64,000 bases of DNA from an uncultured bacterium. GTDB taxonomy: Bacteria > Chloroflexota > Dormibacteria > Aeolococcales > Aeolococcaceae. Made by a program: the position numbers and the translations under genes. Under the pieces are notes generated by a model, which was not told the origin of the DNA, did no database searches, and saw only the letters and a program-made list of their open reading frames with translations. Each line of letters opens with the position of its first letter. Positions within the stretch are counted from its first letter, which is position 1. Of this stretch, positions 1 through 64,000 are shown in pieces. The DNA is taken from positions 153,512-217,511 of the forward strand of contig CAWJYZ010000003.1 in NCBI GenBank assembly GCA_963847225.1, in the 5' to 3' direction.

Positions 1-148
1 CGCCGACACCCGGCGCTGGCGGGAGATGGCGGCGCGGAGCTGGGCGATGGCTCGCCCCGATGCCACCGAGCGGGTGGCGGCCCTGCTCCGTGAGCTCGCC
101 GCCAGCCGAGTGCCCCGGGCCGCCGGCGCCGCCCCGGCGCTCCGATGA
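1..148 (+). CDS. murG: UDP-N-acetylglucosamine--N-acetylmuramyl-(pentapeptide) pyrophosphoryl-undecaprenol N-acetylglucosamine transferase, C-terminal end (partial, runs off window start)
   Basis: Frame 2 reads ...ATERVAALLRELAAS...* and ends with TGA at 146-148, overlapping the murC ATG (ATGA). Its position directly upstream of murC matches the usual murG-murC order. Only about 48 aa are visible. Confidence 0.4.
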   Translation, partial: ADTRRWREMAARSWAMARPDATERVAALLRELAASRVPRAAGAAPALR

Positions 149-1605
149 GCAGTCCCCGCCACGTCCACGTCCTGGGGATCTGCGGCTACGCGACGAGCGG
201 GGCGGCGCTCCTCGCTCGGGAGCGGGGGGACTTCGTGACCGGCAGCGACGAGCACGCCTACCCTCCCGTCACCGACATCCTCAACCGGGCGGGGATCCCC
301 TGGGAGAATCACCACGACCCGCGCAACCTCGACCGCTGGGGCCCCCCCGACCTGGTCATCGTCGCCAACGGGGTGCGCACTCACAACGAGGAGTGGCTGG
401 AGGCTGAGCGGCGCGGCATCCCCCAAGAGAGCGAGATGGAGTTCTACGTCTCCCTGTGTGGAGACCGGACGCGCCTCGCGGTCTGCGGCACCCACGGCAA
501 GACGACGACGACGGCGCTCCTCATCCACATGCTCGCGAGTGGCGGCCTCGACCCCGGGTTCCGGCTCGGCTCCCTCTCCCTCGACATGGGCGGGAGCGCC
601 CGCCTCGGCACCGGCCCCTTCGTCTTCGAGGGCGACGAGTACACGACGGCGCCGTGGGATTCCCGTCCCAAGTTCCTGCACACGCATCCCCAGGCCGCCT
701 GCGTGACCCGCCTGGAATGGGACCACCCCGATGTCTACCCGTCCTTCGGTGAATACCGGGAGCCATTTGTGCAGCTGGCGGAGAGCGTTCCGCCGTCAGG
801 TCTCCTCGTCCTCTGCGGCGACGATCCCGAGGCGCTTGCGCTCCGTTCACACGCGCGCTGTCCGGTCGTCGTCTACGGCGAGGCTCCTGGTTGCGACTGG
901 CGGGTGCGGCGCCTGGGCGACGACGGCACCGTGCAGCGCTTCCGCGTCGACTGCCGTGCGCTCAGGATCCCGGAGATCGAGCTCACCTTCCCTGGACGGC
1001 ACAATGCTCTCAACGCCACCAGTGCCCTGGCCCTCGCCCACTTCGCGGGAGCCTCGCTCGACGCCTGCGTCGCCGCCTGCGCGAGCTTCCGGGGTCCGGC
1101 CCGGCGCTTCGAGATCCTGGGCGACGCGGGCGGCGTGACCGTCGTGGACGACTATGCTCACCACCCCACCGAGTGCTGGGCGGCCATCAACGCCGCCCGC
1201 GCCCGCTACGGAGCGCGACGCATCATCGCCGTGCACACGCCGCACACGTATTCGCGCACGCGGACCCTGCTTTCCGAATATGCGCACAGCTTCGATGAGG
1301 CGGACGTGGTGGTGCTCGGTCCCATCGAGATGGCGCGGGAACGGCACCTGCCGGCAACCGTCTCCCCCGCGGACGTCGCCGCTCGGATATCGGGGCGCGC
1401 GGTGCACCTGGTGGAGGACAGCGCCGAGGGCGTCGAGTTGGTGTCGAAGCTGGCGAAATCCGGAGACGTGGTGGTGGTCCTCTCGCTGGGGGGCTTCGAC
1501 AAGATCGCGCGGCGCATCCTCGCGGCGCTGTCGGAGCGGGCAGGTGGGGGAGCTCCTCCCCCCACCCCCCGGGGACGCGCGGGTCCGCGGGGCGCGGTGC
1601 TTTGA
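145..1605 (+). CDS. murC: UDP-N-acetylmuramate--L-alanine ligase
   Basis: 486-aa ORF with the Mur ligase ATP-binding motif GTHGKTTTTALL and N-terminal Rossmann ICGYATSG. It lies within the mur/fts cluster. Confidence 0.9.
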   Translation: MSSPRHVHVLGICGYATSGAALLARERGDFVTGSDEHAYPPVTDILNRAGIPWENHHDPRNLDRWGPPDLVIVANGVRTHNEEWLEAERRGIPQESEMEFYVSLCGDRTRLAVCGTHGKTTTTALLIHMLASGGLDPGFRLGSLSLDMGGSARLGTGPFVFEGDEYTTAPWDSRPKFLHTHPQAACVTRLEWDHPDVYPSFGEYREPFVQLAESVPPSGLLVLCGDDPEALALRSHARCPVVVYGEAPGCDWRVRRLGDDGTVQRFRVDCRALRIPEIELTFPGRHNALNATSALALAHFAGASLDACVAACASFRGPARRFEILGDAGGVTVVDDYAHHPTECWAAINAARARYGARRIIAVHTPHTYSRTRTLLSEYAHSFDEADVVVLGPIEMARERHLPATVSPADVAARISGRAVHLVEDSAEGVELVSKLAKSGDVVVVLSLGGFDKIARRILAALSERAGGGAPPPTPRGRAGPRGAVL

Positions 1606-2504
1606 GCCATGCGTGGCTCACGGAGATCCCGGGGATCCTCCGGGACGAGCCGCTTTCCCGGCACTCTCAATATGGCATCGGGGGGCCGGCGGATTGGTAC
1701 CTCAAGCTCGGCGACGTCTCCCGGCTCGCGACGCTCCTGCGCCGCTGCCACGAGAGCGGCGTGCCGGTGACCGTCATCGGGGCGGGGAGCAACAGCCTCA
1801 TCCTGGACGGCGGCATCCGAGGTCTCGTCGTCGAGCTGCCGCGGGGACGGCTGCGGGAGATCACCGATAGCGTCATCGAGCTTCCCGGCGGGGCCATGAT
1901 GCCGCGCGCCGCGCTCGACTGCGCTCGGCTCGGGATCGGCGGCCTGGAGTTCGGGATCGGGGTCCCCGGCACCTGCGGGGCCTCGGTGCGGGGCAACGCC
2001 GGGGCCTTCGGTAGGGAGGTGAAGGATGCCCTCATCGACTGCGACCTGGTGGCCCCGGACGGCACCTCGGAGCACCTCATCAACCCCGAGCTCGACTTCC
2101 ACTACCGGGATTCACGGCTCAAGCGAGACCTCTCCGGTCACATCGTGACCGCCGCCCGGTTCGGGGTGCGGCGCGAGCTGCCCGCGACGGTGCGGGCTCT
2201 CACCGAGGCCATCCAGGCGGAGCGCCGCGCCACCCAGCCCTACAACGCACGCAGCCTGGGCAGCATGTTCACCAACCCGCCCGGCGACCACGCCGGCCGC
2301 CTCATCGAGATGGCCGGCCTCAAGGGGGCGCGGGTCGGCGCCGCCGAGGTATCGCTGCTGCACGCCAACTTCATCGTCAACACAGGCGGCGCCGCGGCCG
2401 GCGACGTGCAGGAGCTGATCGACCTCATCCAGCGCAGCGTGGCCGAGAAGTCCGGCGTCCATCTCGTCCCCGAGATCGCCATCCTCGGTGAGGTGGCAGG
2501 GTGA
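1602..2504 (+). CDS. murB: UDP-N-acetylenolpyruvoylglucosamine reductase
   Basis: 300 aa with the FAD-binding MurB signature (GIGGPADWYL, GAGSNSLI). The TTG start overlaps the murC stop. Confidence 0.9.
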   Translation: MSHAWLTEIPGILRDEPLSRHSQYGIGGPADWYLKLGDVSRLATLLRRCHESGVPVTVIGAGSNSLILDGGIRGLVVELPRGRLREITDSVIELPGGAMMPRAALDCARLGIGGLEFGIGVPGTCGASVRGNAGAFGREVKDALIDCDLVAPDGTSEHLINPELDFHYRDSRLKRDLSGHIVTAARFGVRRELPATVRALTEAIQAERRATQPYNARSLGSMFTNPPGDHAGRLIEMAGLKGARVGAAEVSLLHANFIVNTGGAAAGDVQELIDLIQRSVAEKSGVHLVPEIAILGEVAG

Positions 2505-3448
2505 GCGGACTGCGCATCGCGGTGGTGTGCGGGGGACCGAGCCCTGAGGCGGAGGTGTCCCGGCTGTCGGCCGCGCAGGTGAGCGCCGCGCTTCGTTCGC
2601 GGGGACACGCGTGCACCACCTTGGAGGTGGACGCCGAGCTGTGGCCGGCACTGCAGGCTGGGAGGTACGACTGCGTCTTCATCGCCGTGCACGGGCGCTT
2701 CGGCGAGGACGGCACGGTGCAGGGGGTCTGCGAGCTGCTCGGGCTGCCCTACATCGGCAGCGGCATCACCGCCACCGCGATCTGCTTCGACAAGGTGATG
2801 GCCAAGCGCCTCTTCCTCGCCGAGGGCCTGTGCACCCCCGCCTGGCTCAGCGTCCCCGCTGTTCCGGACGCTTCTGTCCCCATCGCGGGGCTGATGGAGG
2901 CGGCCGCCGGGGAGCTCGGCTACCCACTGGTGGTGAAGCCCCGTCACGGCGGCTCGACGATCGGCCTGAGCATCGTCCAGGACCCTTCCGAGCTCGTCGA
3001 AGCCCACCGGATCGCCGCCCAACACGGCGAGGTGCTCTGCGAGAGGTTCGTCGCCGGAACCGAGGTCACGGTGGGCGTGGTGAGGGATAATGCACTCCCG
3101 ACCCTCGAGATCATCTCCAACCGCCCCCTCTACGACTATGCAGCGAAATACACCACGGGTCAGAGCCGGCACATCATCCCCGCGCGCCTTCCCGAGGCGC
3201 AGCGCCGCGCCTCACAGGACGCCGCGCTCCGCGCCCATCGCACCCTGGGCTGCCGCGACCTCTCCCGCGTCGATGTCATCGTCTCCTCCCAGGGGACGCC
3301 CTGGGTGCTGGAGGTGAACGCCATCCCCGGGCTCACCGAGCTCTCCCTGCTGCCCGACGCCGCCCGCGCCGCCGGGGTTGCCTTCCCCGAGCTCTGCGAG
3401 GGGCTGGTGCAGCGGGCGCTGGACCGGGCGGCGAGGGGCGGACGGTGA
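2501..3448 (+). CDS. ddl: D-alanine--D-alanine ligase
   Basis: 315 aa with ATP-grasp Ddl motifs (IAVVCGGPSPEAEVS, EVNAIPGLT). The GTG start overlaps the murB stop. Confidence 0.9.
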   Translation: MSGLRIAVVCGGPSPEAEVSRLSAAQVSAALRSRGHACTTLEVDAELWPALQAGRYDCVFIAVHGRFGEDGTVQGVCELLGLPYIGSGITATAICFDKVMAKRLFLAEGLCTPAWLSVPAVPDASVPIAGLMEAAAGELGYPLVVKPRHGGSTIGLSIVQDPSELVEAHRIAAQHGEVLCERFVAGTEVTVGVVRDNALPTLEIISNRPLYDYAAKYTTGQSRHIIPARLPEAQRRASQDAALRAHRTLGCRDLSRVDVIVSSQGTPWVLEVNAIPGLTELSLLPDAARAAGVAFPELCEGLVQRALDRAARGGR

Positions 3449-4437
3449 TCGAAGCCCCGGAGCGGCTCGCCCACCCGGTCGACCCGCGCACCATGCACCG
3501 CGCCCGGGTCCGCGCCGTGGCTTCGGCAATCGCCTCTGACGTCGATCCGATCCGGAAGTTCGAGGCCGGGCGCGAGGTCCCCCTTCGGCGCAGCGCTCGG
3601 CGACGTCGAACTGGGACGGCACCGTCCGCGCCGGCCCCGCGGGGCCGCGACCGCCGCCTCCTCCTCGCGGCGTTCATCCTCGTCGCCGAGGTGGTGACGC
3701 TCGCCGTCCTCCTCACCGGGCCGCTGTTCCGCGTCCACGGGCTGACCGTGACCGGCACCCGCCTTCTCACCACGGAGCAGGTGACGGCGGCGGCGAGGGT
3801 GGGGAGGGGGAGCGTTTTTAGCCTGAATGCCGGCGCCGTATCCGCGCGTGTCAGCCGTCTCCCCTGGGTGCAGTCGGCGAACGTCAGCGTCGCCCTCTCC
3901 GGACGGGTCACCATCGCGGTCACCGAGCGCGCGCCGATGATCCGGGTCGTGCGCGCCGGCCGCGAGTATGCGGTGGCCTCCGACGGGGCTCAGCTTTGGC
4001 TCTCCTCGGCTCAGGAGGAGGCCCTCTCGAATGTGCCCCTCCTCATCGACCTCCGTCCCGCCGCCCTGCGCACGCCGATGAGCGCCTCGCTCGCCGACAC
4101 CCTCGGCCGCGCCGCCCTGGAGCTTCCGCGGCTGCTCGGCGTTCGAGTGGTGGCGTACGAGTGGGGCGCCCAGGCCCAGCTCTCGCTGTGGACCTCGGCG
4201 GGCTGGCAGGCGGTCCTCGGTGACCTCTCCGTCCCGGGCGCGCTCAGCGCGGTACCAGCTCAGCTCGGGGCCCTCAGCGCCCTGCGCTCTGACCTCGACT
4301 TCTCGAACCCCGCCCATCCGCACGTCGGGCGTCCCTTCGGCTACGTCAACCTCGCCGACCCCGCCGCGCCGGCGGTGGGGGGGAGGCCGGGTATCCCCGG
4401 GACGGTGAGCGCGGCCCTGACCTCGACCTCCGCCTGA
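3445..4437 (+). CDS. ftsQ: cell division protein FtsQ/DivIB (POTRA domain)
   Basis: 330 aa. A basic N-terminus is followed by one TM segment (LLLAAFILVAEVVTLAVLL). The POTRA-like region (VTGTRLLTTEQV...NVSVALSGRVTIAVTERAP) sits directly after ddl. Confidence 0.75.
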   Translation: MIEAPERLAHPVDPRTMHRARVRAVASAIASDVDPIRKFEAGREVPLRRSARRRRTGTAPSAPAPRGRDRRLLLAAFILVAEVVTLAVLLTGPLFRVHGLTVTGTRLLTTEQVTAAARVGRGSVFSLNAGAVSARVSRLPWVQSANVSVALSGRVTIAVTERAPMIRVVRAGREYAVASDGAQLWLSSAQEEALSNVPLLIDLRPAALRTPMSASLADTLGRAALELPRLLGVRVVAYEWGAQAQLSLWTSAGWQAVLGDLSVPGALSAVPAQLGALSALRSDLDFSNPAHPHVGRPFGYVNLADPAAPAVGGRPGIPGTVSAALTSTSA

Positions 4438-4529
4438 CCACCCACGCCGGCAGCGCCGAGCCGCGCGGTGCGGAGCGAGGATCAGCCGGGGGATGCACTT
4501 CACCGGGGAATCCATCGACGTCATAGGGT

Positions 4530-4558
4530 TTGACATCAAACGCTTAGATATCTAAAAT
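4530..4558 (+). promoter_or_regulatory. consensus sigma70-type promoter (TTGACA-17 bp-TAAAAT) upstream of the MFS pseudogene
   Basis: TTGACA at 4530-4535, a 17-nt spacer, then TAAAAT at 4553-4558. This sits in an unusually AT-rich stretch of a roughly 70% GC genome. It is followed by a stem-loop (AGCCCTTC...GAAGGGCT at 4559-4588), an AGGAGG ribosome-binding site, and the ATG at 4605. Confidence 0.6.
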
Positions 4559-4604
4559 AGCCCTTCGAGAGCCCCAGCGAGAAGGGCTGCAGGAGGTGAC
4601 GGCC

Positions 4605-5292
4605 ATGACGGGAGTCGTCTCGAGACCGCGGGAGGGGGCGGACCGGCGCCGCTGGTTGGCCCTCGTGTTCATCGCCCTCGCCCAGCTGCTACAGCCCACT
4701 CCAGGCGGGCCTCGCCTTCCTTCCCATGACCGTCGCCTCGCAGTCGGCCTGGCTCATCGCCCGCCGCCTCATGCCGCGGGTGCGGCCGCGCCATCTCGTC
4801 GGTCCCGGGCTCCTCGCCGCCGCCATTGGGATGCTTCTCCTCACCCAGCTGCACGCGGGGAGCGGCTACTTCGCGCAGGTCCTCCCCGCGGAGCTTCTCC
4901 TCGGCGCGGGGCTCTCCTGCGCCATGGTGCCGGCATTCAGCCTCGCCACCCTGGGGGCGGAGATGCGCCAGGCCGGGGTGGCCTCGGCCGCGGTGATGAC
5001 GGCGCAGCAGGTGGGCGGCTCGATCGGCACCGCCCTTCTCAACACGGTCGCCGCGGGCACCACGGCCGCCTATCTGATCGGCCACGGCGCGGGTGCGGCG
5101 GCGCAGCTGACCGCGCTCATCCACGGCTACACGGCGGCCACCGCCTGGGGTGGCGGCTTCCTTCTCGCCGGTGGCGCGGCCGCCCTCCTCCTCATCGACG
5201 CGCCGCGTCCGGCGGCGCAGCATGGGGCGGAGCGGCCGGAGCAGAGGCTCCAGCGCCCGGGTGCGACCGAGGCGCTCCGCGAGTCCGCGTGA
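4605..5292 (+). pseudogene. MFS (DHA2/EmrB-QacA-like) transporter with internal deletion and frame change
   Basis: Frame 0 (4605-about 4695) encodes an MFS N-terminus (RRRWLALVFIALAQLLQ). Frame +1 from about 4700 to 5292 encodes the C-terminal third (LQAGLAFLPMTVASQSAWLIARRLMPRVRP...GGSIGTALLNTVAAG). That C-terminal part aligns closely to the intact paralog at 30530..32059 (LAAGLTFLPQTLAIAVGSQVSSRLIPRLGARP...GGSLGLAVLATLAAD). About 265 aa (TM2 to roughly TM9) are missing. Confidence 0.7.
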
Positions 5293-5311
5293 TCAGGAGG
5301 GAGATGACGTC

Positions 5312-5824
5312 ATGAGCACAGCGCAGAGCTCGCCGGGATCGCGCCGGCCGCTGGGCCGGCGCATCCAGCGGCGCTTCTTCCGCGTCGTCAATATCGGGAT
5401 GCGGCGGATCCTCGGCCTTCCCTTCCGGACGCCGATGAGCGGCCGGCTCATGCTCCTGCATCTCACCGGGCGGAGGACCGGCCGCCTCCACCTCCAGCCG
5501 GTGAGCTACGTCCGTGACGGCGAGACCCTGCTGACCCCGGGGGGAGGGAATTGGAAGCTGAACCTCGTGGAGGGCCAGCCGGTCCCGGTGCAGCTGGAGG
5601 GGAGGGCGCGCACGCTGCGTCCCGAGATGGTCCGCGACGCGGACACGATCGAGCGCCTCCTTGGTGTCATGACCAGGTCCAACCCCATGGTGAGCCGCTT
5701 CGTGGGCATGCGCCGGGGTCCCGACGGCCGCCTGGACCGCGCCGCGCTGGAGCGGGCCATGGCCCACGGGTTCGTCATCGTCCGCTGGCATCCGGAGGCG
5801 GAGGGCACCGGCCCCTCCCGGTGA
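5312..5824 (+). CDS. deazaflavin-dependent nitroreductase family (Ddn/DUF385-like) protein
   Basis: 171 aa from the ATG at 5312, with a GGAGG ribosome-binding site at 5295-5303. The sequence pattern (LLHLTGRRTGRLHLQPVSYVRDGETLLTPGGGNWKLNLVEGQPVPVQLEGRARTL) is typical of small F420/FMN-binding split-barrel nitroreductase-family proteins. The family call is by motif memory only. Confidence 0.5.
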   Translation: MSTAQSSPGSRRPLGRRIQRRFFRVVNIGMRRILGLPFRTPMSGRLMLLHLTGRRTGRLHLQPVSYVRDGETLLTPGGGNWKLNLVEGQPVPVQLEGRARTLRPEMVRDADTIERLLGVMTRSNPMVSRFVGMRRGPDGRLDRAALERAMAHGFVIVRWHPEAEGTGPSR

Positions 5825-6188
5825 TCTCACGGCTGGACACGCCGGGCGGCTGGCCAGTCGGGGAGCTGCCGCGGACGAGATCGTGCGGGCCCTCGGCAGG
5901 CACCTCCGCGTCTACCTGGTGTCGACAAGGTGGTCAGCCGGTCAATGGCTCTGACCTCCGCCCGTTGGCGGGTCGGCTCATTACTTCGCGGCCTTCACGC
6001 GTTGGTTGCAGTAGGTGACATTCCAGTTGCACGTGCCCGACCGCGTCCCGATCACCCGGGGCTGGTTCCTGGGGTGCTCGGCTGGCGTCGCAGTCCAGCG
6101 GTAGTCGGGGAGCCGGCGGGGAGGCCATGGAGCAGAGGGTGGCATCGAGGCGGGGAAGTCACGGGATCGCGGCCGCAGACTGGACCCG

Positions 6189-7076
6189 CTAGCGGCGGCC
6201 CTCCCAGGGCCGCGCCGCGAGCAGAGCCGAGAGGATGGCGCGCGTCGCGGGGGAACGGTTCATGGTGTAGAAGTGGATGCCCGGTGCCCCGGCGCCGAGC
6301 AGCTCCGCGCACTGGAGGGTCGACCAGGCGACGCCCAGATCCATGACGGCGTGGGGGTCGTCGCGGCGCGCCTCGAAGGCGCTGATCAACTCCCCGGGGA
6401 TCTTGACCTGCAGCCGGGCGATGAAGCCGTGAAGCTGCGCAACGCTGGTGATGGGCATGATGCCGGGGATGATGGGGGCGGTGATGCCCGCCTTGCGGGC
6501 GGCGGCCACGAAGTCGAAGTAGGCACGGTTGTCGTAGAACAGCTGGGTGATGAGGTAGGCCATCCCCGCTTCGACCTTCTCGCGCGTCCAGCGCAGCTCA
6601 TCGGCCAGGGAGGTGGTCTCGAGGTGGACCTCCGGATAGCAGGCGCCACCCACGCAGACGTCGTACTGCTCGCGAATGAGGCGGGCCAGCTCGGAGCCGT
6701 GGGACAGCCCATCCGGGACGGGGGTGAAGACCGTCTCACCCCGCGGCGGGTCTCCGCGCAGCGCGAGGACGTTCTCGATGCCGCTGTCGACAATGCGGCG
6801 GAGCACCTCGTGGAGCTCGGCTCGGTTGGCTCCCACACAGGTGAGGTGAGCGACGGGAAGGATGTCGAGCCCGCGGCGGATCCGGGCCACGAGCTCGACC
6901 GTGCGCGTTCGGGTGCTGCCCCCAGCACCATAGGTGACCGAGACGAAACCCGGCTCCAGCTCCCGGAGCTGGGAGATGGTGGTGAAGAGGGCCGTCACGC
7001 CGTCGTCGTCCCGGGGTGGGAAGAACTCGAAGCTGAAGTTGGGACGCCCCTGCCCCAGGAGATCGATCACCCGCAT
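6189..7076 (-). CDS. metF: methylenetetrahydrofolate reductase
   Basis: 295 aa with a full-length MetF fold signature (VSVTYGAGGSTRTRT, LTCVGANRAELHEVL, HFYTMN). Confidence 0.9.
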   Translation of the reverse strand: MRVIDLLGQGRPNFSFEFFPPRDDDGVTALFTTISQLRELEPGFVSVTYGAGGSTRTRTVELVARIRRGLDILPVAHLTCVGANRAELHEVLRRIVDSGIENVLALRGDPPRGETVFTPVPDGLSHGSELARLIREQYDVCVGGACYPEVHLETTSLADELRWTREKVEAGMAYLITQLFYDNRAYFDFVAAARKAGITAPIIPGIMPITSVAQLHGFIARLQVKIPGELISAFEARRDDPHAVMDLGVAWSTLQCAELLGAGAPGIHFYTMNRSPATRAILSALLAARPWEGRR

Positions 7077-7219
7077 GGTCAGGCCATGGTGCCAGAGACG
7101 TCGATCGGGCGTACCCAGATTGACAACAGATCGGCGCGGAGACGGCCAGCTTGCTCGCCACGTACCGTCTTCCCAAGGTCACGGCGCAATTCTGGCGCCT
7201 CTTGCGCTATAATGGCGCT

Positions 7220-7462
7220 ATGGCCACCATTCAGGTGCGTGAGGTCCCGGAGGAAGTCCACCGAACCTACCGAGCGAGAGCCGCAGCTGCCGGGATGAGC
7301 CTGACGGAGTACCTACGGGCCGAGCTCATCCGCAACGCCAGCATGCTCACCCCCGCTGAGGTCGCCGATGAGGTCGACGCTGAGATCCGCCATGAAGGGT
7401 CTGAGGGCTTCGCCGTCCGCTCCTCGGCTCGTATCGTCCGAGCCGATCGCGCCTCACACTGA
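7220..7462 (+). CDS. vapB: type II antitoxin, ribbon-helix-helix (VapB/FitA-like)
   Basis: 80 aa from the in-frame ATG at 7220 (MATIQVREVPEEVHRTYRARAAAAGMSLTEYLRAELIRNAS). A TATAAT sits 6 nt upstream (7208-7213), suggesting a leaderless transcript. A PIN-domain ORF follows immediately. Confidence 0.7.
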   Translation: MATIQVREVPEEVHRTYRARAAAAGMSLTEYLRAELIRNASMLTPAEVADEVDAEIRHEGSEGFAVRSSARIVRADRASH

Positions 7463-7469
7463 CAGAGGA

Positions 7470-7862
7470 GTGGCGGTTCTCGACGCCTCGCTCGTCGTCG
7501 ACGCGCTGGTGGTGTCTGGGGGGGCCGGGTGGCGCGCCAGGAAGGCGCTTCGGGAAGAGGCGGTGCTTCAGGTGCCTGCGATCTTTTCGGCAGAGGTTAC
7601 GTCAGCCCTCCGAGGCTTGCTCCTCCGTGGGGAGCTCAGCCCGATGCGTGTTGGTGCCGCCCGCCGCCGGCTCCGTCGCATTCGAACGGTCCAATATGCC
7701 CTCGAGCCGTTCGCCGATCGAGTGTGGGCGCTCCACGCCAACCTCACTGTCTACGACGCGTGGTACGTCGCCCTCGCCGAGCGCCTGGGAATGGACCTGC
7801 TGACATCCGACCGTCGGCTGGCGTCCGCCCAGGGGCCGCGCTGCCGGGTGCGCGCCATCTGA
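7470..7862 (+). CDS. vapC: PIN-domain toxin VapC
   Basis: The probable GTG start at 7470 lies 8 nt after the antitoxin stop. The N-terminus VAVLDASLVVDAL contains the conserved PIN Asp, and the C-terminal part contains Asp residues (...WYVALAERLGMDLLTSDRRL). The start is uncertain; the ORF track shows an ATG at 7368 that would overlap vapB. Confidence 0.65.
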   Translation: MAVLDASLVVDALVVSGGAGWRARKALREEAVLQVPAIFSAEVTSALRGLLLRGELSPMRVGAARRRLRRIRTVQYALEPFADRVWALHANLTVYDAWYVALAERLGMDLLTSDRRLASAQGPRCRVRAI

Positions 7863-7898
7863 CCGAGCGCCTCGGCGCGTCTGGTAGCGTGACCGACC

Positions 7899-8942
7899 GT
7901 GCGCGCCGTCTACGCCACGGGCTTCGGAGGTGACGAGCCCCTCGCCAACCTCGAGGTGGGCGAGCAGCCCGAGCCGGAGCTCCGCCCCGGCTGGGTGCTG
8001 GTCCGGGTCACCGCCGCCTCGCTCAACCATCACGACCTGTGGACGCTGCGCGGGGTGTCATCGCGACCCCTCACGGCTCCGCAGATCCTCGGCTGTGACG
8101 CGGCCGGTCGCGTCGAGGCCGTCGCCGCTGCGGGGGACGGTGCACCCGCGTCGGGCACGCGCGTCGTCGTCCACAGCGTCATCGGCTGCGGCACCTGTCC
8201 GGCCTGCCGGGCCGGGCAGCCGAATCTCTGCCAGCGGCTGGCCCTGTTGAGCGAGCCGCCCTACGGCGGCGCCCTCGCCGAGCTGGTCGCCGTCCCCGTC
8301 CAGAACCTGGTGCCGCTTCCCGACGCGGTGAGCGACGCCGCGGCCGCCTGCCTGCCGACCGCCTACCTCACCGCCTACCGGATGCTCTTCGTGCGGGCGG
8401 GCCTCCGTCCCGGGATGGCGGTCCTCGTCCAGGGAGCGGGGGGAGGGGTGGCGACCGCCGCCCTCCTCCTCGGCGTCGCCGCCGGGTTGGAGGTGCACGT
8501 CACCTCCCGCGACCCCGGCAAGCGGGATGCCGCGCTCCGCCTCGGGGCCGCCGGCGGCTTCGCCCCCGACGACCGCGATGCCTCTCGGGCCCTGGCCGCC
8601 CGGACGGGCGGCGGGGTCGACGCCGTGATCGAGACGGTGGGGGAGGCCACCTGGGAGCTCAGTCTCCGTTCGGTCCGCCCCGGGGGCACGGTGGTGGTGG
8701 CGGGGGCGACCAGCGGGGCCAACCCCAAGGCGCAGCTGAACCGGATCTACTGGCGGCAGATCACGGTGGCCGGAACCACCATGGGGACGCGCGCGGAGCT
8801 GGAGCGCCTCGTCTCCCTCTGCGCGGCCGGAAGCCTCACCCCCCTCATCGACCGTGAGGTCCCGCTCGCCGATGCCCGCTCCGCCTTCCAGGCCCTCGAG
8901 GCTGGGGAGCAGCGCGGCAAGCTCGTCGTGCGCGTGAGTTGA
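7899..8942 (+). CDS. zinc-binding alcohol dehydrogenase / quinone oxidoreductase (MDR superfamily)
   Basis: 347 aa with a GroES-like N-terminus and a Rossmann motif (LVQGAGGGVATAALLLGVAAGLEV). The catalytic-zinc region is CGTCPAC. GTG start. Confidence 0.8.
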   Translation: MRAVYATGFGGDEPLANLEVGEQPEPELRPGWVLVRVTAASLNHHDLWTLRGVSSRPLTAPQILGCDAAGRVEAVAAAGDGAPASGTRVVVHSVIGCGTCPACRAGQPNLCQRLALLSEPPYGGALAELVAVPVQNLVPLPDAVSDAAAACLPTAYLTAYRMLFVRAGLRPGMAVLVQGAGGGVATAALLLGVAAGLEVHVTSRDPGKRDAALRLGAAGGFAPDDRDASRALAARTGGGVDAVIETVGEATWELSLRSVRPGGTVVVAGATSGANPKAQLNRIYWRQITVAGTTMGTRAELERLVSLCAAGSLTPLIDREVPLADARSAFQALEAGEQRGKLVVRVS

Positions 8943-9005
8943 CCTTTGGACCCGGCTGAGCTGCGGTGTGAGCACATCGCCTGTGCGTGATATCATGCGA
9001 TATCA

Positions 9006-9227
9006 ATGGCTGATGTTCTCGTGCGCGACCTGCCGGAGGAGGTCCTCGCCACGCTCGATCTGCGCGCGGCGCAGCTGGGAATCTCGCGCAGCGAGTACTT
9101 GCGGCGCAGGTTGACTGCGGACGCCACCGCGTCTAGCGGGCCGGTCTTCGTCGAGGACCTGGAGCGCTTTGCGCTGACCTTCGCGGACCTGGCCGACCCT
9201 GAGGTTTTGGCCCAGGCTTGGCGGTGA
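9006..9227 (+). CDS. vapB: type II antitoxin, ribbon-helix-helix (VapB/CopG-like)
   Basis: 73 aa ([36 protein letters not shown]). Two palindromic TGATATCA-like boxes sit immediately upstream at 8988-9005. The reading frame overlaps the downstream PIN gene. Confidence 0.7.
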
Positions 9228-9640
9228 GCACAGGCTGGCTCATCGACAAGTCTGCGCTCGTCCGTCTGCCTGACAGTCCGGATGCGGCCCAATGGGCAAG
9301 GCGAATCGAGCGCGGGATGGTGCGGATCACCACTCTGACCCGGCTCGAGATCGGCTATTCGGCCCGGAGCGCAGCGGATCTGCGATCGGGGTTCCGGCGG
9401 GCTCCCCTCACGACGATGCCGGTGGAGTACCTCACCCCAGCCGTCGAGGGCCGCGCGTTCGAGGTCCTCAGCTTGCTCGCCGACCGCGGGCAACATCGAG
9501 CGCCGTCAATCCCCGACCTGATCGTGAGCGCCGCCGCGGAGCTCGGAGGATTGAGCGTCCTCCACCTGGACAAGGACTTCGAGCTCATTGCCGGGATCAC
9601 GGGCCAACTCATGGAGCGCCTTCAGCTCTCCGCGGTCTGA
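9218..9640 (+). CDS. vapC: PIN-domain toxin VapC
   Basis: 140 aa ([10 protein letters not shown]...[26 protein letters not shown]), a classic PIN toxin architecture. It overlaps the antitoxin by 10 nt. Confidence 0.75.
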
Positions 9641-10002
9641 GCCAGCGGGTCCCGAGGGCGCCCAAGGCCAAATCGCTTGCGCCCTTTGGCCCCCAGTGCT
9701 AGGGTGAACGAGCTTCAGTGGCCCGAGGGGGCCGCGAGCATCGGGCCTCGCCGGGACAGGTGCAGTGGCGGGGCCTTTGCTTTTGCCCGTCGCCGCTCCA
9801 GGAACCCTCCCCGAACCCAGCAGAGATCTCGCCCGGGCCTCCGGCTCTGAATAGCCCCGGAGGCTGACAATTTCGAACAAATTGACGCAATCATTCCCCC
9901 AACATCTTGTGGGCTCCCGTCCGGGCAAACTCCACATCTTGCGGTTTTGCCCCCAAAAAGGCTTCCCTGCGCGTATTGCCCCGGCTATACTCCTGTCCTA
10001 AT

Positions 10003-11280
10003 GTGAGCCGTCCTCGCCACGTCTTCGCACTCGATCTGGGAACAACCAAGGTCTGCTGCGCCGTCGCCGACATCGAGGCTGCCGGGCTGCGCGTCCTGGG
10101 GGTGGGCGAGGCCGTCTCCAAGGGCATCCGCAAGGGCGCCGTCATCGAGATCGACCGGGCGGCCGAGGCGGTCGCCGAGGCCGTCGACCTCGCCGAGCAG
10201 ATGTCGGGCATCGCCATCGATACGGCGGTCGTCGGGCTCGCCGGCGCGCACATCACCTCCCAGAACAGCCGGGGGGTGGTGGCCGTCGCCGCTGGGCGGC
10301 GTGAGGTTGCAGCCCAGGACGTCGGGCGCGCCATCGACGCCGCCCGGGCGGTGTCGGTGCCCAGCGACCGCCGCATCCTCCACGTCCTGCCCCAGCAGTT
10401 CACCATCGATGGCCAGGATGGGGTCCGCGACGCGGTGGGGATGTCGGGAAGCCGCCTGGAGGTCGACGCCCACATCGTGACCGGGGCGCAGACGGCCATC
10501 CAGAATGTTGTCAAGGTCGTCCACAAGGCGGGCCTCGACGTCGACGACCTCGTGCTCCAGGTGCTCGCCTCCGCCGAGGCGGTGGTCGGCGAGGATGAGC
10601 TGGAGCGCGGCGTCGTCGTCGTCGATATCGGAGGCGGCACCACCGATGTCGCCGTCTTCAACCGCGGCAGCATCGTCCATACCGCCGTGCTCCCCGTCGG
10701 GGGCAACCACGTGACCGGCGACCTCGCCGTGGGATTGCGGTGCGATCTCGACACCGCGGAGGTGGTGAAGCGCAGCTTCGGGCACTGCCTCCAGCTCACC
10801 GTCGCGGCCGATGCCGAGGTGACCCTCACTCCCATGGGCTACGACGAGCCGGTCAACGTCCCCCAGCGCTACCTCGCCGAGATCATCGGGCCGCGGGCCC
10901 GCGAGATCGCCCAGCTCATCGCCGCCCAGATCGAGATGGCGGGACCGCCGTCGCAGTTCGCGGGCGGCATCGTGCTGACCGGCGGGGGAGCGTTGCTGCG
11001 TGGCTTCGCCGAGATGACCCAGAGCGTCACCGACCTCCCCGCCCGGGTGGCGGCGCCGCAGGGAGTGAGCGGGATGAACGATGAGATCCAGGGCCCCGAC
11101 CATGCGACGGTGGTCGGGCTGCTGCGCTGGGCGGCGCGTTATCGGGGGGGCCGGATCGGACGCCGCCTGCCCAGCGCCGGGGGCGGTCATGTCGAGCTGC
11201 GCGGGCGGGTACATGCCCCGGCCAGCGCGGCGGAGGCGGTGGGGGCGCGCTTCGGACGCTGGCTCCGAGAGCTCTTCTGA
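10003..11280 (+). CDS. ftsA: cell division protein FtsA
   Basis: Actin-like ATPase: [42 protein letters not shown]. The probable GTG start at 10003 is in frame, and the ORF track extends to 9907. ftsZ lies directly downstream. Confidence 0.9.
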
Positions 11281-11309
11281 AGGATGGAAAGAGGAAAACG
11301 TTTGCCGGG

Positions 11310-12512
11310 ATGGATGAGATGAACGAGAGAGAACGCGAGCTGCGCCGGATGACCCAGGAGTTCATGGCGCGCGGTACGAGCAGCGAGGCGCGGCAGCGCG
11401 AGGAGAGTGCCATGGCCGATCTCGACCGGACCCTCGAAGGCCACGCTCGCATCCGAGTGGTGGGTGTCGGTGGCGGCGGCAGCAACGCCGTCAACCGAAT
11501 GCTGCGCAGCAACCTGCGTGGCGTCGAGTTCATCGCCCTCAACACCGATCATCAGGCTCTCCAGCAGTCCGGGGCGCAGCGCAAGCTGCGCATCGGGGCC
11601 AAGCTCACCCGCGGTCTCGGCGCCGGCGGCGACCCGGAGAAGGGGCGGAACGCGGCGGAAGAGTCTCGCGAGGAGATCGCCAAGGCGGTCTCGGACTCCG
11701 ACATGGTCTTCGTCACCGCCGGGATGGGCGGCGGCACCGGGACCGGGGCCGCTCCCGTCGTCGCCGAGATCGCCAAGGAGACGGGGGCTCTCACCATCGG
11801 TGTTGTCACCAAACCCTTCCGCTTCGAGGGGCTGCGCCGGCAGAAGATCGCCGAGGACGGGATCGCCACTCTTCAGGAGCGTGTCGACACTCTCATCACC
11901 ATTCCCAACGAGCGCCTCATGCAGGTCGTCGACAAGAAGACCTCGATCACCGACGCCTTCAAGGTCGCCGACGACGTGCTCCGTCAGGGCGTCCAGGGCA
12001 TCAGCGACCTCATCGTCTACCCCGGGCTCATCAATCTGGATTTCGCCGACGTCAAGGCGATCATGTCTGGACAGGGCGCGGCCCTCATGGGCATCGGCTT
12101 CGGGACCGGCGACACCCGGGCCGCCGATGCGGCTCGCGACGCGGTGGCCAGCCCCCTGCTGGAGACGACGATCGCCGGCGCCAAGGGGATCCTCCTCAAC
12201 ATCACGGGCGGCAGCGACCTCACCCTGTACGAGGTCAACGAGGCGGCTCAGCTGGTCAGCGAGTCCGCGGACAAGGACGCCCAGATCATCTTCGGGACCG
12301 TTATCGACGAGGCGATGAAGGGCGAGGTCAAGATCACCGTGATCGCCACCGGGTTCACCGGTCAGATCGACGTCCTCGGTGCCCTCGCCTACGAGCCGCA
12401 GGCGCGTCCGGTCAGCGCCGATCGCCCGGTTTTCTCGGCGGCTCCGCGCAGCCCCATGCCGGTGAATCTCGACGATCTGGACATCCCCGCATTTCTCAGG
12501 GATCGCAGGTAG
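11310..12512 (+). CDS. ftsZ: cell division GTPase FtsZ
   Basis: Tubulin signature GGGTGTG with the T7 loop, and a C-terminal DIPAFLR peptide. It has an N-terminal extension of about 35 aa before the core ([15 protein letters not shown]). Confidence 0.95.
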
Positions 12513-12576
12513 TAATCGACAAGTCTGGCTATAATTCGAAGGGCCGCGACAGCAGGTCTCCGTCCGGCTATCGGCG

Positions 12577-13104
12577 ATGAGATGCCCGTTCTGCCAATCC
12601 GTCGACTCCAAGGTGGTGGACTCTCGAGACACGGACTCGGGGGTCCGCCGCCGGCGGGAGTGTCTCAGCTGCGGGAAGCGCTTCACCACCTATGAGAGGA
12701 TCGAGACCGTCCCCCTCTTCGTGATGAAGAAGGATGGCCGGCGCGAAGAATTCAGCCGCTCCAAGCTCCTCGGTGGATTGCTGATCGCCAGCAAGAAGCG
12801 TGACATCGCCCCCGATCAGCTCGAAGCGCTCGTCGACGATGTGGAGAACCGGCTGCGCGGCGAGCACCACACCGAGGTCCCCTCGCAGACGGTGGGGGAG
12901 ATGGTCATGGAGCGGCTGCGGGAGATCGACGAGATCGCCTATGTCCGCTTCGCCTCCGTGTACCGCTCCTTCAAGGACGTGGGCGAGATGCGGGCGGAGA
13001 TCGAGGACATCCTGACCAGTCCGCCTGGCCCCCGCCGCGCCGCTCCCCGTCGCGGCCGGCCGCGCGGCAAGGAGGAGGAGCTGGCCCTCGATCTGGGCAA
13101 GTGA
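12577..13104 (+). CDS. nrdR: transcriptional repressor NrdR
   Basis: MRCPFCQSVDSKVVDSRDTDSGVRRRRECLSCGKRFTTYERIE: a zinc ribbon followed by an ATP-cone, the canonical NrdR pattern. Confidence 0.9.
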   Translation: MRCPFCQSVDSKVVDSRDTDSGVRRRRECLSCGKRFTTYERIETVPLFVMKKDGRREEFSRSKLLGGLLIASKKRDIAPDQLEALVDDVENRLRGEHHTEVPSQTVGEMVMERLREIDEIAYVRFASVYRSFKDVGEMRAEIEDILTSPPGPRRAAPRRGRPRGKEEELALDLGK

Positions 13105-13143
13105 GGACAACCGCGCCCGGGCCGGCGCGGAAGGTCTCCTGAG

Positions 13144-13527
13144 ATGGCGGGAGGCCGGCTTCCCGCTCGGGTGCTCACGGCCCTGGCCGGCCTCGACGAG
13201 GCGCTCGTCAGCTCCCGTTCGGGGTCGCGGGAGGTGACCGTCCCCATGACCGTGGCGGTGACCCCGGAGGGGAGCGTCTACGTCATGACGAGCGCCTTGA
13301 GCCGCAAGGCGCAGCGTTGGGAGCGTGATCCCTGGGTCCGCATCACGGTTCCGGCGACCGGAGAATCTGCCGAGGGACAGGTGGTGCGGGTGCCGCCGGG
13401 AGGGTTGCACGGCGCCGAGGAGGCGCTGATCATCGATCGCTTCGGCAGCGCCGGAGCGGCTACTCCCGAGTCCCTTCGGCAGACCCTCGAGATCGGGACG
13501 CATCTCCTTCTCCGCCTCGAGACCTGA
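13144..13527 (+). CDS. hypothetical protein (possibly PNPOx-like split-barrel)
   Basis: 127-aa ORF with high GC3. No confident family assignment can be made from sequence alone. Confidence 0.4.
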   Translation: MAGGRLPARVLTALAGLDEALVSSRSGSREVTVPMTVAVTPEGSVYVMTSALSRKAQRWERDPWVRITVPATGESAEGQVVRVPPGGLHGAEEALIIDRFGSAGAATPESLRQTLEIGTHLLLRLET

Positions 13528-13679
13528 TGGTGGAGGCAGCGCGCGCCGGCCCCGCTGCTCAAGTTGTGGGGAGAAGGAGAGAGCGGCCTCACGGTCGCTC
13601 CCGCAGAGGAGAGCCGCTGCTCGAGGATGAGATCGACACCGGTGGGTACGGAGGCGATGGCGGCGCCCAGCGCCGCGGC

Positions 13680-14588
13680 TCACCCACGGCGCGTCGGTTC
13701 CGGCGCGGGCGGCGAGGGTACCCGCACGGTGAGCCCGTGGGCCAGAACCGTGACGGTGAGGGATGAGCCCTTCGCCATGACCTCGCCGTCCACCTCGCGG
13801 AGCAGCGGACGGGCAGAGTGAATCTCGACGTGGCGAGCGCGATGGTGCTCGAGGAGGGCGTCGCTGGCCGAGCTTCCGACGATCACCCGCCATCCCACTC
13901 GCGCCCAGCTGGGCAGGTCCGGCGGTGCGAGGATGGCCACATCGAGGAGGCCGTCGTCGAGGCGCGCGCTGCGGAGGATGGCGAAGCCGCCGGGGAGAAG
14001 CCCGGCGTTGCCCACGAAGATCGACCTCGCCCGGCGGCGCAGCTCCGGTCCGCCGTCGAGGCTTATCGAGAAGGCCGTGGCCGGTCCTCCGAGGTGGATC
14101 AATCCGGCCAGCGCGTATCCCACCCAGCCGAGGTGCCCCTTGACGACGGCCGGGGTGCCTCGAACCACCTCGGCATCGAGCCCGATGCCGGCCATGGCGA
14201 CGAAGGCCCGGCCCTCGGCAAGGCCGATATCGATGCGCCGATCGCCTCCCCTCAATGCGGCCTCCAGAGCCGGCCCGAGCCGGCGGGGCAGGCCGAGAGC
14301 CGTCGCCGCGATGTTGGCAGTGCCGAGGGGAACGATGCCGAGCGCGATACCCGTGCCCTGGAGTGCCTCGGCGCAGGCGCGCACGGTGCCGTCCCCGCCG
14401 GCGGCGACGACCAGCTCGGCGCCGGCGGTGATCGCCCGGCGCGTCGCGAGGAGCCCGTCGCGGGGTCGGGTCGTCTCGAGGATGAGCGGCTCCCACCCCG
14501 CCCCGCGCGCCGCGACGCGGCAGGCGCGGCGGAGCCACGCCGGGTCGTCCACCCTGGTGCGGTTGATGACGAAGGCAACACGTGGCAT
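13680..14588 (-). CDS. diacylglycerol kinase catalytic-domain lipid kinase (YegS/BmrU family)
   Basis: 302 aa. The DAGK_cat motif ELVVAAGGDGTVRA is present, together with the ...GIVPLGTANIAATALG loop. Confidence 0.8.
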   Translation of the reverse strand: MPRVAFVINRTRVDDPAWLRRACRVAARGAGWEPLILETTRPRDGLLATRRAITAGAELVVAAGGDGTVRACAEALQGTGIALGIVPLGTANIAATALGLPRRLGPALEAALRGGDRRIDIGLAEGRAFVAMAGIGLDAEVVRGTPAVVKGHLGWVGYALAGLIHLGGPATAFSISLDGGPELRRRARSIFVGNAGLLPGGFAILRSARLDDGLLDVAILAPPDLPSWARVGWRVIVGSSASDALLEHHRARHVEIHSARPLLREVDGEVMAKGSSLTVTVLAHGLTVRVPSPPAPEPTRRG

Positions 14589-14725
14589 GGGGAGCGTCTG
14601 CGGCCGCGCCGCGGCCGGTTTCGACGTTGCCGACGAGTTTGCCGCCTCCGCCAGCGCGACGCCTCCGGACCCGCCGCGGGCGGCACCTTGATGCGGGCCG
14701 CCGCGGCGGGGGGAGGGGGAGAGCC

Positions 14726-16069
14726 TCAGGCGGGCGGACCGGCGGCGAGGGTGATGGACGTCGTGTGCTGCGTCCCGGAGGCGTCCATCCAGCCGAGCTG
14801 GATGGTCTGGTCAGGGTGGTCGCCCTTCAGGGCGGTGGAGAGGTCACCGACGCCGGTGATGGCCGTGCCGTTCACGCTCACGATGACGTCGCCGGCCTGG
14901 AGCCCGGCCCGCGCCGCCGGCGATCCGGGGATCACCTGGGCGATGAGCGCGCCCCCGCTCGGAGATGCCACCGACGGATTCGCGTCCTGCACCTCCACGC
15001 CGATGAGCGGGCCCGAGCCTCCAATGACGACGTTTCCGCTCGCCGCGCCGCTCTGGATCTGATGAACGATGCTCATCGCGGTGTCGATGGGGATGGCGAA
15101 GCCGACGGTGCTGCTGATCCCGGTCCCGGAGGCGACGGGGGCGCCGGAGGAGGAGCCGGCGGTGTCCATGCCCACGACCTTCCCGGCGGCGTCGACGAGC
15201 GGACCTCCGGAGTCCCCGGGAACGATGTCCGCGGCCAGCTGGATGGCGCCGTTGAGCGTCTCCGAGGTGGCGCCGTCGCTCGCCGTCACCGTCTGATCGA
15301 GGGCGGTGACGGTGCCGGCGACGACGGCCGGGCTACCCCCTCGTCCGTAGGCGTTGCCGAGGGCCACCACCTGATCGCCGACCTGGAGGGAGGACGAATC
15401 GCCGATGGGAGCGGCCCTCAAGGTCGGGGCGTTCTCGATCTGGAGGAGAGCCACGTCGTCGGTCGCGTCATAGCCCAGCACCTTGGCCGAGTAGGTCGGA
15501 CCCTGACCGTCCACCTGGGCGGTGATGTTGGTGGCGCCGTCGATCACGTGGTTGTTGGTGAGCACCTCGCCGCTCGAGGTGATGATGATCCCGGTGCCTG
15601 CTGCCGGCGAGCCGTTGATGACGTCCTTGATGTCGACGACAGAGGGGTCGATCGCGGCGGCGATGGTGGAGGCGTTGGCGCTCCCCCCACCGGTGGATGG
15701 CGAGCCGCTCGGGCTCTGCCCTCCCCGCAGGGCCAGGCCGATGCCCGCGCCCACCCCGCCGGCGGCGAGGGCGACCGCCACGCCGCCGGCGAGCATCGCC
15801 GCCAGCAGGCGCCGGCGATGGCGGGGCGGCCGGGGCGCCGCCGCCGGATGGCCCGGCGGCGGTGGATAGGGAGGCGGATAGGGAGGCCCCCAGAAGGGGG
15901 GGCCCCAGGTGGGGGGACCCCAGCTCTGCTCAGGCGGGGACCATGCCGGGGGGTCGCCAGCCCCCGGTGCGGGTGGGGGAGGCGCGGCCCACGATTCCCA
16001 CGCGGCACCGGCGTCGGAGGGCTGGCCGGCGGTCTCGGGCGGTTCGTTGGTGCTCGGTGTCTCAGTCAT
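14726..16069 (-). CDS. htrA: HtrA/DegP-family trypsin-like serine protease with PDZ domain, proline-rich N-terminus
   Basis: Catalytic triad context is present (TNNHVI, DVALLQ, GDSGGPLVD), with a C-terminal PDZ domain. The N-terminal roughly 90 aa are Pro/Trp-rich (PPYPPPYPPPPGHP), followed by a TM helix. Confidence 0.85.
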   Translation of the reverse strand: MTETPSTNEPPETAGQPSDAGAAWESWAAPPPPAPGAGDPPAWSPPEQSWGPPTWGPPFWGPPYPPPYPPPPGHPAAAPRPPRHRRRLLAAMLAGGVAVALAAGGVGAGIGLALRGGQSPSGSPSTGGGSANASTIAAAIDPSVVDIKDVINGSPAAGTGIIITSSGEVLTNNHVIDGATNITAQVDGQGPTYSAKVLGYDATDDVALLQIENAPTLRAAPIGDSSSLQVGDQVVALGNAYGRGGSPAVVAGTVTALDQTVTASDGATSETLNGAIQLAADIVPGDSGGPLVDAAGKVVGMDTAGSSSGAPVASGTGISSTVGFAIPIDTAMSIVHQIQSGAASGNVVIGGSGPLIGVEVQDANPSVASPSGGALIAQVIPGSPAARAGLQAGDVIVSVNGTAITGVGDLSTALKGDHPDQTIQLGWMDASGTQHTTSITLAAGPPA

Positions 16070-16234
16070 CTCTCGTCAACCTCATCTGCATCACGAGACG
16101 AAGCCTAGGAGGGACATGCTTTCAAGCTCATGACGCTGGTGCGGGGGATGGCGCACCGATCGGGGCGCGCGGCGGTTCCGCGGCTCGGGAGGGCGGTCGG
16201 AGGCTGGGTCCGCCACGGGCTCCATCTGGTGGAG

Positions 16235-16993
16235 ATGGCCAGAGGGGAAGCGGCGAGGGATCGGAAGCACGGCGAGCCCGCGAACCCCGAGACTCGGCTC
16301 GTGGAGGCCACGATCGCGGAGCGCCTGGAGGTCGTGCGCGGAGCCATCGCCGCCGCCGCCTCGCGGGCCGGACGTGACCCCGCCTCGATCCGCCTGGTGG
16401 CCGTCACCAAGACCGTGGACCCGGTGCGGATCGCCGCGGCCATCAGCACCGGCGTCACTGAGATTGGCGAGAACCGTGTCCAGGAGGCCCTTTCCAAGCA
16501 GCCGGATGTCGTCCCCGGGGTGCGCTGGCACCTCGTCGGTCACCTGCAGAGCAACAAGGCAGCCCTCGCCGCGCAGCTCTTCGACACGGTCCACTCCCTC
16601 GACGGCGTGCGGGTCGGAGAGGCGCTGGATCGGCGGCGGGAGGCGGGGCGCGACCCCATCGAGGCGCTCGTCGAGGTGGACTACACGGGCATCGCCGGAC
16701 GCACCGGGATCGCTCCGGAGGAAGCGGCCGCGCTCCTGCGCTCTCTCGCCGCCTGCAGCCGCCTCCGCCTCGCTGGCCTCATGACCATCGCGCCCTTCGG
16801 CGACGAGGAGGCAGCGCGTGCAGCCTTCCGCAGCCTTCACCAGCTCCGGGACCGGCTCGAGGTGGAGGTGGAGATGCCCCTGCCCGAGCTCTCCATGGGG
16901 ATGAGCGACGACTTTGAGCTCGCCATCACAGAGGGGGCCACGATGGTCCGCCTGGGCCGGATCATCTTCGGTGAGCGTCCACCGGTAGCGTGA
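16235..16993 (+). CDS. yggS: YggS-family pyridoxal phosphate homeostasis protein
   Basis: PLP-binding alanine racemase-like barrel with the Lys-containing VAVTKT motif and HLVGHLQSNKA. The start is uncertain: ATG at 16235 or GTG at 16301, while the ORF track begins at 16130. Confidence 0.8.
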   Translation: MARGEAARDRKHGEPANPETRLVEATIAERLEVVRGAIAAAASRAGRDPASIRLVAVTKTVDPVRIAAAISTGVTEIGENRVQEALSKQPDVVPGVRWHLVGHLQSNKAALAAQLFDTVHSLDGVRVGEALDRRREAGRDPIEALVEVDYTGIAGRTGIAPEEAAALLRSLAACSRLRLAGLMTIAPFGDEEAARAAFRSLHQLRDRLEVEVEMPLPELSMGMSDDFELAITEGATMVRLGRIIFGERPPVA

Positions 16994-17072
16994 GTCCCCG
17001 TAGGGATCGACGTGATCCTCGGGGGTAGGCGCAGGGGGGCGCAGGCCCCCTGCTCGGTATCCTTGGCCGGCA

Positions 17073-19980
17073 ATGGTCCGCGCAACACGATTCGCCGAGG
17101 TGGATAGCCGCGCGCACCTTCCCGAGGGAGAGCGCGTCATCCTCGATCTCTGGAAGCGCACCGACGTCTTCCGGCGCAGCCTCGAGCTGCGCAAGGACGG
17201 GCCGCCCTATGTCTTCTACGAGGGTCCGCCGACCGCCAACGGAGCGCCGGGGCTCCACCACGTCGAGGCGCGGTCCTTCAAGGACCTCTTTCCCCGCTAC
17301 CACTCCATGCGGGGGCGCTTTGTCGAGCGCAAGGGGGGGTGGGACACCCATGGTCTCCCGGTGGAGCTGGAGGTCGAGCGGAAGCTCGGGATCAATGGGA
17401 AGCGACAGATCGAGGAATACGGCGTGGCCCGCTTCAACGAGCTCTGCCGGCGGTCGGTCCTCGAGTACATCGACGACTGGGAGGCGCTGACCGACCGGAT
17501 GGGCTTCTGGATCGACGTGCGCCATCCCTACCGGACCCTGGACAGCACCTACATGGAATCGGTGTGGTGGAGCCTCAAACAGCTCTGGGAGCGCGACCTC
17601 CTCTATCGGGGCTACAAGGTCGTCCCCTACTGCCCGCGCTGCCAGACCTCCCTCTCGTCGCACGAGCTCTCGCTCGGATACCAGGACGACGTGCCCGATC
17701 CCTCCGTCTACGTCAAGTTCAAGCTCACCGGGGATGACGGGAGCTCGCTGCTCGCCTGGACCACGACCCCCTGGACACTCCCCGGCAACGTGGCCCTCGC
17801 TGTGCACCCGGACGCCGCCTATGTCACGGTGGAGCAGAAAGGGGAGAGGCTGATCCTGGCTCGGGACCGCCTCGAGGTTCTCGAGGGTCCCTACGAGATC
17901 GTCGCCGAGCTGCCGGGACGCGATCTGGTGGGCCGCAGCTATGAGCCTCTCTTCACCGACATGCTGCCCGAGGGCCGGGCCTTCGTCGTCCTCGCCGCCC
18001 CCGAGCTGGTGTCGCTGGAGGAGGGGACCGGCGTGGTGCACACGGCGGCCGCCTACGGGGAGGCGGACCTGGGCCTCTGTCAGCGCGAGGGAATCGCCAT
18101 CCGTCACGTCGTCGGCCTCGACGGCCGTTTCCTGGAGGGACAGAGCCGCTACCGCGGCCTCTTCGTCAAGGAGGCGGACCCCAGGATCGTCGCCGACCTC
18201 CAGGCGGAGGGCCGGCTCTACCGGGCGGGGGAGATCCGCCACTCCTATCCCTTCTGCTGGCGCTGCGACACTCCGCTCCTCTACTACGCGCTCAACTCCT
18301 GGTTCATCCGCACCACGGCCCTCAAGGCCCAGCTCATCGCCAACAACGCGAGCGTGCGCTGGCAGCCGGCCCACGTCCGCGAGGGCCGCATGGGCAACTG
18401 GCTCGAGAACCTCGTCGACTGGAACCTCTCACGGAGCCGCTACTGGGGGACGCCGCTCCCCATCTGGGAGTGCGAGGGCTGCGACGCCAAACGATGCGTT
18501 GGCAGCACCGCTGAGCTCGGCCTCAGCACCGACGACGATCTGCACAAGCCTGGCATCGACGAGGTCACGCTGCCCTGTCCGAGCTGTGGCGGGTTCATGC
18601 GGCGCGTCTCCGACGTCATCGACGTCTGGTACGACAGCGGCGCCATGCCCTTCGCCCAGCACCACTATCCCTTCGAGAACCAGGAGCTTTTCAGCCGCCG
18701 CCTTCCGGCCGACTTCATCTGCGAGGCGATGGACCAGACGCGGGGCTGGTTCTTCTCTCTGCTCGCCGAGAGCACGCTCCTCTTCGCCCAGCCCGCCTAC
18801 CGCAACGTCATCTCGCTGGGCCTGGTGCTGGGCAAGGACGGCCGGCGGATGAGCACGCGCCTGCGCAACGCGCTCGATCCGATGAAGACCCTGGAGGAGT
18901 TCGGCGCCGACGCCACCCGCTGGTATTTCTACAGCGCGGTCACCGCGGGGAGCGACTACAAGGTGGGACCCGAGCTCGTCCGCGACGTGGTCCGCCGCTT
19001 CCTGCTCACCCTCTGGAACACCTACAAGTTCTTCTGCGACTACGCCCGCGTCGACGGTTGGGATCCCGAGGCTCCGGCTCCGCCGGTGCGACAGCGGCCC
19101 GAGCTCGACCGCTGGTGCCTCGCCCGCCTCGGAGAGTGCGTCACCGGGGTTGGCGAGGCCCTCGACGGCTACGACGCCACCCAGGCCACGCGCCTCATCG
19201 AGGCCTACGTCGAGGACCTCTCCAAGTGGTACGTGCGCCGCTCCCGGCGCCGCTTCTGGAAGTCCGCGGAGCCCACGGATGCCGACAAGCGCTCCGCCTA
19301 CGCGACCCTGTACACGGCGCTCACCACCCTGGCGCGGCTCATCGCCCCCTTCATGCCCTTCATCAGCGAGCGCATGCACCGCAACCTCACCGGCCACGAG
19401 AGCGGCGATGCGCTGGCCGGCGCACCCGAACTCGGTGCACCTCACCGACTACCCGGAGGCGGACCTGGCGTGGGCGGACGCGGCGCTGGTCACGGAGATG
19501 GCGAGGCTGCGGCGTCTCGTCGAGGACGGTCTCGGCGCCCGCGAGACGGCGGGCATCGGTGTCCGCCAGCCGCTGCCCCTGGCGACGGTCCGCGGCCGGA
19601 GCTTGCCCGCGGAGCTCGAGGCCATCTTCGCCGAGGAGCTCAACGTCAAGGCCGTCGGCTACGCGACCCCCGGCGAGGGTGAGCACGACTCCGTCACCCT
19701 GGACACAACGATCACCGACGCCCTTCACCTCGAGGGGATCGTCCGCGAAGTGTCGCGCAAGGTCAATGAGCTGCGCCGTCAAGCCGGGCTCGCCCTCGAC
19801 GACCGCATCCAGCTCCTCATCGAGGCTGACGGCGACGTCCGCCGCGCGGTCGAATTCCACCGCCAGCACCTCATGGCGGAGATCCTCGCGACGGCAATCG
19901 ATTTCGGGCGCCGGGAAGCGCTCAGCGAGTGGTCGGGGAAGCTGCGCGGTGAGCCCTGCTGGCTGGGCGTCGTGCGGTGA
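17073..19980 (+). CDS. ileS: isoleucine--tRNA ligase (type 2), reading frame interrupted near 19400-19425
   Basis: HIGH motif PTANGAPGLHH is present. The editing and catalytic core runs in frame 0 to about 19410. The C-terminal anticodon-binding tail (SVHLTDYPEA...DALHLEGIVREV...) continues in frame +1 to 19980. There is a deviant KMSKS motif (RMSTR) at about 18847. Confidence 0.85.
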
Positions 19981-20507
19981 CGGTGGAGGAGCACGCAGCG
20001 CCGGTATCCACCCATCTTCCGCGCCACTCCACCGCGCGGCAGCGCTACCTGGTGATGCTGCCCACCGCCGCCGTCGTCATTGGCCTGGACCACCTCACCA
20101 AGTGGCTCGTCTCCTCGAACCTCGCGGTGGGGCAGTCGGTGCCGGCCACTCGCGCCTTCGTCAACATCCACTACATCCGCAACTCGGGAGCCGCCTTCGG
20201 CATCTTCCCCCAGTTCAGTGCGCTCTACCTCGTGGTGGCGGCGATCGTCGCCGCCTACGTGCTCATCTACGGGCCGCGCATGGGGGGCGGGGGGTTCCGC
20301 CTCCTGGCCCTCGGCTGCCTCCTCGGCGGCGCCATCTCCAACGGCATCGACCGCCTCCTCAACGGCTACGTCGTCGACTTCATCGACTTCCATTTCTGGC
20401 TCTTCCAGATCTTCAACCTCGCCGACCTGGCCATCGTCGGCGCCATCCTGATCCTCGCCATCGACTTCACCTTCCGGGGCGCCGGCGGCAGGGGTTCGGA
20501 AAGGTGA
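19977..20507 (+). CDS. lspA: lipoprotein signal peptidase II
   Basis: 176 aa with the conserved LspA motifs NSGAAFG and FNLADLAIVGA. The GTG start overlaps the ileS stop, and the true start may be Met27 at 20055. Confidence 0.85.
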   Translation: MTVEEHAAPVSTHLPRHSTARQRYLVMLPTAAVVIGLDHLTKWLVSSNLAVGQSVPATRAFVNIHYIRNSGAAFGIFPQFSALYLVVAAIVAAYVLIYGPRMGGGGFRLLALGCLLGGAISNGIDRLLNGYVVDFIDFHFWLFQIFNLADLAIVGAILILAIDFTFRGAGGRGSER

Positions 20508-21406
20508 CGTTGGTGGCCGAGCTGGAGCGGCGTCCCCGGCTCGACGTCTGGCTGGCGCGCGAGCATGGCCTGAGCCGGCATGCCGCCCAGGAGCTCATCG
20601 CCGCCGGGGGCGTTCGGGTCAACGACCGTCCCGCCAACGCCGCCCGGCGCATCTCAGCCGGCGATCGTGTGAGCGTCACGCTCCCCGCCGCGAGGGAGCG
20701 GAGCGCTGCGGTGGAGGGGCCGGAGGTGAGCCTCTCCATCGTCTTCGAGGATGAGTGCCTCGCGGTTGTCGACAAGCCGGCGGGCCTCGTCGTGCATCCC
20801 GCTCCCGGGCACCCGCACGGCACCCTCGCCGACGGTCTGCGCCAGCACGGCGCCACCTGGTCCCTCTGGGGAGGTGTGGAGCGGCCGGGTATCGTCCACC
20901 GTCTGGACCGCGATACCTCGGGGCTCCTCGTCGTCGCCAAGTCGGAGGCGGCCCACCGCAACCTCTCCGCCCAGCTCGAACGGCGCCGCCTGACACGCGC
21001 CTACTGGGCTCTGGTGCATGGCGGCTTCGCCGAAGAGAGCGGCAGCATCGACGCCCCCATCGGCCGCAGCCCCCGCGACCGCAAGAGGATGGCGGTCGTC
21101 GAGACGGGGAGATCGGCGATCACCGACTTCCAGGTGAGCGCCCGCCATCCTCGCACCACCGAGCTGGACGTGCGGCTGCGCAGTGGTCGCACGCATCAGA
21201 TCCGGGTCCATCTGGCCTTCACCGGCCATCCCGTGGTGGGCGATCCCCTCTATGGACGCCGGCGTGACGGAGCGTCGCGACTCGCCCTGCACGCGCGGCT
21301 CCTCCGCTTCACGCACCCCGCTGACGGTCGCGAGCTGTCCTTTTCGTCACCCCTCCCCAGTGAGCTCACGGCCCTTCGCGAAGCGGCGCGGGAGGGCCGG
21401 CTCTGA
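20504..21406 (+). CDS. rluD: RluA-family 23S rRNA pseudouridine synthase (RluD-like)
   Basis: An S4 domain is followed by the catalytic HRLDRDTSGLLVVAK motif and THQIRVHLA. The GTG start overlaps the lspA stop (GTGA). Confidence 0.85.
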   Translation: MTLVAELERRPRLDVWLAREHGLSRHAAQELIAAGGVRVNDRPANAARRISAGDRVSVTLPAARERSAAVEGPEVSLSIVFEDECLAVVDKPAGLVVHPAPGHPHGTLADGLRQHGATWSLWGGVERPGIVHRLDRDTSGLLVVAKSEAAHRNLSAQLERRRLTRAYWALVHGGFAEESGSIDAPIGRSPRDRKRMAVVETGRSAITDFQVSARHPRTTELDVRLRSGRTHQIRVHLAFTGHPVVGDPLYGRRRDGASRLALHARLLRFTHPADGRELSFSSPLPSELTALREAAREGRL

Positions 21407-21408
21407 GC

Positions 21409-22014
21409 ATGGGGAACGCTGTCCAGCGACCGCGGCTCTTTGCCGGACCAGGACGGCTCGTCATCATCTCCGGTCCCAGCGGGGTGGGCAAGGACACCGT
21501 GCTCCGCGAGCTCTTCCGGATCGCGCCCTGGCTCAACTATTCGATCTCCTACACCACGCGGCCCCCACGTCCCGGGGAGGTGGACGGAAAGTCCTACTCC
21601 TTTGTCGATGAGGCGGAGTTCGAGGCCCTGCGCGAGCGCCATGAGTTCCTGGAGTACGCGAGGGTGCACGGCCATTGGTACGGGACCTCGGAGAGACGCG
21701 TCCGAGAGAGCCTGGAACGCGGTGAGGACATCGTGCTCAAGATCGACGTCCAGGGGGCGGCCTGGATCCGCCCCCGGGTCGAGGGGGCCATCTTCATCTT
21801 CCTGCTCCCGCCGAGCCGCGAAGAGCTGCGCCGCCGCCTCGAGGAGCGCGCCACGGAGTCCGCGGAAAGCCTCGAGCTGCGCTGGGCCGCCGCCGAGGCC
21901 GAGCTCGGCGAGCGAGACCGCTACGATCATCGTGTCGTCAATGACGACGTGGAACGCGCCGCCCGCGAGATCCTCGCCATCGTCGAGCACAGCCGGCCGA
22001 AGGAGAGAGCGTGA
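21409..22014 (+). CDS. gmk: guanylate kinase
   Basis: P-loop ISGPSGVGKDT and the guanylate kinase signature YSISYTTRPPRPGEVDGKSY. Confidence 0.9.
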   Translation: MGNAVQRPRLFAGPGRLVIISGPSGVGKDTVLRELFRIAPWLNYSISYTTRPPRPGEVDGKSYSFVDEAEFEALRERHEFLEYARVHGHWYGTSERRVRESLERGEDIVLKIDVQGAAWIRPRVEGAIFIFLLPPSREELRRRLEERATESAESLELRWAAAEAELGERDRYDHRVVNDDVERAAREILAIVEHSRPKERA

Positions 22015-23332
22015 CAGCTGAGGATCAGCCGGTCGGCGGGGAGCTCGAGGGCCGCCGCATCCTCGTCGGGATCGGCGGTAGCGTCGCCGCCTACAAGGCC
22101 GCCGATCTCGTCGTCCTCCTGCGCCGGCGCGGCGCCTCGGTGCGGGTGGCGATGACCCCCTCGGCGACCCGCTTCATCGCCCCCCTCACCCTGCGCAGCC
22201 TCTCCGCCAACCCGGTCGTCGCCGACCTCTTCGAGCCCACCGAGACGGGCCACGGCATGGAGCACCTCTCGCTGGCCCAATGGTCGGAGCTGCTGGTGAT
22301 CGCCGCCGCCTCCGCCAACCTCATCGCGCGTCTCGCCCTCGGCCTGGCCGACGACGCCGTCACCGCCACCGCGCTCGCCTCCCCCGCCCCGCTCCTCATC
22401 GCCCCGGCCATGGAGACGGCGATGTGGGAGCATCCGGCGACAGCGCAGCACGTGGCCACGCTCCGCGACCGGGGAGCGGTCCTGGTCGGTCCGGAGACGG
22501 GCCGGCTGGCGAGTGGCAGGGAGGGCTTGGGACGCATGGCGGACCCCGCGGCAATCCTGGACGCCGCGGTGAGGCTCCTCCGAGAGCGGCTTCCCCCGGC
22601 CTCGTCGTGAGAGCGGTGCCGCGCCCAGCTGCCGCAGGCCGTCCTGGGGACGCCAGCTCGGGCGGCTCTCTCGCCGGCCTCCGTGTCGTCGTGACCGCCG
22701 GCGGCACCCGGGAAGCCATCGATCCGGTGCGCTTCATCGGCAATCGCTCGAGCGGCAAGATGGGCAACGCGCTCGTCGCCGCCTGCCTCGAGGCCGGGGC
22801 CACCGTCGAGCTCATCACGGCGGCTTCTCCTCCGCCCCCCGCCCCAGGCCTTCGGGTGAGCGCCGTGGAAAGTGCGGCCCAGATGCAGCGTGCCGTCTGG
22901 GAGGCCCTGACGCGAGCCGATGTCCTGCTGATGGCGGCCGCCGTCGCCGATTACCGGCCCCGGGAGGTCGCCCCCCGGAAGCTCAAGAAGAGCACCTCTC
23001 CGCTCCGCATCGAGCTGGAGCCCACGGAGGACATCCTCGCCTCCCTCCGTGAGCATCCGCAGCGGGCGGGCAGCCTGGTGGTGGGCTTCGCCGCCGAGAC
23101 CGACGAAGCGGAGGCGAATGCCGCCGCCAAGCTGCGCGAGAAGGGGATCGACCTCATCGTCCTCAATGACGTCTCCCAGCCAGGCATCGGGATGGGCAGC
23201 GACGACAACGCCGTGACGGTCCTGGATGGCGGCGGCGTCGTGGCCGTCACCGGACGGATGCCGAAGGCCGACATCGCACGCCGCCTGGTGGCCCTCGTCG
23301 CCGAGCGCGTGCCGCCCACGGGAGGCGGCTGA
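22011..23332 (+). CDS. coaBC: bifunctional phosphopantothenoylcysteine decarboxylase / phosphopantothenate--cysteine ligase, frame interrupted near 22600
   Basis: The CoaC flavoprotein domain occupies 22011-22610 (ILVGIGGSVAAYKA). The CoaB domain (LRVVVTAGGTREAIDPVRFIGNRSSGKMG) lies in the -1 frame from about 22660 to 23332. A C5 homopolymer at about 22594-22598 is the likely indel site. Confidence 0.8.
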
Positions 23333-23383
23333 GGGGAAGAAGAGGCTGAGGGAGGGGGAGTGTCTTCTCGGAGCGCTTTCGAG

Positions 23384-23410
23384 GAATGAGGAACGCTCTG
23401 TTCCTCATTC
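23384..23410. repeat. perfect 11-bp-stem hairpin GAATGAGGAAC-gctct-GTTCCTCATTC, member of a small palindromic repeat family
   Basis: An exact inverted repeat seen directly in the sequence. The same GTTCCTCAT(T) core recurs twice in tandem at 49619-49677. Confidence 0.7.
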
Positions 23411-23741
23411 GAGCAAGCGCCACCGCAAAGGGCGTGTGCCTCCCGCCCCCCAGCCGTCCGGCGGTGGGCGCGCCGTCGGGAGGGCGGCGTTGATCAGAAG
23501 CACACGCTGGATCGTGGTCACGAAATCGTCGGCGAGCGCCGCCTGCGCGGCCCGACCGAGCGCCGCCGACACGGGGTTCGAACCTCCGCTCGTCGACGGG
23601 CAGCCGGCACGCGCATTGCCGCCGGCCCTCGCGCATGCCAAGATGTAGGGGCTCGAACGGATGCTCCCACAGTTTGTCGTGGCCACTTGGGAAGAGGGCA
23701 GGGTGGGTGGCCTGGGTCCGCCGGATGGGACGAGGTGGAGG

Positions 23742-25836
23742 ATGACGGGGACGCTGGTAGCACCGGCACCGGTGCCGGAGGGCGACACCAGGACGGCCGG
23801 CGAGGGGGCCGCCGACGGGCACGCCACGCCCTCCCCGCGCTACGCGGACGTGGTCCCTGACACCCGCGCCCTCCTGCCCCAGGAGCGCTACACCTACCTG
23901 GTCCCAGAGGGGATGCGGGAGGAGGTCCGGGCTGGCGTGCGCGTTCGAGTGCCATTTGGCCAGCGCACGGTGCCCGGTCTCGTCATTGCGGTCTCGGCCA
24001 GGTCCGACCACACCGAGGTCCGTCCCCTGGACGCCGTCCTCGATCCCGAGCCCCTCCTCGGCGAGAACCTCCTCGGCCTCGCCGAATGGATCGCGGCCCG
24101 CTACTGCGCGCCACTCGCCGAGGTCCTCAAGGCCATGGTGCCCAAGGGTGCGCGCCCCGCTCGACCGCCGAGCGGACGCCGGCGCGGACCGCGCTCGGAG
24201 TCCGCCGCCCTCGCCGCCGCCCGGGCCACCCACCGGCGCAGCCCTCCTCCCAGGCTGACCCCGGCGCAGGCGGCGGCCGCTCGTCCGCTCCTCGAGGCCA
24301 TCGAGGCCGGCGTCCACCGGCGGGTGCTCCTCCACGGGGTGACGGGGAGCGGGAAGACGGAGGTCTACCTCGCCGCCATCGACGCCGCGCTGCGCCGGAG
24401 GAGGCAGGCGATCTGCCTCGTTCCCGAGATCGCCCTCACCCCCCAGATGATCCGCCGCTTCGCGGTCCGGTTTCCGGGCCGCCTGGCCGTCATCCACTCG
24501 GCGCTCACCGACGCCGAGCGCGCGCTCGAATGGTCCCGCGCCCGCACCGGTGGCATCGACGTCGTGGTCGGCTCGCGAAGCGCCGTCTTCGCGCCGCTCC
24601 CTCACCTCGGGGTGGTCGTCGTCGACGAGGAGGACGCCTCGGCCTACAAGCAGGACCGGATCCCGCGCTATCACGCCGTCGACGTCGCCCTCGAGCTGGG
24701 TCGGAGGGCCGGCGCTCCGGTGGTGCTGGGCAGCGCCACCCCTCGGGTGGAGACCTACTTTCAGGCCCACACCGGGGGGCTCGAGCTCACCACCATCGAG
24801 GCGCGGATCACCGGCAGGCCGCTGCCCCCCATCGAGGTGGTCGACCTGCGCGAGGAGCTTCGCGCCGGCAACCGCGGCCCGCTCTCCGAGACGCTCATCC
24901 GCGCCCTGGACCAATGCCGTGCCGAGGGCGGTCAGTCGATCCTCTACCTGAACCGGAGGGGCACCGCGACGGTCGTGCTCTGCCGCTCGTGCGGGGTGCC
25001 GCTGGAGTGCCGGAACTGCAGCGTCTCCCTTGTCTACCACGCCGGTCGGCGGCGCTGCGACTGCCATTACTGCGGCGCCTCGCGCGATCTCCCGGAGCGC
25101 TGTCCGTCCTGCGGCTCGGCGGCGATCCGTGGGCTGGGCATGGGAACGGAGCGGCTAGAGGCGGAGGTCACCGCCCTCTTCCCGGGCATGCGCCTCCTCC
25201 GCATGGACCGCGACACTGTGCAGCGGCGCGACGCGTATTTCGAGATCTACGAACGGTTTCGGGGCGGCCATGCGGACTGCCTCATCGGCACCCAGATGGT
25301 GGCCAAGGGATGGGACCTGGCGCGGGTGCGATTGGTCGGCATCGTCAACGCCGACACCTCGCTCCACTTCCCCGATTACCGGAGCGGCGAGGTGACGTTC
25401 TCCCTTCTGACCCAGGTGGCGGGGCGCGCGGGCCGGGGCGACGAGCCAGCGCGGGTGATCCTGCAGACCTATAGTCCCGAGCACTACGCGGTCCGTCATG
25501 CCGTGTCGCACGATTACCGGGGGTTCGCCCATGATGAGATCCGGGTGCGTCGCGACCACCGCTTTCCCCCCTATGCGCGCCTCGTCACCTGCACCGTCGA
25601 GTCAGGCCGATGACGGCGTCGCCGAGGCCGCCGCGCGGCGGTGCGCCGCGGATCTCTCTGCTATCCTCGGCAGCGGCGCCGGGCTCGACGTCCTCGGCCC
25701 GACCCCCGCCTTCCTGCACCGCCTTCGTGGCCAGCATCGCTGGCAGGTGACGGTGCGGGGGACGGCGATCGAGAGGGCGTTTCGACATCTGCCGAAAGGC
25801 CGCGGCTGGAGCATCGACGTCGACCCCGCCATGTAG
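23742..25836 (+). CDS. priA: primosomal protein N' (replication restart helicase PriA), frame interrupted near 25600
   Basis: The 3'BD N-terminus, Walker A HGVTGSGKTEVYL, and a Cys4 zinc-binding region (CRSCGVPLECRNCSVSLVYH...CDCHYCG...CPSCGS) are all present. The C-terminal tail (AFLHRLRGQHRWQVTVRG...DVDPAM) continues in frame +1 (25498-25836) after a stop at 25613. The start is either the ATG at 23742 or at 23661. Confidence 0.85.
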
Positions 25837-25877
25837 GGGCGGCGATCCTCAGGGGATCCGAGGAGCTGTGCAGCATC

Positions 25878-26399
25878 GTGACCCATCTTCACATCGTCAC
25901 CGTCGACGAGGGCAATCCGGTACTGCGCCGCAAGGCACCGCGCGTGGCACGCGTCGACAACTCCATTCGCCGGCTCATGGACGACATGATGGAGACCATG
26001 GTGGCGGCGCCCGGCGTCGGTCTTGCCGCCCCGCAGGTCGACGTCTCCCTCCGGGTCATCACCCTCAAGGTCGACAACCAGCTCTATCACCTCGCCAATC
26101 CCGAGATCATCAAGCAGCAGGGAGAGCAGACGGGGTACGAGGGATGCCTCTCCATCCCGGGCATGGTCGGTGAGGTCACCCGTGCCGAGAAGGTCGTCTG
26201 CAAGGCGCTCAGCAGAAGCGGCAAGCAGGTGCGTATCAAAGGCAGCGGCCTCCTGGCCCGCGCCATCCTGCACGAGATCGATCACCTCGACGGCATCCTC
26301 TTCACCGACCGGCTCACCGATCCCAGCACGCTGCGCCGGGTCGAGGAGATGACCGATGTCGAGGTGCAGGCGGTGGAGGGGGAGGTCGTGCCGGCATAA
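25878..26399 (+). CDS. def: peptide deformylase
   Basis: The GTG start at 25878 is preceded by AGGAG about 12 nt upstream. Def motifs GVGLAAPQV, EGCLSIPG and HEIDHLDG are present. Confidence 0.85.
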   Translation: MTHLHIVTVDEGNPVLRRKAPRVARVDNSIRRLMDDMMETMVAAPGVGLAAPQVDVSLRVITLKVDNQLYHLANPEIIKQQGEQTGYEGCLSIPGMVGEVTRAEKVVCKALSRSGKQVRIKGSGLLARAILHEIDHLDGILFTDRLTDPSTLRRVEEMTDVEVQAVEGEVVPA

Positions 26400-26516
26400 C
26401 CCTGCCACCGAAGGTCGGCGGGCGGCAGTTCGTCAGCGCGATCCTGCGGCGCAGCGCATCCAGCCGACCTCGGCGCGCACGCGGGCCGGCGCACGCGGCA
26501 AAGTAGCTGCTAGCCC

Positions 26517-27425
26517 ATGAGGATCGTCTTCTGCGGGACCGCCGAGTTCGCGGTGCCGAGCCTTCGAGCCTGCAACGCTCGGCACGAGGTCGTGGCCGCC
26601 GTGACGCAGCCGGCTCGTCGCGGCAGCCGGGGCCGTCCCGCGCCCCGCCCCGTGGCCGATGCCGCGGCGCAGCTCGGCATTGACGTGCTCCAGCCGGAGC
26701 GCATCCGAAGATCGGCCGCCGTCGAGGAGATCCTGAGGCTGGCTGCGGACGTTCTCGTCGTTGCCGCCTACGGACAGATCATCCCCGCCGAGCTCCTCGA
26801 CGGCCATCGCTGGGGCGGCGTCAATGTCCACGCCTCGCTCCTGCCGCGCTGGCGTGGCGCGGCGCCCGTGGCCCGCGCCATCCTCGCCGGTGACAGCGTG
26901 ACCGGGGTCTCGATCATGAGCATGGATGCGGGGCTCGACACCGGCTCCGTCTACACCCAGCGGCGGGTTGCGATCCAGAACCGGGCGACGACGCCGGTGC
27001 TCACCCAGGAGCTGGCGGTCGCCGGGGCCGAGGAGCTGGTCTCGGTGCTCGCCGCCCTCGAACGGGGAAGCGCCACCGCCGCGCCGCAGGCGCAGGAGGG
27101 GGTGAGCTATGCGCCCCGCCTCACGCGCCAGGACGGCCGTCTCGACTGGACGGCACGCACCGCCATCGCCATCGACCGGATGGTGCGGGCGCTCCAGCCC
27201 TGGCCCGGGGTGACCGGCCAGCTCGCCGGAAGCCCGGTTCGGCTGCTGGCCGGGGAGGTCTGCGGGGAGGCGGTGGCGCCGGAGGTCACACCGGGAAGCG
27301 TCGTGCGCACCGAAGGGGAATCGGTGCTGGTGGCCACCGCCGAGGGCATCTATCGGCTCGACACCGTCCAGCCCGCGGGGCGGCGAGTGATGAGCGCGGC
27401 AGCCTTCCTGCGCGGCCGGCGCTGA
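26517..27425 (+). CDS. fmt: methionyl-tRNA formyltransferase
   Basis: MRIVFCGTAEFAVPSL, with the formyltransferase core NVHASLLPRWRGAAP. It follows def. Confidence 0.9.
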   Translation: MRIVFCGTAEFAVPSLRACNARHEVVAAVTQPARRGSRGRPAPRPVADAAAQLGIDVLQPERIRRSAAVEEILRLAADVLVVAAYGQIIPAELLDGHRWGGVNVHASLLPRWRGAAPVARAILAGDSVTGVSIMSMDAGLDTGSVYTQRRVAIQNRATTPVLTQELAVAGAEELVSVLAALERGSATAAPQAQEGVSYAPRLTRQDGRLDWTARTAIAIDRMVRALQPWPGVTGQLAGSPVRLLAGEVCGEAVAPEVTPGSVVRTEGESVLVATAEGIYRLDTVQPAGRRVMSAAAFLRGRR

Positions 27426-27434
27426 GGCAGGGCG

Positions 27435-27911
27435 ATGCCGGCAAGACGACGACCCGAGGACCCGGTCCTCGCGCGCCACCGCCAGGCGAGCCACGAATAT
27501 CACCTGCTCGAGACGTTCGAAGCCGGCGTGGAGCTGGCCGGGACGGAGGTCAAGGCGCTCCGAGCCGGGCTCGCCCAGCTTCGCGAGGGTTACATCCGCA
27601 TCGAGAACGGGGAGGCCTGGCTGGTCGGGGTTCACATCGGCCAATACGCGGCGGGTAACCGCCAGAACCACGATCCCATCCGCCGCCGCCGGCTCCTGCT
27701 CCACGGGCGCGAGATCCGCTACCTCGATCAGCGAGCCCGTCTTGGGGGCTTCACCCTGATTCCGATCCGCCTCTATCTCAAGAACAATCACATCAAGTGC
27801 GAGATCGCCGTGGCGCGCGGCAAGAAGCTGTGGGACAAGCGGGAGGCGATCGCCGCCCGCGACGCTCAGCGCGCCATCGAGAGAGCCACCAGTCGGGCAC
27901 TTCGCGGCTGA
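27435..27911 (+). CDS. smpB: SsrA-binding protein
   Basis: 158 aa with canonical SmpB features (EAGVELAGTEVKALR...GYIRIENGEAWLVGVHI) and the basic C-terminal tail. Confidence 0.9.
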   Translation: MPARRRPEDPVLARHRQASHEYHLLETFEAGVELAGTEVKALRAGLAQLREGYIRIENGEAWLVGVHIGQYAAGNRQNHDPIRRRRLLLHGREIRYLDQRARLGGFTLIPIRLYLKNNHIKCEIAVARGKKLWDKREAIAARDAQRAIERATSRALRG

Positions 27912-27926
27912 TCGAGCCACGAACCG

Positions 27927-29153
27927 TCAGCTGGCCGCCAGGTCCCTCGCAGCGTCGGGGAGCGTCCGCTCCTCAGTGGAGCGGTTGTCGCGGTTGGCCC
28001 GGGTCTCCGGCACCACCCGCGCCGCCAGCTCGTCGATGGCGGCGCGCAGCTCGCGCAATCCCGTGCCGCGGGTCGCCGAGATGCGCAGGGCGCGGCAGCC
28101 GGCGATCTCCTCGAGGCCATCGACGACCGTGTCGAGGTGGGCGGCGTCGCGGCGGTCGCACTTGTTGGCGACGAGGAGTGTCGGCTGATCGCACCCCATC
28201 TGCGCCAGGGTGGTCAGAACGGTCCTGAGCTGGCCGGCGCACTCCGGATGGGAGACGTCGACGATGAGGGCGAGGAGATGTGCGCCCCTCACCTCCTCCA
28301 GGGTGGCGTTGAAGGCTTCGACGAGCTCGGTGGGAAGCGCCTGGATGAAGCCGACGGTGTCGGTGAGGATCAATCGCCGCCCAGAGGCCAGGCTCAGCAG
28401 CCGCGAGGTCGGGTCGAGAGTGGCGAAGAGGAGGTCGTCGGCGAGGACCTCGGAGTTGGTCAGGCGGTTGAGGAGGGTTGACTTGCCGGCGTTGGTGTAG
28501 CCGACGAGGGCGCAGGACGCGAGGGGGACGTCGCTCCGCGCCTGGCGGCGCGTCCGGCGCTGGCGCTCGAGGACCTGCAGCCGCTGGCGAAGCCGGGCGA
28601 TGCGCTGCCGGATGAGCCGGCGGTCGACCTCGATCTGGGTCTCCCCGGGGCCTCCACGCAGGCCCACGCCGCCACGCTGCCGCTCCAGGTGGCTCCAGCC
28701 GCCGGCGAGACGGGGCAGGAGATGTTCCAATTGGGCCATCTCCACCTGAATCTTCCCCTCCGCGGTCACCGCCCGGCGGGCAAAGATGGCGAGGATGACC
28801 TCGGTCCGGTCCAGGACCGGGACACCCCAGCGCTCCTCGAGATTGCGCTGCTGGCGGGGACTGAGGGGATCGTTGACCAGCACCGCCGGGCTCCCCAGCT
28901 CGGCGAGGCGGGCTGCGAGGGCGTCCACCGCCCCGCCGCGGAAGAAGGTCGCGGGATGCGGCTCGCGGACGGCCACCGCGCTGTGCTCGACGACGGTCGT
29001 CCCCAGCGTGCGGGCCAGCTCCTCCAGCTCGTCAAGCTGCACGTCGACGCGCTCGCGCCCTTCGCGCCCCTGGTAGGAGCCGAAGACGGCGACGTCGCGA
29101 AGAAGCTGGCCGATCCCGGGGTCGGCCCCGGTTCGGGGCGAGGTGCGTGCCAT
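27927..29153 (-). CDS. hflX: GTPase HflX
   Basis: An HflX N-domain is followed by G-motifs GYTNAGKSTLLN, DTVGF and NKCD. The start is taken at the internal Met, because the ORF-track N-terminal extension to 29861 is antisense to the phosphatase gene and non-homologous. Confidence 0.85.
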   Translation of the reverse strand: MARTSPRTGADPGIGQLLRDVAVFGSYQGREGRERVDVQLDELEELARTLGTTVVEHSAVAVREPHPATFFRGGAVDALAARLAELGSPAVLVNDPLSPRQQRNLEERWGVPVLDRTEVILAIFARRAVTAEGKIQVEMAQLEHLLPRLAGGWSHLERQRGGVGLRGGPGETQIEVDRRLIRQRIARLRQRLQVLERQRRTRRQARSDVPLASCALVGYTNAGKSTLLNRLTNSEVLADDLLFATLDPTSRLLSLASGRRLILTDTVGFIQALPTELVEAFNATLEEVRGAHLLALIVDVSHPECAGQLRTVLTTLAQMGCDQPTLLVANKCDRRDAAHLDTVVDGLEEIAGCRALRISATRGTGLRELRAAIDELAARVVPETRANRDNRSTEERTLPDAARDLAAS

Positions 29154-29210
29154 CCACCGCCAGGGTACCGTGGGCGCGGACCCGGAAACGCCCCTGGTAC
29201 GGTTGGATGC

Positions 29211-30053
29211 ATGGCGATGCCGGAGGACCTCGTCCTGGTCCGTCACGGCGAGTCCGAGGGTAACCTCGCCGACCGGATGTCTCAGGAAGGCGACGACAGC
29301 GCCTTCACGCCCCAGTTCCGGGCCCGCCACTCCTCGAAGTACCGCCTCACCGAGCTGGGGCGCGAGCAGGCCCGCATCGCCGGCGAATGGCTCCGCGACC
29401 ACATCGGACCTCGCTTCGACCGCTACCTCACCTCCGAGTACGTGCGGGCCATGGAGACGGCCGCGCTCCTCGGTCTCCCCGGCGCCCTCTGGCAGGCCGA
29501 GTTCTACCTGCGCGAGCGCGACGCGGGAAGCCTCGACTCCCTGGCCACCGACGAGAAGTTCCGGCGCTTCCCAGAGGCCATGCAGGAGCGCGACCGCGAC
29601 GCCTTCTACTGGAGACCGCCGGGCGGCGAATCCCTCGCCGAAGTGTCGCTGCGCGTTGACCGGGTGCTCGACACCTTGCGCCGCGGCCCCACCGCGGAGC
29701 GAGCCATCATCGTCTGCCACGGTGAGGTGATGCGCGCCTTCCGGGTGCGCATCGAGCGCCTCCCCCAGCATCGCTACATCGAGCTGCACGCGCCGCTGGA
29801 CAGCCGCGACCAGTTCCACAACTGCCAGATCCTCCACTACACGCGTCGCGATCCCGCGCACCCCGAGCGGATCTCCGACTACCTCGCTTGGATGCGTTCG
29901 GTCTGTCCTTGGGATCCGAGCCTCTCCCGGAATGTCTGGACGCCGGTGACGCGGCCCCGCTACACCAACAGCGAGCTGCTTGACCTCGCCGAGCGGACGC
30001 CCCGGCTTCTCGCCGGCCCCCCGTTGGCGGAGGTGGAGTCGGCGATCCCCTGA
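29211..30053 (+). CDS. histidine phosphatase family (phosphoglycerate mutase-like) protein
   Basis: It starts MAMPEDLVLVRHGESEGN, carrying the RHG catalytic motif. Length is 281 aa. Confidence 0.7.
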   Translation: MAMPEDLVLVRHGESEGNLADRMSQEGDDSAFTPQFRARHSSKYRLTELGREQARIAGEWLRDHIGPRFDRYLTSEYVRAMETAALLGLPGALWQAEFYLRERDAGSLDSLATDEKFRRFPEAMQERDRDAFYWRPPGGESLAEVSLRVDRVLDTLRRGPTAERAIIVCHGEVMRAFRVRIERLPQHRYIELHAPLDSRDQFHNCQILHYTRRDPAHPERISDYLAWMRSVCPWDPSLSRNVWTPVTRPRYTNSELLDLAERTPRLLAGPPLAEVESAIP

Positions 30054-30083
30054 GCGCCCAGGCGGGAGGCGGATCGGTCCGGC

Positions 30084-30470
30084 TCAGGCGGGGGGCAGCT
30101 CGGGGTCGGGCGCCGCCAGGATGGCGTCGACCAGCCCGGGGAAGCGAAGGTCGAGGCCCTCGCGATCAAGACTGGTCATGCGCCGGGTGCCCTCCTCTCG
30201 CTGCGTGACGATGCCCGCGGCGCGGAGCACGTGCAGGTGGTGGCTCATCGTCGACTTGCTGATGGGGAGCCTGAGAGCGCCGCAGGGGCATTCGTCGCCA
30301 GAGGCGAGGCGCCGGACGATGGCGAGGCGCATGGGATCGGCCAGGGCCTGAAGCACCCCGACGACGCCGGGATGGAGGGGCGGAGAGGCTGCCCCAGCGT
30401 TCCCCTCCCCGGCTGCGACCGGAAGCGGGTCCGTCTGGAGGCCAGGTCCGCCTAGAAGTTTGACATCCAT
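30084..30470 (-). CDS. ArsR/SmtB-family transcriptional regulator
   Basis: The winged HTH (LQALADPMRLAIVRRLASGDECPCGALRLPISKSTMSHHLHVLRAAGIV) contains a Cys pair in the metal-sensing position. The start is taken at MDVKLL (128 aa). It is divergent from the MFS transporter. Confidence 0.75.
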   Translation of the reverse strand: MDVKLLGGPGLQTDPLPVAAGEGNAGAASPPLHPGVVGVLQALADPMRLAIVRRLASGDECPCGALRLPISKSTMSHHLHVLRAAGIVTQREEGTRRMTSLDREGLDLRFPGLVDAILAAPDPELPPA

Positions 30471-30503
30471 CGAACTATATCGTACGATCCGCATCGAACT
30501 ATA
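30468..30503. promoter_or_regulatory. putative ArsR operator: two 12-bp direct repeats CATCGAACTATA flanking the 10-bp palindrome ATCGTACGAT in the arsR/MFS divergent intergenic region
   Basis: Read directly from the sequence. This is the AT-richest 36 bp of the locus. Direct repeat 1 overlaps the arsR start codon, and a GGGAGAG ribosome-binding site for the MFS gene follows. Confidence 0.5.
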
Positions 30504-30529
30504 GCAGGACGCGGTAGGGAGAGAGCCAG

Positions 30530-32059
30530 ATGGGGCAGGCGAGCTTCGGGGGGCGACGGCTTCGGACCGGTGGCAAGGGTGCGGGGGAGAGGACGGCACG
30601 CGGCGGGAGCTGGCCCCGGCTTCTGGCCCCCCAGTGGGTCGTCCTCCTCCTCGTCTGTCTCGGCCAGTTCCTGGTCATCCTTGACCTCTCGGTGGTGAAC
30701 GTGGCCCTGCCCTCGATTCGCAGAGACCTCGGTTTCACCGCCGACGGCCTGCAGTGGGTGGTCAACGCCTACGCGCTCACCTTCGCCGGCTTCCTCCTCC
30801 TCGCCGGCCGGGGAGCGGACCGCTTCGGGCGGCGCCGCCTCCTCCTCGCGGGGCTCGCCCTCTTCTCCCTGGCGAGCCTCCTCGACGGCCTGGCGTCGAC
30901 CCAGTGGGAGCTGGTGGCCGCGCGGGCCCTGCAGGGCTTTGGTGGGGCCATCCTCACCCCGGCCACGCTCACCATCCTGATCGCCACCTACCCCGAGGGG
31001 CGGGCGCGAGCTCGGGCTCTCGGGATCTGGAGTGGGGTGGCCGCGGCGGGCGGCGCCGCCGGGGCGCTCCTCGGCGGAGTCATCACCCAGTACCTGAGCT
31101 GGCGCTGGATCTTCTTCATCAACCTGCCGATCGGCATCGTGGTGCTGGTGCTCGCCAGCCTGGTGATCGCCGAGACCTTCGGCGACCTGCGCGGCCGCCA
31201 CCTGGACCTGGGCGGGGCGATCAGCGTCACCGGGGGCCTCTCCGCGCTGGCCTGGGGTATCGCCCGCAGTCAGGCGGCCGGATGGGAGGCCCCCGACGTC
31301 CTGGGCGCCTTCGCCGCCGGGCTCGCCCTTCTCGCCCTCTTCGTCTTCATCGAGGCGCGCCTGGCCCGGGTGCCGCTCGTCCCTCTGCGGCTGTTCCGGT
31401 CCCGTTCGGTCACCGGGGCGAACCTCGTGTCCTTTGGGCTCGGCGCGGCGCTCTTCGCCATCTGGTACTTCCTCTCCCTGTACCTGCAGCAGGTGCGCGG
31501 CTTGACGCCGCTGGCGGCAGGGCTGACGTTCCTGCCCCAGACGCTGGCCATCGCCGTCGGCTCCCAGGTCAGCTCCCGGCTCATCCCGAGGCTGGGGGCG
31601 CGGCCCTTCCTGGTGGGCGGTCCGCTGCTCGGCGTGGCCGGCCTGCTCTGGCTGGCCCAACTCTCCGTGTCCCCGGCGATCTGGTCGGCGGTGCTGATCC
31701 CGGGGGCTCTCCTCACCTTCGGTGCTGGGCTCACCTTCCCGGCCGTCACCATCGCCGCCACGTCGGGCGTGCCTCGCGGAGAGGCTGGCCTGGCCAGCGG
31801 CGTCGTCAACACCAGCCGGCAGGTGGGCGGTTCGCTGGGATTGGCGGTGCTGGCCACTCTCGCCGCCGACCACAGCGCCGCCCTCGCCGCGGCCGGCAGC
31901 GCCGCCCCGGTCGCCCTCACCGGGGGCTACACCCTGGGGCTCGTCGTCGCGGCGGGCGTCGCTCTGGCCACCGCGCTGGCCGGGCTCGTGGTGCCGGGGA
32001 TCGGTCGGCCCGCCCGGCAGGAGAGGCCGATCGGTGAGGTGCAGGAGGCGGCCGCCTGA
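30530..32059 (+). CDS. MFS transporter, DHA2 (EmrB/QacA) 14-TM family
   Basis: 509 aa with about 14 predicted hydrophobic segments and the MFS signature GRGADRFGRRR. It is likely regulated by the adjacent ArsR. Confidence 0.85.
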   Translation: MGQASFGGRRLRTGGKGAGERTARGGSWPRLLAPQWVVLLLVCLGQFLVILDLSVVNVALPSIRRDLGFTADGLQWVVNAYALTFAGFLLLAGRGADRFGRRRLLLAGLALFSLASLLDGLASTQWELVAARALQGFGGAILTPATLTILIATYPEGRARARALGIWSGVAAAGGAAGALLGGVITQYLSWRWIFFINLPIGIVVLVLASLVIAETFGDLRGRHLDLGGAISVTGGLSALAWGIARSQAAGWEAPDVLGAFAAGLALLALFVFIEARLARVPLVPLRLFRSRSVTGANLVSFGLGAALFAIWYFLSLYLQQVRGLTPLAAGLTFLPQTLAIAVGSQVSSRLIPRLGARPFLVGGPLLGVAGLLWLAQLSVSPAIWSAVLIPGALLTFGAGLTFPAVTIAATSGVPRGEAGLASGVVNTSRQVGGSLGLAVLATLAADHSAALAAAGSAAPVALTGGYTLGLVVAAGVALATALAGLVVPGIGRPARQERPIGEVQEAAA

Positions 32060-32369
32060 CGCTCAGGGAGCCAGGTGGGCGGGAACCGGAGCGACGGGAG
32101 GCGGGTGGTCAGAGGCCGCGGCCTTCAGACGTCGACCGGCGCGAAGCGGGCGGCGAAGCGGCGCAGTGCCGCGGGCTCTTCCACGCTCGCGTCGCCGCCG
32201 AGGCGGTCACGCCCTGCCCCGAGATGTACCACCCGCTCGTGCACGTCCGGAAGCGGTCGCCGGCGCGCTACGAGCGCTGGCTCGCCGACGCCGTCGTGAG
32301 CGGGCTCCTGCCGCCGAGCTAGTCAGCCGAGCCGGCCGGCTCACGCCGCCCAGTCGAATCTGTGCGCCG

Positions 32370-32746
32370 TGGTGGAGCCGAGGGGAATCGAACCCCTGTC
32401 CGAAACCGCGTTCCGCGTGACCTCTACGAGCGTAGTCCCGGTTTTGCTCTCACTCTCGGCGCGCCCTGGGACCAGGCTCGCCGGGAGCCAGCCGCGGTGA
32501 GCGTCCCGGCCGGCGCCGCGGCGCCACCGGCCGGCGAGACCGCTGGTATTTACGTCGGCTCAGGCCCCCGCGGTCGAGGGACCCGACGACGTCAGGCCGT
32601 GGCCTGAGCTTTTTCTCGTTCTACCGCTTACGCGGCGAGGGCGAGAGCAGGTGCGTCGTTCGCACGTATTGTTTTCCCGGTTTTACGAGCCCGGGGCTCG
32701 GCCCGCCATCACACGACCCACGATCCCGTCGAATCCATACGGCCCC
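32370..32746 (-). ncRNA. ssrA: transfer-messenger RNA (tmRNA, ssrA); encoded tag (A)NDAPALALAA
   Basis: The minus-strand 5' end GGGGCCGUAUGGAUUCGACGGG matches the tmRNA 5' consensus. The 3' end ...GGACAGGGGUUCGAUUCCCCUCGGCUCCACCA has a T-arm plus an acceptor stem pairing with GGGGCCG, and CCA is encoded. The internal ORF GCG AAC GAC GCA CCU GCU CUC GCC CUC GCC GCG UAA translates to a tag ending in ALAA. smpB lies 4.5 kb upstream. Confidence 0.85.
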
Positions 32747-32808
32747 GTGAGCACGGCAGCCCGATGGCTGCTGCCGACAGGGAGATGATAGCCGTCCGCC
32801 GGGGTCGG

Positions 32809-33432
32809 TCAAACTGCCGGCTGGCCAGCAGCCCGCCGCGCCGCCTCCTCCAGGCGCTGGCGATATGCCTCCCACCAGCCGGCGTCCACGGGTGGGAGGT
32901 TTTCGCTGCCGGCCTTCCAGCCGACGGCGCCATCGATCATCTCTCGGACGATGTCGGCCTGACCGGCGTGCCGGTTCGTCTCAGCGATCACGTGCACCAG
33001 GATCCGGTTCAGGGTCACCCCCTTGCCGGGCTTCCACCAGGTCACGTCGCCGATGGCCTCGAGGGGAAGCGCCTCGATGGTGGCGTCGGAGTGCGCCCAG
33101 ACCCGCCGGTAGAGATCGAGGATCTCCTCCCGGAACTCGTCGGCGGTCGCCCACATGTCGGCGTTGGGCTCTGCCCCGGCCGCGTACCAGGGGAACCGCT
33201 CCATGTAGGGGACGCCGTCGAATGGCCGGCCGAAGGTCTCGCCGAGGTAGCCGGCCTCGACGCTCGCCACGTGCTTCACGAGGCCGAGCAGGTTGGTGCC
33301 CGTGGGCACCATGGGCCGGCGCACGTCGTACTCGGAGAGGCCGTCGAGCTTCCACAGGAGGGTCTCGCGCGCCTCCCGCAGGTAGCGGTGCAGATCCTCC
33401 TTGGCGCCCGTCGCCGTCATGGAACGCACCAT
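32809..33432 (-). CDS. DinB/DUF664-family protein (four-helix-bundle metalloenzyme-like)
   Basis: 207 aa with the conserved DUF664 pattern (LHRYLREARETLLWKLDGLSEYDVRRPMVPTGTNLLGLVKHVASVEAGY...ILVHVIAETNRHAGQADIVREMIDG). Confidence 0.65.
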   Translation of the reverse strand: MVRSMTATGAKEDLHRYLREARETLLWKLDGLSEYDVRRPMVPTGTNLLGLVKHVASVEAGYLGETFGRPFDGVPYMERFPWYAAGAEPNADMWATADEFREEILDLYRRVWAHSDATIEALPLEAIGDVTWWKPGKGVTLNRILVHVIAETNRHAGQADIVREMIDGAVGWKAGSENLPPVDAGWWEAYRQRLEEAARRAAGQPAV

Positions 33433-33459
33433 ACCGCTAGCTCCGCGGCTTCCGGGATC

Positions 33460-34407
33460 TCAGCTCGCACCGGCGCTCCCGAGCGCGGCGAGACGGGCCT
33501 CGGTGATGCGGATCGCCTCCGGGTTGGTGTCGACGCTGAGGTGGCGCCGGCCCAGCGCCTTGGCCGCCACCGCCGCCGTTCCCGAACCGCCGAAGAAGTC
33601 GGCGACGAGATCGCCGGGGCGGCTGGAGGCGAGGACGATGCGCTGCAGAAGGCGGAGCGGCTTCTGCGTCGGGTAGCCGGTGCGCTCCCGGCCGCTGGTG
33701 GGCACGATGGTCATCCACCAGACGTCGGTGGGAAGCTTCCCCCGCGCCGCCTTCTCGGGGGTCACCAACCCGGGGGCGAGATAGGGGAGGCGGTCGACCG
33801 CCTCGCGATTGAAGATCCATCTCTCCCCTCTCGCGTACCAGAGGATGTTGTCGTGCTTGCGGGGCCAGCGGTCCCGCCCCCGGCCGCCGTAGTCGTAGGC
33901 CCAGATGATCTCGTTGAGGAAGCGCTCGGAGCCGAAGACCTCGTCGAGAAGGAGGCGGACGTGGTGCACGGCATGATGGTCGAGGTGCACATAGATCGAG
34001 CCATGCTCGGCCAGAACGCGGCGCATGGCGACGAACCGCGGGGCCAGGAAGGCGAGGTAGGCGTCGAGGTCCAGGTCGTCGCGGTACTCGTGAGTGGAGA
34101 CGGTCTCCCAGCGGTAGGTCCGCCCGCCGAAGCCCACCCGGGTGCGCTCCCCGGCACCGGTGCGGATGGAGGCGAGCCGCTGCCGCTGCCTCGTGCCGAA
34201 GGGCGGGTCGACGTAGATGAGGTCGACGCAGCCATCCGACAGCGCCTCCAGCACCTCGAGGTTGTCGGCGAGGAAGACGCCCTCGGGGGCCTGTCCCTCT
34301 TGCGGGGCTCCTCCACAGGGTGCGGGCTCCCCCACAACAACCCTGGGATCGTCACCGATCGACACAACCTCGGGATCATCGCCAATCGGCGTTGGTTGAC
34401 GGTTCAA
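33460..34407 (-). CDS. site-specific DNA methyltransferase (beta-class N6-adenine/N4-cytosine, DPPF motif), no adjacent restriction enzyme
   Basis: Motif IV VDLIYVDPPF is near the N-terminus, and motif I DFFGGSGTAAVAAKALGRRHLSVD is near the C-terminus, which is the beta-class order. The N-terminal roughly 40 aa contain a tandem peptide repeat (IGDDPEVVSIGDDPRVVVG). Confidence 0.8.
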   Translation of the reverse strand: MNRQPTPIGDDPEVVSIGDDPRVVVGEPAPCGGAPQEGQAPEGVFLADNLEVLEALSDGCVDLIYVDPPFGTRQRQRLASIRTGAGERTRVGFGGRTYRWETVSTHEYRDDLDLDAYLAFLAPRFVAMRRVLAEHGSIYVHLDHHAVHHVRLLLDEVFGSERFLNEIIWAYDYGGRGRDRWPRKHDNILWYARGERWIFNREAVDRLPYLAPGLVTPEKAARGKLPTDVWWMTIVPTSGRERTGYPTQKPLRLLQRIVLASSRPGDLVADFFGGSGTAAVAAKALGRRHLSVDTNPEAIRITEARLAALGSAGAS

Positions 34408-34457
34408 CTACATGGGTATACGCTTGGGGTCCAGATCCGCCCGCCCCGGAGAGCCCC

Positions 34458-35426
34458 ATGCCTGCTGTCACGACCCCCGACATCCTCACCCTGCCACGCG
34501 TCCCTGAACCGGACCACTCCACGCAGCGCCCCCGCCCCGTCCTCTCCGTCACCTCCGCCCCCAGCGGGCTGGAGGGGGAGGGCTTCCCGGTGCGGCGGGC
34601 CTTCGCCGGCGTTGACCTCACCGCCCTCGATCCCTTCGTGCACATGGACCAGATGGGAGAGGTCCAGTACGCGCCGGGCGAGCCGAAGGGCACGCCCTGG
34701 CACCCGCACCGTGGCTTCGAGACGGTGACGTACATGATCGACGGCACCTTCCGACACCGGGACTCGACGGGTGGGGGAGGGCTGATCACCAACGGCGCCA
34801 CCCAGTGGATGACGGCGGGAGCGGGCATCCTTCATATCGAGCAGCCCCCGGAGGAGCTGGTGGCGAGCGGAGGGCTCTTCCACGGCATCCAGCTGTGGGT
34901 CAACCTGCCCGCCGCCAAGAAGTGGGTGCCGGCGCGCTACCAGGACATTGGCGCCCAGCGGGTGACCCTCCTCGCCTCCCGCGATGGCGCGACGCTGGTC
35001 CGGGTCATCGCCGGCGAGGTCGCCGGATACGACGGCCCGGGCATCACCCACACCCCGATCGCCCTGGTGCACGCCACCCTGGCCCCGGGAGCCGTGCTCG
35101 AGCTGCCCTGGAACCCCGGCTTCAACGCCCTCGCCTACGTCCTCGCCGGAGCGGGCACGGTGGGGGCTGACGGGGTGGCCCCGGCCCGGATGGGACAGCT
35201 CGCGGTGTTCGGGTCCGGCGATTTCATCACGGTGGCCGCGGCGGAGCGCCAGGAGAGCCGTTCCCCGGAGCTCGACGTCCTGCTCCTCGGCGGCGAGCCG
35301 ATCAAGGAGCCGGTGGCGCACTATGGCCCCTTCGTCATGAACAGCCGCGACGAGCTCCTCCAAGCCTTCGAGGACTATCGTGCCGGGCGCTTGGGGACCA
35401 TACCGGCCGACGCCATCACGGTCTGA
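34458..35426 (+). CDS. pirin-family (bicupin) protein
   Basis: The ATG at 34458 has a GGAGAG ribosome-binding site. The cupin metal-binding motif HPHRGFETVTYMIDG is present. Length is 322 aa. Confidence 0.85.
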   Translation: MPAVTTPDILTLPRVPEPDHSTQRPRPVLSVTSAPSGLEGEGFPVRRAFAGVDLTALDPFVHMDQMGEVQYAPGEPKGTPWHPHRGFETVTYMIDGTFRHRDSTGGGGLITNGATQWMTAGAGILHIEQPPEELVASGGLFHGIQLWVNLPAAKKWVPARYQDIGAQRVTLLASRDGATLVRVIAGEVAGYDGPGITHTPIALVHATLAPGAVLELPWNPGFNALAYVLAGAGTVGADGVAPARMGQLAVFGSGDFITVAAAERQESRSPELDVLLLGGEPIKEPVAHYGPFVMNSRDELLQAFEDYRAGRLGTIPADAITV

Positions 35427-35859
35427 GCCGAGGGCGGCTGGCGGCCTCCAGGAAGCGGGAGACCGCTCCGCCCACCTCCCGCTCCGCCCTCTCGAGGTCC
35501 TTGAGGGCGGTGGCTCGCTGCGCCGCCTTCCAGCCGTCCCAGGCGATGGGGATGAGCTCGAGCTGGGCGAGCACCGTCTGCATCGCCGCGCGCACGTCGT
35601 GGCGGGCGTTGCCGAGCTCGTCCGGAGCACCACCCGGCGGCCGGAGCGAGGCCGGATGCGTCTCAAATCGGCGCAGCGACGCCAAAGCGCGCGCACCGGT
35701 CGTGGAGAGACGGTCCGCGTCCTCCCGGGGGCCGGGGGCGGGTCCGTCGACCGCCGCCCGGGCGCTGACCACCGCCCGCTCCAGCTCGACCGTATCCGAC
35801 ACGGGCCGATTGTGCCAGTCCTTCACGCCCGAACCGGGGCGGCGCGGGTGGTGGGACAC
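35416..35859 (-). CDS. hypothetical protein
   Basis: 147-aa ORF with strong GC3 bias and a predicted helical fold. It is convergent with the pirin gene. Confidence 0.45.
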   Translation of the reverse strand: MSHHPRRPGSGVKDWHNRPVSDTVELERAVVSARAAVDGPAPGPREDADRLSTTGARALASLRRFETHPASLRPPGGAPDELGNARHDVRAAMQTVLAQLELIPIAWDGWKAAQRATALKDLERAEREVGGAVSRFLEAASRPRLRP

Positions 35860-35912
35860 AAGCCGGTTCTCATCTTGTCCGCGAGCCCCGGCGAAGGCCT
35901 ACGCTACGGAGG

Positions 35913-36512
35913 ATGCCTCTCTTTCGCGCGCGCCCGGAGCTGCCCGCATCGATCCGGACGCGCCCCGGCCGACTCCGCCGCTGGCTCATCCCCGGGTTGG
36001 GCGCCATCACCCCGGTGGGGCTGATCGTCGTCAACATCGCCGTCTTCATCGTCAAGAATCTCGCCGCCTTCCGCTGGACCATCACCATCCTTGCCTTTGT
36101 CAGCGGGATGATGCTGAACGGCTGGATCGGCCTCAAGATCTACCGGCTCCTCCAGCAGCGCTGGCGCAACAGCTTCCTGGTCTCCGAGATGAACCAGGAC
36201 ATCGTTCTGATCGGGGGCATGGCGGTGATCATCGCGGCATCCTTCATCACCGCGCTCTTCTGCTACCTCGGCCTCGCCAGCGAGAAGAACCTGCCCAACC
36301 CGGAGACCTTCCTCACGGGGCTTTTCGCCATCGCCGTGCCGTTTGCCCTCCAGTTCATCTTCCAGGGCCTCCTCGGCAGGCGGCGGCAGGGCGGTCCGTC
36401 GAGCGGGGAGCCTGACGGACCGGTCCCCGCGGCCCGGGGGCCCCTCGCCAGCCGTCCCCTCCCGCCCCCGCCTCCACCGCCCTTCTCCCGGGCGCCAGAG
36501 CGACGACGCTGA
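35913..36512 (+). CDS. hypothetical membrane protein (about 4 TM) with Pro-rich C-terminus
   Basis: 199 aa with hydrophobic segments (AITPVGLIVVNIAVFIV, ITILAFVSGMMLNGWIGL, IVLIGGMAVIIAASFITALF, LTGLFAIAVPFALQFIF). Confidence 0.5.
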   Translation: MPLFRARPELPASIRTRPGRLRRWLIPGLGAITPVGLIVVNIAVFIVKNLAAFRWTITILAFVSGMMLNGWIGLKIYRLLQQRWRNSFLVSEMNQDIVLIGGMAVIIAASFITALFCYLGLASEKNLPNPETFLTGLFAIAVPFALQFIFQGLLGRRRQGGPSSGEPDGPVPAARGPLASRPLPPPPPPPFSRAPERRR

Positions 36513-36524
36513 ACCGGGCTCGCT

Positions 36525-36971
36525 TCAGGCTCCGGGCTCGGCGGCGCCCCCGCCCCCGATCCTCAGCGCTGTCAGCGACTCTCTGATCGTCTCCGCGGCC
36601 CGGTCCATCTCCCGCGGGTCCGGGTTGTGGTTCTGCTGCGCGAAGTCGAGATGGTGCAGGGAGTGGATGGGGACGAGGTGGACGTGCACGTGGGGCACCT
36701 CGAGGCCAGCGAGCATCAGCCCCACCTTGACTGGTCGGAAGCCGTGCTGCAGGGCCCGGCCCAGATCCTGGGAGACGCTCATCAGGTGGGTCAGAAGGGC
36801 GGCGTCGAGGTCCAGCCAGTGGTCCACCTCGCGGCGCGGCACCACCAGGGTGTGGCCCGGCCGGAGCGGACGGTTGGAGAGGAAGGCGACACAGAGGGCG
36901 TCCTTCCAGACGAAGCGAGCGGACAGCTCGCCGGCGATGATGCGGCTGAACACGCTCGGCACGCCTGCCAT
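36525..36971 (-). CDS. HIT-family (histidine triad) hydrolase
   Basis: 148 aa. The HIT motif HVHVHLVP is present, with an N-terminal IIAGELSARFVWKDALCVAF segment. Confidence 0.8.
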   Translation of the reverse strand: MAGVPSVFSRIIAGELSARFVWKDALCVAFLSNRPLRPGHTLVVPRREVDHWLDLDAALLTHLMSVSQDLGRALQHGFRPVKVGLMLAGLEVPHVHVHLVPIHSLHHLDFAQQNHNPDPREMDRAAETIRESLTALRIGGGGAAEPGA

Positions 36972-37014
36972 TGTGCCCGGTGCCGGCCGGTGAGCCGGGG
37001 CCGGGAAGGCGAAG

Positions 37015-37140
37015 GTCAGGCGTCCGAGGTCTGCTGCCGCGCTTTCTTGACCTCCTCGCGGCGCTGCGCCTTGTGGGTCGACGGCGCGCGCGGCTTCTTG
37101 GGCTGGCGCTTGGGTGCGCCACGGGTCTTCTCGCCTGCCA
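37015..37140 (-). CDS. small basic protein (41 aa, MAGEKTRGAPKRQPKKPRAPSTHKAQRREEVKKARQQTSDA)
   Basis: Unlisted short ORF between the HIT and GalT-like genes. It shows GC3 bias and is Lys/Arg-rich. No ribosome-binding site is evident. Confidence 0.3.
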
Positions 37141-37169
37141 TGGGCGAAGTCTAGCTTTAGGCTTCGGAC

Positions 37170-38174
37170 ATGGAGCTGAAGCGTGAGATCCATCACTCCG
37201 AGATCCTCGACCCCCGGCTCGACTTCGCGGCGTCGCGCACCCCCGTGGAGACCCGCTGGGATCCTCTTCTCGGCTACCCTGCGCGCCTCGTGCGGAGCCT
37301 CAGCCCGCTTCTGCCCCGATCCACCTTCGACCTCAAGGCGCTGGCGGCGAGCACCCGCGAGACCTGCCCCTTCTGCCCGGAGCGGGTCATGTCGGCGACG
37401 CCCCGGCTCGTCCCCGCCATCCACCCCGAGGGACGGATCCACCGCGGGGAAGCTCTTCTCTTTCCCAACCTCCTCACCTACGCCAAGCACAGCTCCGTCT
37501 CCGTCTACTCGCCGGAGCGGCACAGCCTTCCCCTCGAGGAGATGACCGGGCGCCTCATGGCTGACAACCTCGCCACCCAGGTCACGTTCGTCCGTGCGGT
37601 CGCGGCCCATGACGCCTCGGCGCTCTGGGCCTCCGTCAATGCCAACCATCTGCCGCCCTCGGGGAGCTCGCTCTTCCACCCTCATCTGCAGGGGAGCGTC
37701 GACCCGACGCCGTCCACCCTGCAGGTGATGCTCGCCAGCGTCCCCAGGGAGCGGATCGAGATGTACGTTGCCACGGAGCGGCGCCTCGGCGAGCGCTTCA
37801 TCGCCGACACCGGAAGAGTGCGGTGGCTGGCGAGCTTCGCTCCCATCGGCTTCCACGAGGTCCGCGCCGTCGTTCCCGGCCATCTCTCGCCGGCGCAGTT
37901 CGATGAGGCTCTGGTGGAGGAGCTCGGCGCCGGCATTGCGGCGGTCTTGAACCTGTATGCGGAGATGGGGCAGCAGAGCTTCAACATGGCGCTGCTGGGC
38001 GCGCCTCCGGATGGGCGTGACACCATGCTCACGCTCCGGATGGTGTGCCGCGCCAACCCTGGCACCGTCTACCGCTCCGACGTCACGTACTCGGAGCGCC
38101 TGCACTGGCAGGCCGCGGTCGACACGTCGCCGGAGGAGCTCGCCGAGCGCGCTCGGGCGCGATTCTCTCGTTGA
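37170..38174 (+). CDS. GalT-like nucleotidyltransferase (HIT superfamily branch III; galactose-1-phosphate uridylyltransferase / ApnA phosphorylase-like)
   Basis: 334 aa with the zinc-site CPFCP and the active-site HPHLQGS (HxHxQ) motif. Confidence 0.7.
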   Translation: MELKREIHHSEILDPRLDFAASRTPVETRWDPLLGYPARLVRSLSPLLPRSTFDLKALAASTRETCPFCPERVMSATPRLVPAIHPEGRIHRGEALLFPNLLTYAKHSSVSVYSPERHSLPLEEMTGRLMADNLATQVTFVRAVAAHDASALWASVNANHLPPSGSSLFHPHLQGSVDPTPSTLQVMLASVPRERIEMYVATERRLGERFIADTGRVRWLASFAPIGFHEVRAVVPGHLSPAQFDEALVEELGAGIAAVLNLYAEMGQQSFNMALLGAPPDGRDTMLTLRMVCRANPGTVYRSDVTYSERLHWQAAVDTSPEELAERARARFSR

Positions 38175-38314
38175 GCGATGGTGCTGTCCGGGATCAGCGC
38201 GGGAGCGGGCCGCCCGCAGGGATACCGATGGGTGTCGTCAGACGACAGGGGCTCTCAGGGTTCTGGGGCCCATGTTCTCGGCGGACCTGAGCACACCGTT
38301 TCCGGCCTTTTGTT

Positions 38315-38374
38315 AAGGTCACGTTTAAGGTCATGAGGTCCCCGAGGTGACCTTAAACGTGACCTTGTTTTTTC
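38315..38374 (+). terminator. intrinsic terminator: 19-bp perfect inverted repeat AAGGTCACGTTTAAGGTCA / TGACCTTAAACGTGACCTT, 14-nt loop, then GTTTTTT
   Basis: Read directly from the sequence. The arms occupy 38315-38333 and 38348-38366, and the T-run is at 38367-38374. It sits between the convergent GalT-like and dnaK genes. Confidence 0.6.
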
Positions 38375-38447
38375 CCGGAAACACACGCGCCTCGCCCGAC
38401 CCGTTGGCAGGATCCTCGATTCCCTGACCCGGCGTCGAGCCGCCCGC

Positions 38448-40364
<1,917 letters not shown>

Positions 40365-40491
40365 ACTGCTGGGTCCCTCCAGAACTCGATTGAATGGGTG
40401 CTCGCGGCGCTCGCGCCGCCAAGCACGGTCCGGATATACCGCGGACGCCCTCCATGCTAAACCGCGCGGCATGGGGGTACCGTGGGAGGCC

Positions 40492-40842
40492 ATGGCGGAG
40501 GTCCCCGCGGCCGGTGCCCTGGAGATCCGGCTCGCCGAGCTGCGCAAGCGCGCCGACGAGGACTTCCTGCGGCCGTCCGCGGCCCGGCCTCCGGGCCGTC
40601 ACCAGATCGACATCACCGAGCTGGGCCTGCGGGTGGCCATGACCAGAGCCCGCTATCCCAACCGGGCGGATGGGGTGGAGATGTACGCCGTGACCCTGAG
40701 CCGCCTGGCTCTCGACCATGCCCCCGCGGAGCCCGAGGTGCGCGCCGTCCTGGAGGCCGCCTTCGGGGCGGGGGCGGCGGAGGCGGTGGAGCGGAGCGGC
40801 GGAGGACCGCTGGTGCGCATGTTCCGCTTGCCCGCCGGCTGA
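40492..40842 (+). CDS. hypothetical protein
   Basis: 116-aa ORF from the ATG at 40492. It shows GC3 bias. No family assignment could be made. Confidence 0.45.
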
Positions 40843-40847
40843 GCTTG

Positions 40848-40916
40848 CAGCCCTCCGCCGGCTCCGCGGCATACGCGTCGGCGCCGATGAGCGGCACGAA
40901 GCGGCACGGGCCGAGG
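40848..40916. repeat. roughly 69-bp duplicated copy (about 93% identical) of the pcm 3' coding end (41068-41136)
   Basis: CAGCCCTCCGCCGGCTCC(G/T)CGGCATACGCGTCGGCGCCGAT(G/C)AGCGG... is present at both loci. Copy 1 is non-coding and lies just after a stop codon. Confidence 0.7.
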
Positions 40917-41066
40917 CCCCGCGCGGCAGGCCCCGCGGGGACCCCTTGTCAATAGGGGGCACTGCGGCCCCCTCGCGCCGGATGGCAAAGCCACACGGCG
41001 CTCACCCCCAGCTCGGCGGGACTCCCCGCCGGGCGCCGCGCTTCGCGCGGCTGAGGACCTCGGCCT

Positions 41067-41711
41067 TCAGCCCTCCGCCGGCTCCTCGGCATACGCGTCG
41101 GCGCCGATCAGCGGGACGAAGCGGCAGGGGCCGAGGTCCTCCGTCACCCAGCCGTCCTGGGCGGCGCGGAGGCGGATCAGCTCCTCGCCGTCCGGCCCGA
41201 TGTGGATGGGGACGACGAGGCGCCCGCCGGGGCGGAGCTGGCGGGCGAGCAGGACGGGGAGGCGGGGCGCGGCGGCGCCGACGGCGATGGCGTCGAAGGG
41301 GGTGCGATCGGGGAGACCTAGGCTGCCGTCGGCGGCGACCACCTCGACGTCGATGCCGAGGCGGCCGAGGCGCCGGGCCGCGGCGTCGGCGAGGGCGGGG
41401 ATGCGCTCCACGCTGATGACCCGCGCACCGCAGGCGGACATCACCGCGGCCTGATACCCGCTGCCGGTGCCGATGTCCATGGCGACGTCCCCCGGACGCA
41501 GCTCGAGGGCCTCGACGATGACTGCCACCATGAGGGGCTGGGAGATGGTCTGGCCCTCGCCGATGGGCAGCGCCCGGTCGGCGAAGGCCTCCTCCCGATC
41601 CGCCGGGAGGACGAACTCCTCGCGGGGCACCGCGGCCATGGCGGCGAGGACGCGCTCGTCGCTCACCCCGCCGGCGCGGAGCCTCTCCATCATGGCTGCC
41701 GCGGTGACCAC
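41067..41711 (-). CDS. pcm: protein-L-isoaspartate O-methyltransferase
   Basis: 214 aa with the SAM motif VAMDIGTGSGYQAAVMS and the PIMT signature GQTISQPLMVAVIVEAL. Confidence 0.85.
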   Translation of the reverse strand: MVTAAAMMERLRAGGVSDERVLAAMAAVPREEFVLPADREEAFADRALPIGEGQTISQPLMVAVIVEALELRPGDVAMDIGTGSGYQAAVMSACGARVISVERIPALADAAARRLGRLGIDVEVVAADGSLGLPDRTPFDAIAVGAAAPRLPVLLARQLRPGGRLVVPIHIGPDGEELIRLRAAQDGWVTEDLGPCRFVPLIGADAYAEEPAEG

Positions 41712-41771
41712 GTTCTCGTGGTACCACTCGGCGCAGGCGGCCGCCAGGGGAGAGGGGCCCGCCGGGTGTCG

Positions 41772-42026
41772 TTACGCGGAGGGTGGCCCCGGATAGTCGT
41801 CGGGCCGGTACTCGCGGTGCCCGGTGGCGGCGTCGTGCCAGACGCGCATCCTCCGCCCGGTGTCGGGGTCGAGAAACACCTCACTGGTGGGCTCGGCCGC
41901 GCTGGGGGGCGCTCCGCGCGCCGTCCGCGCCCCGCCCCGGTAGCGGTCCCAGCCGAAGATGGCGATGATCGCTCCTCCGACCACCACCACCAGGACAATG
42001 ATGAGGACGACGGCCGTGCTCGACAC
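41772..42026 (-). CDS. small membrane-anchored hypothetical protein
   Basis: 84 aa with an N-terminal TM helix (VVLIIVLVVVVGGAIIAIFGW). Confidence 0.4.
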   Translation of the reverse strand: MSSTAVVLIIVLVVVVGGAIIAIFGWDRYRGGARTARGAPPSAAEPTSEVFLDPDTGRRMRVWHDAATGHREYRPDDYPGPPSA

Positions 42027-42041
42027 TCAGTTCCTCGCCGT

Positions 42042-42383
42042 TCAGGGCGCGGGCGGCGGCGCCTCCACCCACTCGATCACCCGGGCCGTGCCGTAGGCCA
42101 CGATCTCGCTCATCGACTTGCCCATCTCGGTGGAGTCGAACCGCATCATGGTGACCGCGTTGGCGCCCATGGCCGTGGCGTTCTCCACCATGCGGTCGAG
42201 CGCCTGGCGGCGGGCATCCTCGTTGAGCTTGACGTAGGCGCCGATCTCGCCGCCGGCCAGACTCTTCAAGCCGGCGGCGATATTGCCGCCGATGCTTCGC
42301 GAGCGCACGGTGAGGCCGAAGACCTGGCCCAGGGTGCGCACCACTCGGGTGCCGGGGATGTTCTCGGTTGTGGTGACGATCAT
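42042..42383 (-). CDS. ybjQ: YbjQ-family (UPF0145) protein
   Basis: 113 aa from MIVTTTENIPG, the hallmark YbjQ N-terminus. The ...GANAVTMMRFD motif is also present. Confidence 0.75.
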   Translation of the reverse strand: MIVTTTENIPGTRVVRTLGQVFGLTVRSRSIGGNIAAGLKSLAGGEIGAYVKLNEDARRQALDRMVENATAMGANAVTMMRFDSTEMGKSMSEIVAYGTARVIEWVEAPPPAP

Positions 42384-42820
42384 CGGGCCGGAGGATACGC
42401 CTCCAAGTCGAGGTCTGGGGGAGGTTGCCCGGGCAGCTTCCAGACGATGAAGCCCTTGTCCCAGCGGCGGTGGAACTCGTTGGCGGCGTCGACGGCCTCC
42501 GCGAGGTGAGCCTTGAACAGGGCGGCGTCCTCGGCAGCCACCGCGGCCAGCAGGGGATCGACCCGGGCGTGGAGGAACTCGGCGATGTCGTCCGCGTATT
42601 TGGGGCGGGTGAGGGTACAGAGCTGGAAGAGCTTGCGCATCTCGCTGAGCTGCCAGCGGGCGAGGCGCCAGCGCTCCGCTTGGGCCGCGTGGGCGGCGCG
42701 CCACAGGCGGTTGGCGATCTCCGGCATGAGCCGGGCGAGCCCCGGCTGCAGCCGGGTGAGGTCCTCGGGGCTCAGCATCACGGGATTGGGCCGCGCGCCT
42801 CCAGCGGCGGGGTCTGCCAT
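42380..42820 (-). CDS. hypothetical protein (helical), translationally coupled to ybjQ
   Basis: 146 aa from MADPAAGGARPN. There is a 4-nt ATGA overlap with the ybjQ start, and GC3 bias is present. Confidence 0.5.
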   Translation of the reverse strand: MADPAAGGARPNPVMLSPEDLTRLQPGLARLMPEIANRLWRAAHAAQAERWRLARWQLSEMRKLFQLCTLTRPKYADDIAEFLHARVDPLLAAVAAEDAALFKAHLAEAVDAANEFHRRWDKGFIVWKLPGQPPPDLDLEAYPPAR

Positions 42821-42921
42821 GGCGGCCGAGTGTATCGGTGGCGGTTCACGGTGCGGCAACCTCCTGTCTCCGCCTCCCGGGGGTCCGCCGTCCCCCGCCA
42901 GCGGAACCGAAAGGCCGAGGG

Positions 42922-44412
42922 ATGCGTATCGACGGTATGGACCACCTGGGCGACCCCCCCAGGGGGAGGATCTCCCGCGCCGCTCTGTCGCTTGTCGCCG
43001 CCGTCGTCGCCGGAGCGGGGGTGACCGGGGCGGTTCTCGCCACCCATCGCGCACCGGCCGCCACCGCGTCGAGCGCCTCCCCGCCGCCCCGCCTCGGGGC
43101 GGCGATGGCTGACGACCCGGCAGCCGGTGACGTCGTCCTCTTCGGCGGGCAGGGAGCCTCCGGTCTTCTCGGCGACACCTGGCTCTGGAACGGCTCCTCC
43201 TGGTCACAGGCACGGCCGGCGCACCGCCCGCCCCCGCTCTACGAAGCGCAGATGGCCTGGGATCCGAAGAGCCGCCGCGACATCCTCCTCGGCGGCATCG
43301 GCGGGTCGACAGCGGCCTGCCGGTCACCGCTCCCTCCCGGCGAGGCCGCGGGGTTCCCCGGGCTCGTCTGCCCTCCGCTCCAGGAGGTCTGGGCTTGGGA
43401 CGGCAGCGACTGGACCCGGCTCCGCCTCGGTCCGCTGGGCGGCCACCCCCTGGGCGGCGCGGAGATGGCGACCGACCCCGGGCAGGGAAGCATCGTCCTC
43501 CTGACCGCGTCCGCCGCGGTTTCGTCCGGGGGCGGCTCCGGAGGCCGCGCGTCGGCGCCAGCCGCCACGGCTCTTCCTCGTGAACACGCCTGCCCGCTGA
43601 TACCGACCGGCGCCCCACCCGCCTCCAGCCCGAGTGGCTGCGCGCCGCTTCCCTGCTACACCTCCGGCAGCGCGGCAGTGGTTTGCCGGTCCCTGCCCAC
43701 TCTCCCTTCGTCACCCACCCAGCCGACTCCGCCCGCACAGCCGATCCAGCCCACCACCCTGACCTGGACGTTCGACGGCACCTCCTTCCAGGAGGCCTCC
43801 ACGGGCGGGACCGCCGGAGGGGGGCCGCCCCTGGGCGGTCACCTGGTGTGGTTCAGCTCCATCAGCCGTCTCGCCGACCTCGCCTGGGAACCCCTGCCAA
43901 TGATGGGGGCCGTGGTCCAGCCGGACATCGCCTGCGTCGAGGGCCGGCCTTGCCCTGGGCGGCCGAGGGCGGTGTGGGAGTGGGACGGCAGCAGGTGGAC
44001 CGACCACCCGCTGGCCCGCGGCGCCACCGGCCTCCCCGCCGTGGTGGCGGCTGCCGCCGACACCGGCCACGGGGGCGCGCTGGCCCTCGATGGCACCGGC
44101 ACGACCTGGGTCTCGATTGACCCGGCGGCCGGGTGGACCAGGGCTGGGACGGCGCACGGCCCTGGAGCCCGGGACGGCGAGGCCCTCGCCGATGACCCGA
44201 GCAGTGGCGCCGTCCTCCTCTTCGGCGGGGCGGTGATCGGGGCCCCGAGCCGCGGCGGGATGGCCGGCGACACCTGGAGCTGGAACGGCAGCTCCTGGAG
44301 CCACCGCGAAGGCGCGGCCCCATCGCCGGCCCCGGAGGTCACCGGGGCCCCGGCGGTCCCGCCGACGTCGCTCTCGAGCTCGCCGGGGTTGCAGCTCACT
44401 CCTCCCGCCTGA
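42922..44412 (+). CDS. membrane-anchored Kelch-repeat (beta-propeller) protein
   Basis: An N-terminal TM helix (ALSLVAAVVAGAGVTGAVLA) is followed by at least four repeats of the form DPxxGxVVLFGG...GDTWxWNGSxW, which is Kelch-type. A Pro/Thr-rich linker separates two repeat groups. Confidence 0.7.
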   Translation: MRIDGMDHLGDPPRGRISRAALSLVAAVVAGAGVTGAVLATHRAPAATASSASPPPRLGAAMADDPAAGDVVLFGGQGASGLLGDTWLWNGSSWSQARPAHRPPPLYEAQMAWDPKSRRDILLGGIGGSTAACRSPLPPGEAAGFPGLVCPPLQEVWAWDGSDWTRLRLGPLGGHPLGGAEMATDPGQGSIVLLTASAAVSSGGGSGGRASAPAATALPREHACPLIPTGAPPASSPSGCAPLPCYTSGSAAVVCRSLPTLPSSPTQPTPPAQPIQPTTLTWTFDGTSFQEASTGGTAGGGPPLGGHLVWFSSISRLADLAWEPLPMMGAVVQPDIACVEGRPCPGRPRAVWEWDGSRWTDHPLARGATGLPAVVAAAADTGHGGALALDGTGTTWVSIDPAAGWTRAGTAHGPGARDGEALADDPSSGAVLLFGGAVIGAPSRGGMAGDTWSWNGSSWSHREGAAPSPAPEVTGAPAVPPTSLSSSPGLQLTPPA

Positions 44413-44469
44413 GACGGAGATCGTTCCCGGTCAGAGGCGTCGAGGGTCCCACGAGCGGCCGCTCTGTGC

Positions 44470-45006
44470 TTGGATCGGCGGGTGGCCCAGAGCTTCACGG
44501 TCGCCGCGCTCGAGGACCCGGACGACCGCACCGTTCACCGCCTCCTGGTCCAACTGTCGCTCGAAGAGCAGGAGGTCTACGACCACCCGAAGGAGACGAG
44601 GGCGGAGATCTCCGGCCGCACCGGACCGCTCAGCGCGCGGTTCGCCGGGGAGAACGTCGTCTTCGTGGCGAGAGGCGGCGGTGGACGGCCGATCGGCCTC
44701 TGCTGGTGTGTTCTCTTCGATCCCGGCACCGGGCTCGAGGGGGAGGTCGCCGAGCTTTACGTCGAGCCGGAGGCGCGGGGGCAGGGCGTCGCGACGGCGC
44801 TGGTCGGGGAGGCGAAGCGTCTCTTCGTCGAGCGGGGCGTCACCTTCGCCGCGGTCTGGACCCACCCGGGCAATGCCGCCGCCCTCGGGGTCTACCGGCA
44901 CCACGGCTTCGCTCCCACGGAGCAGGTCGTGCTCACCTGGCTGCCCCTGCCGGATCCCGAGCAGCTCGGCCCGGGGCGGGCGCGCGGGGATAATCAGGCG
45001 CCGTGA
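44470..45006 (+). CDS. GNAT-family N-acetyltransferase
   Basis: The acetyl-CoA binding motif is RGQGVATALVGEAKRLFVERG. The ORF begins at a TTG. Confidence 0.75.
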   Translation: MDRRVAQSFTVAALEDPDDRTVHRLLVQLSLEEQEVYDHPKETRAEISGRTGPLSARFAGENVVFVARGGGGRPIGLCWCVLFDPGTGLEGEVAELYVEPEARGQGVATALVGEAKRLFVERGVTFAAVWTHPGNAAALGVYRHHGFAPTEQVVLTWLPLPDPEQLGPGRARGDNQAP

Positions 45007-45290
45007 CACTCTCCCGCGACGAGGTCGCCCACGTCGCCATGCTGGCTCGCCTCGGCCTCGACGAGGGGGAGCTCGAGACCTTCCGCGAGCAGCTCGATGC
45101 CATCCTCGGCCACATGGAGGTCCTGCAGCGCGTCGACGTCTCCCGGGTCGGGGAGACCGCCCAGGTGGGAGGGTTGCTCAACGCCTGGCGTGACGACATT
45201 CGGGAGGACTGCCTTCCTGCGGAGGTCGCCCTGGCCAACGCCCCCCGGCGCCGCGGCCAGCACTTCGAGGTGGGGGCCATCCAGGAATGA
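45003..45290 (+). CDS. gatC: Asp-tRNA(Asn)/Glu-tRNA(Gln) amidotransferase subunit C
   Basis: 95 aa starting [23 protein letters not shown]. The GTG start overlaps the GNAT stop, and the gene precedes gatA. Confidence 0.85.
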
Positions 45291-46756
45291 CGATCGCCGG
45301 CCTGGCCCGCAGCCTGCGCAGCGGGGAGACCACGCCCGAGGCGCTCGCGGCCCAGGCACGCGCCACCTTGGAGAGCGTCGCCGGGCTCAACGCCGTCCTG
45401 CGCCATCCCGACCCCGTCACGGCCCGGCAGGTGGAGCGCGCCGCCCGCCTTCTCGCCGAGTCACCCGACCAGGCCGGGCCCCTCTGCGGCATCCCCTTCG
45501 CCTACAAGGACGTCCTCTGCCTGGAGGGGGTGGAGACGACCGCCGGGTCGCGCATCCTGCAGGGGTTCGTCCCGCCCTACACGGCGACGGCGCTGGTCCG
45601 CCTCCTCGACGCCGGGGCCGTGCCGGTGGCGGTCACGAACTGCGACGAGTTTGCCATGGGGTCCTCCAACGAGAACTCCGCGTACGGAGCGGTGGGCAAT
45701 CCCTGGGACCCCGAGCGGGTCCCCGGGGGGTCGAGCGGAGGCAGCGCCGCGGTCGTCGCCGCAGGTGTGCCGTTCAGCCTCGGCACCGACACCGGAGGTT
45801 CCATCCGCCAGCCGGCGTCGCTCTGCGGTGTCACCGGCTTCAAGCCGACCTACGGGCGTGTCTCGCGCTACGGGCTCATCGCTTTCGCCTCGTCCCTCGA
45901 CCAGATCGGCCCATTGGCCCGCTCCGTGGAGGACGCCGCGCGGGTCTTCGCGGTCATCGCCGGGCACGACCCCCGGGACAGCACCTCGTCGCCGGCGCCG
46001 GTCGAGCCGGTGGAGCCGGAGCTCGAGAGCGGCGTCACCGGCATGCGGCTCGGCATCCCGCGCGAGTACATGGCCGAGGGCCTGGAGCCGGGGGTGCGCG
46101 CCGCGGTCGAGGCCGCCCTCCAGGAGCTCGAGCACCTCGGAGCCAGGCTCGAAGAGATCTCGCTCCCGAGCACCGAGGCGGCGCTCAGCACCTACTACAT
46201 CATCGCTCCCGCCGAGTGCTCGGCGAACCTCTCGCGCATGGACGGGGTGCGCTTCGGTCTCCATGAGGACCGGCCGTCGCTCACCGACACCTACCTGGCG
46301 ACGCGCGGCCGGGGATTCGGACCCGAGGTGAAGCGGCGGGTCATGCTCGGCACCTACGCGCTCTCCAGCGGCTACTACGACGCCTATTACCGGAAGGCGC
46401 AGAAGGTGCGGACGCTCATCGCGGATGAATTCGATCGCGCTTTCGAGCGCGTGGACGCGATCGTCTCCCCGACCTCGCCCAACGTCGCGTTCCCGCAAGG
46501 GGCGAGGAGCGACCCGTACTCCATGTACCTCTGCGACGTGCTGACCCTGCCCGTCAACCTCGCCGGTCTGCCCGGAATCTCGGTGCCCTGTGGCTTCAGC
46601 GCCACGCCGGACGGGGCCAGCGCCGGCGACGGGCTGCCCGTCGGCCTGCAGGTCATCGGTCCCCGCTTCGGCGACGCGACGGTGCTGCGTGTCGCTCGCG
46701 CCTACCAGGCGGCGACGCGCTGGCATGAGGCGCTGCCGCCGGCGGTGGCTCGCTGA
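45287..46756 (+). CDS. gatA: Asp-tRNA(Asn)/Glu-tRNA(Gln) amidotransferase subunit A
   Basis: Amidase signature [14 protein letters not shown], together with the catalytic Ser-cisSer-Lys context. Confidence 0.95.
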
Positions 46757-46823
46757 TGGCGACAGTCGGGGGGCTCAGCCCCCCAACGGCCCCCCGCGGA
46801 CTCGAGTCGTCCACCGGCCGGCG

Positions 46824-48291
<1,468 letters not shown>

Positions 48292-48308
<17 letters not shown>

Positions 48309-49581
48309 GCCGGTCGCGCTCCGGGCCGGGAGCCGGCTCCGTGTGCGCTGCGAGCGGATGGTCCAGGGCGGGCTGTGCCTGGCCCACGCCGACGGCGTGA
48401 CCCTCATGGTCGACGGGGGCATTCCCGACGAGCTGGTCGACGTCTCGCTGACCTTTCGCAAGGGGAGGACCTGGTTCGGCGCTGTCGAGCGGGTTCTCGA
48501 GGCCTCCCCGGACCGCGCCGTCCCGCCCTGCCCCTACGTTCCCGAGTGCGGCGGCTGCCAGCTCCAGCACATCGCCTACCCGCGCCAGCTCGACCTCAAG
48601 CGCGACATCCTGCTCGACGCCCTGCGCCGGGCCCGCGTTGCCATCCCGGAGCCGCGCCTCCATGGGATGACGGACCCCTGGCGGTACCGCTGGCGTGGCG
48701 AGTTCCACGTCATCCCCGGGAAGGACGGCGTGGCGCGCGCCGAGCTCGGCTTCAACCGCGCTCGGAGCTGGCGCAAGGTGGCCGTCGACGACTGCCGCAT
48801 TCACCACCCGTCGATCTCGCGGTCGCTGCCAGTGCTCCGCGAACTCGTGCGCCGGGCGGCATCGGATGCCGCCACCGTCCTTCACGTCACCGCCGGAGAA
48901 GATGGGGAGGAGCTCCTGTTGCGCACGAAGCCGGCATCGGCTCTCGACCGTCGCGCCCTCGACGAGATGGCCGCGAGCCTGCCGACATCGCCGAGATGGA
49001 GCACCGATCTCACCACCCTGCACTGGCGGGGAAGGACATTCCGGGTGGCACCGGAGTCCTTCATCCAGGTGAGCTGGGGTCAGCTCGACCTCCTCTACGG
49101 AAGCGCCCTCGTGGCCCTCGGCAGCGTGCGCGATGCGCGCGTCGTCGATGCGTACGCTGGAGTCGGCGTGCTCAGCACCGTCCTGGCCGCCGAGGCTCGT
49201 GAGGTGATCTGCATCGAGAACAACCGCAGCGCCGTGCACATGGGTCGCCTCAATGCTCGGATCAACGGCGTCGACGGCCGTCTCCGCTACGTCCTCGCGT
49301 CGGTGGAGGAGGCCCTGCCGCGGATCGCCGCCGAGGCGCCGGTGGACGGTCTCCTCCTCGACCCGCCGCGCGCCGGCTGCGACGCCCGGGTCACTGCCTG
49401 GCTGGCCCTCACCGGCCCGGCGCGGGTGGTCTACGTCTCCTGCGACCCTGCGACCTTGGCCCGCGACCTCCACCTCCTGGTCGCCTCCGGGCCTTACGCG
49501 GTGGAGTCCCTCGACCTCGTGGACATGTTCCCGCAGACCCACCACATCGAAACGGTGGTGAGCCTCTCCCGGACCGGCTGA
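48292..49581 (+). CDS. rlmD: 23S rRNA (uracil-C5)-methyltransferase RlmD/RumA family (TRAM + [4Fe-4S] + SAM MTase)
   Basis: A TRAM-like N-terminus is followed by the Cys cluster [14 protein letters not shown] and a C-terminal MTase with the DPPRAG motif. Confidence 0.8.
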
Positions 49582-49618
49582 CCTCGGGGGCACACCCGTG
49601 CTGGCGCGGGCGCTGCGC

Positions 49619-49677
49619 GGAACGAGGAAAGCTCCGTTCCTCATCAATTGAACGAGGAATGGTTCGTTCCTCATTAG
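49619..49677. repeat. two tandem diverged copies of the GAA(C/T)GAGGAA-N5-GTTCCTCAT(T) palindromic element
   Basis: GGAACGAGGAAAGCTCCGTTCCTCATC, then GAACGAGGAATGGTTCGTTCCTCATTA. The same element occurs as a perfect hairpin at 23384-23410. Both copies lie in a convergent intergenic region (rlmD and dedA). Confidence 0.65.
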
Positions 49678-49814
49678 GCGTATGGGGTCCTGAGATGGGT
49701 GGCACACTGCGACGCCTTTGCGCTGGCTCAGCGAGGGTTGGGGCGATCCAGGCTCCAGTGGCGTGAGGCGGTGAGCAGCCAGTCACCTGTCGCGCCAGGG
49801 CATGAGCTGAAGCT

Positions 49815-50939
49815 CTAGCGGGGGAACGGTCTGGCCGGCTCCCAAGCCTCCGTCGGAGACGGCGAGGTTGCGATCATCGGTGTGCCTTCCAGCTCAGCCT
49901 CCGCCGTGGCCCTTCCCCCACGCCGCCGGCCCAGCGCCCTGAGCCGGGCGCGGCCGCGCACCCGGAAATAAAGGACGTCGAGGAGGCGCTCGCCGGCCGT
50001 CCGGCCACCGGCGCTGCGCCGGCTCAGGGCGGTGTAGAAGAGGGCCACCGCGGCGACCACCGTCAGGGGCTCGAAGATGCCCTCGGCGGGAATGAGGGGA
50101 AGGCGCGGGATGCGCAGGTGGAGGATGGGCAGGACGATGAGATCGATGCCGGCGACGAGGGTGGCCACGATCCCGGCGTCGGTCGCCGCCGCCACCACGT
50201 ACCGGTAGATGGGGCGCATCCGGGAGAACGGTCCCGGGTACTCCCGGTCGCGGTTGGTGGGCGCCCGGCTGAGGGCCCGCCAGGCCAAGAACGACAGAAC
50301 GATGAAGACGGCCCCGCTCAGCACGAGGTTCTGAATGTCGCCGAGGAAGTGGATGACCGGGATCCCGGCGACGAATCCGATGCCCATGGTCAGCGCGGCC
50401 CAGATGACGACGGCCGGGACATTGCCGCGCAGGAATCGTCCGGGGGGCACCTGTCCGGCCCCGGCGGCAAGGCTCACGTAGACGCGGATGCCGGGAATGA
50501 GCCGGCCCACGAGGATTTGGGGCGCCGACGCCCCGGAGGCCCGCCGCACGGCCCGCTCGTAGTGCCGCGCCGCGCGCAGCCGGCGGGCGATGGTCTGGAG
50601 GTGGGTGGGGCCGGTCACCCGAGCCCAGCTGTAGCCGGTGAAGGACCCGGCGAGCAGGGCGAGAATGGCGAGGGGAGGGAACTCGACCGGGCTCAGCCCT
50701 CCGGATGCGATGAGAAGGCCGCCCAGCATGAGCAGCACCTCGTTGGGGGTGATGAAGAGGGGGACCCCGGCCTCGTCGATGAGGAGAAGGGAGCAGATGA
50801 GCACGGTGGCCGCGATACCGTGCAGCCCGGTGAGCAGGCCGACGCTGATGTCGGCGGTCACGAGGCCGGAGGCGGGGCCGGCCAAGCCATGAGGGCGGCG
50901 GCCCAGCCCGAAGGGAGACGACGACGTATGCGGTGGCAC
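49815..50939 (-). CDS. DedA/VTT-domain family membrane protein with additional C-terminal membrane domain
   Basis: 374 aa, multi-TM. The DedA core is LLIDEAGVPLFITPNEVLLMLGGLL...GRLIPGIRVYVSLAAGAGQV. Confidence 0.7.
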   Translation of the reverse strand: MPPHTSSSPFGLGRRPHGLAGPASGLVTADISVGLLTGLHGIAATVLICSLLLIDEAGVPLFITPNEVLLMLGGLLIASGGLSPVEFPPLAILALLAGSFTGYSWARVTGPTHLQTIARRLRAARHYERAVRRASGASAPQILVGRLIPGIRVYVSLAAGAGQVPPGRFLRGNVPAVVIWAALTMGIGFVAGIPVIHFLGDIQNLVLSGAVFIVLSFLAWRALSRAPTNRDREYPGPFSRMRPIYRYVVAAATDAGIVATLVAGIDLIVLPILHLRIPRLPLIPAEGIFEPLTVVAAVALFYTALSRRSAGGRTAGERLLDVLYFRVRGRARLRALGRRRGGRATAEAELEGTPMIATSPSPTEAWEPARPFPR

Positions 50940-51019
50940 ACGCTCACGTCCCGAGAATACGGCCGCCGCGCCGCATGCGAGCGCCTTTCCGCGTGCTAAC
51001 GTACGTGCGTTCGAGGAGG

Positions 51020-54000
51020 ATGGCGGCCGGGGAGATGACCGGGGAGGCGGCGGAGAGCGGTGCGCGCGAGGTTCGCGGAGAGCCCGGCGAAGCGGGATTC
51101 GTCCATCTCCACACCCACAGCGAATACTCGCTGCTCGACGGGGCCGCGCGCATCACCGACCTGGTGCGGCGAGCGGTGGAGATGGGCCAGCCGGCCATCG
51201 CGGTCACCGACCACGGTGTCCTCTACGGCGCCGTCGACCTCTACACGGAGGCAATGGCGGCCGGGATCAAGCCGATCATCGGCTGCGAGACGTACATGGC
51301 GCCGCGGTCGCACCGGGACAAGGAGGGGCGGGCCGACCGCGACCCGCACCACCTCGTCCTCCTGGCCCAGGACGCCGAGGGCTGGCGCAACCTGCTGGCG
51401 CTGGTCAGCAGGGCGCACCTCGAGGGCTACTACTACAAGCCGCGCATCGACAAGGCGCTTCTCGCCGAGCACAGCCGGGGCCTCATCTGCCTCTCCGGCT
51501 GCTTGGGCGGCGAGCTTCCTCAGACCATCCTGAGCGGCGACCTCGCTGCCGCTGAACGGGTGGCCCGGGAGCATGCCGAGATCTTTGGGGCGGATTCGTA
51601 CTTCCTGGAGCTGCAGGACCATGGCATGGCCGAGGAGGCGGCGGTTCGCGAGGGCCTCCTCACCATCGCGCGCCGGACCGGGCTGCCGCTCCTATGCACC
51701 AATGACTCGCACTACATCGATCCTGAGGACGCCGACGCCCACGACATCCTCCTCTGCCTCCAGACGGGCTCCCGGCGCGACGACGAGAAGCGCTTCCGCT
51801 TCTCTGGCCCCCACTACTACCTGGCCAGCGGCCAGGAGATGCACGCTCGCTTCCAGGCCTTCGGGGAGGCGGCGGCCAACACCCTGGAGGTCGCCCGTCG
51901 CTGCGACTGGAAGCTGGAGCTGGGCAGCCATCACCTCCCGGCGTACTCGCCCATCCCCCCCGGGCAGGATGCCGACTCCTACCTCGCCGAGCTCTGCGAG
52001 CAGGGTCTGCGGGAGCGCTATGGGGCCGGCCCCCCCCAGGTGGCCCGCGAGCGCCTCGCCATGGAGCTGGACGTCATCCGCCAGACGGGGTTCGCCGCCT
52101 ACTTCCTCATCGTCTGGGACCTCATCCGGGCGGCTCGCGGCGAAGGGGTGGTGGTCGGCCCGGGGCGGGGCAGCGCCGCCGGGTCGCTGGTCGCCTACAC
52201 GCTGCGCATCACCAACGTCGACCCGCTGCGCTACGGCCTGATCTTCGAGCGCTTCCTCAACGCGGAGCGCGTCGAGATGCCGGACATCGACATCGACTTC
52301 GATGATCGCCGGCGTGACCGCGTCCTCCAGTACGTCACCCAGAAGTACGGACAGGACCGGGTGGCGCAGATCATCACCTTCGGGACGATGGCGGCGCGGG
52401 CCGCGATCCGTGACGTCGGCCGGGTCCTCGACGTCCCTCTTCCCGACGTGGACCGGCTCGCCAAGCTGGTGCCGGCGACGATCGGCATCACCCTGGAGCG
52501 GGCGCTCTCGGAGTTGCGCGACCTCCACGACGTCTATGCGGGTGAGGACTGGGCCAAGAACACCATCGATATCGCCCGGCGCCTGGAAGGCATCTCGCGC
52601 AACGCGTCGACGCACGCCGCCGGGGTTGTGATCGGCGCTGAGCCGCTCGCCGGCATCGTGCCCCTCGGACGTTCAACCTCGGGCAGCGAGGGCGTGGTCA
52701 CCCAGTTCGACATGAAGGGTGTGAGCCGCATCGGCCTCCTCAAGATGGACTTCCTGGGACTGGCCAACCTCACCGTCATCCAGGAGGCGGTCGAGAACAT
52801 CGAGCGGACGCGCGGCATCCGCATCGATATCGACGCCATCCCCCTGGACGACCCCGCAACCTACGAGCTGCTGGGACGCGCCGATACCCATGGTGTCTTC
52901 CAGCTCGAGGCCACCCTAGGCAAGCGAATCCTCATCGACATGCAGCCTCGCTCCCTGGAGGACCTGGCCGCCGCCAACGCTCTCATCCGCCCCGGGCCCC
53001 TGGAGGGCAAGGTCGTCGACCTCTACATCCGGCGCCGCCGCGGCGAGGAGCCTATCACCTACCTGCTCCCCGAGATGGAGCCGATCCTGGCCGAAACGTT
53101 CGGAACCATGATCTACCAGGACCAGGTCATGAAGATCGCTTCCCAGGTGGCCGGCTTCAGCCTGGGCGAGGCCGACATCCTGCGCTCCGCGATGGGCAAG
53201 AAGGACAAGCTCAAGATGGCCCAGCAGCGCGAGAAGTTCCTGCTCGGAGCGGAGGCGCGGGGCGTAGCCGAGGCCACCGCCGCGGAGCTCTTTGACCTCA
53301 TCGGCTTCTTCGCGGGCTATGGCTTCAACAAGGCGCATGCGATGTGCTACGGCCTCATCGGCTACCAGACCGCCTACCTCAAGGCCAACTATCCGCTGGA
53401 GTTCATGGCCGCTCTGCTCAACAGCCGGGCGGGCGATTTCGACAAGTTGAAGCAGACCATCCTCGACGCCCAGGCGCGCGGTCTCACCGTGGTGCTGCCG
53501 GACGTCAACCGCAGCGAAGCGAACTTCGCGGTCGGTGACGCCCAGCGCGGCGAGATCCTCTATGGGCTGCGCCACATCAAGAATGCCGGAGAGCGTGTCA
53601 TCGAGCAGCTCGTCGAAGAGCGCCGTAACGGGGGACCCTACCTGAACCTCTACGACCTCTCACTCCGAGTGGGAGGACGCGACCTCAACCGGAGGGTGAT
53701 GGAGGCCTTGATCCGCAGCGGGGCCTGCGATTCATTGGGCGAGCGCGCCACCCTGCTCGCCACCCTCGACCGGGCCATGGACCAGGCGGCCCAGGTCCGC
53801 CGCGAGCGCGAGCTCGGCCAGGCCTCGCTCTTCGGGGAGAGCCCCGAGGCGGGGAATGGGGCGCCCGCCTTCACCGACGGCTTTGGCTCCGTCGCCCCGG
53901 TTCCTCCCCTCGCCGCCGACGAGCGGCTGCGCTGGGAGCGCGAGCATCTCGGCATGTATCTCAGCGACCACCCGCTGCGCCGTATCGCCGACCGCCTGTC

Positions 54001-54664
54001 GGCGCGGGTCGACACTCCGATCGGGGAGCTCGGCGCGCACCTCGACGGCATGTACGTCCAGGTCGGGGGGGCCATCCGCGAACTGCGCGCCTTCATCCCG
54101 CGGCGGAGCACCACCGGGCAGCGCATGGCCTTCATGACCCTGGAGGACCTCTCGGGCGCCTGTGAGGTGGTGGTCTTCGCGCGTACCTTCGAAGACTGCG
54201 TGGAGCTGCTCGTCCCTGACCGCGTCGTGGTCGTGCGCGGCCGAGTGCAGGCGGGGCGTGGCCCCGCCCTGCCCACTCCGTCGGCCAACGGGAACGGCTC
54301 TGGCGAGGAGGAGGACTCGCACGAGAGCGAGCCGGTGAGCGTCATCGCCGAGAGTGTGTACGACCTCGACGACGTTCGCCTCGCCGCCTGGCGCAGCGAC
54401 AGCCGGGTGCGGCTCCGGCTGAGCCAGGGCCAGGAGGCGCTTCTCCCCGCGCTGCGCTCCCTCATCGAGCGCTATCCAGGCGACTCCCCGGTGAGCCTGC
54501 AGTCGGCTCGGGGCGATGCCGTCGACGAGGTGAGCCTTGGCGAAGCGTGGACGGTGCAGCCCGGGCCGCCCCTGGAGCGCGCCGTGGAGTCCCTGCTCGG
54601 CGAGGGCTCCTACCGCGTCGAGGTGGACCGGCGGCGTGTCCCCGAGGGAGGGAGGCGCCGCTAA
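51020..54664 (+). CDS. dnaE: DNA polymerase III subunit alpha
   Basis: The PHP domain begins FVHLHTHSEYSLLDGA, and the polymerase core and OB domain follow. Length is about 1215 aa. The start is ambiguous between the ATG at 51020 and the ATG at 51035, both next to a GAGGAGG. Confidence 0.95.
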   Translation: MAAGEMTGEAAESGAREVRGEPGEAGFVHLHTHSEYSLLDGAARITDLVRRAVEMGQPAIAVTDHGVLYGAVDLYTEAMAAGIKPIIGCETYMAPRSHRDKEGRADRDPHHLVLLAQDAEGWRNLLALVSRAHLEGYYYKPRIDKALLAEHSRGLICLSGCLGGELPQTILSGDLAAAERVAREHAEIFGADSYFLELQDHGMAEEAAVREGLLTIARRTGLPLLCTNDSHYIDPEDADAHDILLCLQTGSRRDDEKRFRFSGPHYYLASGQEMHARFQAFGEAAANTLEVARRCDWKLELGSHHLPAYSPIPPGQDADSYLAELCEQGLRERYGAGPPQVARERLAMELDVIRQTGFAAYFLIVWDLIRAARGEGVVVGPGRGSAAGSLVAYTLRITNVDPLRYGLIFERFLNAERVEMPDIDIDFDDRRRDRVLQYVTQKYGQDRVAQIITFGTMAARAAIRDVGRVLDVPLPDVDRLAKLVPATIGITLERALSELRDLHDVYAGEDWAKNTIDIARRLEGISRNASTHAAGVVIGAEPLAGIVPLGRSTSGSEGVVTQFDMKGVSRIGLLKMDFLGLANLTVIQEAVENIERTRGIRIDIDAIPLDDPATYELLGRADTHGVFQLEATLGKRILIDMQPRSLEDLAAANALIRPGPLEGKVVDLYIRRRRGEEPITYLLPEMEPILAETFGTMIYQDQVMKIASQVAGFSLGEADILRSAMGKKDKLKMAQQREKFLLGAEARGVAEATAAELFDLIGFFAGYGFNKAHAMCYGLIGYQTAYLKANYPLEFMAALLNSRAGDFDKLKQTILDAQARGLTVVLPDVNRSEANFAVGDAQRGEILYGLRHIKNAGERVIEQLVEERRNGGPYLNLYDLSLRVGGRDLNRRVMEALIRSGACDSLGERATLLATLDRAMDQAAQVRRERELGQASLFGESPEAGNGAPAFTDGFGSVAPVPPLAADERLRWEREHLGMYLSDHPLRRIADRLSARVDTPIGELGAHLDGMYVQVGGAIRELRAFIPRRSTTGQRMAFMTLEDLSGACEVVVFARTFEDCVELLVPDRVVVVRGRVQAGRGPALPTPSANGNGSGEEEDSHESEPVSVIAESVYDLDDVRLAAWRSDSRVRLRLSQGQEALLPALRSLIERYPGDSPVSLQSARGDAVDEVSLGEAWTVQPGPPLERAVESLLGEGSYRVEVDRRRVPEGGRRR

Positions 54665-54691
54665 AGTCCAGGCGGCCGATCGCCGCAGCGA

Positions 54692-55273
54692 TCATAGGAC
54701 GGCGAGCGGCAGGATGAGATTGGTGAAGATGACGTCCACGGCGATGAACAGCACGATGTAGGTCGCGAGGGCCACGAGCGCGGCGACATCGAAGGTGCGA
54801 CTGTAGGTGGTGATGCCTTCGAACGGCTGGCAGAAGGGCTGAGACAGCTCGCGAATGGCGCGGCTCATCGGGTGCCACCGGTCGACCTGGAAGAGGGCCA
54901 GAAGGAGGCGCACGAGGACGAGGACGACGATGATGGCGAGGATGATGAGGAGAAGCTGCTGCAGGACATAGACGACGGTGTAGGGGACCGAAGCTCCCTC
55001 GCCGATGGAGGTCGAGAGCGCGCTGAAGAGTGCCGCGCCGGTGAGGGTGGCGATGATGGCCAACACCGGCGCGAGATCGAGCCTTCCTCCGGCGATGGGC
55101 AGCAGACCGCGAAATGGCGAGACCACCGGGGTGGCGATGCCGCGGATCACGCGCACAAAAGGGTTGAGGGGATCGAGGCCGGGGATCCACGACAGGATGG
55201 CGTCAGCGATCAGGACGAGGACCAGAAGATCCAGCAGCCGGGCGATGAGAAGGAGGAGATTGCTGACGAGCAC
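54692..55273 (-). CDS. yggT: YggT-family membrane protein (two YggT repeats)
   Basis: 193 aa. The YggT motif (LIADAILSWIP...NPFVRVIRGIATPVVSPFR) is repeated twice (...VDRWHPMSRAIRELSQPFCQPFE). Confidence 0.75.
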   Translation of the reverse strand: MLVSNLLLLIARLLDLLVLVLIADAILSWIPGLDPLNPFVRVIRGIATPVVSPFRGLLPIAGGRLDLAPVLAIIATLTGAALFSALSTSIGEGASVPYTVVYVLQQLLLIILAIIVVLVLVRLLLALFQVDRWHPMSRAIRELSQPFCQPFEGITTYSRTFDVAALVALATYIVLFIAVDVIFTNLILPLAVL

Positions 55274-55352
55274 GTTCCGAGTATAGGCAGGGACTCTCCA
55301 GGCCTAGCCCGCCATCATCCCGCGCGCCGGGCGCGCCGCTGCAGTGCGGGTG

Positions 55353-55724
55353 TCAGTTCCAATCGGTCGGATACACGAGGTGGGGGAGGGGAAGCGACGC
55401 CTCCCGAGCGGCGTCGTCTCGCTCCGCCTGTGCGACGTCACGGAAGTTGCGGCTCGGCCGAGAATTCTGGGTCGGCTCCACGAAGCCGAGAACGGTGGGC
55501 GGCTCGCCCGTCGGGTCCAGGGTGGACCAATCGACCTCGATGACACGCCAGTCTTGCTCATCGACCCGGATCGTCTCCCCGTCGCTCAGATCATCGGCGT
55601 CGATGCAGGCGGCGCCGAAATCGGAGTCGCCGGCATCCAGCTTGGTCACATCGGCGAGGAGGAAGCGGAACACGCCCCCAGGGTAGCGGGATGTCACGGC
55701 CGGCGCCAGCCCGGAGATGGCCAC
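55353..55724 (-). CDS. hypothetical protein (acidic)
   Basis: 123-aa ORF with GC3 bias, between lgt and yggT on the same strand. Confidence 0.4.
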   Translation of the reverse strand: MAISGLAPAVTSRYPGGVFRFLLADVTKLDAGDSDFGAACIDADDLSDGETIRVDEQDWRVIEVDWSTLDPTGEPPTVLGFVEPTQNSRPSRNFRDVAQAERDDAAREASLPLPHLVYPTDWN

Positions 55725-55774
55725 CCTTCCGCCGGCGCCGGGCCGCGGCCCCGGACGCCACCGTGCCGCGCCGC

Positions 55775-56755
55775 TCAGGAGGCGGGCTCGCCGCCTCCGC
55801 CGTCCACGCCGCCGCCCTCCGGGTCACGGCGGGCCGCCGCGGCGGTTACCTCCAGGGCCGCGGCCGTCACCCCCTCCGCGTCGGCGGGGACCCCGGCGGG
55901 CGCACCCTCCGAGGCCGGGCTGGGCGCCGGGCGCAGGGCCGCGCTCCGCCTCCACAGGAGGATGAGTGTCGGCATCCCGATCACGAAGGCGACGATGGCG
56001 GTGAGCTGCAGCTCCTTCATGCCCAGCCACACGATGGGCTCCGATTCGCGGACGAAGTCGAGCCCGAACTGGCTGATCGCATAGAGAGCGAAATAGGTGA
56101 TGAAGAGCACACCGGGGCGCACGCCGCGGCGGCGCAGAAGCAGGAGAGCGATGAGGATCACGATGGTCGCCAATCCCTCGTAGGCGCCTGCGGGCTGATA
56201 GGCGGTGCAGCTTCCGGGGACGCACAGGCTGTAGTGCACCTGCGCGGTGCTCTGCAGCACGGCGTTGGGATTGGTATACGCGGTGGCCCAGGGCAGGTTG
56301 CTCGGACCGCCCAAGATGTCGCCGTTGATCACGTTGCCGATGCGGCCGATGGGCTGGCCCACGACGGCGAAGAGCGCCCCGGCGTCGACGACGCTCCAGA
56401 GCGGAAGGTGCCAGCGCCAACCGAGGAACAGGATGGTCAGGGTGGCGGCGACGAGGGCGCCGTAGAACGCCATCCCCCCGTTCCAGACGGCGATCCAGTC
56501 GAGCGGCGTTCTCATCGCGGAGAGGGTTTGGACGTCGTAGTAGAGGCGGGCGCCGATGAGGCCGAAGAGGATGGCCCAGCCGGCGAGGCGCTCGACCTGG
56601 TCGAGGCTGGCGCCCCGCTTCAGCATGTGCGGGCGCGCCCCGAACTGGTAGGCGACGATGAAGGCGACGACATAGAGGATCCCGTACCAGTGCACGGAGA
56701 GGGATCCGAGGTTGAAGGCGACCGGGGAGATCCCGATCTTGATGATGGCCAGCAT
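55775..56755 (-). CDS. lgt: prolipoprotein diacylglyceryl transferase
   Basis: Lgt signature GQPIGRIGNVINGDILG, with H-103 and Y-235-like contexts, and multiple TM segments. It has a Pro/Ala-rich C-terminal tail of about 60 aa. Confidence 0.9.
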   Translation of the reverse strand: MLAIIKIGISPVAFNLGSLSVHWYGILYVVAFIVAYQFGARPHMLKRGASLDQVERLAGWAILFGLIGARLYYDVQTLSAMRTPLDWIAVWNGGMAFYGALVAATLTILFLGWRWHLPLWSVVDAGALFAVVGQPIGRIGNVINGDILGGPSNLPWATAYTNPNAVLQSTAQVHYSLCVPGSCTAYQPAGAYEGLATIVILIALLLLRRRGVRPGVLFITYFALYAISQFGLDFVRESEPIVWLGMKELQLTAIVAFVIGMPTLILLWRRSAALRPAPSPASEGAPAGVPADAEGVTAAALEVTAAAARRDPEGGGVDGGGGEPAS

Positions 56756-56757
56756 GG

Positions 56758-57288
56758 CTACTGATGATGCCCCGCTGGGCTGGTCGCGCGCACCTCAAGG
56801 AGGCGGTAGCCGCGCTTCGAGGTCAGCCTCGTGCTCGAATAGCCCAGATCCCGCAGGCGTTCGGCGAGGGAGTCGGCGCCCAGATGCCGCTGCACGACGA
56901 GGTACCCTGCCCCCCCGGGCTCGAGGCGACCGAGCCAGCCCGTGAGGAGGGGAAGGAGGGCCGGCCGGCCCACCCGTATGGGCGGGTTGCTGTAGAGGGC
57001 GGCGAAGCGGAGCCTCGGGTCCACCTCCTCGGGGCGGCAGGCCTCCACGTTCGGAGTGGCGTTCTGCATGGCGTTGAAACGCGTCAACTCCAGCGCCCTC
57101 TCGTTGACGTCGACGGCGACCACCCGAGCGCCGGGGCTGCGCCGGGCCAGGGCCACGGCGATCACCCCGTGGCCGCAGCCGAGGTCGAGGAGGATGCCGG
57201 TGGGTGGAGGTAGCGGCGCCTCGCGGAGGAGGATCTCCGTGCCGGGATCGAGGCCCCGGGTGGCGAACACGCCACGATCGGTGCGCAA
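56758..57288 (-). CDS. class I SAM-dependent methyltransferase, 'methyltransferase small domain' (RsmC/YbxB-like)
   Basis: RTDRGVFATRGLDPGT...LDLGCGHGVIAVALA...YSNPPIRVG matches the small-MTase family. It begins at a TTG, and the frame stays open upstream with homolog-like sequence (QHYFSAAPIAPSAPETVRVHLLDQTVV) but no canonical start. Confidence 0.7.
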   Translation of the reverse strand: MRTDRGVFATRGLDPGTEILLREAPLPPPTGILLDLGCGHGVIAVALARRSPGARVVAVDVNERALELTRFNAMQNATPNVEACRPEEVDPRLRFAALYSNPPIRVGRPALLPLLTGWLGRLEPGGAGYLVVQRHLGADSLAERLRDLGYSSTRLTSKRGYRLLEVRATSPAGHHQ

Positions 57289-57395
57289 GACGACGGTCTG
57301 GTCGAGGAGGTGGACCCGGACGGTCTCCGGCGCCGAAGGGGCGATCGGCGCGGCGGAGAAGTAATGCTGGGGAGGCCGGGGATGGGGCAGCCCGG

Positions 57396-59258
57396 CTACC
57401 GCCGCGGCGAGGGAAGGGCGAAGCTGCGCGCCACCGCGGCGACGGCGTCGAGGTAGGAGCGCCGGGTGGCCGGCCGGAGGAGGTCGACGTCGACCTCCAT
57501 GCCCTCGGCGAGGTGGGCGTCCCAGGGAACCTTGACCACGGCCCGGCAGCGCTTGGCGAAATGCTGGACCACGGAGCGAAGCTCCTTGCCGCGGTCCTTG
57601 CGCACCTGGTTGATGACCACCACGGCGTCGCTCACCAGGTCGTGGTAGCCGTGCTCATCGAGCCAGTCGAGGGTGAGGCTGGAGGCGCGCGAGGCGTCGA
57701 TCCCGGGCGCGGCGCAGAGCACGATCTGGTCGGCCATGCGGAGGATCCCCTGCGTCGCGGAGTCCAGGATGCCGGTCCCCGTGTCCATGAGGATGAGGTT
57801 GTAGTGGTGCTCGAGAACGTGCAGCACCTCGCGGTACTCGGCCTCCCCCAGGGCCACGCTGATGGTCGGGTCGTCGTCGGAAGCGAGCACCTCGAGCCGG
57901 GTCGGTGACTGGCTCGTGAAGCTCCGCATGTCGCTGTAGCGCTGGATGCGGTCGACGGCGCGGAGAAGCTGGGTGACGGTGGCGTCGGTCTGACGGTTCA
58001 CCCGGTAGGCCAGCGAACCGGCATCGGGGTTGGCATCGAGGGCCACCACCCGATCGCCGCGATGGGTGGCGAAGGTGTGGCCGAGCATGAGGGTCGTGGT
58101 GGTCTTGCCGATGCCTCCCTTGCGGGACACGATGGCGATGCGGCGGCAGGTGGCGATCGGCGTCTTGGCGACGGTGATGAGCTCGCGCTCGCGGCGCTCG
58201 TCCAGCCCCGGGCCGGGGGTGATCCCCCCGAAGGTGAGGAGGCGGATGGTGCGCCGCCATCCCCGGGTGGCGGGAGCCACCCGCGCGGGGCGCACCCGGT
58301 CGGGGGCGAAATCGTGCGCCGTGCCGGGTGGCGCCGGAGCCGGGCGCACGAGAGCCGGCTCGGGGTCGGGAGCGAAGGAGGAGAGGCGGCCGCTCCTCGC
58401 CGGGGCGGCCCGCTGCGGTGTGGCCAGGGCGGGTCCGGGGAGTGGTCGCCAGGCCGCGGGCGTCGGAGCCGGGCGGCTCGACGCCGGGGCCGGGCGCCCC
58501 CCGTTGGAGGCGGGGCTCGCCGGCTGCGCGGCAGGGGCGGCGCCGCTGCGCGCCAACGGGATGCCCGGGGGTATGCCGTTGCGACCGGGCGACGGAGGGG
58601 CGGCGGGTGCGCTGCCCAGTGCCGGCTGGACACCCGGGCCTGCGCTGCCGCGAGCCTCAGGCTGCGCCGCCAGAGATGGAACCGGACGAGCCCCCGGTGG
58701 GGTGGCGGAGGGAGCGCTGACCGGAGGCGCAGGCCGTGCTCCGGGAGGCACTCCGGGCTGCGCGGTCGGCCGGGGGATCTCTGGGGGTCTCTGGCGGGCG
58801 GCCGCGGGTGGCGCGCCCTCGACGGGGGGCCAACTCGGGGAGGCGGGGGCCCTGGCTGGCGGAGCAGTGCTCGGCACGGCGGGACGATCCAGTCGGGGGG
58901 GCGCCGGGCCCGCCGCGCCGGGCTGGGCGCGGAGGTACCAGGGCGGGGTGCCGTTGGGGGAGCTCGAGCTCCGAGCGGGCGGTGCCGAGGGGGTTGCCGG
59001 GCGGGGGGCCGGTTTGACGGCTCCAGACCGACCGTCGGCGCGCGGTGCGGCGGCGCTCCCAGCCGGCTCCGCTGCAGCCCCCGGCTGGACCGGCTCGGCG
59101 ACGCCGTCCGCGTCGACCTTGGCGGCGCCACCGGCTCCCTCTGGGCCGTCGCCGCGACGGGGGTGGCCGACGATCTCCACGGGATCGGGCGACGCGGCAG
59201 GGGGCGATGGCACCGAGGTCGTCGGCTTCGTCTCCCCGGCGTTCTTCTCTGTCACCAC
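57396..59258 (-). CDS. ParA/MinD-family P-loop ATPase with roughly 330-aa Pro/Ala-rich N-terminal region
   Basis: The C-terminal roughly 290 aa carry deviant Walker A IAIVSRKGGIGKTTTT, Walker B LILMDTG, and a ParA/MinD fold. The N-terminal part is low-complexity P/A/S-rich. The start is uncertain: a GTG at about 59255-59258 after an AGAGGAGAGG ribosome-binding site, or the ATG at 59333. Confidence 0.75.
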   Translation of the reverse strand: MVTEKNAGETKPTTSVPSPPAASPDPVEIVGHPRRGDGPEGAGGAAKVDADGVAEPVQPGAAAEPAGSAAAPRADGRSGAVKPAPRPATPSAPPARSSSSPNGTPPWYLRAQPGAAGPAPPRLDRPAVPSTAPPARAPASPSWPPVEGAPPAAARQRPPEIPRPTAQPGVPPGARPAPPVSAPSATPPGARPVPSLAAQPEARGSAGPGVQPALGSAPAAPPSPGRNGIPPGIPLARSGAAPAAQPASPASNGGRPAPASSRPAPTPAAWRPLPGPALATPQRAAPARSGRLSSFAPDPEPALVRPAPAPPGTAHDFAPDRVRPARVAPATRGWRRTIRLLTFGGITPGPGLDERRERELITVAKTPIATCRRIAIVSRKGGIGKTTTTLMLGHTFATHRGDRVVALDANPDAGSLAYRVNRQTDATVTQLLRAVDRIQRYSDMRSFTSQSPTRLEVLASDDDPTISVALGEAEYREVLHVLEHHYNLILMDTGTGILDSATQGILRMADQIVLCAAPGIDASRASSLTLDWLDEHGYHDLVSDAVVVINQVRKDRGKELRSVVQHFAKRCRAVVKVPWDAHLAEGMEVDVDLLRPATRRSYLDAVAAVARSFALPSPRR

Positions 59259-59395
59259 CTCTCCTCTGGGCAACCCCTGGCGAGTGTAGCGTGTCGAAAC
59301 TACGAAATGGCGCAGCCGATCCGGCCTCGGCAACGCAGCCTCGGATACCTTCTGGGCGCGACGGTACTCCGCTTCCGCGAGAATGTCGATCCCAC

Positions 59396-59911
59396 ATGGC
59401 GCGTGCCATCGTTCTTCTCGGCCTCATGGGAAGCGGCAAGACCACGGCGGGGAGGCTCCTCGCCAGGCGTCTCGGCCGCCCCTTCGTCGATGGCGACGCC
59501 CGTCTGCAGGTGGTGACCGGAAGGACGGCAGCCGAGATTGGCGAGGAGCGCGGCATCGAGGTCCTCCATCACCTCGAGGTCGAGGTGCTGGCGAGAAGCC
59601 TGAGCGCCCGCCCTGCGCCGGTCATCGCCGCTGCCGCGGCGGTGGTCCTCGACCCAAAGGTCTTGAGCCTCCTCGCCGACGCCTGGTCGGTGTGGCTGCG
59701 CGCCGACGTCAGTGAGCTCGCCGGGCGGCTGCAGGGCGTCCATGACCACCGTCCACTTCCCGGGGGCGACCTCCTGGGGATGCTTCGCGAGATGGCCCGC
59801 ATTCGCGACCCCCTCTACGCCAGCGTCGCCGACCTGACCGTGGACGCCCGGCACACCACCCCGGCGGCGATCGTGCGCCGGATCCTCGAGGCCATGCCCG
59901 CCGGCGTCTGA
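59396..59911 (+). CDS. aroK: shikimate kinase
   Basis: 171 aa. The start MARAIVLLGLMGSGKTTAGRLLARRLGRPFVDGD (P-loop) is the shikimate kinase N-terminal pattern. Confidence 0.85.
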   Translation: MARAIVLLGLMGSGKTTAGRLLARRLGRPFVDGDARLQVVTGRTAAEIGEERGIEVLHHLEVEVLARSLSARPAPVIAAAAAVVLDPKVLSLLADAWSVWLRADVSELAGRLQGVHDHRPLPGGDLLGMLREMARIRDPLYASVADLTVDARHTTPAAIVRRILEAMPAGV

Positions 59912-60092
59912 GGCCCGGCAGTTGTCCGCCCCAACTCTTAAGCGGTGCCGCCCTGCTTCTTCATCCGCGGATGCCCAAGCTGTGGGTGTCGATCCGACAC
60001 CCCTCTCCGTGCAGCACCCGGGCCGGACCTGCCGGTCCGGGTGTTTGTGAGCCAGGATGCGGCGCCCACGCCCGGGCTGTATCGTCCCGGCT

Positions 60093-61334
60093 ATGACGGG
60101 CACGGCCACCCTGGCACTGATGAGCGTCGCCGAGGCGAGAGCACGGCTCCTCGAGCTCGTCGGCGCGCGTGTGACCGAGGAGGAGCAGGTCCCCCTGGGC
60201 GAGGCCGGAGGGAGGGTTCTCGCCCGCGCGGTGACGGCCGCCTGGCCGATCCCGGGCTGCGACAACTCGGCGATGGATGGCTACGCGGTGCGCGCGGCCG
60301 ACTGCGGCGGGGCCAGCCAGGCGGAGCCGCTGCGCCTTGCCGTGAGCGGCGAGGCACGCACCGGAGCCCCGCTCCGCCGCCTCCCCGCGGGGACGGCGAT
60401 GGCCATCGCCACGGGCGGCCCCATCCCCGACGGCGCCGACTCCGTGATTCCTGTGGAGGAGACACGTGAGGACGGTCCGGACAGGGTGCTCATCCTGGCC
60501 GTCCCGCGGGCGGGCGACCACGTCCGCCGCGCTGGAGGGGATGCGCCGGCGGGGACGGCTCTCGTGCCGCCGGGCCGGCGGCTGCGCCCGGTGGATCTCG
60601 CCGCCTGCGCCGCGGCGGGGGCGGCATCTGTCTGGGTACGCCGCCGGCCGCGGGTGGCCCTTCTCTCCGGCGGCGACGAGCTGGTGCCGCTGGGAGCGAC
60701 CCCCGCCCCGCATCAGGTCACGGACAGCAATTCGGTGATGCTGGCCGCGTCGGTGCGAGCAGCCGGCGGGGAGGTCGTCCCCCTGGGCATCGCCGGTGAT
60801 TCACCCGATGAGGTGCGCCGCCGGCTGGCCGGAACCGCGGGCTGCGACCTCGTCCTCACCAGCGCCGGGGTGAGCGTGGGCCGGCACGACCACGTCCGCG
60901 AGGTCGTCAGCGAGCTGGGCCGGGTCGAGGCCTGGAGGATCGCGATGCGCCCCGGCAAGCCGCTCCTCATCGGCACCCTGGGGGAGATCCCCCTGCTCGG
61001 CCTCCCCGGAAACCCGGCCAGCAGTGCGGTGACCTTCGAGCTCTTCGGGAGGACGGCCATCCTCGCCCTGCAGGGATGCTCGCGGCCGGATCGGCTGCGG
61101 GTCGCGGTGCGTGCCGGGGAGACGATGGATGCGCCGGCTCACCTCGAGACGTACCTCCGCGTGCACCTCGCCGACGGCGAGGACGGCGTTCCGGTGGCGA
61201 CGCTGAGTGGGGCGCAGACGTCGTCGATGCTGCATTCGCTCGCCGGCGCGGATGCGCTGCTCATCGTTCCCGCCGGGATGGGTCGGGTTGAGCGGGGGCG
61301 GCTGCTGGCCGCCATGGTGCTCGACGGATGGTGA
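60093..61334 (+). CDS. moeA: molybdopterin molybdotransferase
   Basis: MoeA domains are present, with GCDNSAMDGYAV, the MogA-like SGGVSVG motif, and a C-terminal MoeA domain. The start is either the ATG at 60093 or at 60120. Confidence 0.85.
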   Translation: MTGTATLALMSVAEARARLLELVGARVTEEEQVPLGEAGGRVLARAVTAAWPIPGCDNSAMDGYAVRAADCGGASQAEPLRLAVSGEARTGAPLRRLPAGTAMAIATGGPIPDGADSVIPVEETREDGPDRVLILAVPRAGDHVRRAGGDAPAGTALVPPGRRLRPVDLAACAAAGAASVWVRRRPRVALLSGGDELVPLGATPAPHQVTDSNSVMLAASVRAAGGEVVPLGIAGDSPDEVRRRLAGTAGCDLVLTSAGVSVGRHDHVREVVSELGRVEAWRIAMRPGKPLLIGTLGEIPLLGLPGNPASSAVTFELFGRTAILALQGCSRPDRLRVAVRAGETMDAPAHLETYLRVHLADGEDGVPVATLSGAQTSSMLHSLAGADALLIVPAGMGRVERGRLLAAMVLDGW

Positions 61335-62602
61335 CCAGCCCGGGGGTGCGGGTGCGCTGCTTCGGTGCCCTGCGCGACCGCCTCGGCGCGGAGCGGCTGG
61401 TGCAGGAGCCGGTGCGCACCGTCCTGGAGCTGTGGACGGTGATTACCCGTGATGCGCCCCAGATTCGCGACGCGCGCCAGCATGTTCGCGTGGCCCGCAA
61501 CCTCGCCTACTGCGATTGGGAGACCGCGCTCGAGAGCGGCGACGAGGTGGCCTTCATGCCGCCCGTCGCCGGTGGGGCGGTGGAAGCGCGCCCCGGTCCC
61601 CTGATCCGCACCGCTCTCGTCGACGAGCCGATCGACGCCGCCCGGCTCACCGCCGAGCTCCGCTCCGACGTCGACGGGGCGATCGCCAGCTTCCTCGGCG
61701 TCGTCCGCGGGTCGACGGATGGGACGGCGGTGTCGCGCCTCGACTATGAGGCCTACCCGGAGATGGCGGGCCGGGAGCTCCGCCGCATCGCCGAGGCGGT
61801 CGCCGCCCGACACGCCCTGAGCGGGCTGGCGCTCGTCCACCGCGTGGGATCGCTGGAGGTCGGGGCGGTGAGTGTCGCGGCCGTGGCTGCCGCTCCCCAT
61901 CGGGGCGCCGCCCTGGACGCCTGCCGGGAAGGGATCGAGATGGTGAAGCGCGACCTGCCGATGTGGAAGCGCGAGCACCGCTCCGACGGCGCGGTGTGGG
62001 TTGACGCTCGCGAGCTCGACCCCGCGTCCACGAAGAGCGGTCCCGGGCCGAGCCATGCCGGCTCGGAAACCGCCGACGGCGGCGCACGGCTCACCCATGT
62101 CGACGGAACCACTGGCGTGCACATGGTCGACGTCAGCGATCGTGCTCCCAGCCTGCGCGAGGCGACCGCCGAGGCGGCGGTGCGCTTCAGCTCCTCCGCC
62201 ACCCTGCAGGCGCTTCGGGAGGGCTCTGCGAAGGGCGACGTTCTGGCTACCGCCCGTTTGGCGGGGATCATGGGAGCCAAGCGGACCCCGGAGCTCATCC
62301 CCCTCTGCCATCCGCTGCCGATCACGCACGTCGACGTGCGCTGCGAACCCGACCCAGCGCTGCCGGGGGTGCGCATCACCGCGTCGGCGCGCTGCGTCGC
62401 CGCGACCGGTGTGGAGATGGAGGCGCTGACGGCGGCGGCCGTCGCCTCGCTCACCGTGATCGACATGCTGAAGGCCGTCGATGCCTGGATCGCCGTGGAA
62501 TCCGTGCAGCTCCTGGCCAAGAGCGGCGGACGCAGCGGGACCCGCCGCCGGCCGGTCACACCGGCACCTCCACCACCGGATCCGGCGCCCGCGGAGGCCT
62601 GA
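61328..62602 (+). CDS. moaDEC: single-ORF fusion MoaD (ThiS-fold, ...FMPPVAGG) - MoaE (molybdopterin synthase large subunit) - MoaC (cyclic pyranopterin monophosphate synthase)
   Basis: The first roughly 83 aa end in the GG typical of MoaD. Residues about 90-230 carry MoaE motifs (GAIASFLGVVRG, EAYPEMAGRELRRIAE, VHRVGSLEVG, MWKREHRSDG). Residues about 265-424 carry MoaC motifs (LTHVDGTTGVHMVDVS, ELIPLCHPLPITHVDV, TGVEMEAL). All three parts lie in one frame with no stops. Confidence 0.8.
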   Translation: MVTSPGVRVRCFGALRDRLGAERLVQEPVRTVLELWTVITRDAPQIRDARQHVRVARNLAYCDWETALESGDEVAFMPPVAGGAVEARPGPLIRTALVDEPIDAARLTAELRSDVDGAIASFLGVVRGSTDGTAVSRLDYEAYPEMAGRELRRIAEAVAARHALSGLALVHRVGSLEVGAVSVAAVAAAPHRGAALDACREGIEMVKRDLPMWKREHRSDGAVWVDARELDPASTKSGPGPSHAGSETADGGARLTHVDGTTGVHMVDVSDRAPSLREATAEAAVRFSSSATLQALREGSAKGDVLATARLAGIMGAKRTPELIPLCHPLPITHVDVRCEPDPALPGVRITASARCVAATGVEMEALTAAAVASLTVIDMLKAVDAWIAVESVQLLAKSGGRSGTRRRPVTPAPPPPDPAPAEA

Positions 62603-62606
62603 GGCC

Positions 62607-63128
62607 GTGGCGGAGCGGACCTGGCGAGCCGCGGTCATCACCGTCAGCGACAGTCGCGCCGCCCACCGCATCGCCGGGGACGAGAGCGGCGATCTGATCG
62701 CCGAGCGCCTGGCCCTGCTCCCCGCCGAGGTGGTGTCGCGCTCCACCGTTCCGGACAGCATCGACAGGATCCAGCGGGCCGTGGAGGACACCGGGAGAGG
62801 CGCCGACCTCATCCTGCTCTCAGGCGGCACCGGTCTCGGTCCGCACGACGTGACGCCTCAGGCTATTGGACCGCTCCTCGACTACGAGGTGCCGGGGATG
62901 GCCGAGGCGATACGGGCCGCGGGCCTTCGAAGCACGCCGCGGGCGATGCTGTCCCGCCAGGTGGTGGGGGTGATGGGCCGGCGTCTCATCATCGCTCTTC
63001 CGGGCAGTCCGCGCGGGGTGGGGGAGGGCCTCGACGCGGTCTGGCCCGCACTCCCTCACGCTCTCGCCCTGCTCGCCGGCGAGACAGCGCATGCGCCGGG
63101 CGGCGCGGCGAGCACCCCGGCATCCTGA
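62607..63128 (+). CDS. moaB: MogA/MoaB-family molybdenum cofactor biosynthesis protein
   Basis: The GTG start at 62607 has a GGAGG ribosome-binding site 9 nt upstream. MogA/MoaB fold motifs are present (ITVSDS, LILLSGGTGLGPHD). Confidence 0.8.
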   Translation: MAERTWRAAVITVSDSRAAHRIAGDESGDLIAERLALLPAEVVSRSTVPDSIDRIQRAVEDTGRGADLILLSGGTGLGPHDVTPQAIGPLLDYEVPGMAEAIRAAGLRSTPRAMLSRQVVGVMGRRLIIALPGSPRGVGEGLDAVWPALPHALALLAGETAHAPGGAASTPAS

Positions 63129-63207
63129 GATCTGGTTCCGAAGGCCAGGCGCTCGGCGCCGACGGGTCGCGGAGTCGCTGGGCTTCGCGCAGTGTTGGGG
63201 GGCGGCG

Positions 63208-64000
63208 TCAGCCGCCGATATACGACATCTCGATGTGCTCGAGCGGCGCGCGGAGGTTGGCCCGAAGCTCCGAGTAGCGGTCATCCCGACCCTGCCAGCG
63301 CCGGGCGACGATGGCGCGCAGCTCCGCGTCATCGGCGCCGCGGCGCAGCGGCTCACGGAGGTCGAGGCCGGCGGTGGCGAAGAGGCAGGTGTAGAGCTTG
63401 CCGTCGGAGCCGAGCCGAGCTCGAGTGCAGTCGCCGCAGAAGGGCACGGTCACCGAGGCGATGATCCCCAGCTCCCCCCTGCCGTCGGCGAAGCGGTAGC
63501 GGCGGGCCACCGCCCCGGGCTCCCGGTCCTCCACCACGAGAGGGTGGATCCGTTCCACGGTGGCGAGGATCTCCTCCGCGGAGACGACGTCGTCGCGGCG
63601 CCAGTCGTTGGAGGTGCCGACATCCATGTACTCGATGAAGCGCAGCTGGAGCCCGCGGGAACGCGCGTAGTCGACGAGGGGAAGGATGGCGGTGTCGTTC
63701 CGACCACGCTGCACGACGCAGTTCAGCTTGACGGGGGCGAGGCCGGCGTCGACCGCTGCATCGATTCCCGCCAGCACCGTCTCGAGTGGCACCGCCGTAT
63801 CGCTCATCGCCGCGAACACCGCCGGATCGAGCGAATCGAGGCTCACCGTCACCCTCTGCAGCCCCGCCTCCCGGAGATCCCGGGCGTGGCGCGCCAGGAG
63901 GGCCCCGTTGGTGGTGAGGGCGAGGTCCTCGAGCTCGAGGCGGCTGAGACCGGCGACGATGTCGAGCAGATCGCGGCGCAACAGCGGCTCTCCCCCGGTG
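63208..64000 (-). CDS. moaA: GTP 3',8-cyclase MoaA, C-terminal part (gene continues beyond window end)
   Basis: The MoaA C-terminal domain is present, with the second [4Fe-4S] Cys motif CGDCTRARL and the typical LTTNG and RFIEYMDVG motifs. The N-terminal radical-SAM part lies beyond 64000. Confidence 0.85.
   Translation of the reverse strand, partial: TGGEPLLRRDLLDIVAGLSRLELEDLALTTNGALLARHARDLREAGLQRVTVSLDSLDPAVFAAMSDTAVPLETVLAGIDAAVDAGLAPVKLNCVVQRGRNDTAILPLVDYARSRGLQLRFIEYMDVGTSNDWRRDDVVSAEEILATVERIHPLVVEDREPGAVARRYRFADGRGELGIIASVTVPFCGDCTRARLGSDGKLYTCLFATAGLDLREPLRRGADDAELRAIVARRWQGRDDRYSELRANLRAPLEHIEMSYIGG

Follow-up and report, generated by a model that had tools for sequence, protein, structure and literature searches.

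The tmRNA is an RNA found in almost all bacteria, where it rescues stalled ribosomes and marks the unfinished protein for destruction. In Escherichia coli SsrA, as in the Rfam family RF00023, the RNA measures about 360-380 nt and combines a tRNA-Ala-like domain and helix 2 with the pseudoknots PK1 and PK2-PK4 and with a reading frame that opens at an Ala resume codon and closes at a UAA in helix 5. In E. coli the resume codon is GCA and the encoded tag is ANDENYALAA, with 10 residues. According to a previous review, more than 99% of bacterial genomes contain a tmRNA (PMC8012679). The review also covers the two-piece tmRNAs of Alphaproteobacteria, some Betaproteobacteria and some Cyanobacteria, which are circularly permuted and share with the RNA described below its function and its tRNA-like and mRNA-like modules (PMC8012679). 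As for Dormibacterota, no specific description of the tmRNA was found in the literature searched, one paper mentioning it only as a Prokka annotation count.

Here, a tmRNA gene of this already known, ordinary kind was located on the minus strand of a 64-kb window, that is, the whole stretch of DNA that was analysed (positions 1-64000). The locus is read, with a probability of about 0.97, as a normal, complete chromosomal ssrA gene for a standard one-piece tmRNA working with the SmpB encoded 4.5 kb away. Its host is an uncultured bacterium of the high-GC soil type with a relationship to Candidatus Dormibacterota. In comparison with E. coli SsrA and RF00023, all the elements named above are kept, the tag likewise begins with AND and ends with ALAA, and the size is the same. 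On the other hand, the resume codon is GCG instead of GCA, the tag has 11 residues with a Pro/Ala/Leu-rich DAPAL middle where that of E. coli has ENY, and the RNA has a high GC content (68.7%) and, relative to the RF00023 consensus, carries an extra 16-nt hairpin inserted between helix 5 and PK2. These departures from a textbook tmRNA are all minor. Unlike the two-piece tmRNAs, the gene is unpermuted, with the 5' acceptor strand first and the 3' strand with CCA last, and ARAGORN reports it in the standard form and not as 'tmRNA*'. No sequence feature speaking against a standard tmRNA was found.

Detection of the gene and fold of its RNA

When the whole 64-kb window was searched with ARAGORN, a single gene was reported, a tmRNA at 32370-32746 on the minus strand with the tag ANDAPALALAA* and with its coding part at 84-119 of the gene. 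Additionally, when all 64 kb were compared with Rfam 15 by cmscan at gathering thresholds, RF00023 was matched at 32746-32370 on the same strand with 161.6 bits (gathering score 47, E 6.9e-64), the match being collinear with the model, covering its positions 1-374 of 374, and untruncated. Within the window (1-64000), no RNA family other than tmRNA was found at the Rfam gathering thresholds, and no tRNA gene was reported by ARAGORN. Since ARAGORN and Rfam are independent and arrived at the same coordinates, the tmRNA observation is confirmed, far beyond chance. An earlier note, made from the letters of the window, had proposed an unannotated ssrA gene with these coordinates, this strand and this tag, and had named ARAGORN and Infernal with RF00023 as ways to check it; both returned the gene, the second at full length, and the minus-strand ends that it had given, 5' GGGGCCGUAUGGAUUCGACGGG and GGUUCGAUUCCCCUCGGCUCCACCA 3', agree exactly with the letters read from 32746 to 32370. 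A standard annotation pipeline with ARAGORN or Infernal would also report this ssrA.

The secondary structure of the 377-nt RNA was written from the Rfam alignment and by inspection, with the helices numbered according to the usual tmRNA nomenclature, and comprises 115 pairs; in the window sequence all of them are standard but one, C263/A291 of helix 10. When the 5' and 3' ends were folded, as had also been suggested, the acceptor stem and the T arm formed with every pair standard, in agreement with the previous reading of an acceptor with one G-U pair, a T-loop and an encoded CCA. The single G-U is the third pair of the acceptor stem, G3:U70, which is an identity element for alanyl-tRNA synthetase. 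The T stem pairs AGGGG with CCCCU (350-354/362-366) around the loop UUCGAUU, and helix 2 is formed by RNA 19-28/337-346, 31-39/326-334 and 42-46/316-320. The placement of PK1 just 5' of the resume codon, of helix 5 around the stop and of PK2-PK4 downstream is the layout of a tmRNA. The coordinates of these elements and of the surrounding genes are collected in Table 1.

The tag frame has no start codon and begins at an Ala codon, the GCG resume codon at RNA 84, which is preceded by an A-rich single-stranded stretch (...AAAACAAUACGU). Translation showed that the frame had been read exactly (GCG AAC GAC GCA CCU GCU CUC GCC CUC GCC GCG UAA), with the UAA stop at RNA 117-119, and the tag with the canonical ALAA end is the same one that ARAGORN gives.

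Table 1. Positions in the 64-kb window of the ssrA gene, the elements of its RNA and the neighbouring genes
Feature	Position in window	Strand	Description and evidence
priA	23661-25613		run closed by smpB
def	25641-26399		run closed by smpB
fmt	26517-27425		run closed by smpB
smpB	27435-27911	+	SmpB, 158 aa; Pfam PF01668, E 6e-53, 179 bits against a cut-off of 27
Histidine-phosphatase-family gene	28689-30053	+	between smpB and ssrA
MFS transporter gene	30530-32059	+	between smpB and ssrA
ssrA	32370-32746	-	one-piece tmRNA, 377 nt, 68.7% GC, encoded CCA; ARAGORN, RF00023, covariation-supported fold
T arm, acceptor 3' strand and ACCA tail	32370-32397	-	RNA 350-366, 367-373 and 374-377; fold, Rfam
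PK4	32434-32488	-	RNA 259-313; helix 10 259-272/282-295, helix 11 274-279/308-313; fold
PK3	32491-32534	-	RNA 213-256; helix 8 213-222/232-241, helix 9 225-231/250-256; fold
PK2	32538-32591	-	RNA 156-209; helix 6 156-169/179-194, helix 7 172-177/204-209; fold
Extra 16-nt hairpin	32592-32607	-	RNA 140-155 (140-145/150-155), UCAGGC-CACG-GCCUGA; insert relative to the Rfam consensus in the cmscan alignment
Helix 5	32620-32638	-	RNA 109-127 (109-115/120-127), UAA within GUAA loop; Rfam, fold
Tag frame	32628-32663	-	RNA 84-119; GCG resume codon, 11 codons ANDAPALALAA, UAA stop; ARAGORN, translation
PK1	32676-32700	-	RNA 47-71; CGAGC/GCUCG (47-51/57-61), CCCGG/CCGGG (52-56/67-71); 10/10 standard pairs
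Acceptor stem 5' strand	32740-32746	-	RNA 1-7 GGGGCCG; pairs with RNA 367-373 CGGCUCC, 7/7 standard
Promoter-like site	32785-32812	-	TTGACC, 16 nt, TATCAT; ends 38 nt before the mature 5' end
Mycothiol-S-transferase/DinB-family gene	32809-33432	-	5' side of ssrA
DNA methyltransferase gene	33460-34407	-	Pfam N6_N4_Mtase, E 5e-44; about 700 bases 5' of ssrA
Pirin gene	34320-35426	+	5' side of ssrA
dnaK	38448-40547	-	5' side of ssrA, further out

Covariation and variable features among related tmRNAs

Related loci were fetched with the SmpB protein of the window, one genome being taken per species. The closest SmpB matches were 74-78% identical and belonged to MAGs labelled 'bacterium', 'Candidatus Binatia', 'uncultured Actinomycetes' and 'Candidatus Dormibacteraeota'; these were followed by a long series of Candidatus Dormibacterota/Dormibacteraeota MAGs at 63-70% and then by Chloroflexota at about 55%. 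Among the 23 closest loci, 13 had a tmRNA called by ARAGORN at 1.5-9 kb beyond smpB. The tmRNA of the window was aligned with 13 tmRNAs from related MAGs of the Candidatus Dormibacterota type (loci L001, L002, L004-L007, L009-L011, L016-L018 and L023), giving an alignment of 14 tmRNAs with a mean column identity of 86%, in which the window tmRNA was 93.9% identical to L001, 89.7% identical to L002 and 74-82% identical to the rest.

In these 14 tmRNAs, 95.9% of the cells were paired, against 36-43% when the partners were slid by 1-3 columns, a measure that is somewhat inflated by the structure having been partly derived from the window sequence. Such a bias does not explain the number of pairs changing on both sides, which was 35, compared with 5-9 after sliding; the slid controls likewise gave covariation scores of 0.037-0.064 where 0.260 was observed, and none of 500 shuffles reached any observed measure. 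Compensatory changes were distributed over the acceptor stem, helix 2, helix 5, the extra hairpin, helices 6-10 and the T stem. The acceptor and T stems were 100% paired in the 14 sequences, with a compensatory change from G-C to C-G at acceptor pair 5, two T-stem pairs changed on both sides, and G3:U70 invariant in 14/14. In PK2, seven pairs of helix 6 and two of helix 7 changed on both sides, and in PK3, which was 97-100% paired, four pairs of helix 8 and two of helix 9 did so. Seven such pairs were counted in helix 10, helix 11 being invariant, and helix 5, in which two pairs had changed on both strands, was less well paired across the relatives (85.7%). PK1 and helix 11 show no variation in the 14 sequences, so that they are conserved but carry no covariation support. 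The tRNA-like domain proposed earlier, together with the rest of the fold, is a structure backed as a whole by covariation in 13 related tmRNAs.

The tag frame is kept by the relatives, as are the ends ...LALAA or ...VALAA, with the general pattern AN(D/N)...ALAA. According to ARAGORN, the tag of L002 is identical to that of the window and the tag of L001, ANDAPAFALAA, differs in one residue, the other tags being ANDAPLALAA, ANDAPVALAA, ANNAPLALAA, ANNAPVALAA, ANNNAQLALAA, ANTAQPLALAA, ANNAQPLALAA, ADNAQPLALAA, AKNAQPLALAA and ANSTPELAYAA. The CCA, on the other hand, is encoded in the window and not in its closest relatives L001 and L002, nor in L005, L006 and L009; in these five loci, the letters after the discriminator A are GGG, AGT, GTT, GAT or AAT (L001:6140-6150, L002:16681-16690, L005:14844-14851, L006:3721-3728, L009:11300-11307). 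Since the window and eight other members encode CCA and these five do not, CCA encoding is variable within the group.

It was also observed that ARAGORN calls, in two of the relatives, an additional 'permuted' tmRNA* (L007:16288-16938 and L009:11208-11800, both on the plus strand) with the implausible tags EGPKVPKAVAWP and ARAAPVPGARRTAA. Both calls share sequence with the 3' part of the standard tmRNA and reach about 500 nt downstream. They probably are false positives for which the real T arm served as the seed, or may represent a 3' fragment duplicated by an integration event.

The extra hairpin was 100% paired in the 14 tmRNAs, with two compensatory pairs, and in single-sequence MFE folds it was obtained for the window, L006, L010 and L023. 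In the same kind of fold, no such hairpin was predicted for L027, L045 and L051, which are Chloroflexota tmRNAs with PK2 following helix 5 without interruption. A pseudoknot between GCUCAGGCC (RNA 138-146) and GGCCUGAGC (RNA 181-189) could also be drawn in the window sequence; it is not kept by the relatives and was rejected because these show compensatory changes for the local hairpin instead. The hairpin is common to the window and the Candidatus Dormibacterota-type MAG tmRNAs, and both it and the tag may serve as modest lineage markers, grouping the organism with these MAGs. It is conceivable, if rather unlikely, that the hairpin is a lineage-specific functional addition and that the Pro/Ala-rich core of the tag similarly reflects a lineage-specific adaptor or protease preference.

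Expression signals and proposed working of the system

The promoter-like site upstream of ssrA is the sole sigma-70-like match in 32100-33100, with 0.0 expected in shuffles. In addition, the -10 pattern TAnnAT is invariant in 7/7 upstream regions of the tmRNA genes of the group, which are otherwise 53% identical, and this conservation supports a real promoter with a short 5' leader, presumably removed by RNase P. At the other end of the gene, a consensus scan of the minus strand gave no intrinsic terminator after CCA, and the fold of the 93-nt 3' flank was no better than that of shuffles (z = -0.12). High-GC bacteria often lack U-tract terminators. The scan did give two terminator-like matches within the tmRNA gene, but these are on the plus strand and are the reverse complements of tmRNA hairpins.

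The mechanism of trans-translation has been reviewed (PMC8012679), and the working of the present system can be proposed from what that review describes for the tmRNA family. The ssrA gene would be transcribed from the TTGACC/TATCAT promoter, the leader would be trimmed to G1, and the 3' end would already carry CCA. The paired ends would then form the tRNA-Ala-like domain, with G3:U70 and the T arm, to which alanyl-tRNA synthetase would add alanine, and SmpB would stand in for the missing anticodon arm. By analogy with the described family members, EF-Tu would bring the complex to a ribosome that has stalled at the broken end of an mRNA with its A site empty, and the nascent chain would move onto the alanine. 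The bases just 5' of the frame would be read by SmpB, which would place the resume codon, so that the ribosome would switch to GCG, translate ANDAPALALAA and terminate at the UAA in the loop of helix 5. The released protein would be expected to have (A)ANDAPALALAA as its C terminus, tagged truncated proteins yielding peptides that end in AANDAPALALAA, and the ...ALAA end would act as a degradation signal for proteases of the ClpXP, ClpAP and Lon types. With its smpB, the gene represents the standard trans-translation ribosome-rescue system in an uncultured high-GC bacterium, and no new biology is implied.

smpB and the genomic neighbourhood

The SmpB translation shows a basic C-terminal tail, and its gene is separated from the 3' end of ssrA by 4,458 bases, the two genes being convergent. 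Exactly this SmpB protein is recorded in a 2.5-kb Logan contig of run ERR11594399, and a contig of more than 1 Mb is also listed for it in the index. The earlier note had placed smpB 4.5 kb upstream of ssrA on the other strand; the distance and the strand hold, but since smpB lies on the downstream side of a minus-strand ssrA, 'upstream' is true in window coordinates only. A location of smpB on the 5' side was discarded, no SmpB being found in the ORFs at 36.6-38.2 kb. The convergent arrangement is also seen in L001 and L002, at distances of about 4.0 kb and about 6.2 kb. Among the Dormibacterota-type relatives, ssrA does not always have the same orientation with respect to smpB, and the loose linkage to smpB is, like the extra hairpin, a trait that they have in common with the window.

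The surroundings are those of a chromosomal housekeeping neighbourhood (priA, def, fmt, gmk, dnaK). Islands and prophages often integrate at the 3' end of ssrA, and the DNA methyltransferase gene close to ssrA would be in keeping with a gene that is borne by a mobile element or duplicated, or whose 3' end is an island or prophage attachment site and has been partly reconstituted. However, no second copy of the 25-nt 3' end was detected in the 64-kb window with up to three mismatches, and no integrase is present among the flanking genes, the 3' side being occupied by the MFS transporter, the histidine phosphatase and the smpB-fmt-def-priA run. Moreover, the methyltransferase lies 5' of ssrA, a side at which islands targeting this gene do not insert, the GC content is flat across the region, at about 0.70-0.73, and the convergent layout is shared with L001 and L002. 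An origin of this kind is therefore very improbable, and was rejected as largely refuted. Even less credit can be given to the idea of a decayed, non-functional relic that still scores well with covariance models, in favour of which the single non-standard pair of helix 10 might be cited, since the defining elements (G3:U70, T loop, CCA, resume codon, ALAA tag in frame, helix 5 stop and four pseudoknots) are intact, the differences from the relatives are compensatory, which is what purifying selection on the structure would be expected to leave, smpB is intact nearby and the -10 element of the promoter is conserved.

Regarding the genes around this normal chromosomal ssrA, a scan of five other ORFs at 32.8-38.2 kb gave no match to a restriction-endonuclease domain, and three of the five were without any Pfam match, so the DNA methyltransferase may be an orphan methylase. 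The dnaK ORF, taken from its first in-frame start (TTG), measures 699 aa; as its HSP70 domain begins only at residue 66, the true start is probably about 60 codons inside the mechanical ORF. Three further mechanical ORFs overlie the tmRNA gene, at 31722-32420 (plus strand, 232 aa), 32362-32607 (plus strand, 81 aa) and 32621-32875 (minus strand, 84 aa). The 232-aa ORF has no Pfam match, and all three are likely artefacts of the high GC content. For annotation, it follows that the locus should be labelled ssrA (tmRNA), leaving these three ORFs uncalled as genes.

Follow-up and report, generated by a model that had tools for sequence, protein, structure and literature searches.

A solitary beta-class DNA methyltransferase gene of the N6-adenine type beside a divergent pirin gene in Dormibacteria, with TTAA as the candidate target

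The window (the whole 64-kb stretch of DNA analysed here) contains a DNA methyltransferase (MTase) gene whose product is probably a stand-alone, long-resident m6A enzyme of the beta class, belonging to a widespread and conserved family of solitary MTases, with TTAA as the best candidate for its target and with a tandem repeat upstream that is very probably non-coding. The MTase is a further member of an already known kind of solitary MTase. For this window the analysis removes several false leads, namely a genomic island, a restriction-modification (R-M) remnant, a functional pairing of the MTase with a DinB-family gene, and a repeat-bearing N-terminus.

The methyltransferase gene and its product

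The preliminary description recognised a beta-class enzyme in which DPPF stands ahead of FGGSGT, and this is borne out by the analysis. The open reading frame at 33460..34407 (-) matches PF01555 (N6_N4_Mtase) in Pfam with an E value of 5e-44 and a score of 151.3 bits, relative to a gathering cutoff of 26.7, with profile positions 1-220 of 221 covered, and it is identified by PADLOC as MTase_II (PDLC03300, E 6e-114). A 291-aa database protein (P0001) is identical to it. The features of the gene are as follows:

33460..34335, (-) strand: coding sequence of the solitary beta-class N6-adenine-type DNA methyltransferase, 291 aa from GTG 34335
GTG 34365 and TTG 34407 (the latter improbable), (-) strand: alternative in-frame starts of the MTase
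34198..34209, (-) strand: motif IV DPPF, catalytic, of the amino-methyltransferase type, residues 43-46 of the 291-aa protein
33577..33597, (-) strand: motif I FFGGSGT, SAM binding, residues 247-253 of the 291-aa protein

Motif I follows motif IV in the protein, the permuted order of the beta class; DPPF is invariant across the family alignments A3 and A5, and FFGGSGT is also read in both. From its sequence the gene product is a SAM-dependent beta-class DNA methyltransferase, with catalysis predicted. The nearest solved structures by sequence are those of M.RsrI (7e-24), CcrM (7e-20) and M.BceJIV (2e-19). An AlphaFold2 (AF2) model built from alignment A5 has a pTM of 0.75 with core pLDDT values mostly of 85-98, and its top Foldseek matches are CcrM (1.5e-16), M.BceJIV (1.9e-15) and M.RsrI (2.5e-15), such that every best match, whether by sequence or by fold, is an N6-adenine enzyme. 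Adenine enzymes are recognised by a motif IV of the form (D/N)PP(Y/F), and beta-class m4C enzymes mostly carry SPP(Y/F) instead; we infer that adenine is the target base.

The MTase can be compared with several well-described systems. CcrM of Caulobacter (PDB 6pbd) shares the beta-class N6-adenine fold (TM 0.61), and both enzymes are solitary and chromosomally fixed, with the MTase, like CcrM, apparently conserved over a large clade, although their identity is only about 26% and the MTase scores 89.7 bits with the CcrM model NF050803, well below its cutoff of 830. The MTase also lacks the C-terminal domain of CcrM, ending about 15 residues past the motif III/X helix (296-308), and the recognition region of CcrM differs from that of the MTase, so that GANTC is not the expected target of the MTase. 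M.RsrI (GAATTC; PDB 1eg2/1nw5) and M.BceJIV (GTWWAC; PDB 8urk) share motif order and core fold with the MTase but at an identity of 23-28%, and M.RsrI is one half of an R-M pair, whereas the MTase is solitary. The MTase family further differs from both of these in about 35 extra residues inserted behind DPPF (residues 75-109), for which the model shows a beta-hairpin at moderate confidence. YhdJ of E. coli (PRK11524) is likewise a solitary beta-class adenine MTase of similar length, but the MTase scores only 95 bits with its model, for which the cutoff is 292, and is thus not an equivalog.

The start codon and the upstream repeat

The region upstream of the gene includes two elements, the second of which was delineated in alignments A1 and A2, comprising 6-8 Dormibacteria loci:

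34337..34388, (-) strand: 27-nt tandem duplication of two units, 80% identical, from a direct-repeat search
34395..34421, no strand assigned: conserved non-coding element GTATACCC followed by the palindrome (G)GTTGA-N4-TCAAC(C)

A tandem peptide repeat had been proposed for the N-terminus of a 315-aa protein. The direct repeat stands at the DNA level, with copies of 25 nt each at 34337-34361 and 34364-34388 and a spacing of 27 nt, but the peptide repeat does not, as the likely GTG start comes after both copies, and a protein of 291 aa is the more likely product. We regard the repeat as non-coding because several observations agree. Codons 1-24 of the 315-aa reading frame have a GC3 of 0.54, versus 0.91 in the remaining gene (P 2e-6), and no 24-codon window within the gene proper falls below 0.75; TTG 34405-34407 falls within the palindrome GTTGA-ACCG-TCAAC at 34395-34408; the database annotation of the identical protein takes GTG at codon 25 (34335) as its first codon; relatives have an equally short N-terminus, 16-17 residues ahead of a conserved EGV; and pLDDT in the AlphaFold model is about 40 at residues 1-20. 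From codon 25 on, GC3 equals that of the neighbouring genes.

The MTase start is likely GTG 34335, judging by these features, and TTG 34407 is improbable as a start and spurious. The tandem repeat very probably lies in the 5' untranslated region or the promoter. Both of its units end in an in-frame GTG (34365 and 34335), and the closest relative, L086, has the unit in single copy; rather than encoding a peptide repeat, the two units probably arose by duplication of the promoter/start segment. At most one copy of the unit could be translated, given a start at GTG 34365. Most likely the MTase mRNA would begin just a few bases ahead of GTG 34335.

The palindrome is kept in Dormibacteria relatives as non-coding DNA, at a near-constant distance from the ATG of the divergent pirin gene. 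It was also sought ahead of MTase genes of other phyla, where it is absent; it occurs only where pirin is the neighbour, and so does not belong to the MTase across phyla. A probable role for the GTATACCC-palindrome element is as a pirin promoter or operator.

A conserved position beside pirin

The immediate surroundings of the MTase gene contain the following features:

34458..35426, (+) strand: pirin gene, divergent from the MTase (PF02678 and PF05726)
32809..33432, (-) strand: DinB/MST (mycothiol-S-transferase-like) gene (PF04978, E 2e-46)
32785..32812, (-) strand: sigma-70-like ssrA promoter TTGACC-16-TATCAT, from a promoter scan
32370..32746, (-) strand: tmRNA (ssrA) with tag peptide ANDAPALALAA (ARAGORN; Rfam RF00023, 161.6 bits)

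Eight Dormibacteria-type contigs, the MTases of which are 71-89% identical, keep the gene order DnaK...HIT...pirin with the MTase transcribed divergently, and these contigs share a DnaK...HflX/SmpB/fmt neighbourhood around the pirin-MTase pair. Pirin adjoins the MTase divergently in L001, L005, L081, L084, L086, L087 and L088/L089, and in all eight contigs the MTase is at the same place; conservation at this position, a possibility that the preliminary description had set against its own reading, is therefore what we find within the class. The neighbours of the MTase are pirin, HIT, a GalT-like gene, DnaK, MFS, ArsR, HflX and SmpB. As the preliminary description had it, there is no restriction endonuclease (REase) or other defence gene nearby, with Pfam and PADLOC being negative for both among these eight neighbours, and no integrase, phage or REase genes were found within about 6 kb on either side. 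A lost REase had been suggested as something that the neighbourhoods of relatives might reveal, and none was found beside the MTase in relatives with called genes. Because of the synteny in the eight Dormibacteria-type contigs, together with the coherence of clades by taxon in the family tree, we conclude that the MTase is a long-resident chromosomal gene, fixed beside the divergent pirin, and not recently acquired island cargo.

The variable part of the locus is the slot between the MTase and ssrA, with the MTase on its stable side. In relatives the zone from the MTase to MFS is occupied by a gene of 148-151 aa, a radical-SAM/AmtB/PALP block, a TnpB-like gene or a PIN toxin pair, and in the window it contains the DinB/MST gene. 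The reported separation is confirmed, with the ATG of this PF04978 gene 27 nt beyond the MTase stop. A meaningful link between the two genes is not supported, as among the compared Dormibacteria loci DinB/MST is at this position in the window only, where it aligns as an insertion of about 570-620 nt relative to L086, in which the corresponding gap is 140 nt. It is about 35% identical to a conserved Dormibacterial MST located elsewhere in the locus. DinB/MST is thus a window-specific insertion into the MTase-ssrA slot, and its presence and the closeness of ssrA are both incidental to the MTase. The tmRNA 5' end, previously put about 700 bp away, is 713 nt downstream of the MTase stop, and the MTase is thus 5' of ssrA. 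The -35 hexamer of the ssrA promoter overlaps the MST stop codon, and the promoter is kept in L086 as TTGAGC...TATGAT. An Rfam scan found the tmRNA as the sole RNA element.

A widespread family of solitary enzymes

Members of the MTase family are 50-89% identical over Dormibacterota, Chloroflexota, Actinomycetota, Gemmatimonadota, Acidobacteriota and Planctomycetota, with dozens of database matches at least 70% identical to the MTase, and two members, L070 and L072, come from Spirochaetia. More than 80 residues are invariant in family alignments A3 and A5, including the entire motif VIII-X stretch. The target-recognition region is nearly invariant between phyla, and therefore all members should methylate one short sequence.

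We looked for a conserved partner gene over 80 species-representative loci and found none. No neighbour is common to more than 10 of these, and the recurrent ones are either alternative-frame open reading frames of the MTase or lineage-specific housekeeping genes, in agreement with the earlier description of the MTase as an orphan. The gene is also solitary in Roseiflexus-castenholzii-type and Chloracidobacterium validum contigs, the family protein being ABU57180.1 in R. castenholzii DSM 13941 and QUW04293.1 in C. validum. A divergent MTase copy is present in a different context in one Dormibacteria metagenome-assembled genome (MAG; L020), and a second copy (P0018), 81% identical to the MTase, is evidently on the same 1.46-Mb contig; a metagenome scan for P0018 returned nothing closer than 73%. 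Horizontal spread of the family also occurs, as indicated by 154 relatives on IMG/VR contigs that are up to 58% identical, at least one of which (L094) looks phage-like. In cultured phage and plasmid collections there are only distant PF01555 relatives, at 40% identity or less.

Candidate target sequences

TTAA is probably the best candidate for the target, modified as m6A as by M.Sth20745I and M.AchA6II, and we favour it because the phyla and identity levels of the documented TTAA orphans coincide with those of the MTase family. Active Type II m6A TTAA MTases for which there is no partner REase entry have been described for Sphaerobacter (Sthe_2371), Arthrobacter (Achl_2506) and two Acidobacteria (Blow et al. 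2016, PMC4752239), with Achl_2506 being annotated as a 'DNA methylase N-4/N-6 domain protein', i.e. PF01555 (PMC4752239), an architecture that the MTase shares. Anaerolineae from Lake Biwa have orphans 71% identical to M.Sth20745I, and TTAA is 91-98% methylated in their genomes (PMC6329791); four marine Chloroflexi MAGs have methylated TTAA, and one MTase from Planctomycetes shares 64% identity with a TTAA enzyme (PMC8919816). M.Sth20745I (Sthe_2371 of Sphaerobacter thermophilus), M.AchA6II (Achl_2506 of Arthrobacter chlorophenolicus) and, from Chloroflexi of Lake Biwa, EMGBS3_09240 and EMGBD1_08400 are all solitary Type II m6A TTAA MTases, as proposed here for the MTase. The TTAA orphans, which presumably belong to the same family, come from the same groups (Thermomicrobiales, Anaerolineae, marine Chloroflexi, Planctomycetes, Acidobacteria and Actinobacteria), have cross-class identities of 64-71% that match the levels within the MTase family, and are conserved within taxa, being present in 93% of Arthrobacter genomes. 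Sphaerobacter was absent from the best 120 matches of each of two Thermomicrobiales-directed searches, one with a profile of four Thermomicrobiales members and one with a Nitrolancea member.

The genome of the window is 71% G+C, and TTAA occurs about once per 16 kb, mostly in intergenic hairpins; the four sites observed in the 64-kb window, compared with 1.1 expected under a second-order Markov model, are too few to inform on the target. Loci of relatives have 0-3 TTAA sites each, with no conserved cluster. In Arthrobacter, TTAA clusters are present near dnaA (Blow et al., PMC4752239), and the present window excludes the origin region. GATC, three sites of which are inside the repeat, was also considered as the target and rejected, as the window has 402 GATC sites, which often cluster in this way.

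Discussion

The evidence bearing on the origin of the gene can be read in a different way, in that an MTase close to ssrA could be acquired cargo, or a decayed R-M module that has lost its endonuclease, at a tmRNA hotspot for acquired DNA, as the preliminary description had suggested along with an anti-restriction remnant. The variability of the MTase-MFS zone among relatives and the presence of family members on viral contigs are in keeping with such an origin. However, the 3' end of ssrA is where genomic islands integrate, and the MTase lies on the 5' side; it is moreover on the stable side of the variable slot, in pirin-MTase synteny across eight contigs at 71-89% identity, with a GC3 of 0.91 like that of its neighbours, and integrase, phage and REase genes are lacking within about 6 kb each side. 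We consider this explanation largely refuted, and give it very little credence. A conclusion that the MTase is an N4-cytosine (m4C) enzyme is similarly improbable. PF01555 includes both activities, and M.PvuII and the rotifer N4CMT, both of which are m4C enzymes, are among the structural matches, but motif IV is the adenine-type DPPF, the best sequence and fold matches are all N6-adenine enzymes, and JGI automated annotation names many of the relatives adenine-specific.

A more substantial alternative, although still an unlikely one, is that the MTase is indeed a conserved solitary enzyme but recognises an AATT-type site (RAATTY or GAATTC) or an undescribed one. Among solved structures the recognition region (residues 163-298) is matched best by that of M.RsrI, a GAATTC enzyme (E 2e-22), albeit with an identity of only about 24%, and the family has Spirochaetia members, with a RAATTY orphan family having been described in Spirochaetes (Blow et al., PMC4752239). 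The link to TTAA also rests on a coincidence of phyla and identity levels, yet the distribution of the documented TTAA orphans and their 64-71% cross-class identities do match the family, and the TTAA enzyme of Arthrobacter also falls in PF01555. TTAA thus continues to be the candidate that we prefer.

If the MTase acts as other enzymes of its class do, the target adenine would be flipped into the DPPF pocket, a methyl group would be passed to it from SAM bound at FxGxG, and a palindromic target would be modified on both strands. The rarity of TTAA in a 71% G+C genome would make this a sparse and mostly intergenic mark, and a presumptive role in regulation, replication or self-marking suits such a mark better than bulk protection would. 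A tentative extension, which we consider rather unlikely, is that the MTase represents, in Dormibacteria, an ancient solitary adenine MTase that many phyla inherited mostly by vertical descent, with TTAA so rare in high-G+C genomes that it could serve only as a sparse signal for the control of replication or transcription, a counterpart of Dam or CcrM, and with both the gene (as P0018) and its promoter/start segment having been duplicated here.

With 50-75% identity between phyla, the family is among the most conserved of solitary methyltransferases besides Dam and CcrM, and it extends into uncultured phyla such as Dormibacterota. If both TTAA specificity and a regulatory role are true, it would constitute a third epigenetic system with wide conservation among bacteria. 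Roseiflexus castenholzii and Chloracidobacterium validum are carriers available in culture.

A solitary beta-class methyltransferase

The window has a G+C content of 71%, and the methyltransferase (MTase) that it encodes matches the whole Pfam profile PF01555 (N6_N4_Mtase, E 5e-44) as well as the PADLOC Type II MTase model (E 6e-114). The DPPF motif precedes FFGGSGT, which is the beta-class permutation, and the motif order, the PF01555 match and the solitary setting all agree with the preliminary description of an orphan beta-class enzyme. The gene and its surroundings are as follows.

34407 to 33460, minus strand: MTase ORF
34198-34209, minus strand: DPPF motif
33577-33597, minus strand: FFGGSGT motif
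32809-33432: DinB-family, mycothiol-S-transferase-like (MST) gene (PF04978, E 2e-46)
32812 to 32785: ssrA promoter, TTGACC-16-TATCAT
32370-32746: tmRNA gene (ssrA)

Among enzymes of solved structure the nearest are M.RsrI (E 7e-24), CcrM (7e-20), M.BceJIV (2e-19) and M.MboIIA (1.3e-12), and CcrM, M.BceJIV and M.RsrI are also the top PDB matches found by Foldseek with an AlphaFold model (25-sequence alignment, pTM 0.75). The core of this model is well predicted, with disorder at residues 1-40 and low confidence in the recognition loops (207-246). Scores fell far below the NCBIfam equivalog cutoffs for both CcrM (89.7 bits against 830) and YhdJ (95 bits against 292), and identity between CcrM and the MTase family is only about 26%. 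Directly after motif IV the family has an insertion of its own, about 35 residues long (75-109, window about 34081-34185), which is modelled with moderate confidence (pLDDT about 70) as a long beta-hairpin that may be an extra DNA-contacting arm. Its pattern is RLxSIRTGxGxRTRxGFxGRxYRxxxVS, with R, G, F, G and Y among the invariant positions.

Beta-class enzymes such as M.RsrI, CcrM and M.BceJIV bind SAM at FxGxG, flip the target adenine into the motif IV pocket and methylate it at N6. By analogy, SAM would bind the MTase at FxGxG, the target adenine would flip into the DPPF pocket, and methylation would be at N6. At 41397-41555 on the minus strand there is weak similarity (34% identity over 53 aa, E 0.003) to the MTase's SAM-binding end; its position makes it the probable counterpart of a PCMT-type protein methyltransferase that relatives encode upstream of dnaK (L081 contig, 362-991).

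A conserved gene beside a variable region

Called genes with Pfam annotation were compared among Dormibacteria-type contigs encoding proteins 71-89% identical to the MTase, with L001 and L005 added through tblastn of the window's proteins against GTDB loci. Eight contigs (L001, L005, L081, L084, L086, L087, L088 and L089) have the gene order of the window: DnaK, HIT, a membrane protein, a small hypothetical protein and pirin, the last divergent from the MTase. Downstream, most contigs that reach far enough carry tmRNA, MFS, ArsR/HTH_20, HflX, SmpB and fmt; in L089 this side is rearranged, with no tmRNA within 8 kb. Variation among the eight is confined to the content between the MTase and ssrA/MFS.

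Content of the interval between the MTase and ssrA (or MFS), and adjoining genes
L001, 10882-10989: empty, 107 nt
L086, 8846-8986: empty, 140 nt
L081, L084 and L087: 148-151-aa membrane protein
L088: radical-SAM gene, AmtB, PALP, 148-151-aa protein, TnpB-like gene
L087, 3' of ssrA: PIN toxin pair
The window, 32809-33459: divergent DinB/MST paralogue

In L088 the TnpB-like gene (13837-14727, Cas12f1-like_TNB) adjoins an inverted tmRNA gene, and L087 has PIN and PemK toxin-antitoxin pairs at 9930-10615 and 15551-16125. These genes near ssrA identify the region 3' of the MTase as a real hotspot, of which the MTase itself is not part. The gene had been proposed to be DNA acquired at a tmRNA hotspot; the pirin-MTase order shared by eight contigs contradicts this and indicates that its position is conserved at the level of the class. 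The MTase is not acquired cargo. Positional conservation is not absolute, since in one Dormibacteria MAG (L020) the copy, which is more divergent (63%), has different surroundings.

A link to the neighbouring DinB-family gene fares no better. The reported distances hold, with 27 nt from the MTase to the DinB/MST ATG and 713 nt to the tmRNA 5' end. Among these loci, DinB/MST occupies the interval only in the window, and it shares about 35% identity with the MST that relatives keep elsewhere in the locus, the conserved copies being 64-89% identical to one another; the adjacency is incidental. Pairwise alignment with L086, the closest relative, resolves DinB/MST as a block of roughly 570-620 nt flanked by two conserved features, the 3' end of the MTase and the promoter of ssrA; the -35 hexamer of this promoter is overlapped by the MST stop codon. 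The MTase has no functional tie to the DinB gene or to ssrA.

At 37170-38174 (plus strand) is a 334-aa protein, GalT-like as judged by eye, which had no PADLOC match and whose L086 orthologue has no Pfam match on record; it is kept beside HIT in L005 and L086.

The start codon and the repeat

The MTase had been described as having an N-terminal tandem peptide repeat. The DNA direct repeat is real (34337-34361 and 34364-34388, 27-nt spacing, 80% identity), and five observations oppose its translation. The TTG that the ORF lister took as the start (34405-34407) falls within a palindrome, GTTGA-ACCG-TCAAC (34395-34408). Seven of eight Dormibacteria loci keep the combination of GTATACCC and the palindrome (G)GTTGA-N4-TCAAC(C) (34395-34421) upstream of pirin, with nearly constant spacing to its ATG and, in related loci, 30-170 nt of unconserved sequence between palindrome and MTase start. 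GC3 is 0.54 for codons 1-24 and 0.91 for codons 25-315 (binomial P 2e-6), compared with 0.90-0.91 in the two flanking genes and a lowest 24-codon value of 0.75 inside the MTase gene. The identical public protein (P0001) has 291 aa and so starts at the GTG of codon 25 (34335). Relatives have 16-17 residues ahead of the conserved EGV(V/F)L(G/A)DN, exactly as the GTG at 34335 gives. Finally, L086, with an 89% identical protein, has one copy only of the repeat unit, CGATTCGCGATCATCCCCGGGTGGTG, in the same place.

Together these argue that the repeat lies outside the protein and that the window carries a 27-nt tandem duplication of the MTase promoter/start segment. Both units end in an in-frame GTG; translation most probably begins at the downstream GTG (34335), with the upstream GTG (34365) as a possible alternative. 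A GATACT hexamer, often preceded by TGT, lies 6 nt ahead of the annotated GTG in four relatives that are more distant, a position that suggests a leaderless or nearly leaderless mRNA. On the pirin strand the GTATACCC-palindrome element reads TTGACG (-35-like) and TATAC (-10-like), and from its sequence it looks like a pirin promoter with an overlapping operator.

A widespread family

Among the matches listed, those nearest to the window belong to MAGs that carry the label Candidatus Dormibacteria or Dormibacterota, and the best 120 of at least 8000 protein matches (63-100% identical) originate in metagenomes of soil, peat, freshwater and sediment. Species-representative genomes gave at least 599 pattern matches, with at least 570 encoding a relative. 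The best 80 of these are 50-80% identical and span Dormibacteria, Acidimicrobiia, Thermoleophilia, Limnocylindria, Anaerolineae, Dehalococcoidia/SAR202, Thermomicrobiales, Roseiflexus, Gemmatimonadota, Vicinamibacteria, Planctomycetota, Sumerlaeota, Spirochaetia and one gammaproteobacterium. The MTase is a correctly spotted solitary enzyme and a conserved, syntenic member of a known, very widespread orphan family, and the remaining interest lies in that family as a whole, in its conservation across phyla.

More than 80 residues are invariant in family alignments. The target-recognition region of beta-class enzymes is the stretch from motif VIII to motif X, and here it is near-invariant throughout (NEIIWAYDYGGR...KHDNILWY...PYMAPGLVGPEKAARGKLPTDxWWxTIVPTxGxExTGYPTQKP), so that a single conserved specificity would be expected across the family.

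When flanking ORFs were clustered de novo, no neighbour was common to more than 10 of 80 loci. Those that recur are housekeeping genes, each restricted to particular lineages (a nucleoside-phosphorylase-like gene, M20 peptidase, a DNA-alkylation-repair protein, isocitrate dehydrogenase, MscL), and the relatives in a Roseiflexus-castenholzii-type contig and in Chloracidobacterium validum are solitary amid housekeeping genes. Sequences group largely by taxon in a neighbour-joining tree. Inheritance is not purely vertical, as IMG/VR holds 154 relatives (up to 58% identity), including at least one in a phage-like gene string (L094, 46% G+C); cultured phages and plasmids have only relatives of at most 40% identity. 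A second, 81% identical protein (P0018, annotated 370 aa) is recorded, like P0001, on a 1,460,957-bp contig; it is evidently a second copy in the source genome of the window, and its long N-terminal extension is probably spurious.

Target specificity and role

Active Type II m6A TTAA enzymes without a partner endonuclease are listed by Blow et al. 2016 (supplementary tables, PMC4752239) for Sphaerobacter thermophilus (Sthe_2371, M.Sth20745I, 96.8% of sites methylated), Arthrobacter (Achl_2506, M.AchA6II, a 'DNA methylase N-4/N-6 domain protein', and M.Asp31YII) and two Acidobacteria. The Arthrobacter enzyme occurs in 93% of Arthrobacter genomes, and a replication-related role was proposed from TTAA clusters adjoining dnaA (PMC4752239). 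Uncultured Lake Biwa Chloroflexi have orphans 71% identical to M.Sth20745I and TTAA methylated at 91-98% (Hiraoka et al. 2019, PMC6329791), and four marine Chloroflexi MAGs with TTAA methylation were also described, as was an orphan from Planctomycetes that shares 64% identity with a TTAA enzyme (Hiraoka et al. 2022, PMC8919816).

The TTAA orphans and the MTase family are alike in taxa, solitary state, PF01555 architecture and unusually high cross-class identity. The other adenine orphan of the TTAA Chloroflexi is a genuine homologue of CcrM (59% identity to an alphaproteobacterial enzyme), to which the MTase family is only distantly similar. We favour TTAA as the rather likely target, the likeness to M.Sth20745I being drawn from published descriptions.

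As previously noted, no restriction endonuclease is encoded nearby, and with its long residence the MTase is not the protective half of a local R-M pair. It could serve in sparse epigenetic marking for replication or transcription control, in defence against competitors or phages whose enzymes cut TTAA, or in something else again.

The window has four TTAA sites, a count not below second-order Markov expectation, so composition is no independent test of specificity. Three of the four sit in one strong terminator hairpin (38313-38353). This perfect 19-21-bp hairpin (AAGGTCACGTTTAAGGTCA...TGACCTTAAACGTGACCTT) with its T-run spans 38311-38378 between the GalT-like gene and dnaK (-43.7 kcal/mol, z = -7.8), and hairpins with similar TTAAGG(A/T)C stems follow ssrA in L001 (11505-11530) and dnaK in L081 (about 3318-3345).

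Follow-up and report, generated by a model that had tools for sequence, protein, structure and literature searches.

An EspI-type ParA/MinD-like ATPase with a long proline-rich N-terminal region, encoded in an operon with lgt in Dormibacteria

Introduction

What kind of ParA/MinD-like ATPase does an uncultured member of the Dormibacteria encode ahead of a methyltransferase gene and lgt, and is the long proline-rich first half of its reading frame really part of the protein? The DNA analyzed, referred to here as the window, is a stretch of 64,000 nucleotides from contig CAWJYZ010000003.1. The original prediction, made from the nucleotide letters and their translations, was a ParA/MinD ATPase reminiscent of actinobacterial septum-site-determining (Ssd-like) proteins, heading a minus-strand operon that might form an envelope or division-positioning module. 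The sections below take up the gene and its start, the N-terminal region, the ATPase domain and its relatives, the neighboring genes and, lastly, the role that the protein may have.

The Gene and Its Start

The minus-strand open reading frame was confirmed at 57396..59333, with 645 aa counted from the first start codon, and the codon at 59333, which had been taken for an ATG, is TTG. The other start put forward at the outset, a GTG near 59255 behind AGAGGAGAGG, fared better, as an alignment of 16 loci including the window matches GTG 59255 with a TTG in 15 orthologs that is preceded by GGAGAG. Judged from this alignment, GTG 59255 is the true start of the ATPase gene, giving a protein of 619 aa (Table 1). 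The GGAGAG is kept at the Shine-Dalgarno position in most of the 15 listed orthologs, with L007 having GGTGAC instead.

The ATPase gene and the divergent aroK have a 140-nt intergenic region in common, and it contains a TACACT box that is also found in loci L007 and L019, with TAGATT at a similar position in L011–L014, L043 and L050. A consensus scan of 54.4–59.6 kb returned neither a sigma-70 consensus promoter nor an intrinsic terminator within the cluster, and is uninformative because of the G+C range here. With the sigma-70 scan empty, we therefore infer the −10 role of TACACT.

Table 1. Coordinates of the features discussed, in window positions.
Feature	Position	Strand	Details and basis
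YGGT-family membrane protein	54692..55273	-	PF02325
123-aa acidic protein, pI 4.1	55353..55724	-	no family match (Pfam, NCBIfam)
lgt, prolipoprotein diacylglyceryl transferase	55775..56755	-	PF01790, 168 bits; TIGR00544, 126 bits vs cut-off 119
MTS-domain SAM methyltransferase	56758..57390	-	Pfam MTS PF05175, 92 bits; frame analysis
EspI-type ParA/MinD-like ATPase CDS	57396..59255	-	619 aa from conserved GTG; stop TAG 57396-57398
ParA/MinD-fold ATPase domain, aa 330-619	57399..58268	-	Pfam CbiA/AAA_31, AlphaFold2, Foldseek
Walker B, NLILMDTGTG	57771-57800	-	sequence
Switch I, ALDANPDAGS	58014-58043	-	sequence
Walker A, SRKGGIGKTTTT, aa 377-388	58092-58127	-	intact deviant Walker A
Conserved islands, aa 269-335, just N-terminal of domain	58251..58451	-	nearly invariant across orthologs (alignment)
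Variable Pro/Ala/Gly/Ser-rich linker, aa 39-268	58452..59141	-	composition; predicted disordered
Conserved N-terminal peptide, aa 1-38	59142..59255	-	M-TEKxGEEG...PV(D/E)IVGHxxR; alignment of 16 orthologs
Shine-Dalgarno-like AGAGGAGAGG	59258..59267	-	GGAG 5 nt before GTG 59255
Candidate -10-like box TACACT	59283..59288	-	~28 nt 5' of ATPase start
aroK, shikimate kinase, divergent upstream neighbor	59396..59911	+	PF01202, 100 bits

The Proline-Rich N-Terminal Region

The composition of residues 1–329 (25% Pro, 22% Ala, 10% Gly and 8% Ser) agrees with the original description of a Pro/Ala/Ser-rich N-terminus of about 330 aa, and the region is basic, with a pI of 11.5 and a net charge of +13. AlphaFold2 gives a pLDDT below 50 for residues 1–336 without secondary structure, and the region is thus predicted to be disordered. 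Conserved sequence is present at both ends of the variable linker. The N-terminal peptide includes VEIVGH (59163–59180, minus strand), a motif with no second copy in the window, and the islands before the domain run in the order WRPLPxPALAxPQRxAP..GRLxxxxPDPE, RPAPxPPxTAxDFAPxRV and PATRGWRR, with TAxDF and GWRR being common to Actinomycetota relatives. A six-frame scan of the window for VEIVGH, WRPLP and TAxDF gave no copy that would mark a partner, the other matches being weak. Most other window ORFs are without a comparable PAGS-rich stretch (the longest others span 143–177 residues), a rarity that speaks against the Pro-rich stretch being a genome-wide artefact.

The openness of the reading frame alone is weak evidence for translation, because other frames are also open in DNA of 75% G+C. 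GC3, at 0.66–0.88 in the Pro-rich region versus 0.93 in the ATPase domain, is equivocal as a coding test for the disordered region, and comparative frame and indel analysis was therefore used. The N-terminal peptide and the ATPase lie in one frame in all 16 loci, despite 15 distinct linker lengths, and the linker length is a multiple of 3 nt in every one of them. In the six cleanest ortholog pairs (at least 79% nucleotide identity), 18 of 18 indels are multiples of three, while two further pairs of at least 79% nucleotide identity have offsetting gaps. The start codon and Shine-Dalgarno sequence are kept 330–540 codons upstream in the orthologs. By this comparison, the frame and indel pattern is beyond chance and the Pro/Ala-rich region of about 330 aa is translated; an untranslated stretch, which the original prediction had itself raised as the outcome that would count against it, was not what the orthologs revealed.

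The ATPase Domain

The part of the original prediction that assigned the protein to the deviant-Walker-A ParA/MinD ATPases was upheld. The C-terminal 290 aa or so match CbiA (PF01656) and AAA_31 (PF13614) and include the Walker A sequence SRKGGIGKTTTT; KGGxGKT, DxNPD and DTGTG are invariant in alignments A1 and A2, including the K, G, D and T residues. The AlphaFold2 model of the domain has a pLDDT of 80.7 and a pTM of 0.80, and Foldseek against the PDB placed it with ParA, FlhG, MinD and Soj at TM-scores of 0.65–0.78 (target-normalised) and 17–22% identity, with E values of 7e-11 to 1e-9 versus 3ea0, 4rz2, 3r9j and 2bek, a match to the generic fold that does not separate ParA, MinD and FlhG. 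Matches in a PDB sequence search were confined to the Walker-A region (best E 2e-4), and there is therefore no solved close relative. By its motifs and its alpha/beta fold, the window protein belongs to the ParA/MinD (SIMIBI) deviant-Walker-A superfamily, and since the deviant Walker A has its signature lysine, ATP-dependent dimerisation is expected. At its N-terminal end, ahead of beta-1, the domain has an additional beta-hairpin and a helix (GWRR...ERRERE), both conserved, and it is around 80% identical across the Dormibacteria clade.

Subfamily models gave a different picture from the one first proposed. The MinD models TIGR01968 and TIGR01969 scored 37.4 and 31.9 bits against cut-offs of 212.9 and 201.75, the partition ParA model NF041546 scored 44.3 against 180, and the RepA model TIGR03453 scored 26.9 against 348. 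Neither MinD nor the supposed Ssd-like resemblance held up, as no CpaE/TadZ/Ssd-type model was present among the Pfam or NCBIfam matches at E ≤ 0.01. All of the NCBIfam candidates considered (ParA partition, MinD, RepA, BcsQ, tyrosine autokinase and KGGVGR) were rejected, being far under their cut-offs.

The window protein has the same fold as MinD, FlhG (FleN), Soj-ParA and McdA, and the same deviant Walker A with its signature lysine, but differs from them in its low identity, in equivalog scores far below cut-off, in the additional hairpin and helix before beta-1, and in the absence of a membrane-targeting helix and of MinC/E or ParB nearby. The alignment and the AlphaFold2 model have it ending with ..ARSFALPSPRR right after the last fold helix, without a MinD-like C-terminal amphipathic tail. 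Genes for minC, minE or parB were not found among the called window genes with a Pfam match, several ORFs having no match at all. Like Ssd (Rv3660c) and CpaE-TadZ, the protein is an orphan ParA/MinD-like ATPase resembling actinobacterial ones; unlike them, it has a disordered N-terminus without a receiver-like domain, and its locus has aroK, the methyltransferase gene and lgt as neighbors rather than tad/cpa genes. TadZ-type proteins, too, work for a secretion machine.

Relatives of the EspI Type

The closest named matches lie elsewhere. Over some 284 residues the domain is 47–48% identical to proteins annotated EspI or in espI position by eccD, all from mycobacteria other than M. tuberculosis: 48% (E 8e-84) to a MinD/ParA protein encoded between mycP and eccD in the ESX locus of a Mycolicibacterium plasmid (L067), and 47% (E 1e-85) to P0132, with the NCBI name “secretion protein EspI”. 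Two papers describe EspI as combining a P-loop domain, whose Walker A lysine is essential, with a large disordered region that is rich in Pro and conserves composition, not sequence, and cite its restraint of ESX-1 secretion when ATP is low, a control by ATP level that is known only for the EspI of M. tuberculosis (PMC11302016, PMC12213627).

The family comprises 908 representative clusters (50% identity) at E ≤ 1e-30, and its members typically pair a long Pro-rich N-terminus with the C-terminal ATPase. Among the 148 best of these 908 representatives, the N-terminal region has a median length of 336 aa; 110 have no TM-like segment and a median of 19% Pro, and TM-like segments are present in 14. 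Homologs were found on 384 actinobacterial plasmids, and some relatives head T4SS-like conjugation clusters. One relative is a TcpE::linker::ATPase-like protein encoded beside VirB4-like and TrbL genes, and a fusion of a polytopic HExxH protein, a Pro-rich linker and the ATPase is present in about 27 Actinomycetota loci. These fusions and the T4SS-linked paralogs (“MinD/ParA family protein”) are the nearest relatives outside Dormibacteria, at 52–61% identity, and have the TAxDF...GWRR...PGP lead-in and long linker in common with the window protein, which differs in having neither a TM segment nor such neighbors.

The architecture of EspI (Rv3876) is matched by the window protein: a Pro-rich disordered N-terminus free of TM segments, followed by a homologous C-terminal P-loop ATPase domain, the homology extending to its GWRR lead-in and its Walker A lysine. 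In both, the disordered region conserves composition over sequence (PMC11302016 for EspI). The differences are that the window gene comes from another phylum, lies outside any ESX locus and is a core gene co-oriented with the methyltransferase gene and lgt, and that its product has a strongly basic rather than acidic disordered region and a conserved N-terminal peptide of its own. A Pfam search of the window genes found no Ecc, MycP or WXG family, and tblastn against all loci compared, with the ESX proteins of L067, among them EccB, EccC, EccD and MycP, and the T4SS proteins of L002 and L003, found none beside the Dormibacteria orthologs; no T7SS or T4SS gene was present in the window or in the ortholog flanks of ±8 kb. 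On these sequence comparisons, the protein is an ordinary member of a large, little-studied family that contains EspI, and is neither MinD nor Ssd nor a partition ParA. The nearest relatives point away from septum-site determination and towards EspI-type proteins that are associated with secretion or membrane machines.

The Neighborhood in Dormibacteria

The gene order aroK<>ATPase-MTase-lgt...yggT<dnaE is conserved in this soil lineage. The methyltransferase gene adjoins the ATPase gene in 23 of 23 Dormibacteria-type loci, aroK is present in 18 of them, and the position between aroK and MTase-lgt is kept in 23 loci spanning 64–85% identity, bearing out the proposal that the ATPase gene heads a conserved co-directional cluster. 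The Dormibacteria ATPases form a monophyletic clade in a rough, midpoint-rooted neighbor-joining distance tree, and in the window the gene is surrounded by housekeeping genes. Taken together, the comparisons indicate that the ATPase gene is a vertically inherited core chromosomal gene of Dormibacteria.

The order of the minus-strand genes, with an lgt that has a P/A/G-rich C-terminal tail after residue 265, was as first described; the tight packing was true of one junction, with lgt starting 2 nt past the methyltransferase stop (56758/56755) and the other gaps, counted from canonical starts, being 50–107 nt. Homologous coding of the methyltransferase gene runs to CTG 57390, 5 nt past the ATPase stop, with its first canonical start at TTG 57288. 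The RsmC-like label did not survive, as the match to the RsmC model NF007023 has 47 of the 295 bits that its cut-off requires and only the generic MTS model passes. The 123-aa acidic protein is confined to the sub-clade of the window (tblastn matches only in L001, L007 and L016). The yggT gene is preceded in the window by a TATACT box of its own, 6 nt ahead of the GTG start, and is loosely linked, lying 0.1–1.3 kb from lgt in orthologs, with an opposite-strand gene between them at one locus. YGGT genes often lie within ylm/division clusters. Here the division region, ftsQ...ftsA-ftsZ...ylmE-ileS-lspA, is at 3.4–20.5 kb of the window, 35–50 kb away, with yggT outside it, and the proposed tie of yggT to division was not sustained.

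A Possible Role and Its Alternatives

We consider it most likely that the ATPase acts as an ATP-dependent switch with a tether to some membrane-associated partner. The fuller version of this reading, to which we give a tentative probability of about 0.45, is of a cytoplasmic EspI-type P-loop ATPase that would make a machine's activity or assembly depend on the ATP level. As with other deviant-Walker-A proteins, the ATPase would dimerise on ATP and act as a nucleotide-state switch, within a family-wide plan of anchor, long flexible linker and ATPase. In relatives the anchor would be a membrane protein fused to the ATPase, either TcpE/VirB3-like or a putative protease that is polytopic and has HExxH, or else the gene lies within T7SS or T4SS-like loci; in Dormibacteria the N-terminal peptide and/or the WRPLP island could link the protein to its partner. 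In this way it would tie the ATP level to a membrane-associated machine, as reported for EspI and ESX-1. The idea of a tether draws on fusions in paralogous branches, and TM-like segments, present in only 14 of 148 sampled representatives, count against it, as does the lack of T7SS and T4SS genes in the window and in the ±8 kb ortholog flanks.

As to the partner, synteny suggests a sole candidate, Lgt and lipoprotein maturation, and what is left of the proposed envelope module is what we infer from this synteny with lgt. The pairing of the ATPase gene with lgt may be a legacy of history that carries no functional meaning. A more specific proposal, which we consider improbable, is that an EspI-type ATPase freed from secretion loci serves as an ATP-sensing organizer of lipoprotein maturation or envelope biogenesis, docking via its N-terminal peptide or Trp/Pro islands on Lgt or another membrane enzyme of the operon. 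If true, the lipoprotein pathway would have its first ParA/MinD-like regulator, and a general logic of “anchor, disordered tether, ATPase” would come to light for the EspI family as a whole.

Among the alternatives, a nucleoid- or DNA-associated regulator, with the disordered region binding nucleic acid and modulating transcription of neighboring genes, is unlikely, if the least so. It fits the strongly basic character of that region and has a possible parallel in Rv3860, an ESX-1-linked protein with a ParA-like domain that was proposed to be a transcriptional activator (PMC12502791), the one directly relevant result of a literature search on Dormibacterota with MinD and on EspI as ParA-like. 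Against it, Pfam and NCBIfam detected no DNA-binding domain in the ATPase, and the charge of the disordered region varies among family members, being −18 net in the EspI-like L067 and −3 in the T4SS-linked L002.

A division-site or septum-positioning ATPase of the MinD/Ssd kind, acting with YggT, has a rather low probability. The ParA/MinD fold found by Foldseek, the frequent presence of YGGT genes in division clusters and a basic disordered region that could contact membrane or nucleoid are all compatible with it. The subfamily scores, the missing amphipathic helix, the lack of minC/minE among the called window genes with a Pfam match, the distant fts region and the loose linkage of yggT speak against it, as do the nearest relatives, which are found in secretion and conjugation loci and not in division loci.

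Comparably doubtful is a DNA-partition ParA, or a ParA-like gene left over from an integrated plasmid or ICE and now without a cellular role. The homologs on plasmids and those heading T4SS-like conjugation clusters would suit such an origin, as would the identity to Actinomycetota proteins (at best 57–59%), high for a cross-phylum comparison. The partition ParA and RepA scores are far too low, however, there is no parB, a gene whose presence nearby the original prediction had named as contrary to itself, among the called window genes with a Pfam match, and no integrase or T4SS gene lies nearby. The chromosomal position is conserved, and the domain identity of about 80% across the clade, together with frame-preserving linker indels, argues for purifying selection.

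Least probable by far is a real protein of about 300 aa behind an untranslated Pro-rich region, as many database entries (296–336 aa) and automatic annotations have it and as the lower GC3 and the open alternative frames might allow, in view of the conserved start, the in-frame N-terminal peptide, the multiple-of-three indels in the closest pairs, the conserved islands inside the region and a distance to aroK too short for another gene.

Conclusions

The ATPase is of a known but poorly understood kind, of which the Dormibacteria variant is new. EspI is the sole studied member of a family now seen to be large, with some 900 clusters when grouped at 50% identity, and homologs on 384 actinobacterial plasmids. 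As for annotation, gene calls of about 300 aa should be 560–830 aa, and “putative peptide zinc metalloprotease protein” is a misleading name, probably derived from the fusion proteins. The same domain is found behind a long disordered linker in free-standing proteins, in ESX and T4SS-like loci and in membrane-protein fusions, a recurrence that suggests one design principle, the tethered ATP switch. As the Dormibacteria case shows, such a module can settle as a core gene on the chromosome of a second phylum, away from any recognizable secretion locus.

Identity of the ATPase

The window ATPase is typical of a large family that includes EspI; the probability of this identity and architecture is about 0.9. 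CbiA (PF01656) and AAA_31 (PF13614) match its C-terminal ~250 residues in Pfam, with a deviant Walker A (SRKGGIGKTTTT), switch I (ALDANPDAGS) and Walker B (NLILMDTGTG). The ~330 residues ahead of the domain have a pI of 11.5, contain 25% Pro, 22% Ala, 10% Gly and 8% Ser, and no TM-like segment was found in them.

In this DNA of ~71% G+C, the codon at 59333, originally read as an ATG, is a TTG and is not the start. Orthologs were sampled from 59 related loci of one genome scan, plus further ones via contig look-ups. The alignment of 15 Dormibacteria orthologs, which keep GGAGAG(G/A)NG-TTG-ACC-GAG, places their TTG start at the second GTG of the window ORF, 59255, bearing out that codon as the true start; the protein is therefore 619 aa long. 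Its anatomy (see the table) was assigned from the ortholog alignment and AlphaFold2 domain and full-length models.

The original prediction likened the long low-complexity region joined to an ATPase to Ssd-like proteins, and suggested a possible envelope or division-positioning module. That architecture is real, and it is the norm among the relatives surveyed. The MinD model reached 37 bits against a cut-off of 213, no CpaE/TadZ/Ssd-type model was among the profile matches, and no MinC/E was found among the window genes with a Pfam match; the division reading is not supported. Nor is a plasmid-partition ParA (44 bits against 180; no ParB family among the same genes), and archaeal MinD (32 against 202), RepA (27 against 348) and BcsQ (20 against 158) also fell short, every curated equivalog lying far under its cut-off. 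The ParA/MinD fold stood, and membership of the ParA, MinD or CpaE/Ssd subfamilies was not supported. PDB sequence matches were limited to the P-loop, and the AlphaFold2 domain model (pLDDT 80.7) was about equally like a Chlorobium ParA-family ATPase, FlhG, MinD, FleN, Soj and McdA, at 17-22% identity. The protein is of ParA/MinD fold, in a distinct subfamily without a solved close relative.

Features of the window ATPase, its neighborhood and related loci
Feature	Position	Strand	Remarks
ATPase ORF	59333 down to 57396	minus	645 aa counted from TTG
Conserved N-terminal peptide	residues 1-38		
Variable P/A/G/S linker	residues 39-268		
Island WRPLPxPALAxPQRxAP..GRLxxxxPDPE	residues 269-300		
Island RPAPxPPxTAxDFAPxRV...PATRGWRR	residues 304-335		
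Beta-hairpin and helix (FG..PGP..ERRERE)	residues 337-364		
Classical fold	up to residue 613		
Basic six-residue tail	residues 614-619		
MTS-domain methyltransferase	downstream of ATPase	minus	
lgt with P/A/G tail	downstream of ATPase	minus	TIGR00544 above cut-off
123-aa acidic protein	downstream of ATPase	minus	no family match
yggT (YGGT protein)	54692-55273	minus	downstream of ATPase
aroK	start 59396	divergent	upstream of ATPase
Nonomuraea TcpE-fusion locus	L054 5592-13707		also L055-L061, L063
HExxH cassette loci	L022 4608-9580		also L023-L029, L031, L032, L034-L042, L047, L051-L053, L062

The EspI-type family and its contexts

The closest proteins come from Candidatus Dormibacteria MAGs (77-85% identity) and the next-closest from Actinomycetota (52-61%). 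When 1.84 billion representatives were searched in full with HMMER, 908 clusters matched at E<=1e-30; architecture was surveyed in 148 of the best representatives. In these the ATPase domain is C-terminal, after an N-terminal region of median 336 aa (maximum 1254); 110 of the 148 have an N-region of at least 100 aa without a TM-like segment (median Pro 19%), and TM-like segments occur in 14, eight of them with HExxH. A Pro-rich N-region before the ATPase is so the family norm. Trp-containing Pro-rich motifs (ARPWAP, RPAWTGG, PPGWQ) recur in the relatives' N-regions.

Relatives lie in several contexts, including 384 actinobacterial plasmids. One relative, encoded between mycP and eccD in an ESX locus that a Mycolicibacterium plasmid carries, has a 295-aa Pro-rich N-region and 48% identity to the window domain (E 8e-84). 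Proteins 76-79% identical to this relative are named 'secretion protein EspI' by NCBI, and one of them shares 47% identity with the window domain. Others head T4SS-like clusters with DUF6112/TrbC-like, DUF8175, VirB4-like, CHAP or NlpC/P60, and VirD4 genes. A 1109-aa Nonomuraea protein joins TcpE (VirB3-like) through a ~700-aa G/D/A/R-rich linker to an ATPase-like domain with a degenerate Walker A (GCTGGAGQSTT); its gene is followed by VirB4-like AAA_10 and TrbL/VirB6 genes, and the product is perhaps a T4SS-tethered pseudo-ATPase.

Some 27 Actinomycetota loci share a conserved cassette: a BTAD regulator; a pair of 60-80-aa peptides with ..ELLPxRExL.. ahead of an N/A/V-rich segment; a polytopic HExxH membrane domain that leads via a Pro-rich linker into an EspI-type ATPase; and a secreted Cys-containing protein of 200-265 aa. 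Pfam matches only the BTAD and ATPase parts, and the cassette resembles a peptide-processing or export system of a kind not yet described. Its fusions are probably the source of the name 'putative peptide zinc metalloprotease protein' that JGI gives to many matches. To our knowledge, EspI is the sole characterised member of this large, nearly unstudied family.

Translation and disorder of the Pro-rich region

All aligned orthologs encode M-TEKxGEEG...PV(D/E)IVGHxxR from the conserved start, and this peptide shares one frame with the ATPase domain in 16/16 loci. The WRPLP island lies 612-1434 nt from the start, at 15 distinct distances, each a multiple of three. Indels were counted in close pairs, more distant ones aligning too poorly, and all 18 in the six cleanest pairs (79-89% nucleotide identity) are multiples of three. 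Two equally close pairs, both with the related locus L050, have gaps that singly break the triplet frame, yet add up to a multiple of three: against L012 and L043, L050 (~6950-8000) shows linker gap pairs of 1+29 and 38+61, where the local peptide sequence is unrelated, which could reflect a compensated frameshift in a disordered linker or an assembly error. GC3 by itself is equivocal as a coding test, and an open frame is no evidence here, since others are open as well. In the full-length AlphaFold2 model, residues 1-336 have pLDDT <50 and no secondary structure. The Pro-rich region is therefore translated, as originally supposed, and predicted to be disordered. Most orthologs hold a second island in the linker, GIPAAPPANG..RFxPPAPPAR, which is weak in the window.

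Operon and synteny in the Dormibacteria

In a rough NJ tree the Dormibacteria clade is monophyletic and nested among actinobacterial branches. Across 23 loci of 64-85% domain identity, the ATPase gene is directly followed by the methyltransferase gene and lgt, with aroK divergent upstream in 18, dnaE convergent downstream in 22 and yggT before dnaE in 20. The predicted co-directional cluster thus holds for methyltransferase and lgt, but yggT is loosely placed, 0.1-1.3 kb past lgt, once with an opposite-strand gene between them; the 123-aa gene is limited to the window's sub-clade. A scan for intrinsic terminators found none within the cluster. In 55274-55300 (minus strand), a TATACT box precedes the GTG start of yggT by 6 nt; leaderless transcripts typically show this distance, and a separate promoter for yggT is therefore probable.

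Conserved methyltransferase coding (..PQHYFSAAPIAPSAPETVRVHLLDQTVV..) extends 5' of its first canonical start, TTG 57288 (57288-57390, minus strand), and no in-frame ATG, GTG or TTG lies between that codon and the stop at 57657. The ATG position of 13 orthologs is CTG 57390 in the window, 5 nt past the ATPase stop, and is also CTG in the window-type orthologs L001 and L007; translation may therefore start at this CTG or re-initiate there by coupling. A 403-aa family member (L021 7704-8915; 61% identity) is encoded in another genome of the Dormibacterota lineage, that of Candidatus Nephthysia bennettiae. It has a Ser-rich, not Pro-rich, N-region and no adjoining aroK, methyltransferase or lgt, and is perhaps a paralog, or else an ortholog that has been displaced.

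Other genes of the window

Elsewhere the window carries housekeeping genes: murC-murB-ddl-ftsQ, ftsA-ftsZ-nrdR, ylmE-ileS-lspA-gmk-coaBC, priA, def, hflX, tmRNA, dnaK, pcm, gatCAB, dnaE and molybdopterin genes; no ParB, MinC/E, T4SS or T7SS families were found among its genes with a Pfam match. The dcw cluster (3445-12512) is interrupted by ~5.5 kb between ftsQ (3445-4437) and ftsA-ftsZ (9907-12512), holding an F420H2-quinone-reductase-like gene, MTHFR, two PIN-domain genes, one behind a FitA-like RHH antitoxin, and a Zn-dependent dehydrogenase. At 16130-20507, ylmE (PLP-binding YggS type) directly precedes ileS and lspA; sepF, yggT and divIVA are absent between them. The sole YGGT gene of the window lies 35 kb away, adjoining lgt and dnaE; lspA and lgt, of the lipoprotein pathway, are therefore in separate conserved contexts.

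The tmRNA gene (32370-32746, minus strand; 161.6 bits, Rfam RF00023) encodes the tag ANDAPALALAA. A single ORF (61328-62602, plus strand) joins ThiS/MoaD, MoaE and MoaC domains, flanked by moeA, a MoCF_biosynth (MoaB/Mog-type) gene and opposite-strand moaA. Long N-terminal stretches or whole ORFs are blank in Pfam at 27927-29861, 36525-38105, 26433-27920 and 34404-35696 (all minus strand): HflX domains start at residue 275 of 644, a HIT domain at residue 385 of 526, and nothing matched two ORFs, one of 495 and one of 430 aa. In DNA so rich in G+C, all of these ORFs may have been called too long.

Proposed working of the window ATPase

Proteins of the ParA/MinD superfamily form ATP-driven sandwich dimers via a signature lysine, as in structures such as 3q9l and 2bek. 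The window ATPase has an intact catalytic set and a translated, predicted-disordered basic N-region with conserved peptide islands; its gene is under purifying selection, and its co-orientation with methyltransferase and lgt is conserved. EspI is reported to bind ATP through its Walker A (Lys425) and to restrain ESX-1 secretion at low ATP (PMC11302016, PMC12213627). The family plan would be an anchor, a flexible linker and an ATP switch, the anchor of the window protein being its N-terminal peptide and/or the WRPLP island, which would bind a partner. Such a tethered switch is a tentative proposal for the window ATPase, and that Lgt is its target, for which synteny is a weak argument, is improbable.

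What is new here is the phylum, the core-chromosomal operon outside any secretion locus and the clade-specific N-terminal peptide. The main value of the window ATPase lies in the lead it gives into the design logic of the EspI family, and in the correction of annotation.
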